Below, piece by piece: positions 1-64,000 of a DNA stretch of 64,000 nucleotides; the stretch's first letter is position 1, and each line of letters starts with the position of its first letter. Below the pieces are notes generated by a model, which made no database searches, was not told the DNA's origin, and saw only the letters and a program-made list of their open reading frames with translations. The DNA is from Candidatus Methylomirabilis sp. (GTDB lineage: Bacteria > Methylomirabilota > Methylomirabilia > Methylomirabilales > 2-02-FULL-66-22). The stretch covers positions 14,901 to 78,900 of the forward strand of contig DATIFO010000085.1 of NCBI GenBank assembly GCA_035455275.1, in the 5' to 3' direction. Made by a program: the position numbers and the translations under genes.

Positions 1-247
1 CCGCGGTCTGCTCGCCCCTGTGGAGCCGGGTCCACACCACGCGGCCGGTGAGGCGGAGGCGCCCGAGGGCAGGCGGGAGGTCCACGAAGCACACCACCCC
101 CTCGTGGAGGTGCTCGGGGTGCTCGATGCGGCAGCCCTCTGAAGTGAGATCGAGGAGGCGCACCAGCCGGAGCTCCAGCTCAAAGGCACTGAGGTGCCGT
201 GGGACGGTGATCCGCGCGACGTGCCGGCGATCTGGCGGATCACTCAT
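1..247 (-). CDS. PilZ domain protein (5' part only; gene runs off the window start)
   Basis: Absent from the ORF track because no stop lies in the window. Reverse-strand ATG at 247-245 is preceded by a GGGAAGGGAG SD-like run. The translation MSDPPDRRHVARITVPRHLSAFELELRLVRLLDLTSEGCRIEHPEH... carries both PilZ c-di-GMP motifs: RRxxxR (RRHVAR) and a DxSxxG-like DLTSEG. Confidence 0.55.
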   Translation of the reverse strand, partial: MSDPPDRRHVARITVPRHLSAFELELRLVRLLDLTSEGCRIEHPEHLHEGVVCFVDLPPALGRLRLTGRVVWTRLHRGEQTA

Positions 248-504
248 GGCCCGCTCCCTTCCCTCAGTCGGCTGGGCACCGGTCCATCACCCGCCCGACG
301 GCTGCTCGCCGTTCCTGCGTTGCCCATCCTGGTACAAGCGTGCCTCATTCAGCTCAGGTTGCGCCTGCCGCATATTCGGTTCGGAAAGCAAACAGCCCTC
401 GGGGAGGGTCAGTCCCCAGAGGGCCGCATCGTCTGAAGACAGATGAGAGCCGGCATCCCTGCCCCCAGGTCCCTCTGCAGGGAAACCCCGATCAATCGAA
501 CAAG

Positions 505-534
505 ACACTATCGCGTAGCTGCGAAGGATGTCAA
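505..534 (-). promoter_or_regulatory. sigma70-like promoter candidate (TTGACA-18 nt-TAGTGT) reading toward the PilZ gene
   Basis: Minus strand reads cgccTTGACAtccttcgcagctacgcgaTAGTGTc. The -35 is at 534-529 and the -10 at 510-505, with an 18-nt spacer. Confidence 0.4.
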
Positions 535-552
535 GGCGATTCTCCCGCTTTC

Positions 553-810
553 TTACTGGCGAGAGCCGGGTGTCAGGGGTTGGGGGTCAGAGACCCGGGC
601 CAGGCCATCATTCGATCCGAGAGGCTCCTCCTCGCCGAGGGCAGGGTGGTGCCCCGGGCGGCAGGGCGGGGCCGGGGGTATTCTCGCCGCCGCTGCGGAG
701 CGGTCCAGGAAATCCACGCAGGCACCGACGTACCGTTGGATGTCCCCCGGAAGGCAAGGGACGATAAGGATACGCCCTGCAATGCTACGGCTTACTGTGC
801 GGTCACTCAT
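553..810 (-). CDS. hypothetical small protein (85 aa), weak call
   Basis: ORF MSDRTVSRSIAGRILIVPCLPGDIQRYVGACVDFLDRS... lies co-directionally between the DUF2723 gene and a promoter-like site that begins right after its stop. No recognisable family, and the second half is Pro/Gly rich. Confidence 0.25.
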   Translation of the reverse strand: MSDRTVSRSIAGRILIVPCLPGDIQRYVGACVDFLDRSAAAARIPPAPPCRPGHHPALGEEEPLGSNDGLARVSDPQPLTPGSRQ

Positions 811-993
811 TCAGGCGACAATCCATCACCCGACCGCACAGTCCTGGGGAGAGTCCGAGGAGGGGTGGCGGCCCACCCCTCTCGGAGCGGACCGCGGGGA
901 GGGCCGAGCGGTTGCCCTTCCCGATGCAAGCGCGAGGGCCTTCCCCGCGAACTAAGCGGTCCGGATGGATGTGTAGCCCTACTTCCGGACCGC

Positions 994-3198
994 TTACTGC
1001 AGACCCAGCCGGGCGCCCAGCTGGCGGAGTTGCTCGGTCGTGGGCTGGTCGAGCGATTGCCCGATGAAGAGGCGATTGCCGATATCGAGGAACGCCGTAC
1101 GGTTCCCGTGCTCCGAGTGGTACTGGAGCAGCGCCAGCGCCGCCGGGTTCTTGTGGTTCGGATAGATCCTCACCGCCTCTTCCAGGCTGGCCACCGCCTC
1201 CGCGTCCCGTTTGAGTCGGAGCAGGAGCAGCCCCTGCATGTACGGCGGCCAGGCCCGCACGTCCTTGGAGCCCGTGTCCCCGAGGAGGGATGTCGCCTCG
1301 CCGACCCAGGCGAGGAACTCGGTGGGGTCGGCCTTGTCCAGCACGAACCAGGTCAGTCTCCCCAGCGCTCCGTGCGGAGTCTTGGCGAGCTGATCGTAGT
1401 AGCTGGAAAGGCCCCTCGCCTGGAACACCTCGGGCTGGTAGGACTTGAAGTACGAGAGAACACCCATGATGCGCCGGCGCAAGCCGTCGCGCTGATGCAG
1501 CGACCACGGATCAGAGGACGTCATCCCCTCCATCCGATCGATGAAGGCGCGAGTCGTGTCGGACAGATCGAAGAGCATCTGCTTGCCCGGGACGTCCTTG
1601 CGCACTTTCCAGTACAGGCCGCCGTCTTCGACCGAGAAGTCGTGGGGGAAGCTGCCGGCGGTCTGGTAGATCGGGCGCTCGGAGCCTCGCACGAAGGCAC
1701 TCAACCGCCGGTCTCTGTCCGGTGCATCGAAACGGAACAGGCGATTGCGGAAGGCGAGCCCCTGGTCGTTATACAGGGTCACGTCCGGCCGGAGACCCTC
1801 CACCTTATTCATGTACCCGATCGGAAAGGCGTCGTCGTCGCCGTGGACGAACAGGATCGCCCCCTGGTCGACGGACGTCAGGACGGCGGTCGCGTAGTCC
1901 CGCGCCCACGTGTCGTCCCGTCGGTCGTTGACTCCCCGGCCCGTGAGGAACACGACGACCGCGAGCGCCGCCCCCGCGCCGACTCGAACCGCCGCTGCGC
2001 CGCGGCGAGCCCTGGCTGCCAGCGCGTCCAGTCCCAGGACGAGCCACACGGCCAGGATCCCGTAGGGGATGAGTGGGTACCGGCGTATGACCGTCTGCAT
2101 GAGGGGGTCATAGTCGAAGCTGAGCATGGCGCCGAGAACCAGTGAGCTGCCGAGCCAGCCCGCAAGCAGGGCGGCGGCCGTGGCGAGGTTGAATCGCCGC
2201 CACTGCTGAACCAGTCCGAAGCCCGCGAGGGCGGCTCCCGCCGGCGTGTACTGCCGGACCATCTCCGCCAGCAGAAAGCCGAGATAGTGAAGCTTGTCGG
2301 CGATGTCGGCGCTCTGGCTCACGTCGACATGCCGGAAGCCTCGGCGCAGGAGAACAAAGAGAAAGCCCTCGAGGTCCGGGATCGGGCCGTAGAAGCTGAT
2401 CTCCGGATCCAGCCTGGAGCGGACGACCATCCAGGCGTAGGGGAGGAGACAGGGGACGATCGCGACGCCCACGATCCACGGCAGCGCGCGAAGCACCTCA
2501 CGTCGCGCCGGCAGGAGGAGCAGGACCAGGCAGGGTGTGGAGAGCAGCATCAACGGCCAATGATTGGCGAGACTCAGCCCGAAGATCCCGGCCGCGACAT
2601 ACAGGATCCGGACGTGCTTCGTGGCGAGGAACGCGAGCGCAAGGTAGAAGAGGCAAAAGAAGAAGAACGAATTGAGCGTGTACGTCTCGCTGATGATGGC
2701 CTGGGACCAGAACGTGGACGACAGCCCGTAGAGCACAGCGCCGGTGTATGCGCTCACCGCATTGCCCAACAGCGAGCGGAGGACGAGCCACAACGCGACA
2801 CAGGTGAGCGCGCCGAAGAAGGCGCTCAGCAGGTGAACCCTGTAGGCGATGGATCCGACCGGCAGCAGCGTGAAGAGCTTCCCGAGCAGGGTATGCACCG
2901 GATAGCCGGGCGGGTGGTCGATGCCCAGGAAGTAGGACGACATGATGAAGAGACCGTCGTCCTCGAGGGTGACGGTGCGCGGCGCGCTGTAGGCGTACAG
3001 GCTCACCAGCGCCAGGAAGACGACCAACAGGTGGAGCCACTCCTGCTGCAGGCTGACCGGCGCGACTCTCGGCCAGCTCCAGAGCGACGAGGCCAGACGG
3101 GCGAGTCTCGAGGCGTGGGGCGTGTCATGCCGCGCACCTGGGATCGGCGGCTGCCCTCCGAGTCTGCCTCGTCCCCTGCCCAGCTTTCGCTTGGACAC
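994..3198 (-). CDS. DUF2723 (TMEM260-like) polytopic membrane glycosyltransferase with C-terminal TPR repeats
   Basis: The ORF 994..3681 is only protein-like from about residue 160 onward: FLGIDHPPGYPVHTLLGKLF..., many TM helices, and a C-terminal TPR-like region (LKRDAEAVASLEEAVRIYPNHKNP). The upstream part overlaps the Ppm synthase gene and is Arg/Pro junk. GTG at 3198 has a GGGAG SD 7 nt upstream; the start is uncertain (alternative GTG about 3066). Confidence 0.8.
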   Translation of the reverse strand: MSKRKLGRGRGRLGGQPPIPGARHDTPHASRLARLASSLWSWPRVAPVSLQQEWLHLLVVFLALVSLYAYSAPRTVTLEDDGLFIMSSYFLGIDHPPGYPVHTLLGKLFTLLPVGSIAYRVHLLSAFFGALTCVALWLVLRSLLGNAVSAYTGAVLYGLSSTFWSQAIISETYTLNSFFFFCLFYLALAFLATKHVRILYVAAGIFGLSLANHWPLMLLSTPCLVLLLLPARREVLRALPWIVGVAIVPCLLPYAWMVVRSRLDPEISFYGPIPDLEGFLFVLLRRGFRHVDVSQSADIADKLHYLGFLLAEMVRQYTPAGAALAGFGLVQQWRRFNLATAAALLAGWLGSSLVLGAMLSFDYDPLMQTVIRRYPLIPYGILAVWLVLGLDALAARARRGAAAVRVGAGAALAVVVFLTGRGVNDRRDDTWARDYATAVLTSVDQGAILFVHGDDDAFPIGYMNKVEGLRPDVTLYNDQGLAFRNRLFRFDAPDRDRRLSAFVRGSERPIYQTAGSFPHDFSVEDGGLYWKVRKDVPGKQMLFDLSDTTRAFIDRMEGMTSSDPWSLHQRDGLRRRIMGVLSYFKSYQPEVFQARGLSSYYDQLAKTPHGALGRLTWFVLDKADPTEFLAWVGEATSLLGDTGSKDVRAWPPYMQGLLLLRLKRDAEAVASLEEAVRIYPNHKNPAALALLQYHSEHGNRTAFLDIGNRLFIGQSLDQPTTEQLRQLGARLGLQ

Positions 3199-3401
3199 CA
3201 GACGACTCCCGCCAGCGGGGCATGAGGATGCTTCGTTCGGCCAGCCCGTGCGCCCTGGCCCTGACGCAGTCACCGGCTCCCCGGGCCTGCCGAATCGCCG
3301 GAGAAGCTCCCGGCGCCGACACCGGCCCTCCGTGTGACTCACCTGCCATGCGTGGCACGCCGGCGGAGTGCCGGCGCATGGCGAGGACGCACGCGCGTCG
3401 C

Positions 3402-4160
3402 CTACCGGCAATCCTGGGACGGGCCGCCCGGGCGGGTGTTGCGCCGGGCGTGGAGCCGGAGCGCCCGCAGCCGGAGACTCAGAACCCCGCTCAGGGCTTC
3501 GCCGATGACGCGCCAGTTCAACTTCGAGCGGCCGATGTGTCGCTCCTCGAAGATGATTGGAATCTCCACGATCCTTGCGCCCAGCCGGTGCGCGCGGTAC
3601 GTCATCTCGATCTGGAAGAGGTAGCCATTGGCGAAGGTCTCTTCGAGTCTCACCAGATCGAGCAGGCTGCGGCGCCAGCACTTGAAGCCGCTGGTCGTGT
3701 CGGTCAGCCGGAGACCAGTGATCAGCCTCACGTAGGCCGTGGCCATCTTGCTGAGGAGCAGGCGCTTGAAGTCCCAGTTCACGACGCTGATGCCGCGGAG
3801 GTACCGGGAGCCGATCACGAGATCCGCGTCTGCGATGCGTTGCAGAAAGTCGGGGAGATAGCGAGGATCGTGCGAGAGATCCGCGTCCATCTGCAGCACG
3901 AGGTCGTAGCCGCGCTTCAAGGCCTCGCGGAAGCCATCCACATACGCGCGCCCGAGCCCCTGCTTCGCCTCCCGATGGAGGACGAAGAGGCGCTGCGGAT
4001 GTCCCTCGCCGAGCGTCTCCGCCAGCCGGCCGGTCCCATCCGGCGAGTTGTCATCCACGATGAGAATGTCGAGCGTGGGGGCGTGTGCATGAATCTTCTC
4101 GACGACGAGGGGAAGATTCTCCCGCTCGTTGTAGGTCGGGATGACGGCGATGGCCCTCAT
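3402..4160 (-). CDS. polyprenol-phosphate mannose synthase (GT2, Ppm1/Dpm1-like)
   Basis: The N-terminus IAVIPTYNERENLPLVVEKI..ILIVDDNSPDGT, then QMDADLSHDP, GSRY and SGFKCWRR, match the GT2 dolichyl/polyprenyl-phosphate mannosyltransferase pattern. There is a 4-nt overlap with the upstream methyltransferase. Confidence 0.9.
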   Translation of the reverse strand: MRAIAVIPTYNERENLPLVVEKIHAHAPTLDILIVDDNSPDGTGRLAETLGEGHPQRLFVLHREAKQGLGRAYVDGFREALKRGYDLVLQMDADLSHDPRYLPDFLQRIADADLVIGSRYLRGISVVNWDFKRLLLSKMATAYVRLITGLRLTDTTSGFKCWRRSLLDLVRLEETFANGYLFQIEMTYRAHRLGARIVEIPIIFEERHIGRSKLNWRVIGEALSGVLSLRLRALRLHARRNTRPGGPSQDCR

Positions 4161-4816
4161 CGGGTGACCTCCGCTCTGCGGGCCGCGAAGAACCAGCTCA
4201 TCCGGAGGTAGGTCGAATAGAGCCTCGCGACCTGAAACCGCTCGGAGAGCAACGCCTGGATCTCTGCCCTCCGGTAATGCTTGTGGTACGGCTCCTGGGC
4301 AAAGTGGCCGCGCGAGCTGCTCAGCCCCCGGAGCTTCCAGATGATCGAGCGACCCGGCACCGAGCCGATCAACCAGCCCCCCGGCCGGAGCACACGATGG
4401 ATCTCGTCGAGGGCACGCCGGGGGTGGAGCAGGTGCTCCAGCATCTCGGAGCAGACGGCGATGTCAAAGGATTGGTCCCGCATGGGGGTCGAGCCCTCGG
4501 CGTCACAGAGTACGAATCGCGCCGCCGGCGCATAGCCTCGAGCCTTCTGGAGATTGCGCGGATTCAGGTCGATCCCCACGGCGCGACCCGGGAGATGTCG
4601 TGTCACCAGGCCGGTCCCGCATCCGATGTCGATACACGACGCGTTCTGGCCCAAGCGATGGATGAGGCGAACGGTCTCGCGGCAGCGTGCGCGGTGGAAG
4701 AGGGTTTCGAGGCCACGGAACGAATCTGCGGCGCGGGTCCAGTCGTAGTTCTCGACTTTGCGGTAGTACTGCTTGACACGCTCCTCTAGGTTCCGGTCGA
4801 GATCGATGTCATGCAT
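4157..4816 (-). CDS. class I SAM-dependent methyltransferase
   Basis: SAM motif I (IDIGCGTGLVTRHL) and a post-I/II pattern (FDIAVCSEMLEHL...LRPGGWLIGSVP). First gene of a three-gene overlapping operon. Confidence 0.85.
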   Translation of the reverse strand: MHDIDLDRNLEERVKQYYRKVENYDWTRAADSFRGLETLFHRARCRETVRLIHRLGQNASCIDIGCGTGLVTRHLPGRAVGIDLNPRNLQKARGYAPAARFVLCDAEGSTPMRDQSFDIAVCSEMLEHLLHPRRALDEIHRVLRPGGWLIGSVPGRSIIWKLRGLSSSRGHFAQEPYHKHYRRAEIQALLSERFQVARLYSTYLRMSWFFAARRAEVTR

Positions 4817-5525
4817 GGGGTGCGCTCACACATCGGTCGGGGCCGCGTCCGTGCAGGCGGCATGTCAGCCGCAGGGGATCCTGTCACCACTCTCCGCTGC
4901 GAGGGAAGGCGAACATGCGTCCATCTCGAAATTCCCAGATTGCAGTTCCCGGTGCCCAGTCGCCGCCTGAGAGGTCGTGCTTGCGGCGCCAGCGGCGCTG
5001 ACCGCGCTCCGGCGGTTGGCCCCCCCGGACCGCCCACCGGAGCGAGACTCGTGCCGACGCCGATCCAGCTCCCGTCCCGCTTCGTGTCCGTCCTTACAAT
5101 CTGGCCGGATGCTCCACGTGTCCTTCGAGGCGCACGCGGAATTGCCCTGAGGATCGTCCGTGTCGCCCGACTGGCTTCCGCGACAAACCCGGCCGGGATG
5201 CGCTCCTGGCTGCCGCCTGCTCCAGCAGCGCTGGAGTCCGGCCGGGCGAGTAGTCCAGCCGTCACCGCCATCCGGTAGGTCGCATACCGCCGCCTCCCGC
5301 TCGCCACCGCGGGGTCACGCCGCGCCGACGGGACTTCCAGCAGGTGGACGAGATGGAGAAACGCCAGGCGCTCCGGCAGGTGATGGTGACAGGTGATAGG
5401 GATTGATCTGTCGGGGGCGCGCGAGGATCAGGACGCCGGCCGTGCCGCGACCCGGCGGGATCGAGCCCGACCGCCCCAGGCAAGCCCCGCGAGCCCTCTC
5501 AGGTCGTGCCCCCGAGTCGGAACGG

Positions 5526-5555
5526 AGTATCCAGCGCTCCGGAGGCGGCTGTCAA
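5526..5555 (-). promoter_or_regulatory. sigma70-like promoter candidate (TTGACA-18 nt-GATACT)
   Basis: Minus strand reads atcattccccTTGACAgccgcctccggagcgctgGATACTccg, with an AT-rich stretch upstream. No confident gene lies for about 700 nt downstream, until the methyltransferase start at 4816. Confidence 0.35.
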
Positions 5556-5685
5556 GGGGAATGATGGAGAGACAAATGATGGGAGGGACCCCGACTGAAT
5601 ACGCATCGGCGGCGGCCGGACCCCCACGGGCAACGGCGGCGTCAATCCCGGCGGCCGCCCTCGCGTCCTTCGGGCCGTGGGACCC

Positions 5686-6018
5686 TCACGAGGGCCGGCT
5701 GGCGAAGAGAAGCTGCAGGATCTTCGAGGCGTAGTTCTTCACCGGCTGGACTTCCGGCGACTTTTCGTGGTTGGGGTGTGAACCTCGCGCGTATTGCGGC
5801 GCTGCCTGCACCGCTGGCTGGTCGCATCCAGCGGCCTTCAGCGCCCGTTGCGTCTCGCGCGGGCTGAGCGGCTTGCACAGCAAGCACTCGGTCCGCTTGG
5901 ACTCCCACCGCCAGTATGATCGCCCGCACCTCGTGCACGTGCTCTGGTTGATTCTCGACACTTTGTGCCCATCACCATTCCCGGTACCATTACCAGAACC
6001 ATTCCCGTTCCTTCCCAT
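5686..6018 (-). CDS. small zinc-ribbon protein with an N-terminal Asn/Gly repeat (hypothetical)
   Basis: ATG at 6018 is preceded by a GGGAGGT SD at 7-nt spacing. Sequence MGRNGNGSGNGTGNGDGHKVSRINQSTCTRCGRSYWRWESKRTECLLCKPL has a CxxC...CxxC pair. The N-terminal repeat uses AAT/GGT codons, atypical for this GC-rich sequence. Confidence 0.45.
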   Translation of the reverse strand: MGRNGNGSGNGTGNGDGHKVSRINQSTCTRCGRSYWRWESKRTECLLCKPLSPRETQRALKAAGCDQPAVQAAPQYARGSHPNHEKSPEVQPVKNYASKILQLLFASRPS

Positions 6019-6152
6019 GAACGTGACCTCCCTTCGGGCGATCGGGCGCCACCGAGGCAAGAGGCTCTCATCCTTCCCTGAGCAAGATGCATTCCAGCCA
6101 GACCTTCCAGGGAGTCCCAGAGCACGCAGTATTTCCGAGGAATTGGGGTTGC

Positions 6153-6192
6153 GCAGAATGTGTGCACAGAGGACCGTGCAGAATAGTGCACT
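6153..6192. promoter_or_regulatory. pair of GCAGAAT-N-GTGCAC direct repeats, each ending in an 8-bp palindrome (candidate operator)
   Basis: GCAGAATGTGTGCACA (6153-6168; palindrome TGTGCACA) and GCAGAATAGTGCACT (6178-6192; palindrome AGTGCACT). Palindrome centres are 24 bp apart, in the divergent intergenic region between the Zn-ribbon ORF and the lipoprotein gene. Confidence 0.3.
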
Positions 6193-6380
6193 CGGGGCCG
6201 CCTCGAAATGAAGGGAAGTTCACGGGTTGTTGCCCTCCCTCATCTTCCCTGATACCCTTCCGCCGCTACCCAGGGGTCCGTCCTCGTGTGGCGGGCGTTC
6301 CGCGTCTCGATCCGGTGGGTTCGCACTGACAGCACGCTGGCGCTCCTGGCGGGACGGCGGGGACGGGGGAGGGGAGGACG

Positions 6381-7520
6381 ATGACCAGGCGGGATCTGCT
6401 CCTGCTGGGACTCGGGGTCGGCGGCACGCTCGCCGGCTGTGCCACGATTCCCCCGCCGGCGGGCGCCCCGGCGAAGAAGCTGATCGAGTTCGGCTGGGAC
6501 GAGCCGGACACGGCCTTCATGCGCCGGCACGTCGCCCAGATGGAGCAGACACCCTTCGACGGGGTGGTGTTTCACGTCGCCTACGCCCGGCCGGACGGGA
6601 CATCCGGCAACTTCCTGTGGGAGGCCTGGGGCCGGCGCGCCTTCACGGACGCCGAACTCGCGCCGGCACTCGCGGACCTCACGGCCACCACGTTCCAGCG
6701 CTTCACGCACAATTTCCTGCGCTTCAACACCTCCCCCGGGGATGTGGACTGGTTCGACGATTTCTCGGCGATCCTTGTGAATGCCCGGCTGGCGGCGGGG
6801 ATCGCCCGTGCGGGAGGGGCCGCGGGCATTCTCTTCGATACCGAGCAGTACCACGCCCCGCTGTTCGCGTATCGCCAGCAGCGCGAGAGCGGCGCCAAAT
6901 CGTGGGACGCGTACGCCGTCCAGGCGCGCCGGCGCGGCCGGGAGGTCATGCAGGCCTTCCAGCGCGGCTATCCGGAGCTGACGGTGTTCCTCACCTTCGG
7001 GTACGGCGTGCCATGGCTGGAGCTGCGGAAGGGCGCGCCGTCACTGGCGGAATGCGAGTACGGCCTGCTCGCCCCCTTCCTGGACGGCATGGTCGAGGCC
7101 GCGAGCGGTCGCACCCGGCTGGTGGACGGCTACGAGCCGGCCTACTTCCACAACAAGGACACCACGAAGTTCGCCGTCGCCTACCGCATGCTCACGGCCG
7201 ACCTGCTGTCCATCGTTGCGGACCCGGGACGGTATCGTCGCCTCCTCTCGGTGGGGTTCGGCCTCTTTCTGGACTACGACCCGCAGGAGCGGGGCTGGAA
7301 TGGTCTGGACGGGAGCGCGAACTACTACACGCCGGCGGACCTCGAGGCGAGCGTCCGCGCGGCCCTCGACGTCGCCGACGAGTACGTCTGGATCTACACG
7401 GAGACCTCTCGCTGGTGGTCGCCGGCCGGCACCCCGATCAACCTGCCCGAGGGGTACGCCGAGGCGCTGCGCCGCGCCCGCCGCGCCGTGCGCCCCTTAG
7501 GAGCTTCGGATCGAGGCTAG
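6381..7520 (+). CDS. Tat-signal lipoprotein of unknown function
   Basis: N-terminus MTRRDLLLLGLGVGGTLAGC has a twin-arginine motif plus an LAGC lipobox. The mature part is well-balanced, globular-looking sequence (GWDEPDTAF..., FDTEQYH..., YVWIYTE) with no family I can name. GGAGG lies upstream of the ATG. Confidence 0.7.
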   Translation: MTRRDLLLLGLGVGGTLAGCATIPPPAGAPAKKLIEFGWDEPDTAFMRRHVAQMEQTPFDGVVFHVAYARPDGTSGNFLWEAWGRRAFTDAELAPALADLTATTFQRFTHNFLRFNTSPGDVDWFDDFSAILVNARLAAGIARAGGAAGILFDTEQYHAPLFAYRQQRESGAKSWDAYAVQARRRGREVMQAFQRGYPELTVFLTFGYGVPWLELRKGAPSLAECEYGLLAPFLDGMVEAASGRTRLVDGYEPAYFHNKDTTKFAVAYRMLTADLLSIVADPGRYRRLLSVGFGLFLDYDPQERGWNGLDGSANYYTPADLEASVRAALDVADEYVWIYTETSRWWSPAGTPINLPEGYAEALRRARRAVRPLGASDRG

Positions 7521-8329
7521 ATGCCCTGTGAGCCGGAGCTGATGCGCTCGCCGCCGTCGACCGCCAGCGACACACCGGTGATGAAGCTGGCCTCGTCCGA
7601 GTGCAGAAACAGTGCCGCGTAGGCTGTATCCCACCCCGTGCCCATCTTCCCCCCCAGAGGGACCCGCCGGTCGCGGGAGGCGATCACCTCGTCGCGGGGG
7701 ATCCCCTTGCCGACGCGTGCCTCGATGGCCATGGGCGTATTCATGGCGCCGGGCAGGATCGCGTTCACCCGCACGCGGTGCTTGGCTTCCAAGGTTGCCA
7801 GGTTCTCCGTGAGGGCGATCAGCGCGGTCTTGGTCGCCTTGTACCCGATCCAGGGATAGGCGGTGCAGACGGCCAGCGAGGAGATGATGACGATGGATCC
7901 CCCGCTCTTGCGGAGGTGGGGGAGGGCGTGCTTGCAGGCCAACCACACGCTCTTGAAATTCACCGCGAAGCTGCGGTCGAGCACCTGCTCTGAGATCTCG
8001 TCGGGCGGCGCATCGCCCAGGGCGATACTGGCCCCCACGTTGGTGTGCAGGATGTCCAGCTTGCCGTAGCGTTCCAGCGTGGCTGCCACAAGGGCCTGGA
8101 TGTCCGCCTCCCGCGTCGCATCCGCCTGGAAGGCGGTGGCTTCACCCCCCTCCTGCCGGATCAGGCCGACCGTCTCCTCGGCGGACGCAAGGTTCCGGTC
8201 GGCGACCATCACTCTCGCGCCCTCGCGCGCCAGCACTATGGCGGTGGCGCGGCCGTTGCCGACGGTCTGGCCGGGCGTCTGCCCGCCCCCCACCACGATC
8301 GCGACTTTGTTGGCGACACGTCCTGCCAT
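7517..8329 (-). CDS. SDR family oxidoreductase
   Basis: A Rossmann motif region (KVAIVVGGGQTPGQTVGNGRATA) and a catalytic YxxxK (YKATKTAL). AAGGAGG SD lies 6 nt before the ATG at 8329. It follows the 592-aa orphan after a 36-nt gap. Confidence 0.9.
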   Translation of the reverse strand: MAGRVANKVAIVVGGGQTPGQTVGNGRATAIVLAREGARVMVADRNLASAEETVGLIRQEGGEATAFQADATREADIQALVAATLERYGKLDILHTNVGASIALGDAPPDEISEQVLDRSFAVNFKSVWLACKHALPHLRKSGGSIVIISSLAVCTAYPWIGYKATKTALIALTENLATLEAKHRVRVNAILPGAMNTPMAIEARVGKGIPRDEVIASRDRRVPLGGKMGTGWDTAYAALFLHSDEASFITGVSLAVDGGERISSGSQGI

Positions 8330-8365
8330 CCTTCGCCTCCTTGCTCCCACGTGAGGTTGTAGAGT

Positions 8366-10144
8366 TCAAGAAACACGGGAAGGCGTCCCAGGGGCCACGG
8401 GTCCCCCTCCAGGCGCGGAAGGAGCTTGCGTGCGTGTCGAGCCCAGCCGGAGGATCGCCGTGCGGAGTCTCGGGTGGCGCTGGAGCTGCCGCACGTACCG
8501 CAACTCCTCCGGGCCCAGCTTGGCCCGGATGATCCGCAGGAGGAGCGCCTTCTCGTCCTCCTCCCACCGGCCGAGGTCGGGGATGAGCGCCAGGACGAGC
8601 GCCAGGCTCCCCACGGCATGCCGGTCGGATTGGCTCCAGCCCCGGCGCGTGAGACCCAGGGCCCAGCCGACGGCGGCCAGGGACGCGTTCCGGATTTCTT
8701 CGGCGTCGCCGTGAAAATCCCCGGCCATGCGGCGCTGGACCGCCAGGCCAATGCTCCGAGCCTGGAACTGGTCCCAGGCGCCGGGCGTGGTCCCCGGGAC
8801 CTCGTACGCGATGTGTCCCCTCGCGATGCGGCGCAGTATCCGAGCCGGCGTCCTGTACCCGGGATGCACGGCGATCTTCCGCTCCTCGGCCTCGACGAGG
8901 GAGGCCAGCTCGGGGTGGAGGGGCCGGAAGCCCAGCTTCCGGTAGAACCAGAAGGCACCGGACTCGATTGCCTCGTCGTTCTCGTGGCCGATCTGATAGG
9001 GGTCCACGGTGAAGCACGTCACGCCGAAGAGGTGTCGGAGCAGCAGCAGGAGCCTCGCGTAGATCCAGGCCGACTCGCCCTCCCGGAAGGCGTAGTAGTG
9101 GTTGAAGGCCAGCTCCGCGCGCTCGAAGAGTGTGAGCAGGTCGCCGTAGCCGACCTGCACCCCGTTCTTGTACACGAGGAATCCGTGGTAGGCGCGGAGC
9201 GGCAGGCGGCGCTGGGGCAGGAGGCCGCACAGGAAGATCTCCACCCCGCGCCCGACCTCCGCCATCAGCACGTGGGCCGGATCTCCGTGGGTGAAGGCGT
9301 ACAGCTCCCGATGCCGGACCGCCATGCCCTCGCGCCCCTGGTCGAGGATCCGCTCCCCCTCCGTTCGCGCCAGCCTTGTGACCGGGAGCGGCGGCGACTC
9401 CAGCTCCTTCGCCAGGGAGACGTGGCTGCGCCGGATCAGCGGCTCGCGATGGTAGAAGATCCCCCGGGCCGGATACCGGTCCCGGGTGCGCGAGGCGCGC
9501 GTGTTGGCCAGCTCCCAGCGAACGGGTATCCCCAGGGAATCGTACAGCTCCGCAGTCTCGGTCTCCGGAAGGGACAGTCGCCCGAGCCGCCCGAGCAGCC
9601 AGCCAAGGCCCGGATCGGCGCCCCCGCTGGCGGCCCGCAGCCAGCGCAGGTAGGGAACGTTGGCTTCGACCAGCGATTCCTCGTCGAGGAGGGGCACGAA
9701 CCGGGGAACGATGCCCGCCGTGCGGCTGCCGGGCTCGTACCGATCCCACGCGGCCCGGACCTTGCCGGGGTGGCGCTCGAGGAGGCGCCGGACCACGTCG
9801 TAGCCGAAGACCTCTTCCACGGCCGTTCCGGCGATGCCGGAGACTTCGGGCGGATCGAAGGCCGAGCAATTCGCGCCGGCCGAGCGGAGCTGCGCCACGC
9901 GCCGGGAAAAGGAGGAGAGCAGGGACTCCGCCTGCCGCCGCACCTGCGCGTTGTGAGGGTACGTCCGGAGGAACAGCAGGCATTCGTGGAAACGGATGAG
10001 CGAGGCCGGATCCGAGAAGCGATGCCGACCCAGGGCCGCCAGTGAGGCCTCGGCCTGCGCCGCGCCGTCCGGGCTGAAGTCTCGCCTCGCCCCCTCCAGA
10101 CGCGTGAGCAGCCGATCCGCCGGGTCAGCAGCCGGTGTCTTCAC
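8366..10144 (-). CDS. large conserved-looking hypothetical protein (592 aa) with a GNAT-like segment
   Basis: Clean, balanced ORF. The central region (YKNGVQVGYGDLLTLFERAELAFNHYYAFREGESAWIYARLL...DEAIESGAFWFYRKLGFRP) resembles the acetyl-CoA-binding core of GNAT folds. The remainder has no recognisable family. Confidence 0.75.
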   Translation of the reverse strand: MKTPAADPADRLLTRLEGARRDFSPDGAAQAEASLAALGRHRFSDPASLIRFHECLLFLRTYPHNAQVRRQAESLLSSFSRRVAQLRSAGANCSAFDPPEVSGIAGTAVEEVFGYDVVRRLLERHPGKVRAAWDRYEPGSRTAGIVPRFVPLLDEESLVEANVPYLRWLRAASGGADPGLGWLLGRLGRLSLPETETAELYDSLGIPVRWELANTRASRTRDRYPARGIFYHREPLIRRSHVSLAKELESPPLPVTRLARTEGERILDQGREGMAVRHRELYAFTHGDPAHVLMAEVGRGVEIFLCGLLPQRRLPLRAYHGFLVYKNGVQVGYGDLLTLFERAELAFNHYYAFREGESAWIYARLLLLLRHLFGVTCFTVDPYQIGHENDEAIESGAFWFYRKLGFRPLHPELASLVEAEERKIAVHPGYRTPARILRRIARGHIAYEVPGTTPGAWDQFQARSIGLAVQRRMAGDFHGDAEEIRNASLAAVGWALGLTRRGWSQSDRHAVGSLALVLALIPDLGRWEEDEKALLLRIIRAKLGPEELRYVRQLQRHPRLRTAILRLGSTRTQAPSAPGGGPVAPGTPSRVS

Positions 10145-10181
10145 CGCGGTGATCCTCCCCCCGGTCAGCGAAAACGCTGGC

Positions 10182-10211
10182 AGGATGCTGCGAAAGGGGG
10201 AGCGGTGTCAA
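10182..10211 (-). promoter_or_regulatory. promoter candidate of the recurrent TTTTGGCTTGACAC...GCATxCT family
   Basis: Minus strand reads gcgTTTTGGCTTGACACcgctccccctttcgcagCATCCTgcc. The spacer is 18 nt, and the site lies about 40 nt upstream of the 592-aa gene start (10144). Confidence 0.5.
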
Positions 10212-10335
10212 GCCAAAACGCAAGGGGGCACGCCCGACTTGACCCGGTCTTTGCCTCTCTGCTAGTCTCCGGTGTCGCCTTCGCTGCCGGGCCTCGGGCG
10301 CCGTCGCAGGGTAGACCGCCGACAAGGAGCCTGCC

Positions 10336-11451
10336 ATGACCGACATCGCCAATCTGAAGCCGAGAATGGAGGAGGCCCTGGACTTCGCCGCCAAGCAGGT
10401 GCGGGGCCTCGTCGAGCGGTACCCCGATTTCTACCCGATGTACACCCAGGGGGGGCGGTGGAAACATCAGGGCGAGGCGTGGACCCACTGGTGCGACGGC
10501 TTCCTGCCTGGCATGCTGTGGCTGCTCCATCGGCGGACGGGGGATGCCTGGTTCCGCCTGCAGGCCGAGCGGTACTCCCGCCCCCTGGAGCCTCGGCAGC
10601 ATGACCGGACCGTCCACGACCTCGGCTTCATCTTCATGTCCACGTACCACCACTGGCACCGCCTCACGCGCGAGCCGGCGCAACGGGAGGTCATGATCCA
10701 GGCGGGGCGGACCATGGGGCTGCGGTTCAAGGACGCCGGGAAGTACCTCTGCTCCTTCGTCGGTCCCGAGTCGCTGTTCATCGACATCATGATGAACGTG
10801 GGCATCATCTTCTATGCGGCCCGGGAGACGGGGGATCCGGCGCTGCGCCGGACTGCCATGGAGCATTGCCTCACCACGCGGCGCGTCCTGGTGCGCGGCG
10901 ACGGCTCCACCGCTCACGAGGGGATCTTCGACCAGAACACCGGGGAGTTCCTGCGCCAGAGCACACACCAGGGATACCGCGGGGATTCCTGCTGGTCCCG
11001 GGGCCTCACGTGGTCGCTGTACGGGTTCGGGACCGCCTACCGGTACAGCCGGGACCGACGCTTTCTCGAGACGGCCGAGCTGAACGCCGACTTCTACGTC
11101 GACCACACGCCCGCCCACGGCGTGCCGCCCTGGGACTATGACGCGCCCGCGGCGAGTCGGGGTCAGCCCGACAGCAGCGCCGCGGCCATCGCCGCCTCGG
11201 GCCTCCTGGACCTCGCCTCCTTCACCGCCTCCCGCGCCCGGACGCGCCTGTACCGGGACGTTGCGCTCCAGATCCTGGAGACCTTGACGACCGAGGAGTA
11301 CCTCGCGCGAACGACGCCCGGCTGGGAGGGCATATTGAAGCGCGGGGTCTATCACGTTCACAAGGGTCTCGGGGTGGACGAGTCGGTGATGTGGGGGGAG
11401 TACTTCTTCGTCGAGGCGCTGACCAAGGGGCTGGACCTGCTCACCACCTGA
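10336..11451 (+). CDS. glycoside hydrolase family 88-like (unsaturated glucuronyl/chondroitin-disaccharide hydrolase family)
   Basis: Pattern [45 protein letters not shown] and [11 protein letters not shown] is typical of the GH88 (alpha/alpha)6 barrel. AAGGAG SD. Confidence 0.8.
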
Positions 11452-11492
11452 GGGCGGGGGCCCCGGGCCCCATCCCGTCCGGGTGGAGCCCG

Positions 11493-13184
11493 TCAGCTGC
11501 GCCTTCGGGGGATTTGCCCGCGACGGCCGGCCTCCTCGGGCTGCTTGCCGGGGGAGGGACCATAGACACGATAGTCGAGGTCGGGGAAGAGACAGTCCTC
11601 CCGCTCCACCTGGTCGAGCCACCCCCCGTCGATCTTTCCCTCCTGGATTTGCCAGGCCAGGCGCAGAAATCGCGCCAGGTGGCCCTTGGTCCGCCGAACG
11701 GCATAGTCCGCGGTGGCCCCGGTCTGCATCATGAAGGCCCAATCGCTCGCCTGGGCGAGGAGCAGCTCGCGAGCCGCCTGATCGAGGGCGCGTCGCCGGC
11801 CGCCCCGGGCCCGGGGGAACATGCCCGCCAGCTCCTCCATCCGGTCGGCGGCGGCATGGAGATGGGGGTAGATCCAGTCATTTTTTCCGTTCACCCAGAC
11901 CTCGTTGTGACCCTTGTGTCCCCAGCTCGACGGGGCGGGAACGCACACCTGGCTCACCGGGTAGGCGTCCAGGTACTCGGAGGGCGTGACCAGGCGGAAC
12001 GTCCGCTGGTCGGAGGCCGTCTTCCGGACGAGCGCGTCGAGCCACTCCGGGCCCTCGAACCACCAGTGGCCGAACAGCTCCGCATCGTAGGGGGCCACCA
12101 CGATGGGCCGGCGGTCCATCCGCGCCGACAGGTGCTCGATCTGCCTCTCCCGATTGAACATGAAGTTGCCCGCGTGGGTGGCGGCCTTCTCCAGGGCCCG
12201 CGACGGCACGTAGGGTTCCTTGTGATGCGTGTTTCCCGTGATCCGGTAGTACTTGATCCCGGTGTCCGTGCGGATCCCGCCCGCGGGGAGGTAGGGCTTG
12301 ATCGTCTCGTGATCCAGGTCGTACCCGATGTCCCGGTAGAACTCGCGGTAATCGAGGTCCCCCGGGTACCCCTCGATGGAGCTCCAGACCGCCTTGGAGG
12401 ATTCGGGATCCCGGCCGAATGCGGCCACCCCCGAGGGGGTGTAGATGGGCGCGTGAACCCCGAAGCGCGGCCGCGGCTCCGCGTAGAGCAGGCCATGGGT
12501 CTCGACGAAAAAGTAGCGGACCCCCGCCTCCTTCAGGAGCTGGTCCAGGCCGGCGTAATAGCCGCACTCGGACAGCCAGATCCCCGGGGAATCGCGACCG
12601 AAGCGCCTTCGGTATTCCTGGAGGCCCACCTGGACCTGGGCTCGAACGGCCGACTCGTTCACCGAGAGGACCGACAGGAGGCCGTGGGTGGCCGGGCAGG
12701 TGATGCACTCCAGCCCTCCCATCTCCTGGAACGTCCGGAAGGCCTGGAGCGGGTTCCGATCGTACCGGAGAAACGTGTCCAGCACCGCCTTGAAGCGCTC
12801 GCGGTACATCTCGGCCACGCGGCGAAACTCGGGTTGGCGACGCGTCCGCCTCACCTCCAGCTCGGACAGCTCGATGAGACGCCGGATGCGGCGCAGCGCC
12901 CGGGTCTGGAGCAACGAATCCAGGAACATGGCAACCAGCGTGGGAGAAAGGGACAGGGTCAGCCGGAAGGGGACCCCATCTCGGACCCATCCCTCCAGGA
13001 GCCGGATCAATGGCAGGTAGCATTCCACCAGGGCTTCGTAGAACCACTGCTCCTCCAGGCAGTCCTCGTACTCCGGGTGCCGGACGAAGGGCAGATGGGC
13101 ATGGAGCACCAGGGCCAGGTATCCCCGCTCCATCCCGCGCGGCACGGGCTCCTCATTCGCCGTCTGGGCGTTCCGGCGCGCCAT
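11493..13184 (-). CDS. GH57-family 1,4-alpha-glucan branching enzyme
   Basis: GYLALVLHAHLPFVRHPE..., ECGYY, APYDAELFGHWWFEGPEWL and the C-terminal helical domain are hallmarks of GH57 branching enzymes (DUF1957 C-domain). ATG at 13184 lies 6 nt after the DUF4912 stop, with a GAGGGGGA SD. Alternative start at 13133. Confidence 0.9.
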   Translation of the reverse strand: MARRNAQTANEEPVPRGMERGYLALVLHAHLPFVRHPEYEDCLEEQWFYEALVECYLPLIRLLEGWVRDGVPFRLTLSLSPTLVAMFLDSLLQTRALRRIRRLIELSELEVRRTRRQPEFRRVAEMYRERFKAVLDTFLRYDRNPLQAFRTFQEMGGLECITCPATHGLLSVLSVNESAVRAQVQVGLQEYRRRFGRDSPGIWLSECGYYAGLDQLLKEAGVRYFFVETHGLLYAEPRPRFGVHAPIYTPSGVAAFGRDPESSKAVWSSIEGYPGDLDYREFYRDIGYDLDHETIKPYLPAGGIRTDTGIKYYRITGNTHHKEPYVPSRALEKAATHAGNFMFNRERQIEHLSARMDRRPIVVAPYDAELFGHWWFEGPEWLDALVRKTASDQRTFRLVTPSEYLDAYPVSQVCVPAPSSWGHKGHNEVWVNGKNDWIYPHLHAAADRMEELAGMFPRARGGRRRALDQAARELLLAQASDWAFMMQTGATADYAVRRTKGHLARFLRLAWQIQEGKIDGGWLDQVEREDCLFPDLDYRVYGPSPGKQPEEAGRRGQIPRRRS

Positions 13185-13189
13185 CTCAA

Positions 13190-14197
13190 TCAATCCCCCT
13201 CTGCCTTTCTCACCAGGAGGATGGAGGAGAGGCCCGGATCGAAGATGGTGTCAGGCTCTTCGACAGGAGGCGGGGCGACAGCCGGGGGAGCCGGCTCATC
13301 CGTCAGGAGGATCCTCACCCGGTGTGCGCCTTCCAGGAAGCGGCGGTAGGCTTCGGCCCGGATAGCCTCTTTCGGCGGCAGTCCAGGCCGTCCAGGGATC
13401 GGGGTGGGGCGGGGCGGGTGCCCAGGTTGAGGAACCGGCTTACCGGCCTGGATGGGAGAGGGGGCCGGTGGGGGAATCGGAATCTCCTGCGCCCATTCCA
13501 CCCCGATCCAGCGCTCCTCCGCATTCGGGGAGATCCATGCTGGGGGGGTCTGGATCACGTTGGATCGGACCAGGGGGGAGAAGCGACCGTCTCGCCGGAC
13601 CACTCCCAGTTCTGCGCACAGGGACTTCCCCGGACTCCAGAGATTGACGTACCAGCTCCGGGCCTGCGAGGTGATCTCGATGTCGAAGGAGCTGTGGGCG
13701 TTGCTGCCGTCGAAGAGGATGGCGGTCACATCGTACACCCGCAGGATACGTGGCGCCTCCCCGCTCGCATCCCCGGAGCGGCCGCGGCGCACCCGGGGGG
13801 CCTGTGCTGCCACCTCCCAGTACGCGTAGACCCGGTAGGGATCTATCGGCAAGAGCACCAAGCGGTTTTTCCCGTAGGTGTCCGGGAGGTGCGCGGCCTC
13901 CGGGTCACGGGGAGCCGGCGCAAGGGGAGTGGTCTCGCGGGCGGGGGCGATTCCCAGGAATGCCCCAAGGGCCAGAACCAGTTCCTCCTTCTTCAGGCGG
14001 GACCGACCCTTCAGACCCTTCCTGCGGGCCAGCGCCAGGAGCTCGGTGCGGGGGAGTCGCCGAAGGGTATCGAGGGTCTCGGGCGCTGGGGCGGGGATCT
14101 TGCGCCGGGACTTTGGGGACGCCAACCCCTTCCCGGCTGATGCAGCCTCTCGCGTCGGGGATGGTCTTGCTGCATGCCTGGGGGATTTTCGGGGCAT
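13190..14197 (-). CDS. DUF4912 domain protein with an N-terminal Rho_N/SAP-like helix-hairpin
   Basis: LRRLPRTELLALARRKGLKGRSRLKKEELVLAL (Rho-N-like) is followed by YGKNRLVLLPIDPYRVYAYWEV...LRVYDVT...SWYVNLW, the DUF4912 signature as I recall it. The tail is Pro-rich. Confidence 0.75.
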   Translation of the reverse strand: MPRKSPRHAARPSPTREAASAGKGLASPKSRRKIPAPAPETLDTLRRLPRTELLALARRKGLKGRSRLKKEELVLALGAFLGIAPARETTPLAPAPRDPEAAHLPDTYGKNRLVLLPIDPYRVYAYWEVAAQAPRVRRGRSGDASGEAPRILRVYDVTAILFDGSNAHSSFDIEITSQARSWYVNLWSPGKSLCAELGVVRRDGRFSPLVRSNVIQTPPAWISPNAEERWIGVEWAQEIPIPPPAPSPIQAGKPVPQPGHPPRPTPIPGRPGLPPKEAIRAEAYRRFLEGAHRVRILLTDEPAPPAVAPPPVEEPDTIFDPGLSSILLVRKAEGD

Positions 14198-14205
14198 TCA
14201 ACATT

Positions 14206-14415
14206 CTACCCCCCCGGCCTGAAGGATTTCCATTCCAATCTGCAGTCTGCGCACTTGAGGGCACCATACACATTGTAGTAGGTCGAGTAGCCGGTGGACG
14301 TGTCGGACTTGGCCAGGGTCATCTCGTCGTGCTGGTGGGCATGATGATAGCAGAGGCCCCGCCCGCAAGCGGCGCAGGTTCCTCGGGCTTCCTGGTCGCA
14401 GAACCAGCATTTCAT
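14206..14415 (-). CDS. Cys-rich zinc-binding miniprotein (69 aa; DUF2180-like)
   Basis: MKCWFCDQEARGTCAACGRGLCYHHAHQHDE...LKCADCRLEW contains four CxxC-type pairs. A very strong SD (GAAGGAGGGGGA) lies 7 nt upstream of the ATG. Confidence 0.6.
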   Translation of the reverse strand: MKCWFCDQEARGTCAACGRGLCYHHAHQHDEMTLAKSDTSTGYSTYYNVYGALKCADCRLEWKSFRPGG

Positions 14416-14459
14416 GCTGTCGTCCCCCTCCTTCGGCTATTACCCGCGTGGCTTTCCGG

Positions 14460-15623
14460 TCAGGCGGAATAGAGCTGCAGCGCTTGGTCCGCCACGGAGT
14501 CCCAGGAGAAGGCCGTCTCCGCGGCGACCCTCCCGTTCTGACCCATCCAGCGGCCCCAGTCGAAGTTCGTGAACAGGGTGCCAATCCCCCACGCGACGGA
14601 CTCCGGGGTGGGATAGATCTTCAGGCCGGTGACCTCGTGCCAGACGAACTCATCGGGTCCCCCGTTCTTGGAGGCAACCACCGGCTTCCCCGCGCTCCAG
14701 GCCTCCAGGATAGTAATCCCGAAGGGCTCGTTCCGGCTGGGCACGCAGACGACATCGCTGATCTTGTAGAGGTTCTGCAGCTCCACCCCATTCCGCCACC
14801 CGAGGAATCGGCAGGCATGGGCCACGCCGAGCTGCCCGGCCCGCCGCTCGCAGTGTCCACGCAGGTCCCCCTCGCCGGCGAAAACGAACTTGGCGCGGGA
14901 ATGGTAGCGGAGAATCATGGGGATGGCCTCGACCAGGAGGTCCGGCCCCTTCTGAGACGTCATCCGTCCCGAGAAGAGCACCATGGGATCGATGGGGCCG
15001 ATGCCGTAGCCCCGGCGGATGGCCCCGGCGTCGGGTATCCAACCGTCGAAGCCATGCGCGTTCACCCCGTTGTACATGACTGCCACCTTCCAGTCGGGGA
15101 CATTGTACATCTGCATCACTTCGCCCTTCAGGGCCCTGGACACGGTGATCACGCGGTCGGCGCAGTAAGTCCCGTGCCGCTCGTGGTCGCGGATCCGGGC
15201 CGACCGTCCCCCCCAGAAGTTGTTTCCGCACCGACCGTACTCCGTCGAATGAATGGTCAGGGTCCCCTTCCGCCCCCGCCCCTGCTTGGCCCAGACCATG
15301 GCGTTCGAGGCCAGCCAGTCGTGGGCGTGGACGACGTCGAAGCCTGCGCCCATGTGATCCTCGGTGGCAAAGAGCTGACGGACGAAGGAACGGCACATGT
15401 TCTGGATCTCATCCACGAAGTCGTGGTGAAGCTCAAATGGGCAGCGGTGGTACCAGACCCCGTGAATCCGATCCAGGTGTGCCTGGCCCCACCCCATGCG
15501 GGTGAACACGTGCACCTCGTGACCCTTGCGTTCGAGGGCCGCGGCCAGCTCGGTGACGTGGACCCCGACGCCGCCTACAGGAATCGAATGGAGAGACTCC
15601 CAACTAAGCAGTGCAATTCTCAT
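14460..15623 (-). CDS. GT4/GT5 glycosyltransferase, glycogen (alpha-glucan) synthase-like
   Basis: MRIALLSWESLHSIPVGGVGVHVTELAAAL..., HAHDW, and the E-x7-E region (PSRNEPFGITILEAWSAGKPVV). Start moved to ATG 15623 because the upstream 45 codons of the ORF are low-complexity. Confidence 0.9.
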   Translation of the reverse strand: MRIALLSWESLHSIPVGGVGVHVTELAAALERKGHEVHVFTRMGWGQAHLDRIHGVWYHRCPFELHHDFVDEIQNMCRSFVRQLFATEDHMGAGFDVVHAHDWLASNAMVWAKQGRGRKGTLTIHSTEYGRCGNNFWGGRSARIRDHERHGTYCADRVITVSRALKGEVMQMYNVPDWKVAVMYNGVNAHGFDGWIPDAGAIRRGYGIGPIDPMVLFSGRMTSQKGPDLLVEAIPMILRYHSRAKFVFAGEGDLRGHCERRAGQLGVAHACRFLGWRNGVELQNLYKISDVVCVPSRNEPFGITILEAWSAGKPVVASKNGGPDEFVWHEVTGLKIYPTPESVAWGIGTLFTNFDWGRWMGQNGRVAAETAFSWDSVADQALQLYSA

Positions 15624-16152
15624 GGCGCTCGACCTTTCCTGAATGCTTTCTCGCCGGCCGTCCAGCGGGTTGGAATCCCGGAGAACACCCTGGGTGGCGG
15701 GCAGGTCTGGAGGAGACTTGGAGGCGCCATCCGCAGCGGCTTCAGAAGACCGCGTCACGGGTCGGCGGCGGAGCCGAGTCCTCTTGGCCTTGGGTGTCCT
15801 GATGGGGCGGACGACAGGGGTTACGCTGGAGCGCCGGGACGCGCTCGCCCGGCATCGAAGAGACCCTGCTCCGGTGGAAACCGGCTCTGGAAGCGGATGA
15901 TGCCTCCTTCACAAACCAACGCCCTGCTTCGCCTCAGGGGCGGGAGGCAAGGGCGTCCGTTGCCTGGCCCGGATCTGTGTGATGCAGATCCAGATGTCGC
16001 TCGGGTGTGCCGCGTCCCTCCACGGCTCCCGCAGGCAGGACCAATTTCCTCCACATTGCTGCCATTTGTCAAGCACGATTTGTCCGGGGAAAGGATCGAG
16101 GGGCGAAGACACGAGGTGTGAGGGGATGGCCGCCCGTCGGGCGACGAGCCGT

Positions 16153-17421
16153 TCAGGAGTTCGGGGCCGCCGCCAGCCTCGCCGCGTCCCCCTCCTGAAG
16201 CTGGCGGAGGAGGGAATCGCGGGTCTCGAGGAAGGCCGATCTCGCAGAGGGCGAGATGGGCTTGCCCGGTAGGAACGTCTGCTTCAACGGATTGACGAAG
16301 CGCCCATCCCTGATGACGCGGTAGTCCAGGTGCGGTCCGGTGGAAAGGCCGGTGGAGCCCACGTACCCGATCACCTGCCGCTGCCTGACCGAGGCGCCCG
16401 CCCGGATGCCCTTGCCGAAGCGCGACAGGTGGTTGTACATGGTCTTGAAGTTCGCCCGGTGCCGCAGGATCACGGTGTTGCCGTTCCCGCCGCTCCACCC
16501 TGCGTGCTCCACGCTGCCGTCGGCCACGGCCCAGACCGGCGTGCCCGAGGGGGCTGCGTAGTCCACGGCCAGGTGAGGCCGCACGCCGCCCAGGATCGGA
16601 TGCAGCCGGCCGTGGCTGTACCCGGAGCTGATCCGGGTGAACTCCAGCGGTGACTTCAGAAAAGCCCGCCGCAGGGACTCGCCCGCCGGCGTGTAGTAGC
16701 CGCCCCCCTCGCGCTCCTGGAAGTAGACGCCCGTGTGGACTTTCCCCTCGCTCTCGTACGCGGCGGCGAGGATGCGGCCGTACCTCACGAACTGGTCGCC
16801 CGTGAGGACCTTCTCCACCAGCATCCGGAAGCGGTCGCCGGGCTGCGAGTCCGCGGCGAAGTCGAAGTCCCAGGCAAAGATCTCGGCGAAGTCGAGGACA
16901 AGCTGCGGCCCTTCCCCGAGTCCCTCCATGCTCTCGAACAGATTCCCCTCCAGGGTTCCGGCGACCAGGGCGATCCTGCGCTCCACGGGCACGTCGCGGC
17001 GGGTAGCAGTCCAGGTGTCGCCGGCGGGCGTGGCCTCGACGATGTCGATCGGGCTCTGCCGATACACCACCCTGGTCATGTCACCTGACGCGTCACGATG
17101 GAACTCGAGCGAGTCCCCGGGCCTGAGTCGCCGGAAATTCACGAGGGGGCGGAAGGCCTGGACGAGCCGCGCGGCCAGATCCTGCGGCAGGCCGTGGGCC
17201 AGGAGTGCGTCCAGGAAGGTGCGTCCCTTCCCCAATGTGCTGGAGATGGGCGGGGGCGGGGTGGGGGTGGAGGAAGACCCGGGGCGGTTTCCCTCCTGCA
17301 GCATCAGGGGGGCGGTGAGAATGGCAACCAGGCCCACAACCGCTGCCACGAGCCAAGCCCGGCGCTTGCGGGACCAGTTGCCGCGTTGCACTGCTGTGTG
17401 TCGAGACCGATGCGGAAGCAT
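16153..17421 (-). CDS. M23 family peptidoglycan metalloendopeptidase with an N-terminal TM anchor
   Basis: HxxxD and HxH motifs (HLAVDYAAPSGTPVWAV...GSTGLSTGPHLDYRV), with a Csd3/OapA-like domain upstream. Confidence 0.9.
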   Translation of the reverse strand: MLPHRSRHTAVQRGNWSRKRRAWLVAAVVGLVAILTAPLMLQEGNRPGSSSTPTPPPPISSTLGKGRTFLDALLAHGLPQDLAARLVQAFRPLVNFRRLRPGDSLEFHRDASGDMTRVVYRQSPIDIVEATPAGDTWTATRRDVPVERRIALVAGTLEGNLFESMEGLGEGPQLVLDFAEIFAWDFDFAADSQPGDRFRMLVEKVLTGDQFVRYGRILAAAYESEGKVHTGVYFQEREGGGYYTPAGESLRRAFLKSPLEFTRISSGYSHGRLHPILGGVRPHLAVDYAAPSGTPVWAVADGSVEHAGWSGGNGNTVILRHRANFKTMYNHLSRFGKGIRAGASVRQRQVIGYVGSTGLSTGPHLDYRVIRDGRFVNPLKQTFLPGKPISPSARSAFLETRDSLLRQLQEGDAARLAAAPNS

Positions 17422-17520
17422 CCCACCTCGCCAAGAAAACGAGCGCGCGGCCGCAAGCTGCCGGGTGGTTCAGCCTCCGCGCGGCGCGGCGTCTCGAGCC
17501 ATCCGGGAAGAATCCCGCGT

Positions 17521-17550
17521 CTTATATCACGGGTCGGAAGCGCCGGGCAA
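17521..17550 (-). promoter_or_regulatory. extended -10 promoter candidate for the M23 peptidase gene
   Basis: Minus strand reads caTTGCCCggcgcttccgacccgTGaTATAAGacg (TTGCCC-18 nt-TATAAG with a TG at the extended -10 position). Confidence 0.35.
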
Positions 17551-17744
17551 TGGCTTTTCCCCATTGTGGGGGCGGCCAGTCAAATCCATGCTCCCGACTC
17601 CACACCGAATGGTCCATCCTGCCGGACATCTCCCACATTCCTGCTTGACCTCGCCCGGCACTTCGTGCGACAGATGCCGGTGGTCTCATGTGTCCGGGTC
17701 ATCAAGAGGGCTCGCCGAATTGGCACACGCCGCCAGAGCAAGTC

Positions 17745-19121
17745 ATGGTGCGCACACGGTCCCGTCTTCGTTCCTGTGTTGTACTCCTCGTCGTCGGCCT
17801 GCTGCTCCTGCCGGTCAGCAGCCTTGCCGCCCAGGCCAAGAACATCATCCTGCTGATCGGGGACGGCATGGGGCCGAGCCATTTCGGGGCTGCCTGGCTG
17901 TACAGCAACCGGGTCCTCGGGAAAGAGCTGCGGATGGTGGAGGTGATGAAGGCCGGTCGGACGGCGTATATGGTGAACGACACGGCCGACGCCGTCATCA
18001 CGGAGTCGGCCGCCACTGCCACACAGATCGCCACGGGGGTCAAGGTGACGGCGCGCGTGGTCAGCACGGCGGCCGACGGCAAGACCCCGCTGAAGACCAT
18101 CCTGGAGATAGCCAAGGACAATGGGATGGCCACGGGCTTGGTCACGACCTCGGGGATCACCGACGCAACCCCTGCCGCCTTTGCAGCGCATGTGGCGCAT
18201 CGGAGCGATGAGCTATCGGTGGCCGTCCAGGAGCTTCAGCACGGGGTGGACGTGCTGATGGGCGGACGGAAGCAGTTCTTCCTTCCCGAGGTGTCGGCGG
18301 GCAAGCGCAAGGACGGCCGGAACCTGATGGATGAGGCGCGCGCCGCAGGCTACAGCGTGGTCGGGGACAGGGATGAACTGCAGAAGGCAACGGGCAAGAG
18401 GCTCCTTGGCCTGTTCAACATGGGGAACATGGCCTATGAGATCGACCGGGCCAAGACAGGGGAGCCCAGCCTGGCCGAGATGGCGGCGAAGACCCTGGAG
18501 GTGCTGGCGCAGAACCCCAAGGGATTCTTCGCCATGATCGAGGGCGGGCGGATCGACCATGCGGCCCACAGGAACGACGCCGCGGCCACGATCCGGGACA
18601 CCCTGGCCTTCGACGAGGCCGTGGGCGTGGCGCTGGAGTTCCAGCGCAAGAATCCGGAAACCCTCCTGATCGTCACCGCAGACCATGAGACCGGCGGGAT
18701 GGCCCTGATCGGCCACAGCAAGGACAGCCAGGAACATGTGGGGATCGATCTCGCGGCAATCCAGAAGGCCCGGATGTCCTTCGAGCTCTTCGTGGAGGAG
18801 CTGGGCAAGAACCCGTCCCCCGAGAAGATCCGGGGGGCGGTGAAAGAATTCCTTCGCGTCGAGATCACCGAGGACGAGGCGAAGATCGTGGTGAGCGACA
18901 CGATCCGGAAGCTGGACCCGGCGAGCTACAGTAATGCCACGCTGCACACCCTCGCCTTTGTCCTGCGGCCGTATCTCCGGGTGGGCTGGGGCAGCCAGAC
19001 GCACACCGCGTCGCCCCTGTTCGCCTTTGGCTCGGGACCGGGCTCGGAGGAGCTGGTCGGCTTCCGCCACAACACGGAGCTGTTTCGCATCATGAAGACC
19101 GCCCTGGAGGCCGGGCGGTAG
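17745..19121 (+). CDS. alkaline phosphatase (PhoA family), secreted
   Basis: Signal peptide MVRTRSRLRSCVVLLVVGLLLLPVSSLAAQA, then ILLIGDGMG, the active-site region TESAATATQIATGVK, IEGGRIDHAAH and TADHETGG. Confidence 0.9.
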   Translation: MVRTRSRLRSCVVLLVVGLLLLPVSSLAAQAKNIILLIGDGMGPSHFGAAWLYSNRVLGKELRMVEVMKAGRTAYMVNDTADAVITESAATATQIATGVKVTARVVSTAADGKTPLKTILEIAKDNGMATGLVTTSGITDATPAAFAAHVAHRSDELSVAVQELQHGVDVLMGGRKQFFLPEVSAGKRKDGRNLMDEARAAGYSVVGDRDELQKATGKRLLGLFNMGNMAYEIDRAKTGEPSLAEMAAKTLEVLAQNPKGFFAMIEGGRIDHAAHRNDAAATIRDTLAFDEAVGVALEFQRKNPETLLIVTADHETGGMALIGHSKDSQEHVGIDLAAIQKARMSFELFVEELGKNPSPEKIRGAVKEFLRVEITEDEAKIVVSDTIRKLDPASYSNATLHTLAFVLRPYLRVGWGSQTHTASPLFAFGSGPGSEELVGFRHNTELFRIMKTALEAGR

Positions 19122-19180
19122 GTCAGGGCAGAGCCGAGCAGTACTGACATCCTCATCGGGGGGAAGGGGAGGCTTCTGGG

Positions 19181-20119
19181 ATGCCGATGGTGTCACCCAT
19201 CGTCACCGTCACGCCGAGCCCGGCGCTCGACCGAACGCTCCGGGTGGATCGCCTGGACTTCGGCGCCATCGCCAGGGTCCGCGACGTCCGCGAGGATCCC
19301 GGGGGCAAGGGCGTCAACGTGTCTCGGGTGCTGAACCACTTCGGCCGGCCCACGACGGCGCTTGGCTTCATCGCCGGGAGGATCGGCAGCCGGCTGGAGG
19401 AGGAGCTGCGCCGGTACGGAATCGTGACGGACTTCGTTCCGGTCGAGGGCGAGACCCGGGTCAACCTCACCCTCACCGATGGGGAGCGGGAGCTGAAGGT
19501 GAACGAGGCCGGGCCACCCATCGATGCCGTCGCGTCGGGTCTCCTGGTAGACAAGGTGCGGCGACACGCCCGGGGCAGTCCGGCGGTCGTCCTGGCGGGG
19601 AGCCTCCCGCCCGGCGCGGGAGACGGACTGTACGGGGAATTGGTGGAGGTGGTCCGGCAGCAAGGGTCCCGGCCCGTGCTGGACGCGGAGGGGGCGCCGC
19701 TTCGTCTGGGCGTCGCCGCGCGGCCGTTCCTCATCAAGCCCAACCTCCGCGAGGCCGAGGCCCTCCTGGGGGTGTCGCTGTCCACGGAGGAAGACATCCG
19801 TCAGGCGGCACGGCACCTGGGAGGCCAGGGGATAGAGGTCGTGGTCATCTCCCTGGGCGGGAGCGGCGCCTTGATGGCCTGCCGCGACCGCATCTGGATG
19901 GCCGAGATCCCGCTGACCAAGACGGTGAGCACGGTGGGGGCGGGGGATTCCCTGCTGGCATATCTGCTCATGGCGCTCCTGGCGGACACGGATCCGGTGG
20001 TGTCCCTCCGCAGGGCCACGGCGGCTGGCCTGGCCTCGACCAGCCTCCCGGGCAGTCAACTGTGCACGCCGGCGGAGATGGAGCGGATGCTCCCCCTGGT
20101 GCGGACGCGCGAACTGTGA
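19181..20119 (+). CDS. PfkB-family hexose-phosphate kinase (1-phosphofructokinase/tagatose-6-P kinase type)
   Basis: VTVTPSPALDRT...GGKGVNVSRVL and C-terminal GAGDSLLAY match the FruK/LacC/PfkB pattern. Confidence 0.9.
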   Translation: MPMVSPIVTVTPSPALDRTLRVDRLDFGAIARVRDVREDPGGKGVNVSRVLNHFGRPTTALGFIAGRIGSRLEEELRRYGIVTDFVPVEGETRVNLTLTDGERELKVNEAGPPIDAVASGLLVDKVRRHARGSPAVVLAGSLPPGAGDGLYGELVEVVRQQGSRPVLDAEGAPLRLGVAARPFLIKPNLREAEALLGVSLSTEEDIRQAARHLGGQGIEVVVISLGGSGALMACRDRIWMAEIPLTKTVSTVGAGDSLLAYLLMALLADTDPVVSLRRATAAGLASTSLPGSQLCTPAEMERMLPLVRTREL

Positions 20120-20192
20120 GGCCGAGACGGAGACCGGACGGGGGCGGAGGAGCAGAATGCGTGGGGCGGCCATACCTCCGGCTCAATCACGA

Positions 20193-21296
20193 ATGAGCGC
20201 GGGACTCCTCACGGGACCGGAGCGGGTCGTGCTCGCCGAAGTCCCGCGCCCGGCCTGCCCGGAGGGAGGTCTGCTCCTCCGGGTGCAGGCCTGCGCCGTG
20301 TGCGGCTCGGACGTGAGACTTTTCCTGGGCCGGAAGCAGGTCAAGGGGAGCCAGGAGATCGGCGGGCAGGTCCTCTCGGGCCGCATCCTCGGCCACGAGA
20401 TCGCCGGGAGGATCGAGGCCGCGGGATCGTCCGTCAAGGACTTCGCGCCCGGCGAGGTCGTGACCGTGGCCCCCAGCATCACCTGCGGCACATGCGATGC
20501 GTGCCGGGGCGGGCGATCGGAGGTGTGTCGGACGTATCAGGCGCTGGGGTACCAGCATCCCGGCGGCTTTGCAGAATACCTGGCGGTGCCTGCTCGCCTC
20601 CTCGCCGACGGCAGCGTGAACCGAATCCCGGCCGGTGTGCTCCCCTGGAAGGCCTGCCTGGCAGAGCCGCTGGCCTGCGCGCTCAACGCCCAGGAGGCCA
20701 TGGCCATCAGACCGGGGGATTCAATCCTGGTGGCGGGGGCGGGACCCATGGGGTGCCTGCACCTCCTGCTGGCACGGCAGCGAGGGGCGGGACGGATCGC
20801 CGTGCTCGAGCCCGACGCCGGTCGCCGGGAGCGCGCGGGGACCCTGGGGGCGGATCTGGTTGCGGCCCCGGACGCGCCCGATCTGGATCGAGTCCTGCTC
20901 GATGCGACGAGGGGGGAGGGGTTCAGCGCCGTCGTCTTTGCCGTGTCCAGCATCCAGGCCATCCGCAGGGTCTTCGCGGTGTTCGAGGACGGGGCCTACC
21001 GCCTCCTGGCGCCCGGGGCCCGGGTGAACCTGTTTGCCGGCCTCGATCCAGGCGAGACGTCCGTGAGCCTGGACGCGCGGGCCGTCCACTACCAGGCGCT
21101 CAGCATCATCGGGTCGGCGAACTCCACCCCGCGGCAGAATGCCGAGGCGCTCGGGTTGATCGCGAGCGGGGCCGTGCCGGTCGAGCGCCTGGTCACCGCG
21201 CGGATCCCTCTGTCCCGGATGGGCGAGGCCCTCGCCCTCGCCACGTCGAAGTCCCACCTGAAGGTCGTGGTCGAGCCGGGAGGGGGCGACTCATGA
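20193..21296 (+). CDS. zinc-dependent alcohol/polyol dehydrogenase (MDR family)
   Basis: CAVCGSDVR, GHEIAGRIEAAG, the structural-Zn cysteines CGTCDACRGG, and a Rossmann motif GAGPMG. Confidence 0.85.
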   Translation: MSAGLLTGPERVVLAEVPRPACPEGGLLLRVQACAVCGSDVRLFLGRKQVKGSQEIGGQVLSGRILGHEIAGRIEAAGSSVKDFAPGEVVTVAPSITCGTCDACRGGRSEVCRTYQALGYQHPGGFAEYLAVPARLLADGSVNRIPAGVLPWKACLAEPLACALNAQEAMAIRPGDSILVAGAGPMGCLHLLLARQRGAGRIAVLEPDAGRRERAGTLGADLVAAPDAPDLDRVLLDATRGEGFSAVVFAVSSIQAIRRVFAVFEDGAYRLLAPGARVNLFAGLDPGETSVSLDARAVHYQALSIIGSANSTPRQNAEALGLIASGAVPVERLVTARIPLSRMGEALALATSKSHLKVVVEPGGGDS

Positions 21297-21312
21297 CCGC
21301 AGACATCGCAGA

Positions 21313-21339
21313 CCCCCTCCCCCTCAGAGGGGGGAGGGT
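21313..21339. terminator. C-run/G-run hairpin in the convergent gap (bidirectional terminator candidate)
   Basis: CCCCCTCCCCCT-CAG-AGGGGGGAGGG forms a stem of about 10 bp with one bulge. It lies 17 nt after the ADH stop and about 65 nt after the RidA stop on the other strand. No clear U-tract. Confidence 0.4.
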
Positions 21340-21353
21340 AAAGGTGTGGGTGA

Positions 21354-21380
21354 AATCTGCGAGAATCTGCGTAATCTGCG
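21354..21380. repeat. three direct copies of AATCTGCG at 10- and 9-nt spacing
   Basis: AATCTGCGagAATCTGCGtAATCTGCG, read directly in the convergent intergenic region. Confidence 0.6.
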
Positions 21381-21405
21381 GATAAACTGGCGGGGCCTTT
21401 TCCTG

Positions 21406-21864
21406 CTAGTCCCTCACCTGAACGATGATCTCCACCTCGACCGGGATGTCCAGAGGCAATTGGTTGGTGCCGATGGCCGAGCGGGCGTGCTTGCCCGCCT
21501 CCCCGAACAGCTTGATCAGCAACTCCGAGGCGCCATTCATGACCCAGGGCTGGCGCGTGAAGCCGTCCACGCTGGCCACGAAGCCCAGGAGCTTGACCAC
21601 CCGCTCCACCTTGTCCAGGTCGCCGATCACGCTCTTCACGCAAGCCAGGCAGTTCACCACGCAGATCTGCGCCGCCTGATACCCCTGCTCCTCGGTCAGC
21701 TCCCGCCCGAGCTTCCCCGTGAACTTGGCCTTCCCATCCACCGTGGGACCCTGCCCCGCGGTGAATACCAGATTGCCGCTCCGCACCGCCGGCACGTAGG
21801 CCGCCAGCGGCTTCGGCGTGGGCAACGTGAAACCCAGCTTCCCCAGTTCCTGTTCGATTCGCAT
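21406..21864 (-). CDS. ridA: RidA/YjgF family reactive-intermediate deaminase
   Basis: YVPAVRSGNLVFTAGQGP...ARSAIGTNQLPLDIPVEVEIIV is the classic RidA pattern. The ATG at 21864 was verified on the sequence; the longer ORF upstream of it is junk. Confidence 0.9.
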   Translation of the reverse strand: MRIEQELGKLGFTLPTPKPLAAYVPAVRSGNLVFTAGQGPTVDGKAKFTGKLGRELTEEQGYQAAQICVVNCLACVKSVIGDLDKVERVVKLLGFVASVDGFTRQPWVMNGASELLIKLFGEAGKHARSAIGTNQLPLDIPVEVEIIVQVRD

Positions 21865-21994
21865 GGTCCCTCCTGTTGAAGAAAACGGCTCACCGCCAGG
21901 GCGCCAAGACCGCGGATGCCCAATGGGAGAAAAGCGCCGGAGCCACCTTATCACAGGCGCACGGGTGAAGCCAAGCACGCGGTGCCTCGGGAGA

Positions 21995-22738
21995 TCAGGG
22001 CAAGGCGATCGAGTGGAGGGCCATGAAGGGGGTGGGGCTGATGGGGTTGCCGGGGTCCGTCCGGACGAAGTCCATGCCGTCCCACGGGCCGCAGGCAAGG
22101 CGACGGAGGTAATCCAGGGAGCCGGGGATCTCCGCGTAGGCCAGACCAAAGACCTGGGCCATCTCGGCCGCGTGGGCGCGGCCCGCCTCCACGTTTCCGA
22201 CCCCATGGTCGATGAAGGCCACGCGCTTGTAGTGCTTCAGCAGCTCGTGGGCGATGTAGCGGGCGTCCTCCTCGCCATACTTGGGCAGGTACTCGTGCTT
22301 GTAGCAACTGAGGGACGTCGTCCCGTAGCACGCCCAGCCGGGCGTGATGTAGTAGGTCCCGGCGCAGGCGGCCACCTCGGCCTCGTAGCGCTCGCAGGAG
22401 CCCAGCAGCAGCGCGATGCAGTCGTGGACCTTGGGCAGGATGATGGGGGCGGCTCGGGCCGTGACGCCGACCACCCCGTTGCTGCAGAGGCCGTACCCCA
22501 GGATCACCGACCCGGTGCCGGCCGGCAGGGCGTCCACGACCTCCTGGATCGCCCCCGGCATCTTTCCGGGCGTCCGGTGGAGCCCCTGGGGGAGATAGGT
22601 GCGCACGAGGTCGGGCGGCGAGACCGCCTCGAACTCGTCCTTGAACACCTCGCAGGCGATCAGGTGCCGCTTCCCGGCGGCGGCCGGCTCGCGGCTCGCG
22701 GCTCGCGGCTCGTGGTTCGCCGGTGGCTGATGGCTCAT
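21995..22738 (-). CDS. DUF1638 domain protein
   Basis: LIACEVFKDE...ILGYGLCSNG...LPKVHDCIALLLG...YYITPGW is the DUF1638 pattern as I recall it. The ATG at 22738 overlaps the methyltransferase stop (ATGA). Codons 10-18 lie inside a heptamer tandem repeat. Confidence 0.8.
   Translation of the reverse strand: MSHQPPANHEPRAASREPAAAGKRHLIACEVFKDEFEAVSPPDLVRTYLPQGLHRTPGKMPGAIQEVVDALPAGTGSVILGYGLCSNGVVGVTARAAPIILPKVHDCIALLLGSCERYEAEVAACAGTYYITPGWACYGTTSLSCYKHEYLPKYGEEDARYIAHELLKHYKRVAFIDHGVGNVEAGRAHAAEMAQVFGLAYAEIPGSLDYLRRLACGPWDGMDFVRTDPGNPISPTPFMALHSIALP
22685..22719. repeat. heptanucleotide tandem repeat (CGGCTCG)x4 plus one TGGTTCG unit
   Basis: Read directly: perfect units at 22685-91, 22692-98, 22699-705 and 22706-712, and a degenerate unit at 22713-719. 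The tract lies within the first 20 codons of the DUF1638 gene (encoding HEPRAASREP). Confidence 0.85.
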
Positions 22739-23874
22739 GGCTGATAGCGCCCGAATTCCCGTGCCGCCTCCACCATGGCCAGGATGTTCTGCGGGGGGAC
22801 CTCGGCCTGGACGTTGTGGACGGCGCCCAGGACATAGCCGCCGCCAGGGCCGAGGTCGGCGATCCGCCTCTGCACCTCCTGGCGCACGTCCTCCGGTGTT
22901 CCCATGGGCAGCACGCGCTGGGTGTCGATCGCGCCCCAGAAGGTGATGTCCTGCCCGAACTCCCGCTTCAGCCGCGCGGAGTCCATATCCCTGGCGGACA
23001 CCTGGATGGGGTGCAGCGCGTCGAAGCCGACCTCGATCAGGTCCGGGATGAAGGCGGCCACCGAGCCGCAGGTATGCAGGAGGACGGGCTTGTCGAAGCG
23101 CTTGACCGCCTGCACCATCCGGCCGTGGCACGGCTTGATCAGCCGGCGATACAGGGCGGGGCTCATCACCGGGCCGTGCTGGGTGCCCAGGTCGTCGCCG
23201 AACATGGCGAGGTCCACCAGGTCGCCCACCTCCTGGAGCGCGCGCTCGGTCATCCGGACCCAGAAGTCGGCATACCGGTCCATGAAGGCCCCGACGAAGT
23301 CCGGGGCGGCGAGGAGATCCTCCAGGGCGGCGGCGTACCCGCGCATGAACTGGATCTGGTGGACCACCCCCACCCCCAGCACGAGAATGATGGCCGCATC
23401 GCTCGCAGCCCGGAGGGTCTCCGCCTGCCGGCGGAGCGTGCGGAAACGGCCGGGGTCCAGCGGATCGGGCCAGGCGAACTTCTCGATAAGGCTCGGGTCC
23501 GGCTCGTGCTGGCAGAAGGGACCGGCCGTGTTGATGAAGTGCTGGCCGGTTCCCAGATGACTCCAGGTGATGCCCCACTCATCGTGCAGCGTGCCGTCCG
23601 GCAGCTCCCGCTCCGGGTTCGCGTCCGGACTGTCCAGGACCACGGCCCGGCAGTCCACATCCAGGTACTGGAGGAGTCGCTCATCCGGGAGGACGCTGTT
23701 GGAGCGGCGAGACAGGTACGAGACGGGCGGGTCGGCGCCGAAGCCGAGGTGAGCCATGAGGCGCCGGTAGGCATGGATGTTGATGGTGCTGGCCAGCGTC
23801 CCGCCCAGGTCCACCGGGACCCGATCGGGGGCCTGGTGCCTCAGGGCGGTCAACACGCGCTCGCGATGCGTCAT
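22735..23874 (-). CDS. uroporphyrinogen-decarboxylase-family (MtaA/CmuA-like) methyltransferase
   Basis: MTHRERVLTALRHQAPDRVPVDLGG..., GDDLGTQHGPVMSP, LHTCGS and ALHPIQ match the URO-D fold methylcobamide methyltransferase pattern. Confidence 0.85.
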   Translation of the reverse strand: MTHRERVLTALRHQAPDRVPVDLGGTLASTINIHAYRRLMAHLGFGADPPVSYLSRRSNSVLPDERLLQYLDVDCRAVVLDSPDANPERELPDGTLHDEWGITWSHLGTGQHFINTAGPFCQHEPDPSLIEKFAWPDPLDPGRFRTLRRQAETLRAASDAAIILVLGVGVVHQIQFMRGYAAALEDLLAAPDFVGAFMDRYADFWVRMTERALQEVGDLVDLAMFGDDLGTQHGPVMSPALYRRLIKPCHGRMVQAVKRFDKPVLLHTCGSVAAFIPDLIEVGFDALHPIQVSARDMDSARLKREFGQDITFWGAIDTQRVLPMGTPEDVRQEVQRRIADLGPGGGYVLGAVHNVQAEVPPQNILAMVEAAREFGRYQP

Positions 23875-23894
23875 GGGCGTATCTCTCGAAAATG

Positions 23895-23981
23895 CGTTCG
23901 ACGGTTCGGTGGTTCGAGGGTTCGGTCGTTCATTCCGATCCGAGGAACCACCGACCCACCGACCTACCGAACCACCGAACG
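23895..23981. repeat. 37-bp imperfect inverted repeat built from 8-nt NNGGTTCG units (mRNA hairpin candidate)
   Basis: Left arm 23895-23931 and right arm 23945-23981 pair at 29 of 37 positions (counted by hand), with a 13-nt loop. It lies in the intergenic region between the corrinoid protein and methyltransferase genes. Confidence 0.7.
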
Positions 23982-23993
23982 TTTTGGTGCAGG

Positions 23994-24629
23994 TCAGGCG
24001 ATCCCCAGGAGCGCCTTGGCCTGTTCCACGGCCACGGCTGCGCTCTCGCCGTACGAGTCGGCGCCGATCTCATCGGCGAACGTCTGGGTCACGGGCGCAC
24101 CGCCCACCATGACCTTCACCTTCGGGCGGAGATGGGCCCGGTCCAGGGCCAGGATGACCTCCCGCATGCCGAGCATCGTCGTCGTGAGGAGGCTGGAGAT
24201 GCCCAGGAGCTGGGCCCCGGTGTCCTTGACCGCCTGGACGAACTTGTCGGCCGCCACGTCGGCTCCCAGATCGATCACCTCGAACCCGCCACCCTCCAGC
24301 ATCATGCAGACGAGATTCTTGCCGATGTCGTGCAGGTCACCCTTGACGGTGCCCATCACCGCCACGCCCACGGGCTTGACCCCGGACTTCGTGAGCAGTG
24401 GCTTGAGCATGGCGAGGGACTTCTTCATGGCGCGGGCCGCCACCAGCACTTCGGGCACGTACACCTCGTTGCAGCGGAACTTCTCCCCGACCACCTCCAT
24501 CCCGGGCACCAGGGCCTGGTTGAGGATCTTCTCCGGCGGGAGGCCCGCCTGGATCGCCACCTCGGTCAGGATGCCGCACCCCTTGAGGTCCCCCGCGACG
24601 ACTGCTTCCTTCAACGCGTTCAAGTCCAT
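23994..24629 (-). CDS. corrinoid (B12-binding) protein, MtaC/MtbC-like
   Basis: An N-terminal helical cap domain plus a B12-binding Rossmann domain with the DxHxxG motif (GDLHDIGKN) and SSLLTTT...GGAP. GAAGGGGG SD before the ATG at 24629. Confidence 0.9.
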   Translation of the reverse strand: MDLNALKEAVVAGDLKGCGILTEVAIQAGLPPEKILNQALVPGMEVVGEKFRCNEVYVPEVLVAARAMKKSLAMLKPLLTKSGVKPVGVAVMGTVKGDLHDIGKNLVCMMLEGGGFEVIDLGADVAADKFVQAVKDTGAQLLGISSLLTTTMLGMREVILALDRAHLRPKVKVMVGGAPVTQTFADEIGADSYGESAAVAVEQAKALLGIA

Positions 24630-24819
24630 GGCAGCCCCCTTCTCGGATGTCCGGCGCAAGCGTGTCTTTGCGTTGGGGAAGACTATCCACCACCGAGGGC
24701 GGGAAGGCCAGCCCGAAACGCGAATTGACTGCTCGGGCGGACGTGTCCGCCTGGGAGGGGGGGCAGCGGGAGCGGGAAGGCGCCAGGCTTCCCGGCCGGG
24801 CCGGGGACCCTCCCGAGAG

Positions 24820-25119
24820 TCAGGTGAGGTCAGCGTCGAATTCCTCCTTCGAGATGAGGCGACCGCCCTGCACGTCCTGTATCTGGACGCGATAGGCGGC
24901 GTCGAAGGTGACCTCGGCCGTCATGAGACGGAAGCACTTGCTGTCCATGACCTCCTTGCGGACGAAATACCCCCCTGCCTCACCCTGGCTGAGGTCATGC
25001 CGCTTGTCCAGACGGACGTGCACCTTCGCCTTGCAGCGACCGCATTCGACATAGAGGTGAATGGCATCATCGGTGTCCTTGGTCGCCTTCCCGCCAAATA
25101 GCCTCGCGAGGAATCCCAC
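24820..25119 (-). CDS. hypothetical small protein (about 99 aa) with a CxxC motif
   Basis: GTG at 25119 is preceded by an AGGAGGG SD. Sequence VGFLARLFGGKATKDTDDAIHLYVECGRCKAKVHVRLDKRHDL... looks like a conserved small-protein family, but I cannot name it. Confidence 0.55.
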   Translation of the reverse strand: MGFLARLFGGKATKDTDDAIHLYVECGRCKAKVHVRLDKRHDLSQGEAGGYFVRKEVMDSKCFRLMTAEVTFDAAYRVQIQDVQGGRLISKEEFDADLT

Positions 25120-25194
25120 GGGCCGCCCTCCTGTCTGCTCGATCGTCTCCGGATGGATGCATGCCCCGACGGAGAGGCCGCGGGGACGCACCGA

Positions 25195-25569
25195 TCACGC
25201 GTGCCCGGGTCTCTTCGATACCTGCGGCCCGGGCAAACCCTGCTCCCCTCCCGCCCTCGCCAGCTCGGTATTCAGCAGGGCCAGGACCGCGGGCTCGAGT
25301 TGCTCGTGCACCCGTTGGCGGAACACGACGAAGTCGCTTTGGGACAGGCCCTGCTGTCGGATCATCGTGACGCAGGCGGTCACCGCGCCGGCCAACTGCT
25401 TGGTCAGCGAGTCGAGGACACCGAACTGCCAGGCCAGGATATTCCCGCCCTCCTGCTCGGCCTTCTCGATCTCGTCCATGAGGACGTTTCCGAGGAGGAC
25501 CATGAGACGGTCGGAAACCGCGCGCACCTCCGGATCCGACCTGAATTGGGGCGACTCGTGATCGGGCAT
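25195..25569 (-). CDS. hypothetical protein (124 aa, helical)
   Basis: Balanced composition (LMVLLGNVLMDEIEKAEQEGGNILAWQFGVLDSLTKQLAG...), co-directional with its neighbours, and a GGGGAGAG SD-like run upstream. Confidence 0.5.
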   Translation of the reverse strand: MPDHESPQFRSDPEVRAVSDRLMVLLGNVLMDEIEKAEQEGGNILAWQFGVLDSLTKQLAGAVTACVTMIRQQGLSQSDFVVFRQRVHEQLEPAVLALLNTELARAGGEQGLPGPQVSKRPGHA

Positions 25570-25702
25570 GATGCTCTCCCCGCCGGCCGAGAGGTCTTGG
25601 CCACCGGCGCCATCGATTCCACCACCGGAATCCCACCTCTGCCAGGCGGCAACTCTATCACCGATTCGGAAGTGCGTCCACCCGGCGAGAGGGCCCGGCG
25701 CC

Positions 25703-26449
25703 CTACAATCCCCGGAGGGAGCGGACGACGAGCGACGCCCCGGCGACCAGGAGCAGCAGGCGGATCGCCTGGATCATGGCCGCGCGCGAGATCCGGGCGT
25801 GCGCCCGGTCGGCCAGCCAGAGGGCACCGAGGATGGCGGGCACCAGGGGGACGGCCGTGAACCACACGGCCGGCGCGGACAGCAGGCCGGCCAGGGCAAA
25901 GGCCACGATCCGCGCGCCCACGCTGACGACGCTGGTGGCTGCGAGCGTGGCCCGCATCGCCTGCTTCGCGTGGGGCCGCAGGCTGAGGTAGATGACGTAC
26001 GGGGGGCCGCCCGCGCCGAACATGGCCGACGTGATGCCGCCGGAGAATCCGGCGAGGTACCCCCAACTCGCGTCGATCCGCAGGGACGCCTCGGGGGCCA
26101 GCAGGCTGTAAATCGCGAAGCTCACGACGAAGAGCCCGAGGGCACACAGGAGAATCTGGGTGCGGAGAACGGCGAGGAGCCAGGTGCCGACCACGACCCC
26201 CAGGATGCAACCCGGGATGAGTCGGCCGGCTTCGTCCCGCACGATGGCCTGGGGCCGCGCCAGGCCGACCCGGACCGCGTTCACGATGTCAAGCAAGGCA
26301 AACACCGCCAGGACGAACGGGAGGGGATAGATCAGGGACGCCAGTGGAATGGTGATGAGCGCAGACCCGAATCCCGTGACGCCGTACACGAAGGACCCAA
26401 GGCAGGCGACAGGCAGCAGCACGAGCAGCGTCTGGAACTCAGCTGGCAT
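25703..26449 (-). CDS. TauE/SafE (DUF81) family anion/sulfite exporter
   Basis: Seven to eight TM helices with the duplicated GxxGxGG-type motifs (GVTGFGSALI..., GFSGGITSAMFGAGGPP). Confidence 0.85.
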   Translation of the reverse strand: MPAEFQTLLVLLPVACLGSFVYGVTGFGSALITIPLASLIYPLPFVLAVFALLDIVNAVRVGLARPQAIVRDEAGRLIPGCILGVVVGTWLLAVLRTQILLCALGLFVVSFAIYSLLAPEASLRIDASWGYLAGFSGGITSAMFGAGGPPYVIYLSLRPHAKQAMRATLAATSVVSVGARIVAFALAGLLSAPAVWFTAVPLVPAILGALWLADRAHARISRAAMIQAIRLLLLVAGASLVVRSLRGL

Positions 26450-26732
26450 GGCGACGCGAGTCCTTCCCGGGTCGGGGGGGAGGCACGCTGCAGGGCCCGG
26501 CCCCGCAGCCGCCCGACACCCGCACGAGCAGCGCGGATGAACAGGCTGAACCTACCCCGAGTGGCAGGGAGCGTCAAGGGCGCGGGCGCCGGGGCAGAGC
26601 GGGGAGCCGGATTCCCGGCCCCGTGGCTCACAGGCCTGGGCGGATCCCGGGTGGAGCAAGCCCTCACATCCCCCGCTGGAGGAGGCGGAAGAGTCGCCAC
26701 AGGCTGCCAGTCTCCTGTGGGCGGTTTTTGGC

Positions 26733-26762
26733 TTGACACCTTTCCCCGGGCTGCGGCATGCT
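26733..26762 (+). promoter_or_regulatory. promoter candidate of the recurrent TTTTGGCTTGACAC...GCATGCT family (amino-acid ABC operon)
   Basis: ggTTTTTGGCTTGACACctttccccgggctgcggCATGCTtcc with an 18-nt spacer, about 150 nt upstream of the SBP gene. A 7-bp hairpin (CCACAGG/CCTGTGG, 26697-26720) followed by T5 abuts it. Confidence 0.5.
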
Positions 26763-26913
26763 TCCATGGCCCCCGGCAATCCCAGGACCTGCGACCCGAT
26801 CGCGAGGGTGCGCGGCCCACGAGCACGCTGTCTCGGCGACTGACGGCTGGGGCGGACGCCCTCACCGGTGAATCGCCGGGCCGAGGCGGCCAGCACCTCT
26901 GGGAGGGAGGAAC

Positions 26914-27765
26914 ATGCAGACGAGCGGTTCGACACTTCGAATCCTGTGGGCGTGGCTCGGGCTTCTCGGCGCGCTCTGCTTCCCGCCGGCGGCCACGGCA
27001 CAGACGGCCCTGCCGGCCCTGCCGGACTTCATCAAGTCCCACGGCGTGCTGAGGGCCGGCGTACGCTGCGATCAACCCCCGTACGGCTTCCAGGACCAGA
27101 ACGGCAAGTTCGCCGGGGTCGAGGTCGAGATGGCGATGCAGATGGCGGCGTGGGCCTTCGGCGGGAAGGACAAGATCGAGCTCACCTGCGTCACGGCCGA
27201 GAATCGCATCCCGCAGCTCAACGGCAAGAAGGTGGACCTGCTCATCGCCACCCTGGGCATCACGCCCGAGCGGGCGCGCGTGGTGGACTTCAGCGACGCC
27301 TACCGCTGGGGGGGGAGCGACCTGCTCGTGCCGAAGAACAGCCCGATCAGGAAGATCGACGACGTGGATGGCCGGACGGTCATCATGCTGAAGGGCACGA
27401 CCCAGGCGAAGTGGTTCGAGGAGAACAAGCCGAAGGTCCAGACGCTCAAGCTCAACACCGCCTCGGACGCCCTGCAGGCGCTGAAACAGGGGCGCGGCGA
27501 CGCCTACACCCACGACGCGGCGACCCTCATCGTCATGGCGGCGAAGGACCCGGAGCTGCGGCTGGTCGGCGAGCTGTTCGCCAACGCCGACACCGCCATC
27601 GGCGTCCGCAAGAACGAGGGCCCCTGGCTCGCCTATATCAACGCCGCGCTGGGGCGGATGAAGCAGGAGAATCTCTTCCTGGGCTGGGTCACCCAGTGGG
27701 TGGCGGCGGACATCCGCTCGTATTACATCCAGGTGTTCACCAAGCCGAAGCCGGCCTCGCGCTGA
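26914..27765 (+). CDS. polar amino-acid ABC transporter substrate-binding protein (SBP family 3)
   Basis: A signal peptide followed by LRAGV..PPYGF.D.NGK..G.EV..A, the typical SBP_bac_3 pattern. Confidence 0.9.
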   Translation: MQTSGSTLRILWAWLGLLGALCFPPAATAQTALPALPDFIKSHGVLRAGVRCDQPPYGFQDQNGKFAGVEVEMAMQMAAWAFGGKDKIELTCVTAENRIPQLNGKKVDLLIATLGITPERARVVDFSDAYRWGGSDLLVPKNSPIRKIDDVDGRTVIMLKGTTQAKWFEENKPKVQTLKLNTASDALQALKQGRGDAYTHDAATLIVMAAKDPELRLVGELFANADTAIGVRKNEGPWLAYINAALGRMKQENLFLGWVTQWVAADIRSYYIQVFTKPKPASR

Positions 27766-27834
27766 CCGTGGCCCAGTGACAGGTCGCGCGCCGCCGCCCA
27801 TGGCGCACGTCGCGGTACGCGGGATCCTTGACCC

Positions 27835-28497
27835 ATGGACTTCAGCCTCGCCTACCTGACGGCCCAGTGGCCGGCGCTGATGCGCGGCCTGCTGATGACC
27901 GCCCAGGTGAGCGCCATCAGCATCGCGCTCTCGATCGCCATCGGGGTGGGCGGGGCGGCCTGCCGGCTCCTCGCCATTCCCCTGCTCTCGCCCCTGGTCG
28001 CCGCCTACGTGGAGTTCATCCGCAACACCCCGCTGCTGGTGCAGCTCTTCTTCATCTTCTTCGGGTTACCCACGGTCGGCGTGAAGCTGTCCATCTTCTG
28101 GTCCGGCGTCCTGTGCCTGACGGCCTGGGCCGGGGCCTTCCAGGTGGAGAACGTGCGGGGCGGCCTTGCGGCCGTGGGCAAGGGGCTCCAGGAAGCCGCC
28201 CTGTCGCTGGGCCACCGTCCCGTGCAGTTCTTCCAGCTCGTGGCGCTGCCCCTGGCGATCCGCGTGAGTCTGCCGGCCATGCTCAACACCTCGATCTCGC
28301 TGCTGAAGAACTCCGCGTACCTGCAGACCATCGGGCTGGTGGAGCTGACCTTCGTGGCCGTGGATCGGATGTCCATGGACTTCCGTGCCATCGAGATGTT
28401 CACGGCGATCTGCGCCATCTACCTCGTCCTCGTGCTCGCCCTCTCCGTCGCCACGGACCGCCTGGCGACGAGACTCCAGCGGCCGTTCCGGGCCTGA
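27835..28497 (+). CDS. amino-acid ABC transporter permease (His/Glu/Gln/Arg/opine family)
   Basis: LLMTAQVSAISIALSIAIG...YVEFIRNTPLLVQLFFIFFGLP and the EAA-loop region (QEAALSLGHRPVQFFQLVALP). Confidence 0.9.
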   Translation: MDFSLAYLTAQWPALMRGLLMTAQVSAISIALSIAIGVGGAACRLLAIPLLSPLVAAYVEFIRNTPLLVQLFFIFFGLPTVGVKLSIFWSGVLCLTAWAGAFQVENVRGGLAAVGKGLQEAALSLGHRPVQFFQLVALPLAIRVSLPAMLNTSISLLKNSAYLQTIGLVELTFVAVDRMSMDFRAIEMFTAICAIYLVLVLALSVATDRLATRLQRPFRA

Positions 28498-28506
28498 GCC
28501 CGCGCC

Positions 28507-29232
28507 ATGCAGATCATCCTGTTGAACCGGACCTTCATCCTGAACGGGCTCGTGAAGACCCTGGCGCTCGCCGGGGTGACGCTCCTGTTCTCCACGCTGA
28601 TCGGCGGGCTGCTCGGCGTGCTCGCCGTGACGCGCTTCAGGCTGCTGCGGTGGAGCGTGCGCGCCTACGTCGAGCTGTTTCGCGACATCCCCCTGATCGT
28701 GAACATCTTCTTCATCTTCTTCGGCCTGCCGCTTGTCCTCAAGGGCATCGAGATGACGCCGTTCGTCGCGGTGACCGTCGGGCTGTCGCTCTGGGGCGGG
28801 GCGAACGGCGCGGAGATCGTGCGCGGCGGGCTGCAATCCGTGCCGCGGCACCAGTGGCAGAGCGCCATGGCCCTGGGTCTGAAGACCTGGGAGATCCTGG
28901 TCTTCATCGTCGGGCCGCAGGCGGTGAAGTCGATCCTGCCCCCCTTCACCGGACTGCTGACGCTCCTGATCCAGGCCACGTCCCTGGGGGCCCTGGTGGG
29001 CGTCGGCGAGTTCCTGCGGGTCGGCCAGATCATCGTCGAGCGCACCACGGTGATGGAGGGCCGGAGCCCGGCCTTTCCCGTCTATCTCGCCGTGCTGGTG
29101 GTCTACTTCCTCATCTGCTCGGCGCTCACCTGGCTCTCGCGGCGCCTGGAGCGGCGACTGCGGCAGGATCGCCCCGCCGTGCTGCGGGGCACGTCCGGCC
29201 TCCCGATCCCGCCGGCGCCGCGTTACCTGTGA
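28507..29232 (+). CDS. amino-acid ABC transporter permease (second subunit)
   Basis: YVELFRDIPLIVNIFFIFFGLP and QWQSAMALGLKTWEILVFIVGPQA. Confidence 0.9.
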   Translation: MQIILLNRTFILNGLVKTLALAGVTLLFSTLIGGLLGVLAVTRFRLLRWSVRAYVELFRDIPLIVNIFFIFFGLPLVLKGIEMTPFVAVTVGLSLWGGANGAEIVRGGLQSVPRHQWQSAMALGLKTWEILVFIVGPQAVKSILPPFTGLLTLLIQATSLGALVGVGEFLRVGQIIVERTTVMEGRSPAFPVYLAVLVVYFLICSALTWLSRRLERRLRQDRPAVLRGTSGLPIPPAPRYL

Positions 29233-29267
29233 GTCCCGCAACGCCCCACCCGGGGAAAGGTGCAGCC

Positions 29268-30770
29268 ATGGAATCCAAGGTCAGCAGGCGGTTGAAGGAG
29301 CCGGCGGCTCGCGAGGTGTGCGACAACATCTATGCGCCGCGACTCACCCGCGACTTCGGCGCGGTCTTCGCCTACATGACGGACCTGAACCAGGCGCACG
29401 TCCTGATGCTGCACACCTGCGGGCTGATCAGCCGGGAGGTCGCCCGGCAGCTCGCCGGGGGCTTGCTCACGATGGAGCAGGCCGGGCCGGGAGCAGTGAC
29501 CCTCGACCCGCAGCGGGAGGACGCGTACTTCAACTACGAGGCCCATCTCATCGGTCTGGTCGGCACCAACGCGGGAGGGCGCCTGCACATCGCCCGCAGC
29601 CGCAACGACCTGGGGGCTGCCCTCGACCGGATGCGCGCGCGGGACGCCCTGCTCGATCTCGTGGACGGCGTCCTGCAGGTCCGCGGCCAGGCCCTCGCCC
29701 AGGCGGAGCGGCACGCGGGGGTCGTCATGCCCGGGTACACCCACCTGCAGCCCGCCCAGCCCGTGACCTTCGGCTGGTACCTGCTGGGCATCGCCCAGGC
29801 CCTGGAGCGGGACGGCCAGCGGCTCGACCAGGCCTATCCCCGTCTCAACAGGAACCCGCTGGGGGCCGGGGCGCTGGCCGGGACGACCTTCCCCATTGAC
29901 CGCCAGGAGACGGCCCGGCTGCTCGGCTTTTCCGGCCTCGTGGATCACGGGCTGGACGCCGTGGCCTCGCGCGACTTCGTCCTGGAGATCCTGTCCGCCC
30001 TGTCGCTCCTCGGGATCACCTGGAGCCGTCTGGCGCAGGACTTCTACGTGATGACCTCGTACGAGTTCCAGAGCGTCGAGTTCCCGGACAGCGTGACCGG
30101 CACCTCCAGCATGATGCCGCAGAAGAAAAACCCGGTGGTGCTGGAGCACCTGAAGGGCCAGACCGGCCACATCCTCGGCGCCTTCCTGGCGGCCGGCACG
30201 GCCTTTCGCGCCACCAGCTTCACCAACACCATCGACGGCAACCGCGACGGCGTCCGGGCCTTGTGGGAGGCGGCGCAGGAGGCGCAGCGGTGCCTCAGGC
30301 TGGCCGACCTGATCGTCCGCACGGCCACGCCGGTCCCCGCGATCATGCTCAAGCGCGCCCAGGAAAACTTCGGCACGGCGACCGACCTCGCCGACCTCCT
30401 CGTCCGCGACGCCGATCTCGCGTTCCGCGAGGCGCACCACGTCGTCGGCGCCGTCGTGCGTACGGCCATGGACCGGGGCCTCGCCGCGCACCAGATCACC
30501 TCGGCCATGGTGGATGCGGCCGCCTTGCAGGTGGTCGGACGCGCCCTGAAGCTCCCCGAGGCGGCTGTGAGCCGGAGCCTGGATCCCGTCAGCTCCGTGG
30601 AGGGCCGGACCCTCCGGGGAGGGCCGGCCAGGGGCGCGGTGCTCGAGCTCGTCGCCGAGGGCCGCCAGCGGCTGGCCGCCGAACGCCGCGCGGCCGAGGC
30701 GCGGCGAACCTCGCTGGCCGACGCGCGGGCAACGCTCAAGCGCGAGCTCGCCGCCCTGGCGGGCCCATGA
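29268..30770 (+). CDS. argininosuccinate lyase family (fumarate-lyase superfamily) enzyme embedded in the ABC operon
   Basis: [30 protein letters not shown] and the signature [15 protein letters not shown] at 29268 is in frame within the long artefactual ORF 27828..30770. Its stop overlaps the ATPase start (ATGA). Confidence 0.85.
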
Positions 30771-31510
30771 CGGACGCCCGGCCGCTCATCTCCGTCCGCG
30801 GCCTCAGCAAGCGCTTCGGCCGGATCCAGGCCCTGGACGGCGTGGACCTGGATGTCGCGCGGGGCGAGGTGCTCGTGCTCATCGGGCCCAGCGGCTCCGG
30901 CAAGAGCACCCTGATCCGCTGCGTCAACGGCCTGGAGGAGCCCACGGCCGGCAGGCTGACGGTCGACGGCCGCACCATCGCCGCGGGCGACCATGCGGGC
31001 TGGCGCGAGCTGCGCACCGAGGTCGGCATGGTCTTCCAGGACTACGCGCTGTTCCCGAACCTGTCCGTGCTCAGGAACATCACGCTGGCCCCGGTGCGCC
31101 GAGGCCGCCTGGACCCCGAGGCCGCGCGGGCGACGGCGCGCCGCCTCCTCGACCGCGTCGGTCTGCTCCACAAGATGAATGCCTGGCCCAGCGAGCTGTC
31201 AGGCGGCCAGCAGCAGCGGGTCGCCATCGTGCGGGCGCTGGCCATGGCCCCCAAGGCCATGCTGTTCGACGAGCCGACCTCGGCCCTCGATCCCGAGACC
31301 ATCCAGGAGGTCCTGGACATCATGCAGGGTCTCGCGCGGGACGGCATGACCATGGTCGTGGTCACGCACGAGATGGGCTTTGCCCGCGAGGTCGCCGACC
31401 GCGTCGCCTTCATGGACAAGGGCCGCATCGTCGAGACGGCGCCGCCGGCCCGGCTGTTCGAGGCGCCCCGGGAGGAGCGCACCCGCGCCTTCCTGGCGAA
31501 GATTGTCTGA
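30767..31510 (+). CDS. amino-acid ABC transporter ATP-binding protein
   Basis: Walker A (GPSGSGKST), Q-loop, signature [15 protein letters not shown]-type ([15 protein letters not shown]), Walker B ([11 protein letters not shown]) and the H-loop. Confidence 0.95.
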
Positions 31511-31614
31511 CCGGTGATTTTGACTCAAGCCCGGCTCCGAACCTGCCGATAGGAAGGTCGGGGCGACTCCCGCCCCCGCAGCTCCGGACGCTCGTGTCGA
31601 ACAGGAGGCGCCTG

Positions 31615-32577
31615 ATGCTCCAGTCGCTGGATCGGCTGCTCGGGAACATCGATCAGCTCCCCTCGCTCCCCCCGGTGCTACTCCGACTGACCGAGGCGGT
31701 CAGGGATCCCAACACGTCCGCTCGCCAGTTGGCGAGCATCATCCTCCAGGATCCGGCGCTCACCGCCCGCCTGCTTCGCCTGGTCAACTCCCCCTACTAC
31801 GGCTTTCCGCGAAAGATCGCCACGGTCACGGATGCGCTCACCCTGATCGGGTTCCGTCCCGTTCAACACCTGCTGCTGACGACCGCGGTGGTGGATCTTC
31901 TTCACGCGGAGGACAGCCTCGAGTTCTCCGCTGTCAGTCTGTGGCAGCACGCGGTGGGGACCGCCGTGGCGGCCGGCCGGCTCGGGCGCGCGGTTGGCTA
32001 CCGGGAGCACGAGGGGCTGTTCGTCGCCGGTCTGCTCCACGATGTCGGCATGCTCGTGGAGTTCCAGTGCCTGCGCCCCGAGTTCTTGCAGGTCCTGGCG
32101 CTGGCCCGGTCCCAGGATCTGCCGCTGCATGTGGCCGAGGAGAAGATCCTGGGGTTCGGCCACGCCCAGGCGGGACGGCTGCTCCTGGAGCACTGGAAGC
32201 TCCCCCCCCGCCTGTGCGAGGCCGTGGCTTGCCATCACCATCCGGCCCAGGCGCAGGACACTCAGTGGGAGTCCGCGTTCATCCACGTGGCCGATGGGCT
32301 GGCGTACGGCCTCGGGCTGGGGGTGGCGGGCCAGGCAACCGTGCCGCCGATCGAAATCGATGCCTGGGAGTGGGTCGGCCTCCCCACGGCCGGACTGCCG
32401 CCGCTGCTGGCGGAAGTCGAGGCGCAGCACCGGGAGATCCTGGCTGTTCTCTTCGAGACCATGCGCGCGTTCCCCGGGATGGATGACCGACTGAGCGGTG
32501 CCACGTGGTCCCACCGGGGGCTCCGGCCCACGCCGGAACCTAGAGATCGCCACTCGCCCAAGTCGGCGAACCGCTGA
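31615..32577 (+). CDS. HDOD domain signalling protein
   Basis: LPSLPPVLLRLTEAVRDPNTSARQLASIILQDPALTARLLRLVNSPYYGFPRKI and the HD-like region (LLHDVGML). AGGAGG SD lies 6 nt before the ATG at 31615. Confidence 0.85.
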   Translation: MLQSLDRLLGNIDQLPSLPPVLLRLTEAVRDPNTSARQLASIILQDPALTARLLRLVNSPYYGFPRKIATVTDALTLIGFRPVQHLLLTTAVVDLLHAEDSLEFSAVSLWQHAVGTAVAAGRLGRAVGYREHEGLFVAGLLHDVGMLVEFQCLRPEFLQVLALARSQDLPLHVAEEKILGFGHAQAGRLLLEHWKLPPRLCEAVACHHHPAQAQDTQWESAFIHVADGLAYGLGLGVAGQATVPPIEIDAWEWVGLPTAGLPPLLAEVEAQHREILAVLFETMRAFPGMDDRLSGATWSHRGLRPTPEPRDRHSPKSANR

Positions 32578-32893
32578 CGGGAGTTCATGGGTCGACCGCG
32601 GGCTCGCGCGAGGGAGATTCCCCGCCCTCCGGGCCGGCGGCCCGACCCTCCTGCCGGAAGACCGTAATCCCGCTGCGGATCTTGGCTGAACCTGCCGGTC
32701 CATACCTCCACGTGAGAGCGACGAAGGCACCTGGACGGCGGGCTCTTCACGTGACGCCCGTCAAGGACGATCACAGGGTCCGGCAGCTCTCGCCGACAGC
32801 CTCCAATCTGCCTGTGGTCTGCAAGAACTCCGTCCGCTAGCGCTGGATTGTTCCAGCTCCCGCACGATTCGTGGCTCTTCCGAAGGGGGACGC

Positions 32894-32921
32894 TTGACTC
32901 TTTTCTTGAGGGGAATATATT
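32894..32921 (+). promoter_or_regulatory. near-consensus sigma70 promoter (TTGACT-16 nt-TATATT)
   Basis: cgcTTGACTcttttcttgaggggaaTATATTgc lies in a local AT-rich patch about 50 nt upstream of the 32973 gene (GGAGGAGGG SD). Confidence 0.55.
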
Positions 32922-32972
32922 GCAGTCCGTTGAATTCGGAAGCGGGCGTGCAACCGACCGGAGGAGGGCCTC

Positions 32973-33749
32973 ATGGATCTCACTGGCACGATGACCGAGA
33001 TGGCCAGGACAGGGGGGGCGAGCCTGACGGGGGTCGCCTCGGTGGACCGGTTCGATGGAGCGCCGAGAGGACACCATCCCGGCGAGCTGCTGCCCGGGGC
33101 ACAGGCGGTCTTCACCTTCGGCATCCGCCTGCTGGAGCGGGTCCTGGAGTGGCCTGAGCTGCTCCAGGGCTCCCCGCTCGTTCCAGAGGAGCTGCGCCGG
33201 GAAGCGCTCCACAAGCTCTTCTATCAGCGCTCCGGCTACGACAGCATCAACGACCGGCTGAACGAGATCGCGTTGACTCTGGCCAACCACCTGGAGGATC
33301 TCGGACATCCCTCCCTCTTCTTTCCGGCCACCTATGGGGCCCTCCCGGACAAGATGGCCCAACTGCCCGGGATGTTCTCCCAGAGGCATGCGGCCGTGCG
33401 GGCGGGCCTGGGGGAGTTTGGCCTGAACAACGTCGTCGTGACAGAGCGCTACGGGCCGCGCGTCCGGTTCAACTCGGTGATCACCTCCGCCCCCCTGATT
33501 CCCTCGGCCCCCTTGCAGGCGAAGACCTGTCTGGGTCTCGACTGCAAGGTCTGCCTGGACGAATGTCCGGCAGGCGCCTTCAGCCTGCTGCCGGCGTCGG
33601 CCTCTGAAGGGGTATGGCTCGATCCCGTGTCGCGGACCGACTGGGCGGCATGTCGTCGGAGCCGGGAACCCCTCGAGTGCGCAGGCCGCTGCCTGCGAGT
33701 CTGTCCGGTCGGTCGCGACGGGAAAAGGGTGGGGCGGTCCGGGTGTTGA
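32973..33749 (+). CDS. QueG/reductive-dehalogenase-superfamily 4Fe-4S protein (short form)
   Basis: HAAVRAGLGEFGLNNVVVTERYGPRVRFNSVITSAPL resembles the QueG core. Two Cys clusters end in CP (CLGLDCKVCLDECP and CAGRCLRVCP). Confidence 0.65.
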   Translation: MDLTGTMTEMARTGGASLTGVASVDRFDGAPRGHHPGELLPGAQAVFTFGIRLLERVLEWPELLQGSPLVPEELRREALHKLFYQRSGYDSINDRLNEIALTLANHLEDLGHPSLFFPATYGALPDKMAQLPGMFSQRHAAVRAGLGEFGLNNVVVTERYGPRVRFNSVITSAPLIPSAPLQAKTCLGLDCKVCLDECPAGAFSLLPASASEGVWLDPVSRTDWAACRRSREPLECAGRCLRVCPVGRDGKRVGRSGC

Positions 33750-33890
33750 CAGGGTCGTGGCTGGCAAACACCGGGCCCGTTCTCGCCTGCACCTGGCGCG
33801 CTGGCGTGGCTGCGATCGCGCAGATGCCGGCGGCTTTGCGGGACTGAACCTGGGACGTCCCAGGGCCCATCACTGCGGAGAGGAACGCCG

Positions 33891-34373
33891 ATGAACGATC
33901 TCCTGCCGCTTGCGAGGACGGTGTCAACCCTGCTCAAGGATCGGCGCGAGACCGTCGCCGTTGCGGAGTCGTCGGCCGGCGGGCTCATCTCGGCGGCCCT
34001 GCTCGCCGTGCCGGGCGCTTCCGCCTGCTTCCTCGGCAGTGCGGTCGTCTACACGTACGCGGCGCGGGGCGTGCTCCTGGACCTCCCGGACGCGGCTCTG
34101 GCGGGCATCCGGCCGGCGACCGAGCCGTATGCCCTGCTCCTCGCGCGCACGGTGCGCCAGCGTCTCGCCGCCACGTGGGGCCTTGCCGAGACAGGCGCGA
34201 CGGGACCGAGCGGGAACCGGTATGGGGATCCGGCCGGGCATGCCTGCCTCGCGGTTGCCGGGCTGGCCGAGCGCGCACGCACGCTGGAAACGGGCCAGGC
34301 CGACCGGCTTCACAACATGCGCGCGTTTGCGGCCGCGGCACTGGACCTCTTGGCGCAAACCTTGGCCCGGTAA
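33891..34373 (+). CDS. CinA C-terminal domain / nicotinamide-nucleotide amidohydrolase (PncC-like)
   Basis: TVAVAESSAGGLISAALLAVPGAS..FLGSAVVY and ETGATGPSG match the CinA/PncC pattern. Confidence 0.85.
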   Translation: MNDLLPLARTVSTLLKDRRETVAVAESSAGGLISAALLAVPGASACFLGSAVVYTYAARGVLLDLPDAALAGIRPATEPYALLLARTVRQRLAATWGLAETGATGPSGNRYGDPAGHACLAVAGLAERARTLETGQADRLHNMRAFAAAALDLLAQTLAR

Positions 34374-34445
34374 CCGTATGGCGGAGGCTGCACGACCACT
34401 ACGGGGATGCCGTCATGCTGCGGGACTGCCACACGGAGGCGGAAC

Positions 34446-35861
34446 ATGTCCGTTCCACTCAGCCTGAATCTCAGCGATCGGGAGATCGAGCGCGCGGGGG
34501 CGCTCCTGACGGACTTTCTCCGGAGCTACGAGCAGTCCATCCCGGCTCCCTCGGTGCTCCCGGCCTTGAATCGCGACGTGCTCTCGGACCTCTTCCTGGA
34601 GCCCTTCCCGGAGATCGGCATCGGGGTGGACCGGGTGTTTCGCGCCATCACCGAGAAGATCGTCCCCAACTCGACTGCCATTGCCCATCCCCGGTTCCTG
34701 GCCTATGTCCTGGGCCCGCCCAACGGCATCGCCCCCTTCGCTGACGCCATTGCCGCCGCGCTGAACCAGAACTGCAACTTCTGGCAGCTCTCGCCCGCCG
34801 CGAGTGTCATTGAGCGGAAAGTGATCGGATGGCTCGCGGGCCTGTTCGAGTATCCCAGCACCGCGGGAGGCCTTCTCACGAGTGGCGGGTCGATAGCCAC
34901 ACTGGTGGCCCTCGCGACCGCCATCCAGGCGAAGTACCCGGGCGATTTTCGGCGGAAGGGGCTTCAGGGAATCCAGGCGCCCCTGGTCGTCTATACCTCC
35001 GAGGAAGCCCACCGCTGCGTGGATAAGGATGCCGTGATCCTCGGAGTGGGACTCGAGAATGTGCGGAAGATTCCGGTAGATGCCGACTTTCGGATGCGGC
35101 TGGACGGCTTGGCCGCCGCGGTGCATGACGATCGGCTGGCGGGCAAGCAGCCCTGCTGCGTGGTGGCGGCCGCAGGGACCATCAATACCGGCGCCATCGA
35201 TCCGATCGACGCCCTGGCGGACTTCTGTGCCGCCGAGGACCTGTGGCTCCACGTGGACGGCGCCTTCGGCGCCCTGTTCGTCCTCAGCCCGCGCCTGCAC
35301 GCGCAGCTCCGCCCGTGTGGTCGGGCGGATTCGATCGCCCTGGACCCCCACAAGCTGCTGTTTGCCCCCCTGGAGGCTGGGTGTCTCCTCGTCCGGGATC
35401 GCGCCAGGCTCCGCCAGGCGTTTCAATTCAGCGCCGCCTACCTGACCGCCGCGTCCGATCCGCTCTTCACCAATTTCATGGACTACGGTCCCCAGCTCTC
35501 GCGAAGCTTCAAGGCCCTGAAGGTCTGGTGTGCGCTGCAGGCCTTCGGGGTCCGGGCCTTCGTCGCCGCGGTGGAGCACATGCTGGATCTGGCGCGATAC
35601 CTCGAAGACCGACTCCGGGCGGAGCCATCCTGGGAGCTCCTGGCTCCGGTCACGCTGAACGCCGTGTGCTTTCGCCTGCGCAACGCCGACGAGGCGCGCA
35701 GCCAGGAGATCCTGGCGCAATTGGTGGACGAGGGAACAGCCCTCCTGGGACCGGTGCGGATCGGGGATCGGTTCGGCCTGCGAGCCTGCATCACGAACTA
35801 TCGCACCCAACGGGAGGATATCGACCGCATCGTCGGTCGGCTGCGGGACCTCGGGTCCTGA
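34446..35861 (+). CDS. group II pyridoxal-phosphate-dependent amino-acid decarboxylase (aromatic/tyrosine decarboxylase-like)
   Basis: HPRFLAYV, TSGGSIATLVAL and the PLP lysine motif DPHKLLFAP. GGAGG SD before the ATG at 34446. Confidence 0.9.
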   Translation: MSVPLSLNLSDREIERAGALLTDFLRSYEQSIPAPSVLPALNRDVLSDLFLEPFPEIGIGVDRVFRAITEKIVPNSTAIAHPRFLAYVLGPPNGIAPFADAIAAALNQNCNFWQLSPAASVIERKVIGWLAGLFEYPSTAGGLLTSGGSIATLVALATAIQAKYPGDFRRKGLQGIQAPLVVYTSEEAHRCVDKDAVILGVGLENVRKIPVDADFRMRLDGLAAAVHDDRLAGKQPCCVVAAAGTINTGAIDPIDALADFCAAEDLWLHVDGAFGALFVLSPRLHAQLRPCGRADSIALDPHKLLFAPLEAGCLLVRDRARLRQAFQFSAAYLTAASDPLFTNFMDYGPQLSRSFKALKVWCALQAFGVRAFVAAVEHMLDLARYLEDRLRAEPSWELLAPVTLNAVCFRLRNADEARSQEILAQLVDEGTALLGPVRIGDRFGLRACITNYRTQREDIDRIVGRLRDLGS

Positions 35862-36061
35862 TGGGGAAGGCCGCGCTCGCCAGCGCCATGCGCGCCAGGA
35901 CCCGCTGATCCTTGCGCCCGACACCCGTTCAGGTATATAAGCACCACGGCGGCCCGTGCCTGTCAGAACGATATGCGTCCCATCGGGCCATGCGCCGCCC
36001 GGGGTACCCGCCATCGCCCTGTTTCCGTCCGTTGCCGAAACACCAAGGAGGAGAAAGCCCC

Positions 36062-36883
36062 ATGGGAGCGACCCCCGCTGGCATGCGGTCGGATCGACAG
36101 ACTCAACGCGGCCTGGGCTTGCCGGTTGCCGTTCCGCCGGAGATCATCCGCAGCGCGGCCATGGCCGCCCAGGACCGCGGCTATGACTCCTTCTGGCTGA
36201 ACAACCCGCCCCGATCTGACTCGCTTCGTGTGCTGGGCGGGATTGCCCAGGTCGCGACACGCATCTGGCTGGGGGTCGGCGTCATCCCGCTCTCGGATCA
36301 CCGGCCGGCTGACATCGTGCAGGCCGTGTCGCAGAATCGCCTGCCGGCGGACCGGTTATTCCTCGGTGTCGGAAGCGGTTCGGGGGCGGGGGCCGTGGAG
36401 CGCGTGCGGGGCGGCATCCGGGCCATCCGGGCCGGGCTGGCATGCCCTCTTGTGATCGCGGCGCTGGGACCCAGAATGTGCCGGTTGGCGGGGGAGGAGG
36501 CGGATGGCGTCCTGCTCAACTGGCTCACCCCCGAGTGGGCCCGGCGCTCCATCGGTTGGGTGAGGGATGGCGCGAACGGAGCGGGCAGGCCGATGCCGAG
36601 GACGATGGCGTACGTACGCGCGGCGCGCGGCCGCGAGGCCATGGCTCGTCTGCGGACCGAGGCGGCTTTCTACGAGGCGATCCCGCACTACCGCGCACAC
36701 TTCGAGCGGATGGGGACGCCGGCCATCGGGACCGCCGTCACCGGGGAGACGCCGGAAGACATCCAGCGCGGCCTGGCTGCCTGGGGCGGGGTCGTGGATG
36801 AGGCCGTCGTGCGGGCAGTCGTCGCGCGCGACACGGTCGAGGATTTCCTGGATCTTGTCGAGGCGGCCCGGCCGATGGCATGA
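36062..36883 (+). CDS. luciferase-like (LLM class) flavin/F420-dependent oxidoreductase
   Basis: YDSFWLNNPP...LGVGVIPL...LGVGSG and a TIM-barrel LLM pattern. AAGGAGGAG SD before the ATG at 36062; the upstream part of the ORF is discarded. Confidence 0.8.
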   Translation: MGATPAGMRSDRQTQRGLGLPVAVPPEIIRSAAMAAQDRGYDSFWLNNPPRSDSLRVLGGIAQVATRIWLGVGVIPLSDHRPADIVQAVSQNRLPADRLFLGVGSGSGAGAVERVRGGIRAIRAGLACPLVIAALGPRMCRLAGEEADGVLLNWLTPEWARRSIGWVRDGANGAGRPMPRTMAYVRAARGREAMARLRTEAAFYEAIPHYRAHFERMGTPAIGTAVTGETPEDIQRGLAAWGGVVDEAVVRAVVARDTVEDFLDLVEAARPMA

Positions 36884-36910
36884 CACCGAACCCCTGAGAA
36901 AGGACAGCGC

Positions 36911-37954
36911 ATGCCGAGTGTACACGCTTCGCTCTTGACGCGCATCTGCCACGACATCCTCCTCACGGTGGGTGCCAGCGAGGAAGAGGCGAGCACGGTT
37001 GCCAGGCATCAGATCGGGGCGAACCTTGCGGGCCATGACTCCCATGGCATCATCCTGCTCTCCACCTATGTCGACCGCATCCGGAAAGGCCACATCGTCC
37101 CCGGCGCCAGATTCGAGGTCGTGCACGAGACGCCGACCACGGCCCGCATCAGCGGCAACTGGGGCTTCGGACAGGTTGTCCAGACCCGGGCCACCCGGCT
37201 GGCCATCGAAAAGGCCCGGAATAGCATGGTCGCGGCGGTGACCGTGGCCTACCAGAGCCACGTGGGCCGGCTGGCCGACTACCCGCTGATGGCGGCAGAA
37301 GCGGGGATGATCGGCATGCTCGTGTGTGATTCGGGTCGTGGTCCGAAGTATGTGGCGCCCTTTGGGGGCCGGGACGCGCGGCTCGGGACGAACCCCATCT
37401 CCATGGCGCTGCCCAGCAACCTGGAGGCCCCCATCTTCGTGGACATGGCGACGAGCCAGGTGGCGGGAGGCAAGATCCTGGTGTACCGCAATCGGCGGAA
37501 GCCGGTCCCTCTGGGCTGGCTTCTGGACAAGAACGGGAATCCGACCACCGACCCCAACGACTACTTCGCCGGCGGGGCCTTGCTGCCGCTGGGCGGACTC
37601 GACGCCGGACACAAAGGCTACGGCTTGAGCACGATGGTGGACGTCTTCGCCGGCATCCTGACGGGCCTGGGCTGGGGGATCGACCCGGCCGGCAAACACA
37701 ACGACGGCTCGTTGTTCATCGCCATCAACGTGGAGGCGTTTCGCCCGCTGGAGGAGTTCAGGGCGGAGGTATCGGAGTTCGCCCGGTTCCTGAAGGCCAG
37801 CCCTCCTGCCCAAGGGTTCAAGGAAGTCCTGTACCCAGGCGAGATCGAGTGGCTGACGACGCAGGAGCGGCTGCGCACAGGCATCCCCGTCGAGGACGAT
37901 ACCTGGACCGAGATACAAGAGCTGGCAGCCTCCGCGGGCGTGTCGACGGAGTAG
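36911..37954 (+). CDS. Ldh_2 family (malate/L-lactate/sulfolactate dehydrogenase type 2) oxidoreductase
   Basis: GHDSHGIILLSTYVDRIRKG, GNWGFGQVV, GTNPISMALP and HKGYGLS are Ldh_2 hallmarks. Confidence 0.9.
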   Translation: MPSVHASLLTRICHDILLTVGASEEEASTVARHQIGANLAGHDSHGIILLSTYVDRIRKGHIVPGARFEVVHETPTTARISGNWGFGQVVQTRATRLAIEKARNSMVAAVTVAYQSHVGRLADYPLMAAEAGMIGMLVCDSGRGPKYVAPFGGRDARLGTNPISMALPSNLEAPIFVDMATSQVAGGKILVYRNRRKPVPLGWLLDKNGNPTTDPNDYFAGGALLPLGGLDAGHKGYGLSTMVDVFAGILTGLGWGIDPAGKHNDGSLFIAINVEAFRPLEEFRAEVSEFARFLKASPPAQGFKEVLYPGEIEWLTTQERLRTGIPVEDDTWTEIQELAASAGVSTE

Positions 37955-37970
37955 GCCCCGAGTTCAGTCC

Positions 37971-38152
37971 CTAGGAGGATGCTGAAAAACCCGTCTTCGC
38001 CCAGGCTGCTCAAAAAGGTCCAGATGCAAGGCGGCGCGCCGGGTACCCATCCCCCGGGATGGGTGCAGGTGCGAGGCGTACTTAGACCGTACGCCGCAGC
38101 CCCGCGCGAGTGCGCCAACGCCGCAGATGGGCCTTTTTCAGCAGCCTGCTAG
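37971..38152. mobile_element. MITE/REP-like structured element with imperfect terminal inverted repeats
   Basis: The ends CTAGGAGGATGCTGAAAAAC (37971-90) and the reverse complement of 38133-52 (CTAGCAGGCTGCTGAAAAAG) match at 17 of 20 positions. A third copy of the motif at 38002-38020 pairs over about 40 nt with 38105-38148. Internal hairpins: ACCCATCC/GGATGGGT (38045-64) and GGCGTAC/GTACGCC (38075-95). No ORF. It fills the convergent gap between two genes. Confidence 0.4.
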
Positions 38153-40092
38153 ATCTGCCGCCCCAGCATGGCGCCGTCCAGCAGGGCCTGCATGATCCGC
38201 CCGGGGCTCTGGGCATCCCCGATGACATGTACCTGGACGCGGTCGACATCCAGTTGCGTCAATAGCTCGCGGTCCGGCCTCACCCCCACGGCGACCACCA
38301 CCGAATCGGCCGGGGCCAGCTCCCGCTCTCCCAGACGACTCAGCATGACCCCTCGTGCGGTAACAGCCTCCGCCTTGGTCTCCACCAGGATCAGGACGCC
38401 TCGCTCTCCGAGTTCCTGGGTCAGGGTCCGCTGCTCGACGACGTTGCCGTCGGCCAGGATCCGGTCCAGCATCTCGACGAGAAAGACCTCGTGATTCCTC
38501 CGCAGCAGGTACTCTGCCGAGGCGACGCCCGTGAGCCCGCCGCCGATGATCGCCACCCGACGGCCCAGGCGGTCGTCGATTTCCCCTTCCAGCAGTTGGT
38601 GGGCGGTGAAGACGTGAGGCAAGCCGGCGCCGGGGATACTCGGCACCACCGGCGTGGCACCGCTGGCAACGACCACGACCTCCGCCCGCAGGTCCTCTAC
38701 CAGCTTCAGGCTGGCCTCGGTGTGTGTGCGTACCTCCACGCCGGCTCGCTCGACCTCGTGCGCCAGGTGCTGGGCCAGCCGCTCCATCTCCACCGCGTGC
38801 GGTGCAGCCGCCGCAAAGAGGAGCTGGCCGCCCAGCCGGCGGCGCCGTTCCAGGAGGGCAACCCGATGCCCTCGACCGGCCGCGACACGGGCGGCCTCCA
38901 TGCCGGCCGGGCCTCCCCCCACCACGAGGACACGGCGGGGCACCTCGGCGGCGACGAGGCGCATCTCCGCCTCCCGGCCGGCCTCGGGATTCACCGTGCA
39001 CTGCATATCCTGCCCATGCCCGATCCGATCGGCGCATACCCCGCAGGAGATGCACTCCCGGATCTCCTCCAGCCGCCCCTCCCGGGCCTTCTTCGGCAGG
39101 TGGGGATCGGCGATCAGCGCCCGCCCCATCCAGATCAAGTCCGCCTTGCCCTCCGCCAGGATCTGCTCGGCCATGGCCGGGCGCTTGATGCGTCCCACGG
39201 TGCTGACGGCGATTCCCACCCGCGCCTTGACCCGGGCCGCGTTGTCCACGTTGAAGCCTTCCGGGACGGTGCGGGGGGGAATGGTCCACTCCGCCTCCTC
39301 GTGCGTGCCCGAGCTGACGTTTATCTCGGTCACCCCGGCCTCCTCCAGCCAGTGAGCGACCCGGCAGACGAAGTCCAACCCGTACCCGCCGTCCTGATGC
39401 TCCTCCGCGGTTACCCGCACCGCCAGGGGCGTCTGCGGCCCCATGACCTCTCGGATCTTCCGCACCACCTCCAGCAGGAGGCGGGCCCGCCCCTCCTCGC
39501 TGCCGCCGTAGCGATCGGTCCGCTTGTTGGAGCGAGGCGAGAGGAATGTGTGGAGCAGGTAGCCATTGGAGGCGTGGAGCAGGATGCCGTCGAACCCCGC
39601 CAGCAGCGCGCGTCGAGCGGCCTTCCCGTGCAGCTCGACGAGCTGCTCGATCTCCGGGATCGTGAGCGCCCGGGGGATGGTGCCGACATACAGGTGCCCC
39701 TTGGTCAGGAGCGGCACGGCCGAAGGTCCCACGGGGTACTGGCCGATGGCGCCGGCCCGGGCGTTGCGGCCCGCGTGGAGCAACTGAACGAAGATGGGGA
39801 TGTTCTCCCGATGGACCGCTTCCACCAGCTTCCGGTGCTGCGACACCATGTGATCGGCGTACAGACCCAGGCGGTGCCGTTCACTCCGGCCTTCCGGGCT
39901 GATGTAGTTCGACTCCGTGATGATGAGCCCGACTCCCCCCCGGGCTCGCTCCACGTAGTAGTCGATCTGCCGCGGCTGCAGCTCTCCCTTCTCCGTCGAG
40001 TAGTTGAGGGCCATGGGGGCCATCACCAGACGGTTCTTGAGTGTGATACCGCCCAGCCTGAACGGGGAGAAGAGGTGCGGGAAGGACGACAT
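38149..40092 (-). CDS. OYE-family NADH:flavin oxidoreductase fused to an FAD/NAD(P) domain (2,4-dienoyl-CoA reductase-like)
   Basis: N-terminal OYE TIM barrel (LKNRLVMAPM..., HAGR, GFDGILLHASNGYLLHTFLSP), an Fe-S Cys motif (CISCGVC) and a C-terminal GGGPAG Rossmann domain. Confidence 0.9.
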   Translation of the reverse strand: MSSFPHLFSPFRLGGITLKNRLVMAPMALNYSTEKGELQPRQIDYYVERARGGVGLIITESNYISPEGRSERHRLGLYADHMVSQHRKLVEAVHRENIPIFVQLLHAGRNARAGAIGQYPVGPSAVPLLTKGHLYVGTIPRALTIPEIEQLVELHGKAARRALLAGFDGILLHASNGYLLHTFLSPRSNKRTDRYGGSEEGRARLLLEVVRKIREVMGPQTPLAVRVTAEEHQDGGYGLDFVCRVAHWLEEAGVTEINVSSGTHEEAEWTIPPRTVPEGFNVDNAARVKARVGIAVSTVGRIKRPAMAEQILAEGKADLIWMGRALIADPHLPKKAREGRLEEIRECISCGVCADRIGHGQDMQCTVNPEAGREAEMRLVAAEVPRRVLVVGGGPAGMEAARVAAGRGHRVALLERRRRLGGQLLFAAAAPHAVEMERLAQHLAHEVERAGVEVRTHTEASLKLVEDLRAEVVVVASGATPVVPSIPGAGLPHVFTAHQLLEGEIDDRLGRRVAIIGGGLTGVASAEYLLRRNHEVFLVEMLDRILADGNVVEQRTLTQELGERGVLILVETKAEAVTARGVMLSRLGERELAPADSVVVAVGVRPDRELLTQLDVDRVQVHVIGDAQSPGRIMQALLDGAMLGRQI

Positions 40093-40131
40093 GGGTGCTG
40101 ACTCTCCTTCCGAGCGGGACGCGTTTGCGGC

Positions 40132-41031
40132 TCAGGCAGAGTCCACGGCCGGTCGGATGGTGTCCGTCACCAGCGCCAGGATCTCCAGCATCCGGACGGG
40201 ATCCTCGCGGCGGAACACGAGCAGGAGGTGATGGACGCCGAGTCGCTTGACCTCGCACAGGCGGTCGATGACCGCCTGGGGTCCCTGGGCCAAGAGGTCG
40301 TCGTTCAGCGTGAACCGGAGCGAGATCGTGATGGTCTCGAAGGGGCGTCCGGCCGCTTCCGCCACCGCCCGCAGGCGGGCGAGCCCGTCCCGAAGCTCGG
40401 CCGGACTCCCGGAATCCGCGTGCCAGCCGTCCCCCAGCGTCACAACCCGCCGGAACGCCCCCGCGCTGGCACCCCCCACCCAGATCGGCGGATGGGGCTT
40501 CTGCACGGGCTTCGGCGCGAAGCCGATGTCCCGGAAGCGGAAGAACTCGCCTTCAAAGGCGGGGTTCGGCGCGGTCCACAATTCCTTGAAGATGCACAGG
40601 ATCTCATCGGCCTGCCGTCCGCGGGCGTGGAAGGGGACGCCGAGGATGTCCAACTCCTGCCTCCACCATCCCACGCCGACCCCGCAGATCAGCCGTCCCC
40701 CGGAAACGGCATCCAGGCTGGAGAGCACCTTGGCCATGACTACGGGGTGCCGATGCCCAAGGATGAACACCGACGCACCCAGCCGCGGTCGAGTCGTGCA
40801 GGCTGCGACTGCGGCAAGGGCGACGACGGGCTCCAGGTACGGGGTGTCCGGTGGGAGGGGGAATGGGCCCCCGCCGCTGGGATAGCCCTCCGATACCCGT
40901 GGGAGGACGATGTGATCCCCCACCCAGAGCGATGCGATGTTGCGGCGCTCCGCCTCACGCGCGAAGGTGAGCAGGGCCTCGCGCGTGGCCTCGGGGGCCT
41001 GCATCATGGGGAGATGGCAGCCGATCTCCAT
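40132..41031 (-). CDS. LLM class F420-dependent oxidoreductase (TIGR03619-like)
   Basis: MEIGCHLP..., SLWVGDHIVLP, RLICGVGVGWW and PIWVGG. GGAGGA SD before the ATG at 41031. Confidence 0.85.
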   Translation of the reverse strand: MEIGCHLPMMQAPEATREALLTFAREAERRNIASLWVGDHIVLPRVSEGYPSGGGPFPLPPDTPYLEPVVALAAVAACTTRPRLGASVFILGHRHPVVMAKVLSSLDAVSGGRLICGVGVGWWRQELDILGVPFHARGRQADEILCIFKELWTAPNPAFEGEFFRFRDIGFAPKPVQKPHPPIWVGGASAGAFRRVVTLGDGWHADSGSPAELRDGLARLRAVAEAAGRPFETITISLRFTLNDDLLAQGPQAVIDRLCEVKRLGVHHLLLVFRREDPVRMLEILALVTDTIRPAVDSA

Positions 41032-41099
41032 GGGTCGATTCCTCCGTGCCGGGCGGTCCGCCTCCGGCACTGAGGGCCGGTGCTCCCTGCGGTGGAGGC

Positions 41100-42170
41100 T
41101 CAGCCAGCGTCCATCCCCTCGGCTGAAAGCCGCCCCACGCCATGACGCTCGCCGAGGCGGCTGAGGGTTTCCATCACCTCGACGGCCAATGGAATACCCT
41201 CCTCTCGACGTCTGGCCTCAAGGTTGAATTCGATCTCGCCCGGCAAATACACGGGCATGCCGTCGGCGGAAGGCAAGGCCTTGATTCCTTGGATGACGCT
41301 GTCGACGCTGTGTGAAAACGTGTGGGGTTCGATGAATCTCGCGACATTGATGGCAATGAACATGTGACCTGTTCTGGATCGCCCGGAGGTGTCGGTGATG
41401 TTCTTGACCTCGCCCGTCAATGCCGTACCGGTCAATGCCCCGCAGAGCAGGTCAATGACGAGCGACAGCCCCGCGCCTTTCGGCCCCCCGATCGGAGTCA
41501 GGCTGCCCTTCAGTGCCTCGAGGGGATTGTCCGTGGGCTTCCCGTCAGCATCCACGGCCCACCCCAGCGGGATCTTCTCGCCCGGCCGGGCTGCCGCCAG
41601 CCGGATCTTCCCGCGCGCCACCACCGAGGTAGACATATCCAGCACGATGGGCCGTTGCGAGCCGGCGGGTATGGCCACGGCCAGGGGATTCGTGCCCAGG
41701 AGCCGCTTCCTGGCGTTGTACGGGGTCATGGCAGGCGACGCATTGGTGAGGACGACGCCGATCATTTTCGCCGCCACCGCACGCATGGCATAGAACGCCG
41801 CAACGCCGAAGTGATTCGAGTTCTTCACCGCGACGATCCCTGCCCCGGAGTCTCCGGCTTTCTGGATCGCGATGTCCATCGCCTTCGCGCCGGCAACTTG
41901 TCCGAAGCCGTTACACGCGTCGAGCAATGCCGAGGCGGGATTGTCCCTCACCAGCGCCATCTCGGGATCGACCTCCATCACCCCGGCCTGGACCCGATCC
42001 AGATACGCAGACAGGCGGACCACCCCGTGAGAGCCGACGCCTCGGAGATCGGCGAACACGAGGGAGTCCGTCACCAGGGCGGCGTGAGTCTGGCGCAAGC
42101 CGACCTTGGTCAGCACCCCCTCACAATGCCCTCGCAGCTTCTCCGCCGACACCACGACCTTCTCGGCCAC
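41100..42170 (-). CDS. Ldh_2 family 2-hydroxyacid dehydrogenase (second paralog; ComC/sulfolactate-dehydrogenase family)
   Basis: GVGSHGVVRLSAYLDRVQAG, CNGFGQVA, GTNPLAVAIP and PKGAGLSL. Confidence 0.9.
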   Translation of the reverse strand: MAEKVVVSAEKLRGHCEGVLTKVGLRQTHAALVTDSLVFADLRGVGSHGVVRLSAYLDRVQAGVMEVDPEMALVRDNPASALLDACNGFGQVAGAKAMDIAIQKAGDSGAGIVAVKNSNHFGVAAFYAMRAVAAKMIGVVLTNASPAMTPYNARKRLLGTNPLAVAIPAGSQRPIVLDMSTSVVARGKIRLAAARPGEKIPLGWAVDADGKPTDNPLEALKGSLTPIGGPKGAGLSLVIDLLCGALTGTALTGEVKNITDTSGRSRTGHMFIAINVARFIEPHTFSHSVDSVIQGIKALPSADGMPVYLPGEIEFNLEARRREEGIPLAVEVMETLSRLGERHGVGRLSAEGMDAG

Positions 42171-42265
42171 AACTCACCTCCTGGCAACGGTCCCCGCTGA
42201 TGGAGATTGCCTTCCCGCGGACCCGGCCGGTGAGGGGTACGGCCCTTCTCCCGCCTCGAGGCCGC

Positions 42266-42838
42266 TCAGCGCGGCTTCTCGATGGCGCGCACGAAGCGGT
42301 ACTTGAAGAAGAGCGGGTCCCGCGGGGGGCGGGCCGTGGCCTTCTCCGGCAGCACCTTGGCGGCGATGAACCAGGGGCCGGGTTCGGCCAGCGCCCGGTC
42401 CACGGCGGCGGAGAATCCCGCCTCGTCCTCGACGGCGATCGCCTGGCGCACCCCTGCTGCCCTGGCGATGCCGGCGAGGTCGGTCCCGGCCGAGGTGTGG
42501 GTCGGCTGCCGGCCGGTCGTCTCGTAGACCTCGTCGTCCCAGACGATGTGGACCAGGTTCCGCGGTGCCTTGCGGGCGATGGTCGCCAGGGAGCCGAGGT
42601 TCATCAGGATCGAGCCATCCCCATCCAGGACGATCACCCGCAGGTCGGGCCGCGCCAGCGCCAGGCCCAGGCCCATGGAGGAGATCATGCCCATCGAGCC
42701 CCACGAGTACAGATTGCGATCTCGATCTCCCGCCCCGTACAGATCGTAGGTCGGGCCGCCGATGCCGCCAAGGAGCACCTGATCCGTCACCTTGCCGCAC
42801 AGGAGCTTGGTGGCCTGCGCCCGTGTGAGTCTATTCAT
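42266..42838 (-). CDS. TPP-dependent decarboxylase beta subunit (sulfopyruvate decarboxylase ComE-like; PP-binding domain)
   Basis: TPP motif LDGDGSILMNLGSLATI in a protein of about 190 aa, and an 8-nt overlap with the alpha subunit gene. Confidence 0.8.
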   Translation of the reverse strand: MNRLTRAQATKLLCGKVTDQVLLGGIGGPTYDLYGAGDRDRNLYSWGSMGMISSMGLGLALARPDLRVIVLDGDGSILMNLGSLATIARKAPRNLVHIVWDDEVYETTGRQPTHTSAGTDLAGIARAAGVRQAIAVEDEAGFSAAVDRALAEPGPWFIAAKVLPEKATARPPRDPLFFKYRFVRAIEKPR

Positions 42839-43349
42839 CTTTCCCTCCGGTGAGCTGTCGCGACAGGAGGATCCCGAGGGGCGTCCGCGTGCTATAGGCC
42901 AGCTTGATCCCGTCCGCGACGAGGCTCTCGACCTCCTCGGGACGCGTCGGGGTCACGTGGGGGATGCCCAGGGCCTCCAGGATCGGCCGGGTGGCCCGGC
43001 CCATGCCGGTCTGGCTCACGTTGAACTCCCCCAGCTCCCCCCGCTGGCTCAGGAACATCAGGAACGGAATCTGCCACGGCACCGCCAGGGAGGCCAGGGC
43101 GTTCACGCAGTTCCCCAGGCCGCTGTTCTGTGCGAGCATGGCCCCCCGCCGCCCGCCCAGGTAGGCGCCGGTGAGAATCCCCACGCACTCCTCTTCCCGG
43201 GCGACGGGCACCATCTCGAAGGAGGGGTCCTTCTCCAGGAGCCCGAGCACCCGGTAGACGATCGAGTCCGGCAAGTAGGCGATCAGCTTCACCTCGTGGC
43301 GTTTGAGGGTCGCCACGATGCTCTCGGCCCACAGCATCCCATCCTCCAT
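42831..43349 (-). CDS. TPP-dependent decarboxylase alpha subunit (ComD-like; pyrimidine-binding domain)
   Basis: VAREEECVGILTGAYLGGRRGAMLAQNSGLGNCVNALASL in a protein of about 172 aa. The split two-gene architecture is typical of ComDE. Confidence 0.8.
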   Translation of the reverse strand: MEDGMLWAESIVATLKRHEVKLIAYLPDSIVYRVLGLLEKDPSFEMVPVAREEECVGILTGAYLGGRRGAMLAQNSGLGNCVNALASLAVPWQIPFLMFLSQRGELGEFNVSQTGMGRATRPILEALGIPHVTPTRPEEVESLVADGIKLAYSTRTPLGILLSRQLTGGKDE

Positions 43350-43423
43350 TCTGTCGGCCCCGGGCGGACCCCTCGCACCCGAGAGCGGCCTCGCCTTGGC
43401 CGACCGATCGCGTGACGAAGCGG

Positions 43424-43906
43424 TTAGGCCAGGGTCTTCCTGATGTGCTGGATCAGACCGCCCGCCGCTATCATCTCCCGGATGAAGGGGGGCAGGGGGG
43501 CAGCGGCAAAGACCATTCCCCTGGATCGATTCACGATCTCTCCCCGTGCCAGGTCAACCTCGAGCGTATCCCCGTCGGCGGTCGCCCGCACGGCCTCCTC
43601 ACACTCCAGCAGCGGCAGGCCAATATTGATCGCATTCCGATAGAAAATCCTCGCGAATGAAGCGGCGAGGACAACCCCGACGCGGGACGCCTTGAGGGCC
43701 ATCGGGGCGTGCTCGCGGGAGCTCCCACAGCCAAAGTTCTTCCCCGCCACCAAGACATCACCGGGGCGGGCCCTCGTCCTGAAGCTCGGGTCGATGCCTT
43801 CCATGGCATGGAGGGCCAAGGTCGCGGAATCGCTAATATTGAGATACTGACCGGGCAGGATGACATCCGTATTGACATTATCTCCGTACTTGAGGGCAGT
43901 ACTCAT
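43424..43906 (-). CDS. aconitase-family hydro-lyase small subunit, short archaeal type (LeuD/HacB/DmdB-like)
   Basis: 160 aa; GDNVNTDVILPGQYL and GKNFGCGSSREHAP. Overlaps the large-subunit gene by 4 nt. Confidence 0.9.
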   Translation of the reverse strand: MSTALKYGDNVNTDVILPGQYLNISDSATLALHAMEGIDPSFRTRARPGDVLVAGKNFGCGSSREHAPMALKASRVGVVLAASFARIFYRNAINIGLPLLECEEAVRATADGDTLEVDLARGEIVNRSRGMVFAAAPLPPFIREMIAAGGLIQHIRKTLA

Positions 43907-45168
43907 GAGACGATCTCCTCGGGCGACCCGATTCGGCCAAGGACCGCAGAGGCGGCCGCTACGGCCGGGTTGGACAGATAGACTTCCGAGTCCACGGCCC
44001 CCATCCTCCCCCGGAAATTGCGATTGGTGGTCGCGATCGCCTTCTCCCCGGATGCCAGGATGCCCATGTGCCCCCCCAGGCAGGGACCACAGGTGGGCGT
44101 GCTCACGACACCTCCCGCTTGGATGAAGACCTCGATCAAGCCTTCCCTGAGGGCCTGAAGGTAGATCGTCTGCGTTGCAGGGATGATGATCAGTCGAACG
44201 CCCCGGTGCACCTTCCGACTTCGGAGAATGGATGCGGCGATCCTCAGATCCGTGATCCTTCCGTTGGTGCAGGATCCGATCACGGCCTGGTCTATCGCCA
44301 CGGTGCCGACCGCGCTCACGTCTCTGGAGTTGCTGGGAGAAAATGGCACTGCGACCTGGGGCTCCAGCTTGCCGACGTCAAGTTCGAGCTGTTCGACAAA
44401 GCTGGCGTCGGGATCGCTCCTGACCACCGCATACGGAAGCGTGACTCTTCCCTCCAGGTATTCGAGCGTGGCCTCGTCCGGCTCCATGATCGCCGTTTTT
44501 GCCCCCGCCTCTGAGGCCATGTTCGTGATGCTGAATCGATCGTCCATGGAAAGACTCGCGAGTGCCTCGCCGCCGAACTCGATGGAACGATAGCGAGCGC
44601 CCTCATCGCCGATGCGTGCCAGGGTATGGAGGATGAGGTCCTTGCCGGTCACCCATCGCCCGGGAGTGCCCCGGAAGGTGACCCGCATCGTTTCGGGCAC
44701 CCGCAGCCAGAGTCGACCGGTGGCGAGGACTGCGGCGCCATCGGTACTCCCGATGCCTGCGGCGAAGCAGCCGAGCGCTCCGGCGGTGCACGTGTGCGAG
44801 TCTCCGCCCAAGAACAGCATCCCCGGGTAGACGAAGCCCTGCTCGGCCAGGAGGGCGTGTTCAATGCCCATCTCGCCCAGCTCAAAAAACCGAATGCCAT
44901 GCGCCCTGGCGAACTCCCTTACCCGCCTGGTCTGTTCGGCGGCGCGCACATCCTTGTTGGGAACGGAATGGTCGGGGATGAGGACGACCTTGGCAGGATC
45001 GAAAACTCTCCCGATGCCGATCTGCTCGAACTGGTCGATGGCAATGGGTGTTCCCAGGTCGTTCATCATCAAGAGGTCTACCTCGGCTTCGATGATTTGA
45101 CCCGGCGCCACCTCCTTGTTGCCGCTATGCGCCGCCAGAATCTTCTGGGAAATCGTCAGGCCAGACAT
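43903..45168 (-). CDS. aconitase-family hydro-lyase large subunit, archaeal type (LeuC/HacA/DmdA-like)
   Basis: TISQKILAAHSG, DHSVPN, the Fe-S cysteines (GGDSHTCTAG, IGSCTNGR, CGPCLG). AGGAGGA SD 7 nt before the ATG at 45168. Confidence 0.9.
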   Translation of the reverse strand: MSGLTISQKILAAHSGNKEVAPGQIIEAEVDLLMMNDLGTPIAIDQFEQIGIGRVFDPAKVVLIPDHSVPNKDVRAAEQTRRVREFARAHGIRFFELGEMGIEHALLAEQGFVYPGMLFLGGDSHTCTAGALGCFAAGIGSTDGAAVLATGRLWLRVPETMRVTFRGTPGRWVTGKDLILHTLARIGDEGARYRSIEFGGEALASLSMDDRFSITNMASEAGAKTAIMEPDEATLEYLEGRVTLPYAVVRSDPDASFVEQLELDVGKLEPQVAVPFSPSNSRDVSAVGTVAIDQAVIGSCTNGRITDLRIAASILRSRKVHRGVRLIIIPATQTIYLQALREGLIEVFIQAGGVVSTPTCGPCLGGHMGILASGEKAIATTNRNFRGRMGAVDSEVYLSNPAVAAASAVLGRIGSPEEIVS

Positions 45169-45279
45169 CCAGAATCCTCCTCTGACCGGTATCAGGCCTT
45201 CCGTCACTCGGCCGGCACTACCGGGGTCATGCTGTCGCCTGGATCGTCGCCTCTCCCCCGAGTTCTCCCGGTCGGTGCC

Positions 45280-46455
45280 CTACTGAGCTGGGAGAAAGGC
45301 CCAGCCATCGGAGAGAATCCTGGCCGTCCGTCCGACCCATGCCTCCTGCAGGGCCCAGGTGTCGTTTCTGTTGGAGACGGATACCTTGATGTCAATGATT
45401 CCCGCAGGGTGGCCGATGCGCACCACCGGCCGGCCGTGAGCCTCGCCGCGCATCGCCTCGTAGACGATGCTCCCCTTGACCCGGGCGGCTGCCCCGGTCG
45501 CAATGGTACCCGTGACCGCATAGGCCTTGTGCCACGTGGCGTTGGCGACCAGGCGACAAACAACCTCGAGGCTATCCCCCTTCACCATCCCGCCGGTCAG
45601 ATGGTTCGGGTAGTTGCAGGGAGGCGCCACCAGAATGAAAAAGGGGTTACAGATCAGTGCCGTATCCAGCGCCTTGCGGTCGGCGATCAGACCAAGCTGC
45701 TCCGCGAACTGCGCCCTCACGTCCTCCAGGCGTCTGATCACGTTCTCCTGCTGCAACGTCCGGAGCGAGGCGTCGGCCGAAATCCCCAGGTCGGAGGCAC
45801 GCACGAACACCCCCAGGTTCCCCGCGTCGACCACCGAGGCCTCGAGGTCCCCCAGGCCCTCGATCCGGAATGTATCCCGAACATTTCCGGTGGGAAGCAG
45901 ACCCTTCTTCAGGATTCCCCCTTCCATCTGAGCATAGTCGAGATCGATGCGGGCGGCCGTTCCCGGCACGCCATCTATGGCATAGTCCCCGAGAGCTTTG
46001 AGCTGTCCTCCCTCAACGGGAAAGCGTGCGGTGATGACCTTCCCCACGTTCACCATGTGAATACGGATGGAGGCGACCGCTTCCTGGCTCTCCGCAAGCC
46101 CCCGGAAGAGGGCAAAGGGGCCGACAGCGGCTGACAGGTTCCCACAGTTCGCCGCGTAATCCACGGCGGGGACGTTGATCCCTACCTGGCCGAACAGATA
46201 ATCGACCGCCGCATCCTTGTGGGTGGAGGGGCCGAGGATCGCCACCTTGCTCGTCAAGAGCTCCGCCCCGCCGAGACCGTCGATCTGGCGCAGGTCGGGA
46301 CTCCCGAAGAGTCGGAGAATAACTCTGTCACGTTCCTTCTCATCTGAAGGAAGGTCGTTACGCAGAATGAAGAGTCCCTTGCTGGTGCCTCCACGGACGA
46401 TTGCCAGACGGATTGCCGTCGCACTTCCACTGTATCCATAGACTGTCTGTTGCAT
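45280..46455 (-). CDS. PrpF/AcnD-accessory family isomerase (methylaconitate/methylitaconate/oxalomesaconate isomerase family)
   Basis: IRGGTSKGLF, SKVAILGPS and the catalytic Cys context ANCGNLSAAVGPFA. Confidence 0.85.
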   Translation of the reverse strand: MQQTVYGYSGSATAIRLAIVRGGTSKGLFILRNDLPSDEKERDRVILRLFGSPDLRQIDGLGGAELLTSKVAILGPSTHKDAAVDYLFGQVGINVPAVDYAANCGNLSAAVGPFALFRGLAESQEAVASIRIHMVNVGKVITARFPVEGGQLKALGDYAIDGVPGTAARIDLDYAQMEGGILKKGLLPTGNVRDTFRIEGLGDLEASVVDAGNLGVFVRASDLGISADASLRTLQQENVIRRLEDVRAQFAEQLGLIADRKALDTALICNPFFILVAPPCNYPNHLTGGMVKGDSLEVVCRLVANATWHKAYAVTGTIATGAAARVKGSIVYEAMRGEAHGRPVVRIGHPAGIIDIKVSVSNRNDTWALQEAWVGRTARILSDGWAFLPAQ

Positions 46456-46600
46456 CTTCCCTCACTCCTGTCTGCGCGTGATGGTTCGCACGAGTCAGCC
46501 TGACAGCCCGGGCGCGGGAGGATTCAATACATCTCTGCCCTCTAGAGCTTCCGTGTTTCCTGGGCGGGGGACGAGGCCGCCTGCTTGTTGAGTGCCCATC

Positions 46601-46630
46601 ACAATACCTCCCATGGAAAGACCATGTCAA
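46601..46630 (-). promoter_or_regulatory. sigma70-like promoter candidate for the prpF-led operon (TTGACA-18 nt-TATTGT)
   Basis: Minus strand reads gatgTTGACAtggtctttccatgggaggTATTGTgatg, about 145 nt upstream of the prpF-like start. Confidence 0.45.
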
Positions 46631-46745
46631 CATCGGGTCAAGACTTGTCCGTCCAGGTACTCAACGTGCGTGATGCGTCCGAACCATCCGCGATGAGGCG
46701 ATGAGATGATGTCCCGGATCGCACTCTTCACGAGCTGGTTTTGGC

Positions 46746-46774
46746 TTGACACAGATTCCCGGGTGCAGCATGCT
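46746..46774 (+). promoter_or_regulatory. promoter candidate of the recurrent TTTTGGCTTGACAC...GCATGCT family (amidohydrolase gene)
   Basis: ctggTTTTGGCTTGACACagattcccgggtgcagCATGCTccg with a 17-nt spacer. Confidence 0.5.
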
Positions 46775-46875
46775 CCGCTCGCCAAACCTTCCTTGGCCGC
46801 TGCCCGGGCCGGCGTCGGCTCCCCCGGAGGCCGCAGGGACCTGCGGGCAAGGGGCGAGGAACCGGGAGGAACAGC

Positions 46876-47778
46876 ATGATCGTTGACATGCACCGCCACC
46901 TGTGGTCCGTATTCGAGCGCCATCCCAGCGCCAGCCATCTCTTCACGCGGCGGTTCGGCTCCCCTGGAGGCCAGGAGGTCACACTCGATGCGGAAAGACG
47001 GGCAGCCGATGTCCTGGCTGAAATGGACGAGGCTGGAATCGGTCGGACGGTGATCGTGGTGGCGGATTTCGCCCTGCGGCTGGGGGAGGGCCTGTTTGCC
47101 ATCGAGGAGGAAAACCGGCTGGTCGCCGGCCTCGGACGGTCCCATGCCGGCAGGATTCTCCCCTTCCTGGGCGTCGATCCCAGACGTCCCGGCGCGCTGG
47201 AGCTCTTCCGCAAGGGCCTCGACGAGTGGGGCATGGCCGGTCTCAAGCTGCATCCCGCCAGCGGGTTCTTCCCGTATGATCCCGTCTGCTTGCCCCTCTT
47301 CGATCTGGCCGGCCAACGAGGCGTGCCGGTCCTGGTTCACACCGGCCCGATGGTTGCCCCGCTCCTCAGTCGCATGGCGCAGCCTGTCCACCTGGACGAG
47401 GTGGCCGCAGACTTCCCCAGGACAACCATCATCATGGCCCACGTTGGGCTGTGCTGGTGGGAGGAGGCCTTGAGCATTGCCTGGCACAAGCCCAACGTCG
47501 TTCTCGAGCTGTCCACGTGGCAGTGGACCTTCCTGAGGGACCCCCGGGAGTTCGTCCGTGCAGTCGCCACCATGAAGGACAGCATTGGCGCCGAGCGGAT
47601 CGTCTTCGGCAGCGACTTCCCCGCCCTGCGGGGGGCGATGTCCTTGCGGAGCTGGGTCGAGGTGTTCCAGGGGCTCCCCGACCTGGCCCGGGAGCACGGT
47701 CACCGCATCTCCGACTCCGAAGCCCAGGCCATACTGGGTGGGAATGCCGAAAGACTGCTCCATCTGGGCGACTCATAG
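46876..47778 (+). CDS. amidohydrolase_2 family metal-dependent hydrolase/decarboxylase
   Basis: IVDMHRHLW (HxH), GLKLHP, VLVHTG, MAHVG and FGSDFP form the amidohydrolase TIM-barrel ligand pattern. Confidence 0.85.
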   Translation: MIVDMHRHLWSVFERHPSASHLFTRRFGSPGGQEVTLDAERRAADVLAEMDEAGIGRTVIVVADFALRLGEGLFAIEEENRLVAGLGRSHAGRILPFLGVDPRRPGALELFRKGLDEWGMAGLKLHPASGFFPYDPVCLPLFDLAGQRGVPVLVHTGPMVAPLLSRMAQPVHLDEVAADFPRTTIIMAHVGLCWWEEALSIAWHKPNVVLELSTWQWTFLRDPREFVRAVATMKDSIGAERIVFGSDFPALRGAMSLRSWVEVFQGLPDLAREHGHRISDSEAQAILGGNAERLLHLGDS

Positions 47779-47979
47779 AGATCGTCCGGACGACCACCAG
47801 GCGAAGCAAACCCGGGGCATCGTTTCAGAAGGGATGGGCCGGCACCTGCACACGGCCCGCCCGAATCCGTCGCGCCAGAGCCCGTCGGTGAAGCCTCGCC
47901 CAACGGGGCGATCCATCCGCACTTGCCTCGCACCGGCCCCCTCGCTCCTTCGCACCCCCGCCCCTGGGATGGTTTTTGC

Positions 47980-48010
47980 TTGACACCGCCCCCCCGGGTT
48001 ACGTTATGCT
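47980..48010 (+). promoter_or_regulatory. promoter candidate of the recurrent family, upstream of the leuD relic and leuB
   Basis: ggTTTTTGCTTGACACcgcccccccgggttacgtTATGCTccc with a 19-nt spacer (18 nt if the -10 is read as TTATGC). Confidence 0.45.
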
Positions 48011-48094
48011 CCCGCGCGGTCCGGGGCGGGAGGGCCTCGTACTGAGCGTATCTCGGCAGGACCACTCGCGCCAACCGCACGTCCCTATCGCCGC

Positions 48095-48374
48095 CACCCC
48101 GTTGTGTTCGTGCGCACGCAGCTCGCGAGCCGACAAGCGGAGGGGGCACCGGGCTACCGGCTGACGGTGGCTCCCCCGCGCGCAGGGCGTGCGCACGCCG
48201 GGGGGCGAGTCCCTGCCGTTCCCGATCGACGCTTTCCGCAAGCGCTGCATCATCCAGAGCCTCGACCCCATCGCCCAAGCGCTCACGCACGCCGAGCGCA
48301 TCCGTGCCTTCGAGGCCTGGCGGGGCGCCGAGGCGCCCTGGATCTTCCGCGGCTTCACGGAGGTGAGTCCATGA
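48095..48374 (+). pseudogene. leuD: C-terminal relic of a bacterial-type 3-isopropylmalate dehydratase small subunit (leuD), frameshifted
   Basis: Frame ending at 48374: ...[47 protein letters not shown]. This aligns with the E. coli LeuD C-terminus as I recall it ([36 protein letters not shown]). Just upstream, in another frame, [11 protein letters not shown] resembles the LeuD ...LTVDL segment, so a shift must occur near 48168-48172. The roughly 110 N-terminal residues and the whole of leuC are absent. Confidence 0.6.
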
Positions 48375-49435
48375 CCATCGCGATCCTGCCCGGTGACGGC
48401 ATCGGCCCCGAAGTCGTGACGCAGGCGGTGCGGGTCCTCCGGGCCCTCCAGCGCCGGGGCGTGCGCCTCGAGCTGGCGGAGGCCCCCATCGGCGCCACCG
48501 CCTACGAGCAGCACGGCGACCCCCTCCCCCCGGCCACCTTTGACCTCGCCCGGCGGGCGGACGCCATTCTCTTCGGGGCGGCCGGCGGCTTCGAGTACGA
48601 GACGCTGCCGCGCGGCAAGCGGCCGGGGGATGCCGTGCTGCGGCTGCGCAAGACGCTCACCCTCTACGCCAACTTCCGGCCCGCCATCCTGTTCCCCGAG
48701 TTGCTCGGCGCCTCGACCCTGAAGCCCGAGGCCGTGCGCGGTCTCGACCTGCTCATCCTCCGCGAGCTGAACGGCGACATCTACTTCGGCGAGCCCCGCG
48801 GCAGCACCACGGGCGCCGACGGCCAGCGCGCGGCCTTCAACACCATGCGCTACCAGGAGGCCGAGGTGGCGCGCATCGCCCACGTCGCCTTTCGCGCGGC
48901 GCGGGGGCGGCGGCGCAAGGTCTGCTCGGTCGACAAGGCGAACGTGCTGGAGACCTCGGAGCTGTGGCGGAGCGTGGTCACGGAGGTCGGTCGCCAGTAT
49001 CCCGACGTGGAGCTGACCCACCTGTACGTGGACGCCGCCGCCATGTCCCTGGTGCGCAAGCCGACCCAGTTCGATGTCATCGTGACCGGCAACCTCTTCG
49101 GCGACATCCTGTCCGATGAGGCGGCGATGCTCACCGGCTCCATCGGCATGCTGCCCTCGGCCTCGCTGGGGGAGGGAACCAAGGGGCTCTACGAGCCGGT
49201 GCACGGCTCGGCCCCCGACATCGCCGGCAAGGACATCGCCAATCCGCTGGCCGCCATCCTGTCGGCCGCCATGCTGCTGCGCCAGAGCCTCGGCCTCGCC
49301 GAGGCCGCCGGACAGGTCGAGCGGGCGGTGCGCGCGGCCCTGGCCCAGGGCTATCGCACGGCCGACATCGCGGAGCCGGGCGGGCGGCTGGTCGGCACGG
49401 AGCAGATGGGCGCCGCTGTCGTCGCGGCCATCTGA
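48371..49435 (+). CDS. leuB: 3-isopropylmalate dehydrogenase
   Basis: [31 protein letters not shown] and [35 protein letters not shown]; the ATG at 48371 overlaps the relic stop (ATGA). Confidence 0.95.
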
Positions 49436-49466
49436 GCGGCGCGGGTGTGGACGAAGGTCGAGGATC

Positions 49467-50405
49467 ATGTCCGAGAGAACTCCCTTCGGAGAAGGAGAAT
49501 CCGCCGTGACTAGAGCGGACGAGCTGCTGAACGGTGCTATTGACATGCATTTTCACTCGTATCCGGAATGTGGCCTCGAGATGGCTCGCCGATACACGCT
49601 CGAAGAGCATGCCGCTGAAATGCTGAGGGCCGGGATGAAGGGGTTTGTGCTGAAATCTCACTTCTGGCCCACGGCGGAACGGGCGTTCTCCCTGCGACAG
49701 TCGCTGCCGGGCTTGGAGGTGTTTGGGAGTATTACCTTGAACCCGACCGCGGGTGGGCTGAAGCGCTGGGCGCTGGAAGCCGCGGTGAAGCAAGGGGCGA
49801 AAGTCGTCTGGCTTCCCACCTGGAGCGCCAAGGGCGATATCTCGCGGAACGGAGTGATTCGAATGATCCGGGGATATTTCCCCTCGTTTGAAGAGTTCAC
49901 GCTGGGGCAGGCGATCAGCCTGATCGACGAAGGAGGGGAGCTGACACGCGAAGCAGCCGAGATCATCTCGTTGGTCAAGGAATTGGATGTCGCCCTGTCC
50001 ACCGGACATATCTCCCCGGTGGAGACCCTGGCGGTCGCCCGGGAGGCCAAGCGAATAGATTTCCGCAAGCTGATCTTTGGCCACCCGGATTCCAGGTCGG
50101 TGGGCGGCAGCTTCGAGCAGGTGGTCGAAGTGGCCGGCTTGGGAGGCTATGTGGAGATCTGTGCGCTTGGCCTCATGCCTCTCATGTGGAGGATCACACC
50201 CGACGAGTTCAAGCGCACCATTCAAACCGTCGGAGCGAGCCGGTGCATCCTGACGACGGACTACTTCTTTGATTGGTTGCCGTCTGGCCCGGAAATGCTC
50301 CGGCTGCTGATCGCGTGCCTGCTGGAGATCGGCATCACGGCGGACGAGATCAGGGAAATGGCAGTGGTGAACCCTCGCAGACTCTTGAATCTCGAAATGG
50401 AGTAA
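49467..50405 (+). CDS. amidohydrolase-superfamily TIM-barrel protein (DUF6282-like)
   Basis: AIDMHFHSYPE, GFVLKSHFWPT, VFGSITLN, VVWLPTWSA, LSTGHIS and TTDYF suggest a metal-dependent hydrolase fold. The family name is from memory only. Confidence 0.7.
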   Translation: MSERTPFGEGESAVTRADELLNGAIDMHFHSYPECGLEMARRYTLEEHAAEMLRAGMKGFVLKSHFWPTAERAFSLRQSLPGLEVFGSITLNPTAGGLKRWALEAAVKQGAKVVWLPTWSAKGDISRNGVIRMIRGYFPSFEEFTLGQAISLIDEGGELTREAAEIISLVKELDVALSTGHISPVETLAVAREAKRIDFRKLIFGHPDSRSVGGSFEQVVEVAGLGGYVEICALGLMPLMWRITPDEFKRTIQTVGASRCILTTDYFFDWLPSGPEMLRLLIACLLEIGITADEIREMAVVNPRRLLNLEME

Positions 50406-50514
50406 ATCCCTGGGTGATGCCCCTGGCTCGGCTCTCCGGGCAGCCGAGACGTGTCGCGCCCTGACTGCTCTCGTTGATGCTGTGCTGCAACTTCCGAACC
50501 GTGAGGAGGAAGCG

Positions 50515-52194
50515 ATGAGCGATCACCCGACCGATTCAAGGCATCCGTTGGGCATCAACCGCCGGACCTTTCTCAAGCAGGCGGGGGCCGCTGGCGTGGG
50601 GTCAGTCCTGGCCTCGCGGCTGTCCACGCCTGATTCCGCATATGCGCAGGATTCCACGGTCAAGGCTGATCCCCGTGCAAGGCGGGGCGGCACCCTGCGG
50701 TTCGGCGTCAACAGCTCCCCGGCCCACTTCGACGTCCACCAGTCGAACAGCGTCAGCAATATCGGCGCGCAGGCTCCCATGTACGACCTCTTGATCCGGC
50801 GCGACCCGCGCGACGGCCAGACCATCATTCCCGACCTCGCCACGCGGTGGGAGATCTCGCCGGACGGCAAGAAGTATACCTTTCACCTTCGGCGCGGGGT
50901 GAAATTCCACGACGGCGCCGACTTCACGGCGGAGGACGTCAAGGCGACCTACCAGCGGATCGTCTCTCCCCCGAAGGGCGTGGTCATCCCGCGGACGCCG
51001 CTGTTCTCGGTGGTGTCCGACATCGTCGCCCTTGACCCCTACCGCATCGAGTTCCGGCTCGGCGATTCGCGGCCCCAGGCCCTGATGCTCGGTGCCTTCG
51101 CGTGCGGCTTCAACATCATCCTGCGGAAGAAAACCCTGGACGACAACGGGGGCAACTTGCGGCAGGTGATGGCGTATCCGGGCACCGGGCCGTTCCGCCA
51201 CGTCTCGCGGACGGACAAGGAAGTCTGGATCCAGGAGAGGAATCCGAACTACTGGAACAAGGGGTTGCCGTATTTCGACAGGCTGGAGATCTATCACCTG
51301 CTGCCGTTCTCGCCCGAACTGGGCTCCGCCCTCCTGGCCGGCAAGATCGACTACGGACGGCTGATCGATCCGGTGACCTGGCGCAAGGCCAAGGAGACGC
51401 GGGGCATGCATGCGGCGGAGTTCAACCAGAGCGTCATCCAGGCGGTGTGCGTGAACAACAAGAAACCTCCGCTCGGCGACCCGCGCGTCCGCCGAGCGAT
51501 GCACCTCGCGCTCGACCGGTACGCCCTCCTCGACGTGGTGAAGGACGTGGCGCCCATGACCATCGGCGGCTTCGTGTATCCCATGCACGAGCTGTCGACG
51601 CCCGCCTCGGGGCTGGCCAATCGCCTCGGCTACCAGCGCGACACGCGGGCGGCCGTCCAGGAGGCCAAGCGACTCCTGGCCGAGGCCGGGCATGCTGGTG
51701 GGATCAAGAACCTGACGTTCGTCGTGCGCGACATGATCAGCTACAAGCTCTGGGGCGTGGCCGTCCAGTCCATGCTCAAGGAGACGCTCAATATCGAGAC
51801 GAACCTGCGCATCGTGCAGGCCTCGCAGGTGTACGAAGACGCGGCGGCCGGGAACTTCGACCTGTTGATCACCAGCATCACCTCCACGCTCATGGACCCG
51901 TCCGATTTCTTCGGCTCCTGGTACGGCAAGGACGGCCCGTTGAACTTTTCTCAATGGACCAACCCGGCCTTCCACGATCTCGCACGTCAAATCGAGCGCG
52001 AGGTGGACCAGGGCAAGCGCAAGAGCATGGTGCGCCAGGCAGAGGGGATACTGGAGTCGGACCCGCCGCTCCTGCCGCTCTGCTACGAGATCATCTACGA
52101 CGCCTGGCACGATCGCGTGCGCGGTCAGAACCCGTCCACCTATTTCGGAATCTACGACGTGGACCGCTGGGACAATGTGTGGCTCGCGACCTAG
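50515..52194 (+). CDS. ABC transporter substrate-binding protein, family 5 (peptide/opine/nickel type), Tat signal
   Basis: INRRTFLKQAGAAGVGSVLA, then the SBP_bac_5 pattern (GGTLRFGV..., DLATRWEISPDGKKYTFHLRRGVKFHDG). GAGGAGGA SD. Confidence 0.9.
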   Translation: MSDHPTDSRHPLGINRRTFLKQAGAAGVGSVLASRLSTPDSAYAQDSTVKADPRARRGGTLRFGVNSSPAHFDVHQSNSVSNIGAQAPMYDLLIRRDPRDGQTIIPDLATRWEISPDGKKYTFHLRRGVKFHDGADFTAEDVKATYQRIVSPPKGVVIPRTPLFSVVSDIVALDPYRIEFRLGDSRPQALMLGAFACGFNIILRKKTLDDNGGNLRQVMAYPGTGPFRHVSRTDKEVWIQERNPNYWNKGLPYFDRLEIYHLLPFSPELGSALLAGKIDYGRLIDPVTWRKAKETRGMHAAEFNQSVIQAVCVNNKKPPLGDPRVRRAMHLALDRYALLDVVKDVAPMTIGGFVYPMHELSTPASGLANRLGYQRDTRAAVQEAKRLLAEAGHAGGIKNLTFVVRDMISYKLWGVAVQSMLKETLNIETNLRIVQASQVYEDAAAGNFDLLITSITSTLMDPSDFFGSWYGKDGPLNFSQWTNPAFHDLARQIEREVDQGKRKSMVRQAEGILESDPPLLPLCYEIIYDAWHDRVRGQNPSTYFGIYDVDRWDNVWLAT

Positions 52195-52250
52195 GTTGAG
52201 GTAGGATCCGGGCCGGCGCACCCGATGGCTGCGCCGGCCACAGGACTCAC

Positions 52251-53207
52251 ATGGGAAAGTACGTCGTTCGCCGCGCGCTCCTCGGGACCTCCACCCTGAT
52301 CGGAGTCTCGGTGATCATCTTCGTGGTTCTCCGGATCCTGCCCGGCGATCCACTGGTCGCCATCTTTGGCGCGGAAGGCTTCCAGAAGCTCACCCCCGCC
52401 GATCGGGCCCGCATCATGGCGGAGCTGGGCCTCAGCGAGTCGCTGCCGGTGCAGTACGCTCGCTGGGTGCTCAGCATCGCCAGCGGCAGCTTCGGCAGCT
52501 CGTTCTTCCGCGGTGAGAGTGTTTCGCAGATGCTCCTGCACAGGGGGCCGCTGAGCGCGGAGATCGGTGTGCTGTCGGTGATCATCTCATGGCTGGTGGG
52601 GTTGCCGGTCGGGATCCTCAGCGCCCTCCGTCCGAACAGCCTGCGCGACACCGTTGCCCGCTCGGTCTCGGTTCTGTTCTTGGCGATCCCGGGCTTCTGG
52701 CTCGGGATGCTGGTCGTGCTTGCCACCCTCTTCTGGTTCAACTACAAGGCCCCCATCCTGGTCGTGCACGTGTGGCAGGATCCGTGGGTCAACCTCCAGC
52801 TCGTCATCGGGCCTGCCGTGGTGCTGGGCCTGGGTCAGGGCGCCTACATCTCCCGAATGTCGCGCTCCTGCCTGCTCGAGGTCATCCGGGAGGACTATGT
52901 CCGCACCGCCCGCGCCAAGGGGTTGAAGGAAGGGTGGATCGTCATGCGCCACGCCCTGCCGAACGCGCTCCTGCCCGTCATCACGCTCTCGGGGATCCTG
53001 ATGGGATTCGTGCTCGGCGGCTCGATCGCCGTCGAGCAGGCCTTCGGCGTGCCAGGGCTCGGCCGCACACTCATCGTGGCGGTGATCGAGCGGGACACGA
53101 TCGTGATCCAGAACCTGGTGCTGCTGTATGCGCTCATCTTCATCTGCATCAACGTCCTGATCGACCTGAGTTACGCCTGGCTCGACCCGCGGATCCGCCA
53201 CGGCTGA
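52251..53207 (+). CDS. ABC transporter permease (DppB/OppB-like)
   Basis: MGKYVVRRALLGTSTLIGVSVIIFVVLRILPGDP and the EAA region (DYVRTARAKGL). Confidence 0.9.
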   Translation: MGKYVVRRALLGTSTLIGVSVIIFVVLRILPGDPLVAIFGAEGFQKLTPADRARIMAELGLSESLPVQYARWVLSIASGSFGSSFFRGESVSQMLLHRGPLSAEIGVLSVIISWLVGLPVGILSALRPNSLRDTVARSVSVLFLAIPGFWLGMLVVLATLFWFNYKAPILVVHVWQDPWVNLQLVIGPAVVLGLGQGAYISRMSRSCLLEVIREDYVRTARAKGLKEGWIVMRHALPNALLPVITLSGILMGFVLGGSIAVEQAFGVPGLGRTLIVAVIERDTIVIQNLVLLYALIFICINVLIDLSYAWLDPRIRHG

Positions 53208-53292
53208 GGAGATCGCCGTCACCCTGGGTCTCGGCCGCTCGCCGTGTGTGATCCGGTCGTGCCCTGGCCACCCCAGCCGATCGGGAGACGTT

Positions 53293-54177
53293 GTGACGCT
53301 TGGCAGTGGAGGAAGAAGGGTGCTGGTCCGGCTGGAGTCCTGCCTGCGCGGGTTGACCGCCTTCGCCCGGCGCAACCCGACGGCCGCGGTGGGTGGCCTC
53401 GTCGGATTTCTCGTCTTCGCCATCGCCATCACCGCCCCGCTGATCGCTCCCTACAACCCCCTCAAGACCGACTTCCGTCATATGTCCAACCCCCCCGACG
53501 CGCGGGGCCTCTTCGGCACGGACCAGGTGGGCCGGGACACCCTCAGCCGTGTGATCTATGGCGCCCGGTCCTCGCTGACCGTCGCCTTCGCGTCGGTCCT
53601 GCTGGGCACGACCGTGGGCGCGCTGTGGGGAGTTGCCAGCGGTTACCTGGGAGGGAGATTCGACCTGATCAGCCAGCGGATCACGGAGGTGCTCCAGTCG
53701 TTCCCCGACCTGATTCTCGCCATGGCCATCTCGATGGCGATCGGCACCGGCATGCCCGCTGTCATCCTGGCCATCGCGACCACGCGCATTCCCTTCGGCT
53801 GCCGCGTGGTCCGCTCGGTGGTCCTGACGGTCCGTGAACTCTCCTATGTCGAGGCGGCGCGGGCCACGGGCGCGTCGCAACTGCGGATCATGACCCGGCA
53901 TGTCCTGCCGCAGTGTCTGGCCCCGTACGTGGTCCTGGCCTCCACCCACCTCGGCGTCGCCATCGTCATCGAGGCTGCCCTCGGCTTCCTGGGTGTCGGC
54001 ATCCCTCCCCCCACCCCGACCTGGGGCAACATGCTGGCCGATTCACTGTCATCGCTCGTGCCCCTGTGGTGGCTCGTCTTCTTCCCGGGGCTGGCAATCA
54101 CCATCACCGTGCTTGCCTTCAACCTCTTCGGCGACGGGCTCCGCGATACGCTCGATCCACGCCTTCGCCGTTCGTGA
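53293..54177 (+). CDS. ABC transporter permease (DppC/OppC-like)
   Basis: APLIAPYNP, GTDQVGRDTLSRVIYGAR and YVEAARATGAS. Start is uncertain: GTG 53293 has a GGGAGA SD; the alternative is GTG 53248. Confidence 0.85.
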   Translation: MTLGSGGRRVLVRLESCLRGLTAFARRNPTAAVGGLVGFLVFAIAITAPLIAPYNPLKTDFRHMSNPPDARGLFGTDQVGRDTLSRVIYGARSSLTVAFASVLLGTTVGALWGVASGYLGGRFDLISQRITEVLQSFPDLILAMAISMAIGTGMPAVILAIATTRIPFGCRVVRSVVLTVRELSYVEAARATGASQLRIMTRHVLPQCLAPYVVLASTHLGVAIVIEAALGFLGVGIPPPTPTWGNMLADSLSSLVPLWWLVFFPGLAITITVLAFNLFGDGLRDTLDPRLRRS

Positions 54178-54261
54178 GGCCAGGCCGCAGGGCAACCCCC
54201 CTCCCAATTCCCGCGGGGGTTCTTCGAGGCTCAGCCTGACCGGTTCCGGATGACAGCCAGC

Positions 54262-55452
54262 TCACCAGGCCTGGCGCAAAATCTCGTGGATGTCAGTCAC
54301 CCCGGCAATGGGGCGAGGGTTTTCAAAGTGCGGCGCCTCATCCATCACTGCCTCCGCAAGCAGGGGGAAGTCTGATTCCTTGACTCCGACATCCCGGAGG
54401 CGCATCGGACAGCCAAGAGCCTCGACCAGTCGTCGAACCGCCCCTATCGCCGCCGTGGCTGCCTGTCGCGTGCTGAGATCTCGCATATCAATCCCGGCTG
54501 CCTCGGCAACCAGCGCCAGGCGATCGGCGGCAGCCTGGCAGTTGAAATCCATGGCATGGGGAAGGATGACGCAGGATGTTTGCCCATGCGGGACATTGCA
54601 ATGGCCACCCAATTGGTGCCCGATGGCGTGGCTGATCCCCGTGCCCACGCTCAGGAAGCCGAAGGCGGACATCCAGGCTGCCAACTGGCAATGCAGGCGC
54701 ACCTCCAGGTTCCGCGGCTCCCGAGTGGAACGGGGCAAATCGCAGAACAGGTAACGGAGGGCCTGAATACACAGGGCGTCCACCAGCGGCTGATGCTTGG
54801 GGGAATAGAGCCGCTCCACCGCATGGTCTACCGCGCGCATTCCAGTGGAGGCCCATAACCATGGCGGCGTGAAGGCAGTAAGCTCCGGGTCGAGAATGAC
54901 CACTCGGGGGATGAACTGGGGGGCGCCATACAGATCCTTGACTCGACGCCGCTCGTCGGTGACGGCGAAGCCACTCGTGAATTCGCCAGCCGAGAGGGTG
55001 GTCGTCAGGGCGATGTGCGGAAGCGGTTGGCCCCGGAGGGGCTTCTGGTGGGGACCGCGGCAATAGGAGTGAAGCTGCTGTTCGGAGACCACACCCTCGC
55101 TCAGGCATAACGCCACAGCCTTCGCGCCATCTACCGGGCTGCTTCCTCCCAGGCTCACCAAGACATCGGCTCTCGCCTCCCGCCCCTGGAGGGCCGCATG
55201 CATGACATCCTGTTGAGGGACGTGCTGGGATATGGGGAAGAAGATCCCCGCCAAGCGCGGCCCGAGGATTTCCTGCACACGGGGAAGCAGGTCCGTCCTC
55301 TTGGCTATCGTTGTCCCGGTGATCACAAACGCTCGTCTTGTGCCCAGACGATCGACCTCGACGGCAAGTTGCTCCACGGCTCCCTGCCCAAAAATCACCC
55401 TCTCCTGCGGTGGAAATGCAAGGCTGCCACTCATCCCGGAACCATGCCCCAT
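54262..55452 (-). CDS. iron-containing (group III) alcohol dehydrogenase family, maleylacetate-reductase-like
   Basis: VIFGQGAVEQLAVEVDRLGTRRAFVITG, GGSSPVDGAKAV and the metal-site His residues (HAIGHQLGGHCNVPHG). AAGGAGG SD 7 nt before the ATG at 55452. The longer ORF upstream is junk. Confidence 0.85.
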   Translation of the reverse strand: MGHGSGMSGSLAFPPQERVIFGQGAVEQLAVEVDRLGTRRAFVITGTTIAKRTDLLPRVQEILGPRLAGIFFPISQHVPQQDVMHAALQGREARADVLVSLGGSSPVDGAKAVALCLSEGVVSEQQLHSYCRGPHQKPLRGQPLPHIALTTTLSAGEFTSGFAVTDERRRVKDLYGAPQFIPRVVILDPELTAFTPPWLWASTGMRAVDHAVERLYSPKHQPLVDALCIQALRYLFCDLPRSTREPRNLEVRLHCQLAAWMSAFGFLSVGTGISHAIGHQLGGHCNVPHGQTSCVILPHAMDFNCQAAADRLALVAEAAGIDMRDLSTRQAATAAIGAVRRLVEALGCPMRLRDVGVKESDFPLLAEAVMDEAPHFENPRPIAGVTDIHEILRQAW

Positions 55453-55855
55453 CCCATTGCCTCCTTCAGACGCATGAACCCTATTGCCCTGTGATTCGAA
55501 AACCGTATGCGGGTTGGTCAGGCCGATGACCTCCCTCCTGTGCTTTGCCCACCTCGGAGGGACGCCTCTTCCACCACGCGCCATGATATCCGTCCACCCC
55601 GCGGCCCGCAAATAGTTCGTCCGTTCGCAGCTTGCTTCACAACCTCCCCCAGGTCCCGAATCTGAAGTCTCCTCTGAAGTGCAGCGGTCGGCAGGAGAGG
55701 CTTGTCGGTGGTGGGAGCGTGCCGTGACCTGATTGGCGCCGGTCCACCCTCCGGCCCGGTGCGTTCGACGGTCCGGTGCAGGGGGAGGTCGGCATCCTCG
55801 TTGATCGCTCGGACGAACATTCCCGGCGCGCAACACAAGAGCGGCCGAATCTGCC

Positions 55856-55885
55856 TTGACACTGCCGGCAGGTTTGCGACATGCT
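55856..55885 (+). promoter_or_regulatory. promoter candidate of the recurrent TTGACAC...CATGCT family (OAD-led operon)
   Basis: ctgccTTGACACtgccggcaggtttgcgaCATGCTgcg with an 18-nt spacer. Confidence 0.45.
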
Positions 55886-56000
55886 GCGCTCACCCGGGCC
55901 ATGGTCACAGGCCAGGCTGGCGCCGGTTCTCCCAGGTGTCCCCTGGCGGGGCAGCCCAGGGGGAGACTTCAATCACCCACATCATCCAAGGACCGACCCC

Positions 56001-56864
56001 ATGAACTCCTCTCCACGTCGTGAAGGCTTCCGCGCGATTCTCGCCGGGCAGCGCTGCCTCCATCCCGCCTCCGTCTTCGATCCGATCTCGGCCCGCATCG
56101 CGGCGGACCTGGGATTCGAGCTGGGCATGTTTGCCGGCTCGACGGCCGCGCTGACGGTGCTGGGGGCGCCCGACCTGGTCTTGCTCTCGCTGGCGGAGTT
56201 CGCGGAGCAGGCGTCTCGCATCTGCCGGGCGGCGGAGCTGCCGCTCCTGGTCGATGCCGACCACGGCTTCGGCAATGCCCTGAGCGTCAAGCGAACCGTC
56301 GAAGAGCTCGAAACGGCAGGCGTCGCGGGGCTGACCATCGAGGATACGTGGCTTCCCGCGGCCTTCGGGGACCGCGGGGCGAGCCGGCTGATTCCCGTGC
56401 AGGAGGGTGTCGGGAAGATGCGCGCCGCCCTGGCGGGGCGCCAGGACCCCCGGCTGGTCATCCTGGGGCGGACCAGCGCGGTCGCGATCACCGGACTCGA
56501 GGATGCCCTGGAGAGAGTTCGTGCCTACGAGGCCGCCGGGGTGGATGGACTGTTCTTGGTCGGGGTCAAGACACGCGCCCAACTGGCGGCCATATCCGCG
56601 GCAGTCAAGCTGCCCCTGGTGCTCGGCAACGCCACGGGGGAACTGGAGGCTCTGGACTACCTGATCGCCAACCGCGTTCGCGTCTGCCTCCAGGGGCATC
56701 TGCCCTTCATGGCGGGCGTCCGGGCAGTGTACGAGACGATGAAAGCGCTCCGCGACGGCACGCCACCACAGCAGATCAGCCAGGTGGCATCGAGCGAGCT
56801 CATGAAGCAGGTGACCCGCGAGGCGGAGTACCAGCGCTGGACCAAGGAATTTCTCGGGGCGTGA
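56001..56864 (+). CDS. isocitrate-lyase/PEP-mutase superfamily protein, PA4872-like oxaloacetate decarboxylase
   Basis: ASVFDPISARIAADLGFELGMFAGS, LPLLVDADHGFGNALSV.RTV.ELE.AGVAGLTIEDT and the C-terminal EYQRW closely resemble P. aeruginosa PA4872 as I recall it. Confidence 0.85.
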   Translation: MNSSPRREGFRAILAGQRCLHPASVFDPISARIAADLGFELGMFAGSTAALTVLGAPDLVLLSLAEFAEQASRICRAAELPLLVDADHGFGNALSVKRTVEELETAGVAGLTIEDTWLPAAFGDRGASRLIPVQEGVGKMRAALAGRQDPRLVILGRTSAVAITGLEDALERVRAYEAAGVDGLFLVGVKTRAQLAAISAAVKLPLVLGNATGELEALDYLIANRVRVCLQGHLPFMAGVRAVYETMKALRDGTPPQQISQVASSELMKQVTREAEYQRWTKEFLGA

Positions 56865-56901
56865 CAGGACGGGTTTGAACAGCCTGGACAGGAGGGAGAC
56901 C

Positions 56902-57936
56902 ATGGCTTTCGAGAAGCTGGCTGTGCTGGGGGCGGGAGCCATCGGCAGCAATATCGGCGCTTACCTCACACGCGCGGGACGGGACATCACGCTCATCGAT
57001 ATGTGGCCCGCCCACGTGGAGGCGATGCGGGAGCACGGCCTGAAGGTCACGGCCCAGGACGAGGAGTTCACCGTCGAGGTGAAGGCCATGCACCTCGGGG
57101 ACGTGTCTGCACTCCGCGAGCAGTTCGACGCGGTCTTCCTCTCGGTGAAATCCTGTGACAGCGTCTGGGCGACCACATTCATCGAGCCGCACATGAAGTC
57201 CGCGGGGGTCCTCCTGCTCGCCCAGAACAGCATCAATGAGGACTGGGTGGCCCCCGTCATCGGCTACACGCGGACGATCGGCTGCGTGGTGAGCCTGGGC
57301 GCAGCCCTCTACGAGCCGGGTCATGTCATGCGCACCAGCTCGCCCACGCGGCCCAGCTTCGCCCTGGGTGAGCTGAACGGCATGATCACGCCGAGGGTGC
57401 AGGAACTGGTCAGGATCCTCGCCCCCGTGGGCCCGAGCCGGGCCACGGCCAATCTGTGGGGCGAACGCTGGGCCAAGCTCATCGTCAACTGCATGGCCAA
57501 CGCCATCGCCGGCATCACCGGCATGAACAACGACGATCTGCGCGCCAGCGGCGAGGTCTTCTCCATCGCCGTCAAGGTCGCGGGCGAGGCGCTGGCGGTC
57601 GCCGAGACGCTGGGCGTGCAGGTGGAGGCGGTGGGCGGAATCCCCGCCCAGGAGTACGTGGAGGCCGCCCGCGGCGTGGGCCTGGAGGAGCTTCGTCGCA
57701 AGCGGGCGGAGACGAGTCGCAACGTCGGGGCCGGGCGACCCTCCCTCCTGCAGGACATGCTGAAGGGCCGCCGCACCGAGGTGGACTACCTGAACGGCTA
57801 CGTGGTCCGGAAGGGCAGGGAGATGGGCGTGCCCACGCCGATGAACGGGGCCATCGTCGACGTCACCAAGCGGATGGAAGCGGGCGAGCTGAAGCCGGAC
57901 CCCGCCAACCTCTCGCTGTTGACTCGGCATCTCTAG
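56902..57936 (+). CDS. 2-dehydropantoate 2-reductase family (PanE/ApbA-like ketoacid reductase)
   Basis: KLAVLGAGAIGSNIGAYL, the C-terminal domain with SLLQDMLKGRRTEVDYLNG, and a GGAGGGAG SD. Confidence 0.85.
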   Translation: MAFEKLAVLGAGAIGSNIGAYLTRAGRDITLIDMWPAHVEAMREHGLKVTAQDEEFTVEVKAMHLGDVSALREQFDAVFLSVKSCDSVWATTFIEPHMKSAGVLLLAQNSINEDWVAPVIGYTRTIGCVVSLGAALYEPGHVMRTSSPTRPSFALGELNGMITPRVQELVRILAPVGPSRATANLWGERWAKLIVNCMANAIAGITGMNNDDLRASGEVFSIAVKVAGEALAVAETLGVQVEAVGGIPAQEYVEAARGVGLEELRRKRAETSRNVGAGRPSLLQDMLKGRRTEVDYLNGYVVRKGREMGVPTPMNGAIVDVTKRMEAGELKPDPANLSLLTRHL

Positions 57937-57947
57937 GGAGGAGGGCC

Positions 57948-59609
57948 ATGATGGAGAAGAAGCGTAAGTCCGGGACCGGCGGTCGTGAGTCGGGAGCAGC
58001 GGGGATTTCCCGGAGAGAGGCGCTTCGCAGGGCGGCCCTCTACGGGGTCGGGCTGGCTGCCCTGCCGGCCATCGCGCCCGGGCCGGGAAGGACCGGCTCC
58101 GCCATGGCGGCCACCTCAGGGGGTCCGCCCCGGCGAGGGGGAGTACTCCACTGGTACTTGCCCGACGACCCTCCCGATCTGGACCCGCAAATGTCCACCA
58201 TCAGCTCGACCCAGTGGGTCCTCGGGATGTGCTACAACGGCTTGCTGCGGTACAACGTCGGACCCGGGAGCGGTGCGGAGAGCGAGGCCGCCGCCACGCC
58301 GGTCCCCGACCTGGCCGAGCGATTCGAGCAGCCGGATCCCCTCACCTACATCTTTCACCTTCGCAGCGGCGTCAGGTTCCACGATGGGACGCCGCTCACC
58401 GCAGAAGACGTGGCCTTCAGCCTCGATCGGATCCGGACCCGCAAGGCGGAGTTCCAGCGGGCCTACGCGTTCACGGCACTGGATTCTGTCAAGGCCACGG
58501 GGGACCGCGTCGTCACGGTGAAGCTGAAAGAGCCGTACGCGGCGTTCATCAACCAGGTCGCCGCCGCCTACACGCGAATCGCTCCGAAGCATGTCATCGA
58601 GGCAAGAGGTGACATGAAACAGGTCATTGTCGGCACCGGCCCGTTCAAGCTGCAGGAGTACCGGCGCGGCCAGCGGATGGTGCTCGTCCGCAACCCCGAT
58701 TATTTCGAGCGCGGGATCCCCTACCTCGACAGCCTCGAGATCGCGATCATGCCGGACAACGCCACGCAGGTCGCGGCATTCAATTCGCGCCGGATCGACA
58801 TGCTGATCGCGGCCAATTCCGCCCAGGCGCAGACGCTGAAGGGCGTCAACCCCAACATCGAGGTGCAGGAGTACGTGGAGTTCCGCATGGACGGGCTCGG
58901 CTGCAACATCCAGGTGAAGCCGTTCGACGACATCCGGGTCCGGCAGGCCATGTGGTACGCCATCGACCAGCAGAAGATCATCAACATCTCCTTCCAGGGG
59001 CATGGCAAGAAGCAGCGCTCGGTGCCCCCGGCGTATGCCGGCTGGGTCGTGCCGTTTGACAAGCTCCCGCTGTCGGATGCCCCGAACCTCGACAAGGCCA
59101 AGAGGCTGCTCGCCGAGGCCGGGTACCCCAAGGGCTTCAGCGTCAAGTGCAAGAGCGTGTACCGCTACACGCAGAAGGAAGCCACGATCGCCGCCGAGAT
59201 GCTGAAGGCGATCGGAGTGAACATGGAGATCATCGACGTCGAGTACGGCGCATACCTCAAGGCCAGGAACAGCGGGGACTTCGAGGTGATCGCCTTCTCC
59301 ATTGCGCCGTTCGGGGATGTCGAGGACTACACCACGGCGCTGTATCACACCCGCGCGGGCCGGAACTTCGGGCACTGGGGGAACGCGGAGCTCGACAAGC
59401 TCTTCGAGCAGGGGGGCCGCGAGGGGGACGTGCAGAAGCGCAAGGCGATCTTCCACAAGGTCCAGGCCGTCCTGGCCGAGAACTGCTGGGTGATCGATCT
59501 GCCGCGGTACATGACCTTCGAAGCCTGGCACCCGCATGTCCGGGACTACGTCACCGCGCAGAACCCCGAGAAAGGTCTCAGTTTCTGGCGCACGTGGCTG
59601 GCAAGATAA
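57948..59609 (+). CDS. ABC transporter substrate-binding protein, family 5, Tat signal (second system)
   Basis: SRREALRRAALYGVGLAAL, then GGVLHWYL..., DLAERFEQPDPLTYIFHLRSGVRFHDG. ATG at 57948 follows GGGAGGAGGG. Confidence 0.9.
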   Translation: MMEKKRKSGTGGRESGAAGISRREALRRAALYGVGLAALPAIAPGPGRTGSAMAATSGGPPRRGGVLHWYLPDDPPDLDPQMSTISSTQWVLGMCYNGLLRYNVGPGSGAESEAAATPVPDLAERFEQPDPLTYIFHLRSGVRFHDGTPLTAEDVAFSLDRIRTRKAEFQRAYAFTALDSVKATGDRVVTVKLKEPYAAFINQVAAAYTRIAPKHVIEARGDMKQVIVGTGPFKLQEYRRGQRMVLVRNPDYFERGIPYLDSLEIAIMPDNATQVAAFNSRRIDMLIAANSAQAQTLKGVNPNIEVQEYVEFRMDGLGCNIQVKPFDDIRVRQAMWYAIDQQKIINISFQGHGKKQRSVPPAYAGWVVPFDKLPLSDAPNLDKAKRLLAEAGYPKGFSVKCKSVYRYTQKEATIAAEMLKAIGVNMEIIDVEYGAYLKARNSGDFEVIAFSIAPFGDVEDYTTALYHTRAGRNFGHWGNAELDKLFEQGGREGDVQKRKAIFHKVQAVLAENCWVIDLPRYMTFEAWHPHVRDYVTAQNPEKGLSFWRTWLAR

Positions 59610-59628
59610 CTCCGGGGGCGGCATCGGA

Positions 59629-60585
59629 ATGCACGTCTATCTCCTGAGGCGCGTGCTGCTCATGCTGCCGACGGCCGTCCTGGTCAGCGTCTTCGTCTTT
59701 GTGCTGATCCGGGCCATCCCGGGCGATGTCGTCACGGTGATGCTCGCGGACTCCAAGGATGCCGACGAGGCGCAGGAGCTGCGGACGAAGCTCGGGCTGG
59801 ACCGGCCGATGGCGGTGCAGTACTGGATCTGGCTGCAGAACGGCCTGCGGGGCGACCTCGGACAGTCCCTCTGGACCAGGAATACGGTGATCGGCGAGAT
59901 CGGCCGCGCCTTGCCGATCACCGTCGAGCTGTCGGTTCTGGCGATGTTCATCGCGACCCTGCTGGCGATTCCGGCGGGGCTGGTGTCTGCGGTCGCACGC
60001 AACCACCTTCCGGACTACGCGGTGCGGATGGTGAGCATCCTCGGCCTCTCCATTCCCGCCTTCTGGCTCGGCACACTCTACATCATGCTGCCCGCCATCT
60101 GGTTCCGCTGGACGCCGCCGATCGACTACGTCCCCTTCGTGCAGGACCCGGTCGGCAATCTCCGGCAGTTCATCCTGCCGGCCCTGTCGGTCGGATACTA
60201 TCTGTCCGCGATCACCATGCGCATGGTGCGCTCCCAAACGCTCGAGGTGCTCCAGCAGGATTTCATCCGGACGGCTCGCGCCAAGGGACTGGGCGCCCGC
60301 GCGGTGATCGTCCGCCACGCGCTGCGCAATGCATTGATCCCCGCGATCAGCGTGATCGGGGCCCAGACCGGGGTCCTGCTTGGCGGCGTCGTGATCATCG
60401 AGCAGATCTTCGTTCTTCCCGGCTTGGGTCGCCTGACCCTGTGGGCCATCCAGGTTCGTGACTACCCGCAACTGCAAGCCAATATTCTGGTCATCGTCCT
60501 GATGACGATGCTGGTCAACCTGGTGACGGATCTCTGCTACGGCTGGCTCGACCCACGGGTGAAACTGGCCGGGGCTTCCGGTTAG
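59629..60585 (+). CDS. ABC transporter permease (DppB-like, second system)
   Basis: MHVYLLRRVLLMLPTAVLVSVFVFVLIRAIPGD and DFIRTARAKGL. Confidence 0.9.
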   Translation: MHVYLLRRVLLMLPTAVLVSVFVFVLIRAIPGDVVTVMLADSKDADEAQELRTKLGLDRPMAVQYWIWLQNGLRGDLGQSLWTRNTVIGEIGRALPITVELSVLAMFIATLLAIPAGLVSAVARNHLPDYAVRMVSILGLSIPAFWLGTLYIMLPAIWFRWTPPIDYVPFVQDPVGNLRQFILPALSVGYYLSAITMRMVRSQTLEVLQQDFIRTARAKGLGARAVIVRHALRNALIPAISVIGAQTGVLLGGVVIIEQIFVLPGLGRLTLWAIQVRDYPQLQANILVIVLMTMLVNLVTDLCYGWLDPRVKLAGASG

Positions 60586-60593
60586 GAGTCGGT

Positions 60594-61466
60594 ATGTCTG
60601 GGGGCGCCGGGGCCATTGCCCCCTCGTCGGCGGTGGGGCATCGCCTGGGCCTGCTCTTCCGCAGGCAGCCCATGGGGGCCGTGGGACTCGTCCTGGTGCT
60701 GATGGTGGTGCTCGCGGCGATCTTTGCCCCGCAGCTCGCCGCCTACGCTCCCGAGGCGCTGAGCGGGCCGGCCCTGGCCGCTCCCAGTGGCGCCCACTGG
60801 TTCGGGACCGACGACCTCGGCCGGGACGTCTTCAGCCGGGTCATCCACGGAGGACGCATCTCCCTCGGCGTGGGGGCGGTGTCGGTGCTCCTGGGCTGCG
60901 TGGCGGGGACCGGGCTGGGTCTGCTCTCCGGCTACCAGAGGGGCTGGCTGGACCTCGCAATTCAGCGCATCGTGGACAGCTTGATGGCGTTCCCGACGCT
61001 GGTCCTGGCGCTTGCGATCGTGGCGGCGCTCGGGACGAAACAGCGGAACGTCACCATGGCGATCACGATCGCCATGATCCCGCAGATCACCCGGATCATC
61101 CGAGGGTCGGTGCTCGGGGTGTGCAGCGAGGTATTTGTCGAGGCGGCACGCGGGCTGGGGGTCCGCGTCCCTCGCATCCTGCTCCGCCACATCCTGCCGA
61201 ACCTCGTCGGCCCCATCGTGGTGGTCGCGACGGCGTTCTTCGGGACCGCCATCGTGACGGAGGCCGCCCTGTCCTTCGTCGGTCTGGGGACTCCGCCGCC
61301 GACACCCTCGTGGGGCAACATGATGTCAGGCAGCGCCCGGACGTACATTACCAGTGCCCCCTGGATGGCCTTCTACCCCGGCGTGGCGCTGAGCCTCCTG
61401 GTGTTCGGCGTGAATATCGTGGGGGATGCGATTCGCGACGTGCTGGATCCGCGTCTGCGCACCTAG
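60594..61466 (+). CDS. ABC transporter permease (DppC-like, second system)
   Basis: HWFGTDDLGRDVFSRVIHGGR and VEAARGLGV; AGGAG SD. Confidence 0.9.
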   Translation: MSGGAGAIAPSSAVGHRLGLLFRRQPMGAVGLVLVLMVVLAAIFAPQLAAYAPEALSGPALAAPSGAHWFGTDDLGRDVFSRVIHGGRISLGVGAVSVLLGCVAGTGLGLLSGYQRGWLDLAIQRIVDSLMAFPTLVLALAIVAALGTKQRNVTMAITIAMIPQITRIIRGSVLGVCSEVFVEAARGLGVRVPRILLRHILPNLVGPIVVVATAFFGTAIVTEAALSFVGLGTPPPTPSWGNMMSGSARTYITSAPWMAFYPGVALSLLVFGVNIVGDAIRDVLDPRLRT

Positions 61467-61513
61467 CCCCAAGACTGTTCACGTAAGGTTTGAGAATGCT
61501 ATCGGGTTCAAGA

Positions 61514-61559
61514 AAATCCCCCCAACCCCCCTTTACCAAAGGGGGGTTGGGGGGGATTT
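61514..61559. repeat. near-perfect 21-bp C6/G6 palindrome (terminator-like hairpin / REP-type repeat)
   Basis: AAATCCCCCCAACCCCCCTTT-ACC-AAAGGGGGGTTGGGGGGGATTT with one extra G in the right arm. It lies 48 nt after the permease stop. Confidence 0.6.
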
Positions 61560-61790
61560 GGCCGGAGTGAGGATCAAAGTGAACAGCATTGCACCTAGCC
61601 CTTGTGGTGAGATCGCTGGAGGAGTCGGGAGGCGGGCTTCCGCCGGAGGATGTGCTGCCGGTCTCGGCAGACCATGGCCCCGCCTGCGTGAGAAAGCTGC
61701 CTCCGGTGCTTGGCCTATGGAGACAGCCATTCTGGATTGACCGAAGAGGCAGACATTCCCGCCGCACGACAAAACACGAGCAATTTTGCC

Positions 61791-61820
61791 TTGACACCGC
61801 CGTCAGGGCTGCGGCATGCT
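61791..61820 (+). promoter_or_regulatory. promoter candidate of the recurrent family (second OYE gene)
   Basis: caaTTTTGCCTTGACACcgccgtcagggctgcggCATGCTgcg with an 18-nt spacer, about 110 nt upstream of the ATG at 61930. Confidence 0.5.
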
Positions 61821-61929
61821 GCGCAGGCCCGCGCCTCCGTCGTCACGGGCCAGGCCAGCAGACCTTTCCCGGGTGCCGGCAGACGAACCAGCCCAAAGCA
61901 CATCACCATCACCCTCACGAGGTACCTCC

Positions 61930-63855
61930 ATGGCTCCTGCCCTAGAGGCCCTGTTCAGCCCCGGCACCATCGGCAGCATGTCCGTGAGGAACCGGATCCA
62001 CATGCCGCCCATGGGCACGAACTACGCGACATGGACCGGTACCGTGACCGATCGCTTGATCGCCTATCACGCCGAGCGTGCGCGGGGTGGAGTCGGCCTC
62101 ATCACCGTGGAGTACTCCTACGTTCACCCCACGGGCCGGATCTCCTATTACGCCCTGGGGGTCCATGACGACGCGCTGATCCCGGGGCTGCGGCGTCTGA
62201 CCAGCGCCATCCACGCCGAGGGCGCCAGGGTGAGCATCCAGATCGCGCATGCCGGCCGCCGGGCCAAGAGCGCCATCACGGGAACCCAGCCGCTGGCGCC
62301 TTCCCCCATCCCCTGCATCGGGGGGGAGGTCCCCCGGGAGCTGTCTCCCGCCGAGATCCAGAACGTGATTTCCTGGTTCGTGCAGGCTGCCCGGCGGGTG
62401 CAGGAGGCCGGGTTCGATGCGGTCACGCTGCACCTCGCCGCCGGATATCTGCTGGAGAGCTTCATCTCCCCCTATGCCAACCGACGGGCAGACCAGTACG
62501 GGGGCAGCCTGGAGGGGCGACTGCGGCTGCCGCTGGAGATCCTGGAGCGGATTCGGCGAGAGGTGGGAGCGGAGTTCCCCGTCATCTGCCGCCTGTGCGT
62601 GGATGAGTTTGTGGAAGGGGGCTTGACGCTCGCCGACGCCCAGCGGATGGCCCAGCTGCTGGAGCGCGCCGGGATCGCTGCGATCGACACGGTCGCCGGC
62701 ATCCCCGAGACCATGTACGCCGTCGGGCCGCCCATGGCCGTGCCCCGAGGCTGGCTCGTGTCCCACGCCCAGGCGATCAAGGCGGTGGTCCGCATCCCGG
62801 TCTTTGCGGTGGGCCGCATCAACGATCCACGGCTGGCCGAACAGATCCTCCAGGAGGGCAAGGCCGATTTCATCTCCATGGGCCGCCCCCTTCTGGCCGA
62901 TCCTCACCTCCCCAACAAGGCCCGGGAGGGACGCTTCGAGGACATCTGCCCGTGCATCGCCTGCAACGAGGGCTGCTTTCAGCGCCTCTACAGCCAGCTG
63001 GATATCAGTTGCGTCGTGAACCCCCGCGTGGGGCGCGAGCCGCTCTTTCCCGCCGAGCCGGCGCCCCAGTCCAGGCGCATCCTGGTTGTGGGCGGGGGGC
63101 CAGCCGGGATGATGGCCGCGCTCACCGCCGCGGCGCGGGGGCACCAGGTCACCTTGTGCGAAAGCCAGACACGCCTGGGCGGGCAATTGTTGATGGGGGA
63201 CGTGCCTCCCCACAAGGAGGAGATTGGCACCCTGCGGGAACACCTGGTCGGGCAGATCGCGAGGGCCCGGGTCGAGACGCGATTGCAGACCACCGCCACC
63301 GAGGACCTGATCAAGGAGATCGATGCCGAGGTGGTGATCGTGGCCACCGGGGCCCGGCCGGCGGAGCCCCGCCTCCCCGTCGAGGGGGGCCGGCTCGTCT
63401 CGGCCTGGGACGTGTTGGCGGGGACGGAATCTGCCGGGGCAAAGGTCGTGGTACTGGGGGGCGGGGAGGTGGGCTGCGAGCTGGCGGAGTACCTGGCCAC
63501 CCAGGGGAAAGAGGTGGTGATCCTGGAGCTGCTGCAGGATCTCGCCCTCAACATGGAGCCCCGCGGGCGCGTGTTGCTGGTCCAGCGGCTCCGGGAGCTG
63601 GGGGTGCAGGTCCTGCTGCAGAGCCGGATGAGCGAGGTGCGGGGGGCGACGGTCGCCTACGAGCAAGGCGGGTTGACGCACCGGATCCAGGGAGTCGATA
63701 CCGTGGTGTCGGCCGTGGGCTCCACCGCCCACCGGCCGCTGGGGGAAGCGCTGCGAGTCCCGGGGGCGACGGTCCACTGCATCGGTGACTGCGTGAAACC
63801 CCGGCGCATCCTGGAGGCCATACGCGAGGGGTTCGAGCTCGCCTACGCCATCTGA
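61930..63855 (+). CDS. OYE-family NADH:flavin oxidoreductase fused to an FAD/NAD(P) domain (second paralog)
   Basis: VRNRIHMPPM, HAGR, GFDAVTLHLAAGYLLESFISP, CIACNEGC and GGGPAGM. ATG at 61930 is in frame within ORF 61816..63855. Confidence 0.9.
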   Translation: MAPALEALFSPGTIGSMSVRNRIHMPPMGTNYATWTGTVTDRLIAYHAERARGGVGLITVEYSYVHPTGRISYYALGVHDDALIPGLRRLTSAIHAEGARVSIQIAHAGRRAKSAITGTQPLAPSPIPCIGGEVPRELSPAEIQNVISWFVQAARRVQEAGFDAVTLHLAAGYLLESFISPYANRRADQYGGSLEGRLRLPLEILERIRREVGAEFPVICRLCVDEFVEGGLTLADAQRMAQLLERAGIAAIDTVAGIPETMYAVGPPMAVPRGWLVSHAQAIKAVVRIPVFAVGRINDPRLAEQILQEGKADFISMGRPLLADPHLPNKAREGRFEDICPCIACNEGCFQRLYSQLDISCVVNPRVGREPLFPAEPAPQSRRILVVGGGPAGMMAALTAAARGHQVTLCESQTRLGGQLLMGDVPPHKEEIGTLREHLVGQIARARVETRLQTTATEDLIKEIDAEVVIVATGARPAEPRLPVEGGRLVSAWDVLAGTESAGAKVVVLGGGEVGCELAEYLATQGKEVVILELLQDLALNMEPRGRVLLVQRLRELGVQVLLQSRMSEVRGATVAYEQGGLTHRIQGVDTVVSAVGSTAHRPLGEALRVPGATVHCIGDCVKPRRILEAIREGFELAYAI

Positions 63856-63947
63856 CTCTCACGAGAGTGCTGGGGGAGCGGGCACGGCGACCGGACTTGG
63901 CTGGCGCTGCCCGGATCGCGAGTCGAATGGAGAAACGGGGGATGCCC

Positions 63948-64000
63948 ATGCGTTCCAAAGCGGTTGTCCTTCACGCGTTCAACCAGCCGCTGGTGGTCGA
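63948..64000 (+). CDS. probable Zn-dependent alcohol dehydrogenase (first 17 codons only)
   Basis: MRSKAVVLHAFNQPLVV is a typical MDR-ADH N-terminus, with a GGAGAAACGGGGG SD region. Truncated by the window end. Confidence 0.4.
   Translation, partial: MRSKAVVLHAFNQPLVV

Follow-up and report, generated by a model that had tools for sequence, protein, structure and literature searches.

What eight genes of so different enzyme families may do together is the question raised by positions 38149-46455 on the minus strand of a 64-kb window (by which we mean the whole stretch of DNA that was analysed, 64,000 nucleotides), where eight co-directional ORFs encode, according to Pfam and NCBIfam, a PrpF-family isomerase, LeuC and LeuD, a split ComDE-like TPP decarboxylase (subunits TPPa and TPPb), an Ldh_2 protein, an F420-type LLM protein and a FadH/OYE-type Fe-S flavoenzyme. 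The families, the coordinates and the tight co-directional layout of the original prediction were borne out by this analysis, and in line with its view that no characterised pathway joins these modules, literature searches turned up no characterised operon with the eight-gene combination. Shine-Dalgarno sites precede all eight genes, and three of them were shortened to starts supported by such sites (LeuC to 45168, TPPa to 43337 and LLM to 41031), which gives spacings of 111, -4, 86, -8, 95, 68 and 39 nt in the direction from PrpF to OYE. Overlaps are confined to the two heteromeric enzymes (4 nt between the LeuC stop and the LeuD start, 8 nt between TPPa and TPPb), the other gaps being 39-111 nt; the terminator scan gave no terminator-like sites inside the cluster, and no regulator gene lies within it.

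The single promoter-like site proposed earlier is present on the minus strand at 46601..46630, roughly 145 nt ahead of the start codon of PrpF, as a sigma-70-like consensus match only (TTGACA-18-TATTGT). It is the sole minus-strand match in 37500-47000 but not significant alone, with 2 sites observed in the scan of the region vs 0.9 expected by chance. A second sample contains a ~95%-identical contig, L162, in which the 420-bp intergenic region upstream of PrpF shows 95% conservation. The GC3 values are uneven across the cluster, 0.76-0.80 for PrpF, LeuCD and Ldh_2 and 0.86-0.92 for TPPab, LLM and OYE, which points to a mosaic origin.

We suggest, with credence that is considerable and still less than even, that the genes, which belong to an uncultured soil bacterium of the Methylomirabilota/NC10, may constitute a catabolic operon restricted to its lineage, recently assembled from separable modules and serving the use of an unsaturated or branched dicarboxylate. 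From what the tools returned directly, that is the eight families, their tight layout, a gene order limited to ~95% relatives and the recurrence of PrpF beside LeuCD, we infer the following mechanism. The Mii-like PrpF protein would take an imported dicarboxylate, unsaturated or branched and of the itaconate, methylitaconate, mesaconate or aconitate type, and move a double bond in it so that a 2-substituted maleate results, which LeuCD, of isopropylmalate/citramalate-isomerase type, would hydrate to a 3-substituted malate; from this 2-hydroxy-dicarboxylate Ldh_2 would make, by oxidation, a 2-oxoacid resembling oxaloacetate, which the ComDE-type split TPP enzyme would decarboxylate to an aldehyde, and the F420-type LLM and FadH/OYE-type proteins would act in redox steps, with either this aldehyde or a C=C bond as their target. 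The order PrpF, LeuCD, Ldh_2, TPP and LLM/OYE is provisional, the substrates are candidates only, and the pathway roles given to LLM and OYE are guesswork.

The PrpF-family double-bond isomerase (45280..46455, minus strand) matches PF04303 over its full length with 322.7 bits and stays under the NCBIfam equivalog cut-offs both of PrpF (263 vs 440.55) and of the OMA tautomerase (295.9 vs 440). In the comparison of PrpF, Mii and LigU that the original prediction had advised, it is by its PDB matches closest to 3-methylitaconate delta-isomerase (Mii, 3G7K, 298.5 bits), followed by PA0793 (228.5), PrpF (221.9) and LigU (161). A lysine (in TSK) and a cysteine (in NCGN) that align to the catalytic residues are conserved, the roles of these residues being taken from PMC5690661. 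Eubacterium barkeri pairs Mii with a LeuCD-like enzyme, and here the PrpF homolog closest to Mii adjoins LeuCD; this analogy, drawn earlier, fits, because of the similarity to Mii and because the adjacency of PrpF-like and LeuCD-like genes recurs widely.

This adjacency is found across several lineages with non-orthologous LeuCD pairs: in L151-L157 the PrpF protein is 78-87% identical and the LeuC only 44%, in L160 and L161 a PrpF of 48-50% identity lies beside LeuCD-like genes together with PrpD and CoA-ligase genes, and on a Yersinia ruckeri plasmid a PrpF-like gene adjoins a LeuCD-like pair. The full eight-gene order was seen only in the window's own lineage, in an identical MAG contig and in part in L162, so the co-function of all eight rests on adjacency there. 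L162 has in common with the window Amidohydro_2 and PrpF-LeuC-LeuD-TPPa, the LeuD-TPPa junction being kept. Close relatives of the enzymes stand in other contexts (TPPab 76-84% identical, Ldh_2 79-81%, LeuC 83% and 69%, PrpF 78-87%), and relatives of LeuC have importers as neighbours, in L158 an ABC transporter of Liv type and in L159 a TRAP importer in the order LeuCD-LeuB-TRAP. The idea of eight genes as a conserved functional unit does not hold, as relatives of the anchor genes sit elsewhere and only L162 shares PrpF-LeuCD-TPPa; known enzyme types have here been combined recently and in an unusual way, and the set is not a conserved new pathway.

LeuC (43903..45168, minus strand, ORF to 45207), an archaeal/LEU2-type large subunit of an aconitase-family hydro-lyase, falls less than 8 bits short of the LEU2 model TIGR02083 (603.2 bits vs cut-off 610.65) and passes the subfamily NF001614 (597.8 vs 385); its start, with a GGAGG Shine-Dalgarno site, gives 421 aa and matches the gene call P0241 on the window's own contig. 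The LeuD-type small subunit (43424..43906, minus strand) is clearly under TIGR02084 (202.6 bits vs 245.85) and passes the LeuD/DmdB subfamily TIGR02087 (192.6 vs 108.95), with the Methanocaldococcus jannaschii isopropylmalate/citramalate isomerase small subunit 3VBA as best PDB match (171.5 bits; homoaconitase small subunit 2PKP, 140.8) and an uncharged specificity loop YLNI, which is YLVY in isopropylmalate isomerase and YLRT in homoaconitase. By its own account the original prediction would be refuted by a LeuCD pair grouping with leucine-biosynthesis enzymes in a neighbourhood that is not conserved, and part of this was found: judged by sequence the pair is of isopropylmalate-isomerase type, just under the LEU2 equivalog cut-off, and the neighbourhood is not conserved.

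As LeuC comes less than 8 bits short of the equivalog for true LeuC, a biosynthetic role is conceivable, and it belongs to an alternative that we hold to be rather unlikely, namely that there is no single pathway but a recent juxtaposition, in which LeuCD would serve leucine or isoleucine (citramalate-route) biosynthesis with the nearby leuB and may stand in for a bacterial-type leuCD that was lost, while the TPP, Ldh_2, LLM and OYE genes would have unrelated functions. The LeuC score, the identity of 59-64% to annotated LeuC proteins of many other phyla, the closest match of LeuD, the occurrence of every module alone in close relatives and the heterogeneous GC3 are all in keeping with it. So is the true leuB 3 kb away (48371-49435, plus strand; TIGR00169 469.9 bits, cut-off 353.2), which is intact and stands behind a relic (48177-48317) that corresponds to the C-terminal end of a leuD of bacterial type; in tblastn the relic is matched by the final ~47 residues of E. 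coli LeuD (E = 1e-6, with an approximate query sequence), and in the MAG gene call a 61-aa ORF has a weak match to LeuD_C. However, L162 lacks the block to which the relic and leuB (48177..49435) belong and yet keeps PrpF-LeuCD-TPPa, LeuD misses its equivalog cut-off, and the LeuCD pair of L160, from an obviously catabolic PrpD/CoA-ligase/PrpF cluster, scores nearly equal (588.4 and 200.8). A search of 5.8 billion proteins gave only about five LeuC clusters at at least 69% identity, a distribution not typical of core housekeeping genes in a common soil clade; moreover, the closest relatives of LeuC adjoin importers, and the recurrence of PrpF next to LeuCD speaks for a common function.

The split TPP decarboxylase consists of a ComD-like alpha subunit with the PYR domain (TPP_enzyme_N; 42831..43337, minus strand, ORF to 43349), whose start with a GGAGGA Shine-Dalgarno site gives 168 aa as in its relatives, and a ComE-like beta subunit with the PP domain (TPP_enzyme_C; 42266..42838, minus strand). 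The alpha subunit reaches 146.3 bits with the sulfopyruvate decarboxylase alpha model TIGR03845 (cut-off 147.95) and 79.2 with the phosphonopyruvate decarboxylase (Ppd) model TIGR03297 (312.5); the beta subunit reaches 176.5 with PRK06163 (240), 160.9 with TIGR03846 (221.5) and 140.8 with Ppd (312.5), so that in the comparison proposed earlier the ComDE models outscore Ppd and none is above its cut-off. Sulfopyruvate and phosphonopyruvate, the known substrates of ComDE-type TPP enzymes, are isosteres of oxaloacetate. In cultured bacteria an aldehyde dehydrogenase gene is next in line after TPPab homologs, which indicates a catabolic role. The Ldh_2-family 2-hydroxyacid/2-oxoacid dehydrogenase (41100..42170, minus strand; PF02615 400.2 bits) stays below the sulfolactate dehydrogenase model NF040650 (312.7 vs 500), with sulfolactate dehydrogenase 2X06 (254 bits), 1V9N and 1VBI, the latter two type-2 malate dehydrogenases, as its best PDB matches. 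Both enzymes occur together as Ldh_2-IclR-TPPab in an NC10 MAG (L007), as ComC-ComDE in two methanogen loci (L070, L076) and, as Ldh_2 homologs (62%) clustered with a LeuD-like gene, tartrate dehydrogenase and a TPP enzyme, in L087 and L088.

These matches also bring in a sulfonate route, in which Ldh_2 would be a ComC-like sulfolactate dehydrogenase, TPPab would convert sulfopyruvate to sulfoacetaldehyde, and an unsaturated acid bearing a sulfonate group would be the substrate of PrpF and LeuCD. We regard it as improbable, even with the alpha subunit less than 2 bits short of its cut-off, ComE ahead of Ppd for the beta subunit, sulfolactate dehydrogenase as the best NCBIfam and PDB match of Ldh_2, a TPPb homolog (P0083, 57-58% identical) beside an ATP-sulfurylase-ComA fusion, PAPS reductase and a phosphatase, and a TauE-family sulfite exporter at 25703-26449. 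Neither the beta subunit nor Ldh_2 comes near its equivalog cut-off, the exporter lies 12 kb off in a different gene group, and an equally close TPPb homolog (55%, L005) stands in a carboxylate cluster with aldehyde dehydrogenase, HpcH aldolase and PrpD. We know of no sulfonate pathway that employs PrpF or LeuCD enzymes, no literature joining PrpF with sulfopyruvate decarboxylase was found, and Xsc, SuyAB, CuyA, ComA, ComB and a sulfonate importer were not found in the 64-kb window, which lends the sulfonated substrate considered originally no contextual support.

That the cluster makes a cofactor-like molecule or a natural product, for instance a phosphonate formed via phosphonopyruvate decarboxylase and a step of aconitase type (as in pantaphos, FR-900098 and phosphinothricin), is highly improbable, for although TPPb has a putative phosphonopyruvate decarboxylase beta subunit as best solved-structure match (9IZ3, 94.5 bits), phosphonate biosynthesis employs LeuCD-like dehydratases (PMC7858074) and a PEP-mutase-superfamily gene lies at 55881-56864, the product of that gene is closer to methylisocitrate lyase than to PEP mutase (89.3 vs cut-off 319.55) and its block is absent from L162, the Ppd models are far from their cut-off, synthase, tailoring, ligase and export genes are absent, and the neighbours are importers.

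For the catabolic dicarboxylate operon that we prefer, the last two genes would supply the redox steps. The LLM oxidoreductase (40132..41031, minus strand, ORF to 41070, start with a GGAGGA Shine-Dalgarno site) belongs to the F420-dependent TIGR03619 (Rv2161c) family (231.2 bits, cut-off 166.9) and has no close solved structure in the PDB search. The FadH/OYE-type flavoenzyme (38149..40092, minus strand; Oxidored_FMN 266.4 and Pyr_redox_2 113.6 bits) combines an FMN TIM barrel, a four-cysteine motif (C-x2-C-x2-C-x11-C) and FAD/NAD(P) domains; it is under every equivalog cut-off (BaiCD 509.9 vs 825, mycofactocin OYE_2 495.9 vs 793), and in the PDB it comes closest to 2-naphthoyl-CoA reductase 6QKG (289 bits), followed by 2,4-dienoyl-CoA reductase 1PS9 (263.5 bits).

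The larger island suggested before, with amidohydrolases, leuB, a PA4872-like decarboxylase and two importers, proved not to be a unit, two of its blocks being absent from L162. There the order is Amidohydro_2 - PanE - OYE2, without the window's 9.1-kb and 3.6-kb blocks (leuB/DUF6282/importer/PEP-mutase-family genes and the second importer), and the leuB/importer flank is an indel. PanE is a PanE/ApbA-family 2-oxoacid reductase (56875..57936, plus strand; TIGR00745 182.2 bits, cut-off 141.35) and OYE2 a second FadH/OYE-type Fe-S flavoenzyme by Pfam (61816..63855, plus strand), 42% identical to that of the cluster. The Amidohydro_2 protein (46876..47778, plus strand, divergent from PrpF; PF04909 131 bits) is 94.7% identical and adjoins PrpF in L162, as the sole flank gene keeping its position beside PrpF; its PDB relatives are only the uncharacterised BB4693 and, weakly, a putative 2-pyrone-4,6-dicarboxylate hydrolase.

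At the other end, between the convergent OYE and Ldh_2b genes, the structured element at 37971..38152, thought to end the operon, is an imperfect palindrome of ~150 nt that begins at the OYE stop codon (arms 38002-38027 and 38123-38148 in the inverted-repeat search; MFE -98.7 kcal/mol, z = -2.97), but it has no T-tract terminator and no Rfam family match. It is a member of a dispersed repeat family, of which L090 carries a related element and L037 a short hairpin form, and is therefore not specific to the eight-gene operon.

Eight consecutive minus-strand reading frames with coding-type GC3 occupy positions 38149-46455, as had been predicted, and the family names given to their products are borne out by Pfam and NCBIfam profile matches. 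They encode a PrpF homolog (45280-46455; full-length PF04303, 322.7 bits against a cut-off of 27, profile positions 4-371 of 371), LeuC and LeuD (aconitase-family large subunit and Aconitase_C small subunit), TPPa and TPPb (the TPP_enzyme_N and TPP_enzyme_C proteins of a split ComDE-like decarboxylase), an Ldh_2 dehydrogenase (Pfam Ldh_2, 400.2 bits), an F420-type luciferase-like oxidoreductase (LLM) and a 647-aa OYE-type flavoenzyme with Oxidored_FMN and Pyr_redox_2 domains. The combination is new and confined to one narrow uncultured lineage, and its parts are known kinds of enzymes. Literature searches found no characterised operon combining these modules, in agreement with the original prediction that no characterised pathway joins them, and returned 0 papers in which PrpF is paired with sulfopyruvate decarboxylase.

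Judging from family chemistry, a Mii-like enzyme (Mii being 3-methylitaconate delta-isomerase) would isomerise the double bond of a dicarboxylate that is taken up from outside and is unsaturated or branched, and LeuCD of the isopropylmalate (IPM)-isomerase type would hydrate the product to a 3-substituted malate. Ldh_2 would oxidise this to an oxaloacetate-like 2-oxoacid, which the ComDE-type enzyme would decarboxylate to an aldehyde, with the F420-type LLM and the Fe-S flavoenzyme performing redox steps. The decarboxylation is chemically reasonable, since the substrates known for the ComDE/phosphonopyruvate decarboxylase (Ppd) clade (sulfopyruvate, phosphonopyruvate) are isosteres of oxaloacetate. 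We regard this general scheme as tentative, a little short of an even chance, and any particular substrate deserves much less weight. A bolder version is speculative, and we consider it quite improbable as a whole. It posits a new route for branched or exomethylene dicarboxylates of the alkylitaconate or citraconate type. The compound decarboxylated by the split TPP enzyme would be a carboxylate, namely a 3-substituted oxaloacetate, and neither a sulfonate nor a phosphonate; the F420-dependent LLM would process the aldehyde; and a widespread LeuC-LeuD-PrpF cassette would be an uncharacterised module of general use for the entry of such acids. If all eight proteins cooperate, carboxylate 2-oxoacids would join the substrates of the ComDE/Ppd clade, and an F420-type enzyme would be tied to the catabolism of dicarboxylates within a major uncultured phylum of soil bacteria. 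Candidate substrates of the cassette in soil bacteria, namely itaconate, citraconate, mesaconate and the aconitate isomers, are all plant, fungal or immune metabolites.

Placement of the PrpF homolog among PrpF, Mii and LigU/GalD, proposed earlier as a check, gave a partial answer. Mii is its best solved relative (298.5 bits, compared with 222-228 for PA0793 and PrpF and 156-161 for LigU and YbhH), but it stays below the equivalog cut-offs of PrpF sensu stricto (TIGR02334, 263 bits against 440.55) and of 4-oxalomesaconate tautomerase LigU/GalD (NF033377, its top NCBIfam match, 295.9 against 440). Its TSK and NCGN motifs align with 3G7K, 2H9F and 2PVZ, and Lys and Cys are kept at the catalytic positions, whose counterparts in Mii are reportedly K62 and C96 (Velarde et al. 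2009). In PrpF the catalytic residues are K73 and C107 (PMC5690661). With its closeness to Mii and the adjacent LeuCD, the protein may be Mii-like.

The work of Alhapel et al. (2006, PNAS 103:12341) is reported to place Mii with a LeuCD-like 2,3-dimethylmalate dehydratase (DmdAB) in the nicotinate fermentation of Eubacterium barkeri, and the likeness drawn to this system holds in part. A PrpF-family isomerase adjoins a two-subunit LeuCD-type hydro-lyase here as well, and our LeuD passes the 'LeuD/DmdB family' subfamily model. However, the genes of the nicotinate set (2-methyleneglutarate mutase, enamidase, nicotinate dehydrogenase) are absent from the cluster, the ICL/PEP-mutase-family gene lies 10 kb off and is not conserved, LeuCD is followed by the TPP decarboxylase, Ldh_2, LLM and OYE, and E. 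barkeri belongs to a different phylum from our organism, which is probably aerobic. The AcnD and PrpF pair of the 2-methylcitrate cycle (Shewanella oneidensis; PMC5690661) likewise joins an aconitase-superfamily dehydratase to a PrpF-family isomerase acting on an unsaturated carboxylate, with the same catalytic Lys and Cys as in our homolog. AcnD, though, is a monomeric AcnA-type protein, whereas LeuCD is split (64 bits in TIGR02333 against a cut-off of 1419.85), and profile searches of the neighbouring genes found no AcnD, PrpB or PrpC beside the PrpF homolog. By analogy, the PrpF-type isomerase and LeuCD may work like Mii with DmdAB and AcnD with PrpF (PMC5690661), and Ldh_2 with the split TPP enzyme like ComC with ComDE; neither pair reaches the curated equivalog thresholds of the respective families.

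The strongest competing explanation is that unrelated functions lie side by side and LeuCD is biosynthetic, which we consider unlikely although a serious contender. As in the LeuCD/LeuB and citramalate routes (e.g. M. jannaschii MJ0499/MJ1271), LeuC comes close to the LEU2-type 3-isopropylmalate dehydratase model and a true leuB (469.9 bits against the NCBIfam cut-off of 353.2) is found only 3 kb away, on the opposite strand. HMM placement does assign the pair to the LEU2-type subfamily (NF001614 and TIGR02087 are passed), but both equivalog cut-offs are missed (TIGR02083/TIGR02084: LeuC 603.2 against 610.65, a borderline value; LeuD 202.6 against 245.85), and the scores also fall short of the homoaconitase cut-offs of HacAB/AksDE (HacA_Meth 469.8 against 550; HacB models 154-169 against 230). 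The near-threshold score is weakened as proof of a biosynthetic LeuCD, because the LeuCD of locus L160, from a catabolic PrpD/CoA-ligase/PrpF cluster, scores nearly the same. Among solved structures the best relative of LeuD is the small subunit of M. jannaschii IPM/citramalate isomerase, with that of homoaconitase more distant, and the LeuD specificity loop reads YLNI, without the homoaconitase Arg (YLRT), which argues for a neutral alkyl substituent on the substrate and not for a tricarboxylate. The operon partners, moreover, are catabolic-type enzymes, and close relatives of LeuCD adjoin importers.

The leuB adjacency is no argument for a housekeeping LeuCD, because the leuB block is an indel with respect to L162, a relative about 95% identical. 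Conserved clustering with leucine-biosynthesis genes was not found at 95% identity, nor around an 83% identical LeuC ortholog (L158), which follows a Liv-type ABC importer and has no leu genes. A 61-codon frame (48177-48374), called as a gene in the MAG with a weak LeuD_C match, overlaps the leuB start by 4 nt; of a bacterial-type leuD, no more than the final ~47 codons are left in front of leuB. Since upstream of this relic there is no leuC and no leuD N-terminus, a canonical leuCD-leuB operon was truncated here. Compared with L162, the window has two additional blocks among the Amidohydro_2 gene (46876-47778, plus strand), PanE (56875-57936, plus) and the second OYE gene: one of 9.1 kb (47779-56886) with the leuD relic, leuB, DUF6282, an SBP5 ABC importer, Fe-ADH and the ICL/PEP-mutase-family gene, and one of 3.6 kb (57937-61469) with a second SBP5 importer. 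Amidohydro_2, PanE and the second OYE-type gene stand in direct succession in L162, and the larger island envisaged in the original prediction is thus not a stable unit.

The gene-order check in relatives likewise did not reveal a conserved eight-gene unit. The order was found only on an identical MAG contig, L001 (10.8 kb, GCA_035456365.1, with an identical PrpF protein, 99.96% identical to window positions 44316-55077), and in L162, from another sample, which reads PanE and Amidohydro_2 in one direction and PrpF, LeuC, LeuD and TPPa in the other and can be compared only that far, as its contig ends after TPPa. The junction of the isomerase/hydratase pair with the TPP enzyme is hence common to relatives at 95% distance. 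Close homologs that bear names are assigned to Candidatus Methylomirabilis, Methylomirabilales or NC10, and the window comes from an uncultured member of the Methylomirabilota. Neither PrpF nor LeuCD lies near any of the 80 loci that a TPPb-anchored genome scan returned, and a metagenome scan anchored on Ldh_2 returned 65, none with the cluster, on which grounds a conserved operon was rejected. The order is absent around the TPPb homologs of L002-L085 (genome scan and look-ups) and around the 65 Ldh_2 loci, even those at 76-84% and 79-81% identity. TPPab relatives at 76-84% have an SBP_bac_1-type ABC importer in front of them in L002 and L006, and a transposase, Ldh_2 and IclR as neighbours in L007; the Ldh_2 relatives at 79-81% (L086, L090) have unrelated neighbours; a 69% LeuC homolog (L159) shows the arrangement LeuC-LeuD-LeuB-TRAP; and in a Chloroflexi locus checked for a shared cluster (L037; TPPab 50%, PanE 50%) the neighbours were uninformative. 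PrpF orthologs of 78-87% identity (L151-L157) have upstream an Opp-type ABC importer orthologous to window positions 57937-61469 (87-91% nucleotide identity), and downstream a different LeuCD pair, 44% identical to ours, and an Iso_dh protein.

GC3 within the cluster is 0.76-0.80 for PrpF, LeuC, LeuD and Ldh_2 and 0.86-0.92 for TPPa, TPPb, LLM and OYE, and this unevenness, with the dispersed contexts of close relatives, points to a recently assembled mosaic. The window has a G+C content of 63-71%, with a regional minimum of 0.63-0.64 at 44-48 kb. On this evidence the set of eight genes is a mosaic at strain or species level and should not be handled as a conserved pathway.

A sulfonate route, the next explanation in order, was part of the original prediction and we now hold it to be very unlikely. 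Like ComC and ComDE of coenzyme M biosynthesis and bacterial sulfolactate catabolism, our genes comprise overlapping split TPP genes with Ldh_2 nearby, and the predicted chemistry, from 2-hydroxyacid to 2-oxoacid to aldehyde, is equal. In placement between ComDE and Ppd the alpha subunit comes within 2 bits of the ComD cut-off (146.3 against 147.95, borderline), but all equivalog cut-offs are missed: the beta subunit reaches 160.9 against 221.5 (ComDE, TIGR03845/TIGR03846), the two subunits 79.2 and 140.8 bits against 312.5 for phosphonopyruvate decarboxylase (TIGR03297), and Ldh_2 312.7 against 500 for L-sulfolactate dehydrogenase ComC (NF040650), its best matches being sulfolactate dehydrogenase and type-2 malate dehydrogenases, below cut-off. 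The sulfonate reading was rejected since none of Xsc, SuyAB, CuyA, ComA/ComB or sulfonate/sulfolactate transport genes was detected among most candidate coding ORFs of the 64-kb window. Equally close TPP homologs occur in carboxylate-catabolic clusters, and the substrate of the pair cannot be read from similarity, because the nearest outgroups (55-58%) are split between a sulfonate-biosynthetic context (L003, 57-58% identical, with associated sulfonate genes) and a carboxylate-catabolic one (L005). L003 (GCA_020725105.1, 6722-11289) and L004 carry a compact bacterial cluster in which a ComDE-like pair (57-58% / 48% identity to ours) is joined by PAPS reductase, a fusion of ATP sulfurylase with ComA and a His_Phos_1 phosphatase, in what resembles a biosynthetic route to sulfolactate/sulfoacetaldehyde.

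A biosynthetic or phosphonate cluster is scarcely credible: a PEP-mutase-family gene is present in the window, but its product is no PEP mutase by NCBIfam (89.3 bits against 319.55) and the gene is not conserved in L162. The protocatechuate/gallate reading was rejected as well, for although a PrpF-family isomerase beside an Amidohydro_2 protein recalls LigU/GalD with LigJ/LigI, LigU is the most distant solved relative (161 bits), the window contains no dioxygenase or RraA-type aldolase, and no LigI/LigJ match of any weight was found for the amidohydrolase (only a marginal one to a putative PDC hydrolase, E = 1e-3).

As to the enzymes proposed for the final redox steps of the dicarboxylate scheme, LLM falls within the F420-dependent TIGR03619 (Rv2161c) subfamily (231.2 bits against 166.9), so that F420 use is predicted from its sequence. 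OYE has the one-chain architecture of FadH, 2-enoate reductase and BaiCD (~650 aa: Oxidored_FMN barrel, four-Cys motif, Pyr_redox_2), with C-x2-C-x2-C-x11-C in its translation and 6QKG and 1PS9 as best structures. By sequence it belongs to the FadH/naphthoyl-CoA-reductase architecture, and no equivalog cut-off is reached. A second FadH/OYE-type enzyme, 42% identical, is encoded at 61816-63855 (plus strand), downstream of the 57937-61469 importer. A further LLM and a further Ldh_2 (34% identical) are encoded at 35912-37954 (plus strand), where they share a convergent operon with genes for CinA and a group-II PLP decarboxylase, and the Ldh_2-LLM pairing thus occurs twice in the window.

The recurrent LeuC-LeuD-PrpF cassette is a more general and testable lead than the eight-gene set. 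A PrpF-like gene adjoins LeuCD-like genes in our lineage, in L151-L157 with the non-orthologous LeuCD, in L160 and L161 (PrpF 48-50% identical; genes arranged LeuC-LeuD-PrpF, including a 4-nt overlap; PrpD, citryl-CoA-synthetase-like and CoA-transferase genes as neighbours), and on the IncFII plasmid p17Y0159.1 of the fish pathogen Yersinia ruckeri (L164, 5635-8093), where 'aconitase family protein', LeuD-like and PrpF-domain genes form a compact cassette; the first of these is only 798 bp and possibly truncated. The Mii-like PrpF and LeuCD cassette thereby spans phyla and includes a plasmid of a cultured gammaproteobacterium. To our knowledge its only characterised precedent is that of E. barkeri, and apart from the known work on AcnD/PrpF, Mii and aconitate isomerase our literature search found no account of a LeuCD-PrpF cassette. 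Next to IS elements on Piscirickettsia salmonis plasmids sits a similar PrpF gene, with 41.6% identity to ours. The adjacency is recurrent, not universal, as other plasmid PrpF-like genes are found with PrpD and a TTT transporter (Paracoccus) or with CoA enzymes (Cupriavidus).

Parts of the second module also recur. Ldh_2 accompanies a ComDE-type pair in L007 and in methanogen ComC-ComDE loci, and an aldehyde dehydrogenase gene comes after the TPPab homologs of cultured proteobacteria and of a Gemmatimonadetes MAG. Ldh_2 homologs of 62-63% identity occur in L088 (14-4533) and L087 (81-7981) with a LeuD-like subunit, an RraA-type aldolase, an equivalog tartrate dehydrogenase (575 bits against 470), SDR, D-2-hydroxyacid dehydrogenase, a full-length TPP enzyme and CoA transferase, in what looks like an uncharacterised hydroxy-dicarboxylate route, and a 59% homolog (L089) lies beside a Na+:dicarboxylate symporter.

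All eight cluster genes are preceded by a Shine-Dalgarno-like site, and these sites set the starts of LeuC at 45168 (421 aa, matching the P0241 gene call on the window's own 91-kb contig), TPPa at 43337 and LLM at 41031. With the revised starts the spacings are 111, -4, 86, -8, 95, 68 and 39 nt: the tight spacing described at first holds, but both overlaps fall within the two heteromeric enzymes and the module junctions are short gaps. A terminator scan found no terminator-like site within the cluster. The single promoter-like site (46630-46601) is present but statistically unremarkable, with 2 regional matches against 0.9 expected. The structured element at the 3' end is an imperfect palindrome of ~150 nt abutting the OYE stop codon (37971-38152, termini CAGGCTGCTGAAAAAGG ... 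CCTTTTTGAGCAGCCTG); it has no T-tract. A riboswitch or other known RNA was rejected, as the Rfam search of the 5' region and the palindrome gave nothing at the gathering score. A clearly related copy lies in L090 (about 80-250, on a Methylomirabilota-like contig) and a short hairpin in L037 (17382-17420, a Chloroflexi MAG), so the palindrome is a dispersed repeat and not a device of this operon; it looks like a REP/MITE-like intergenic element. Elsewhere in the window, a 258-aa ORF at 32973-33749 weakly matches a reductive-dehalogenase model (43 bits against a cut-off of 160), and genes for a URO-D-like (methyltransferase-type) protein, a B12-binding protein and a TauE/SafE-family exporter stand together at 22735-26449 on the minus strand.
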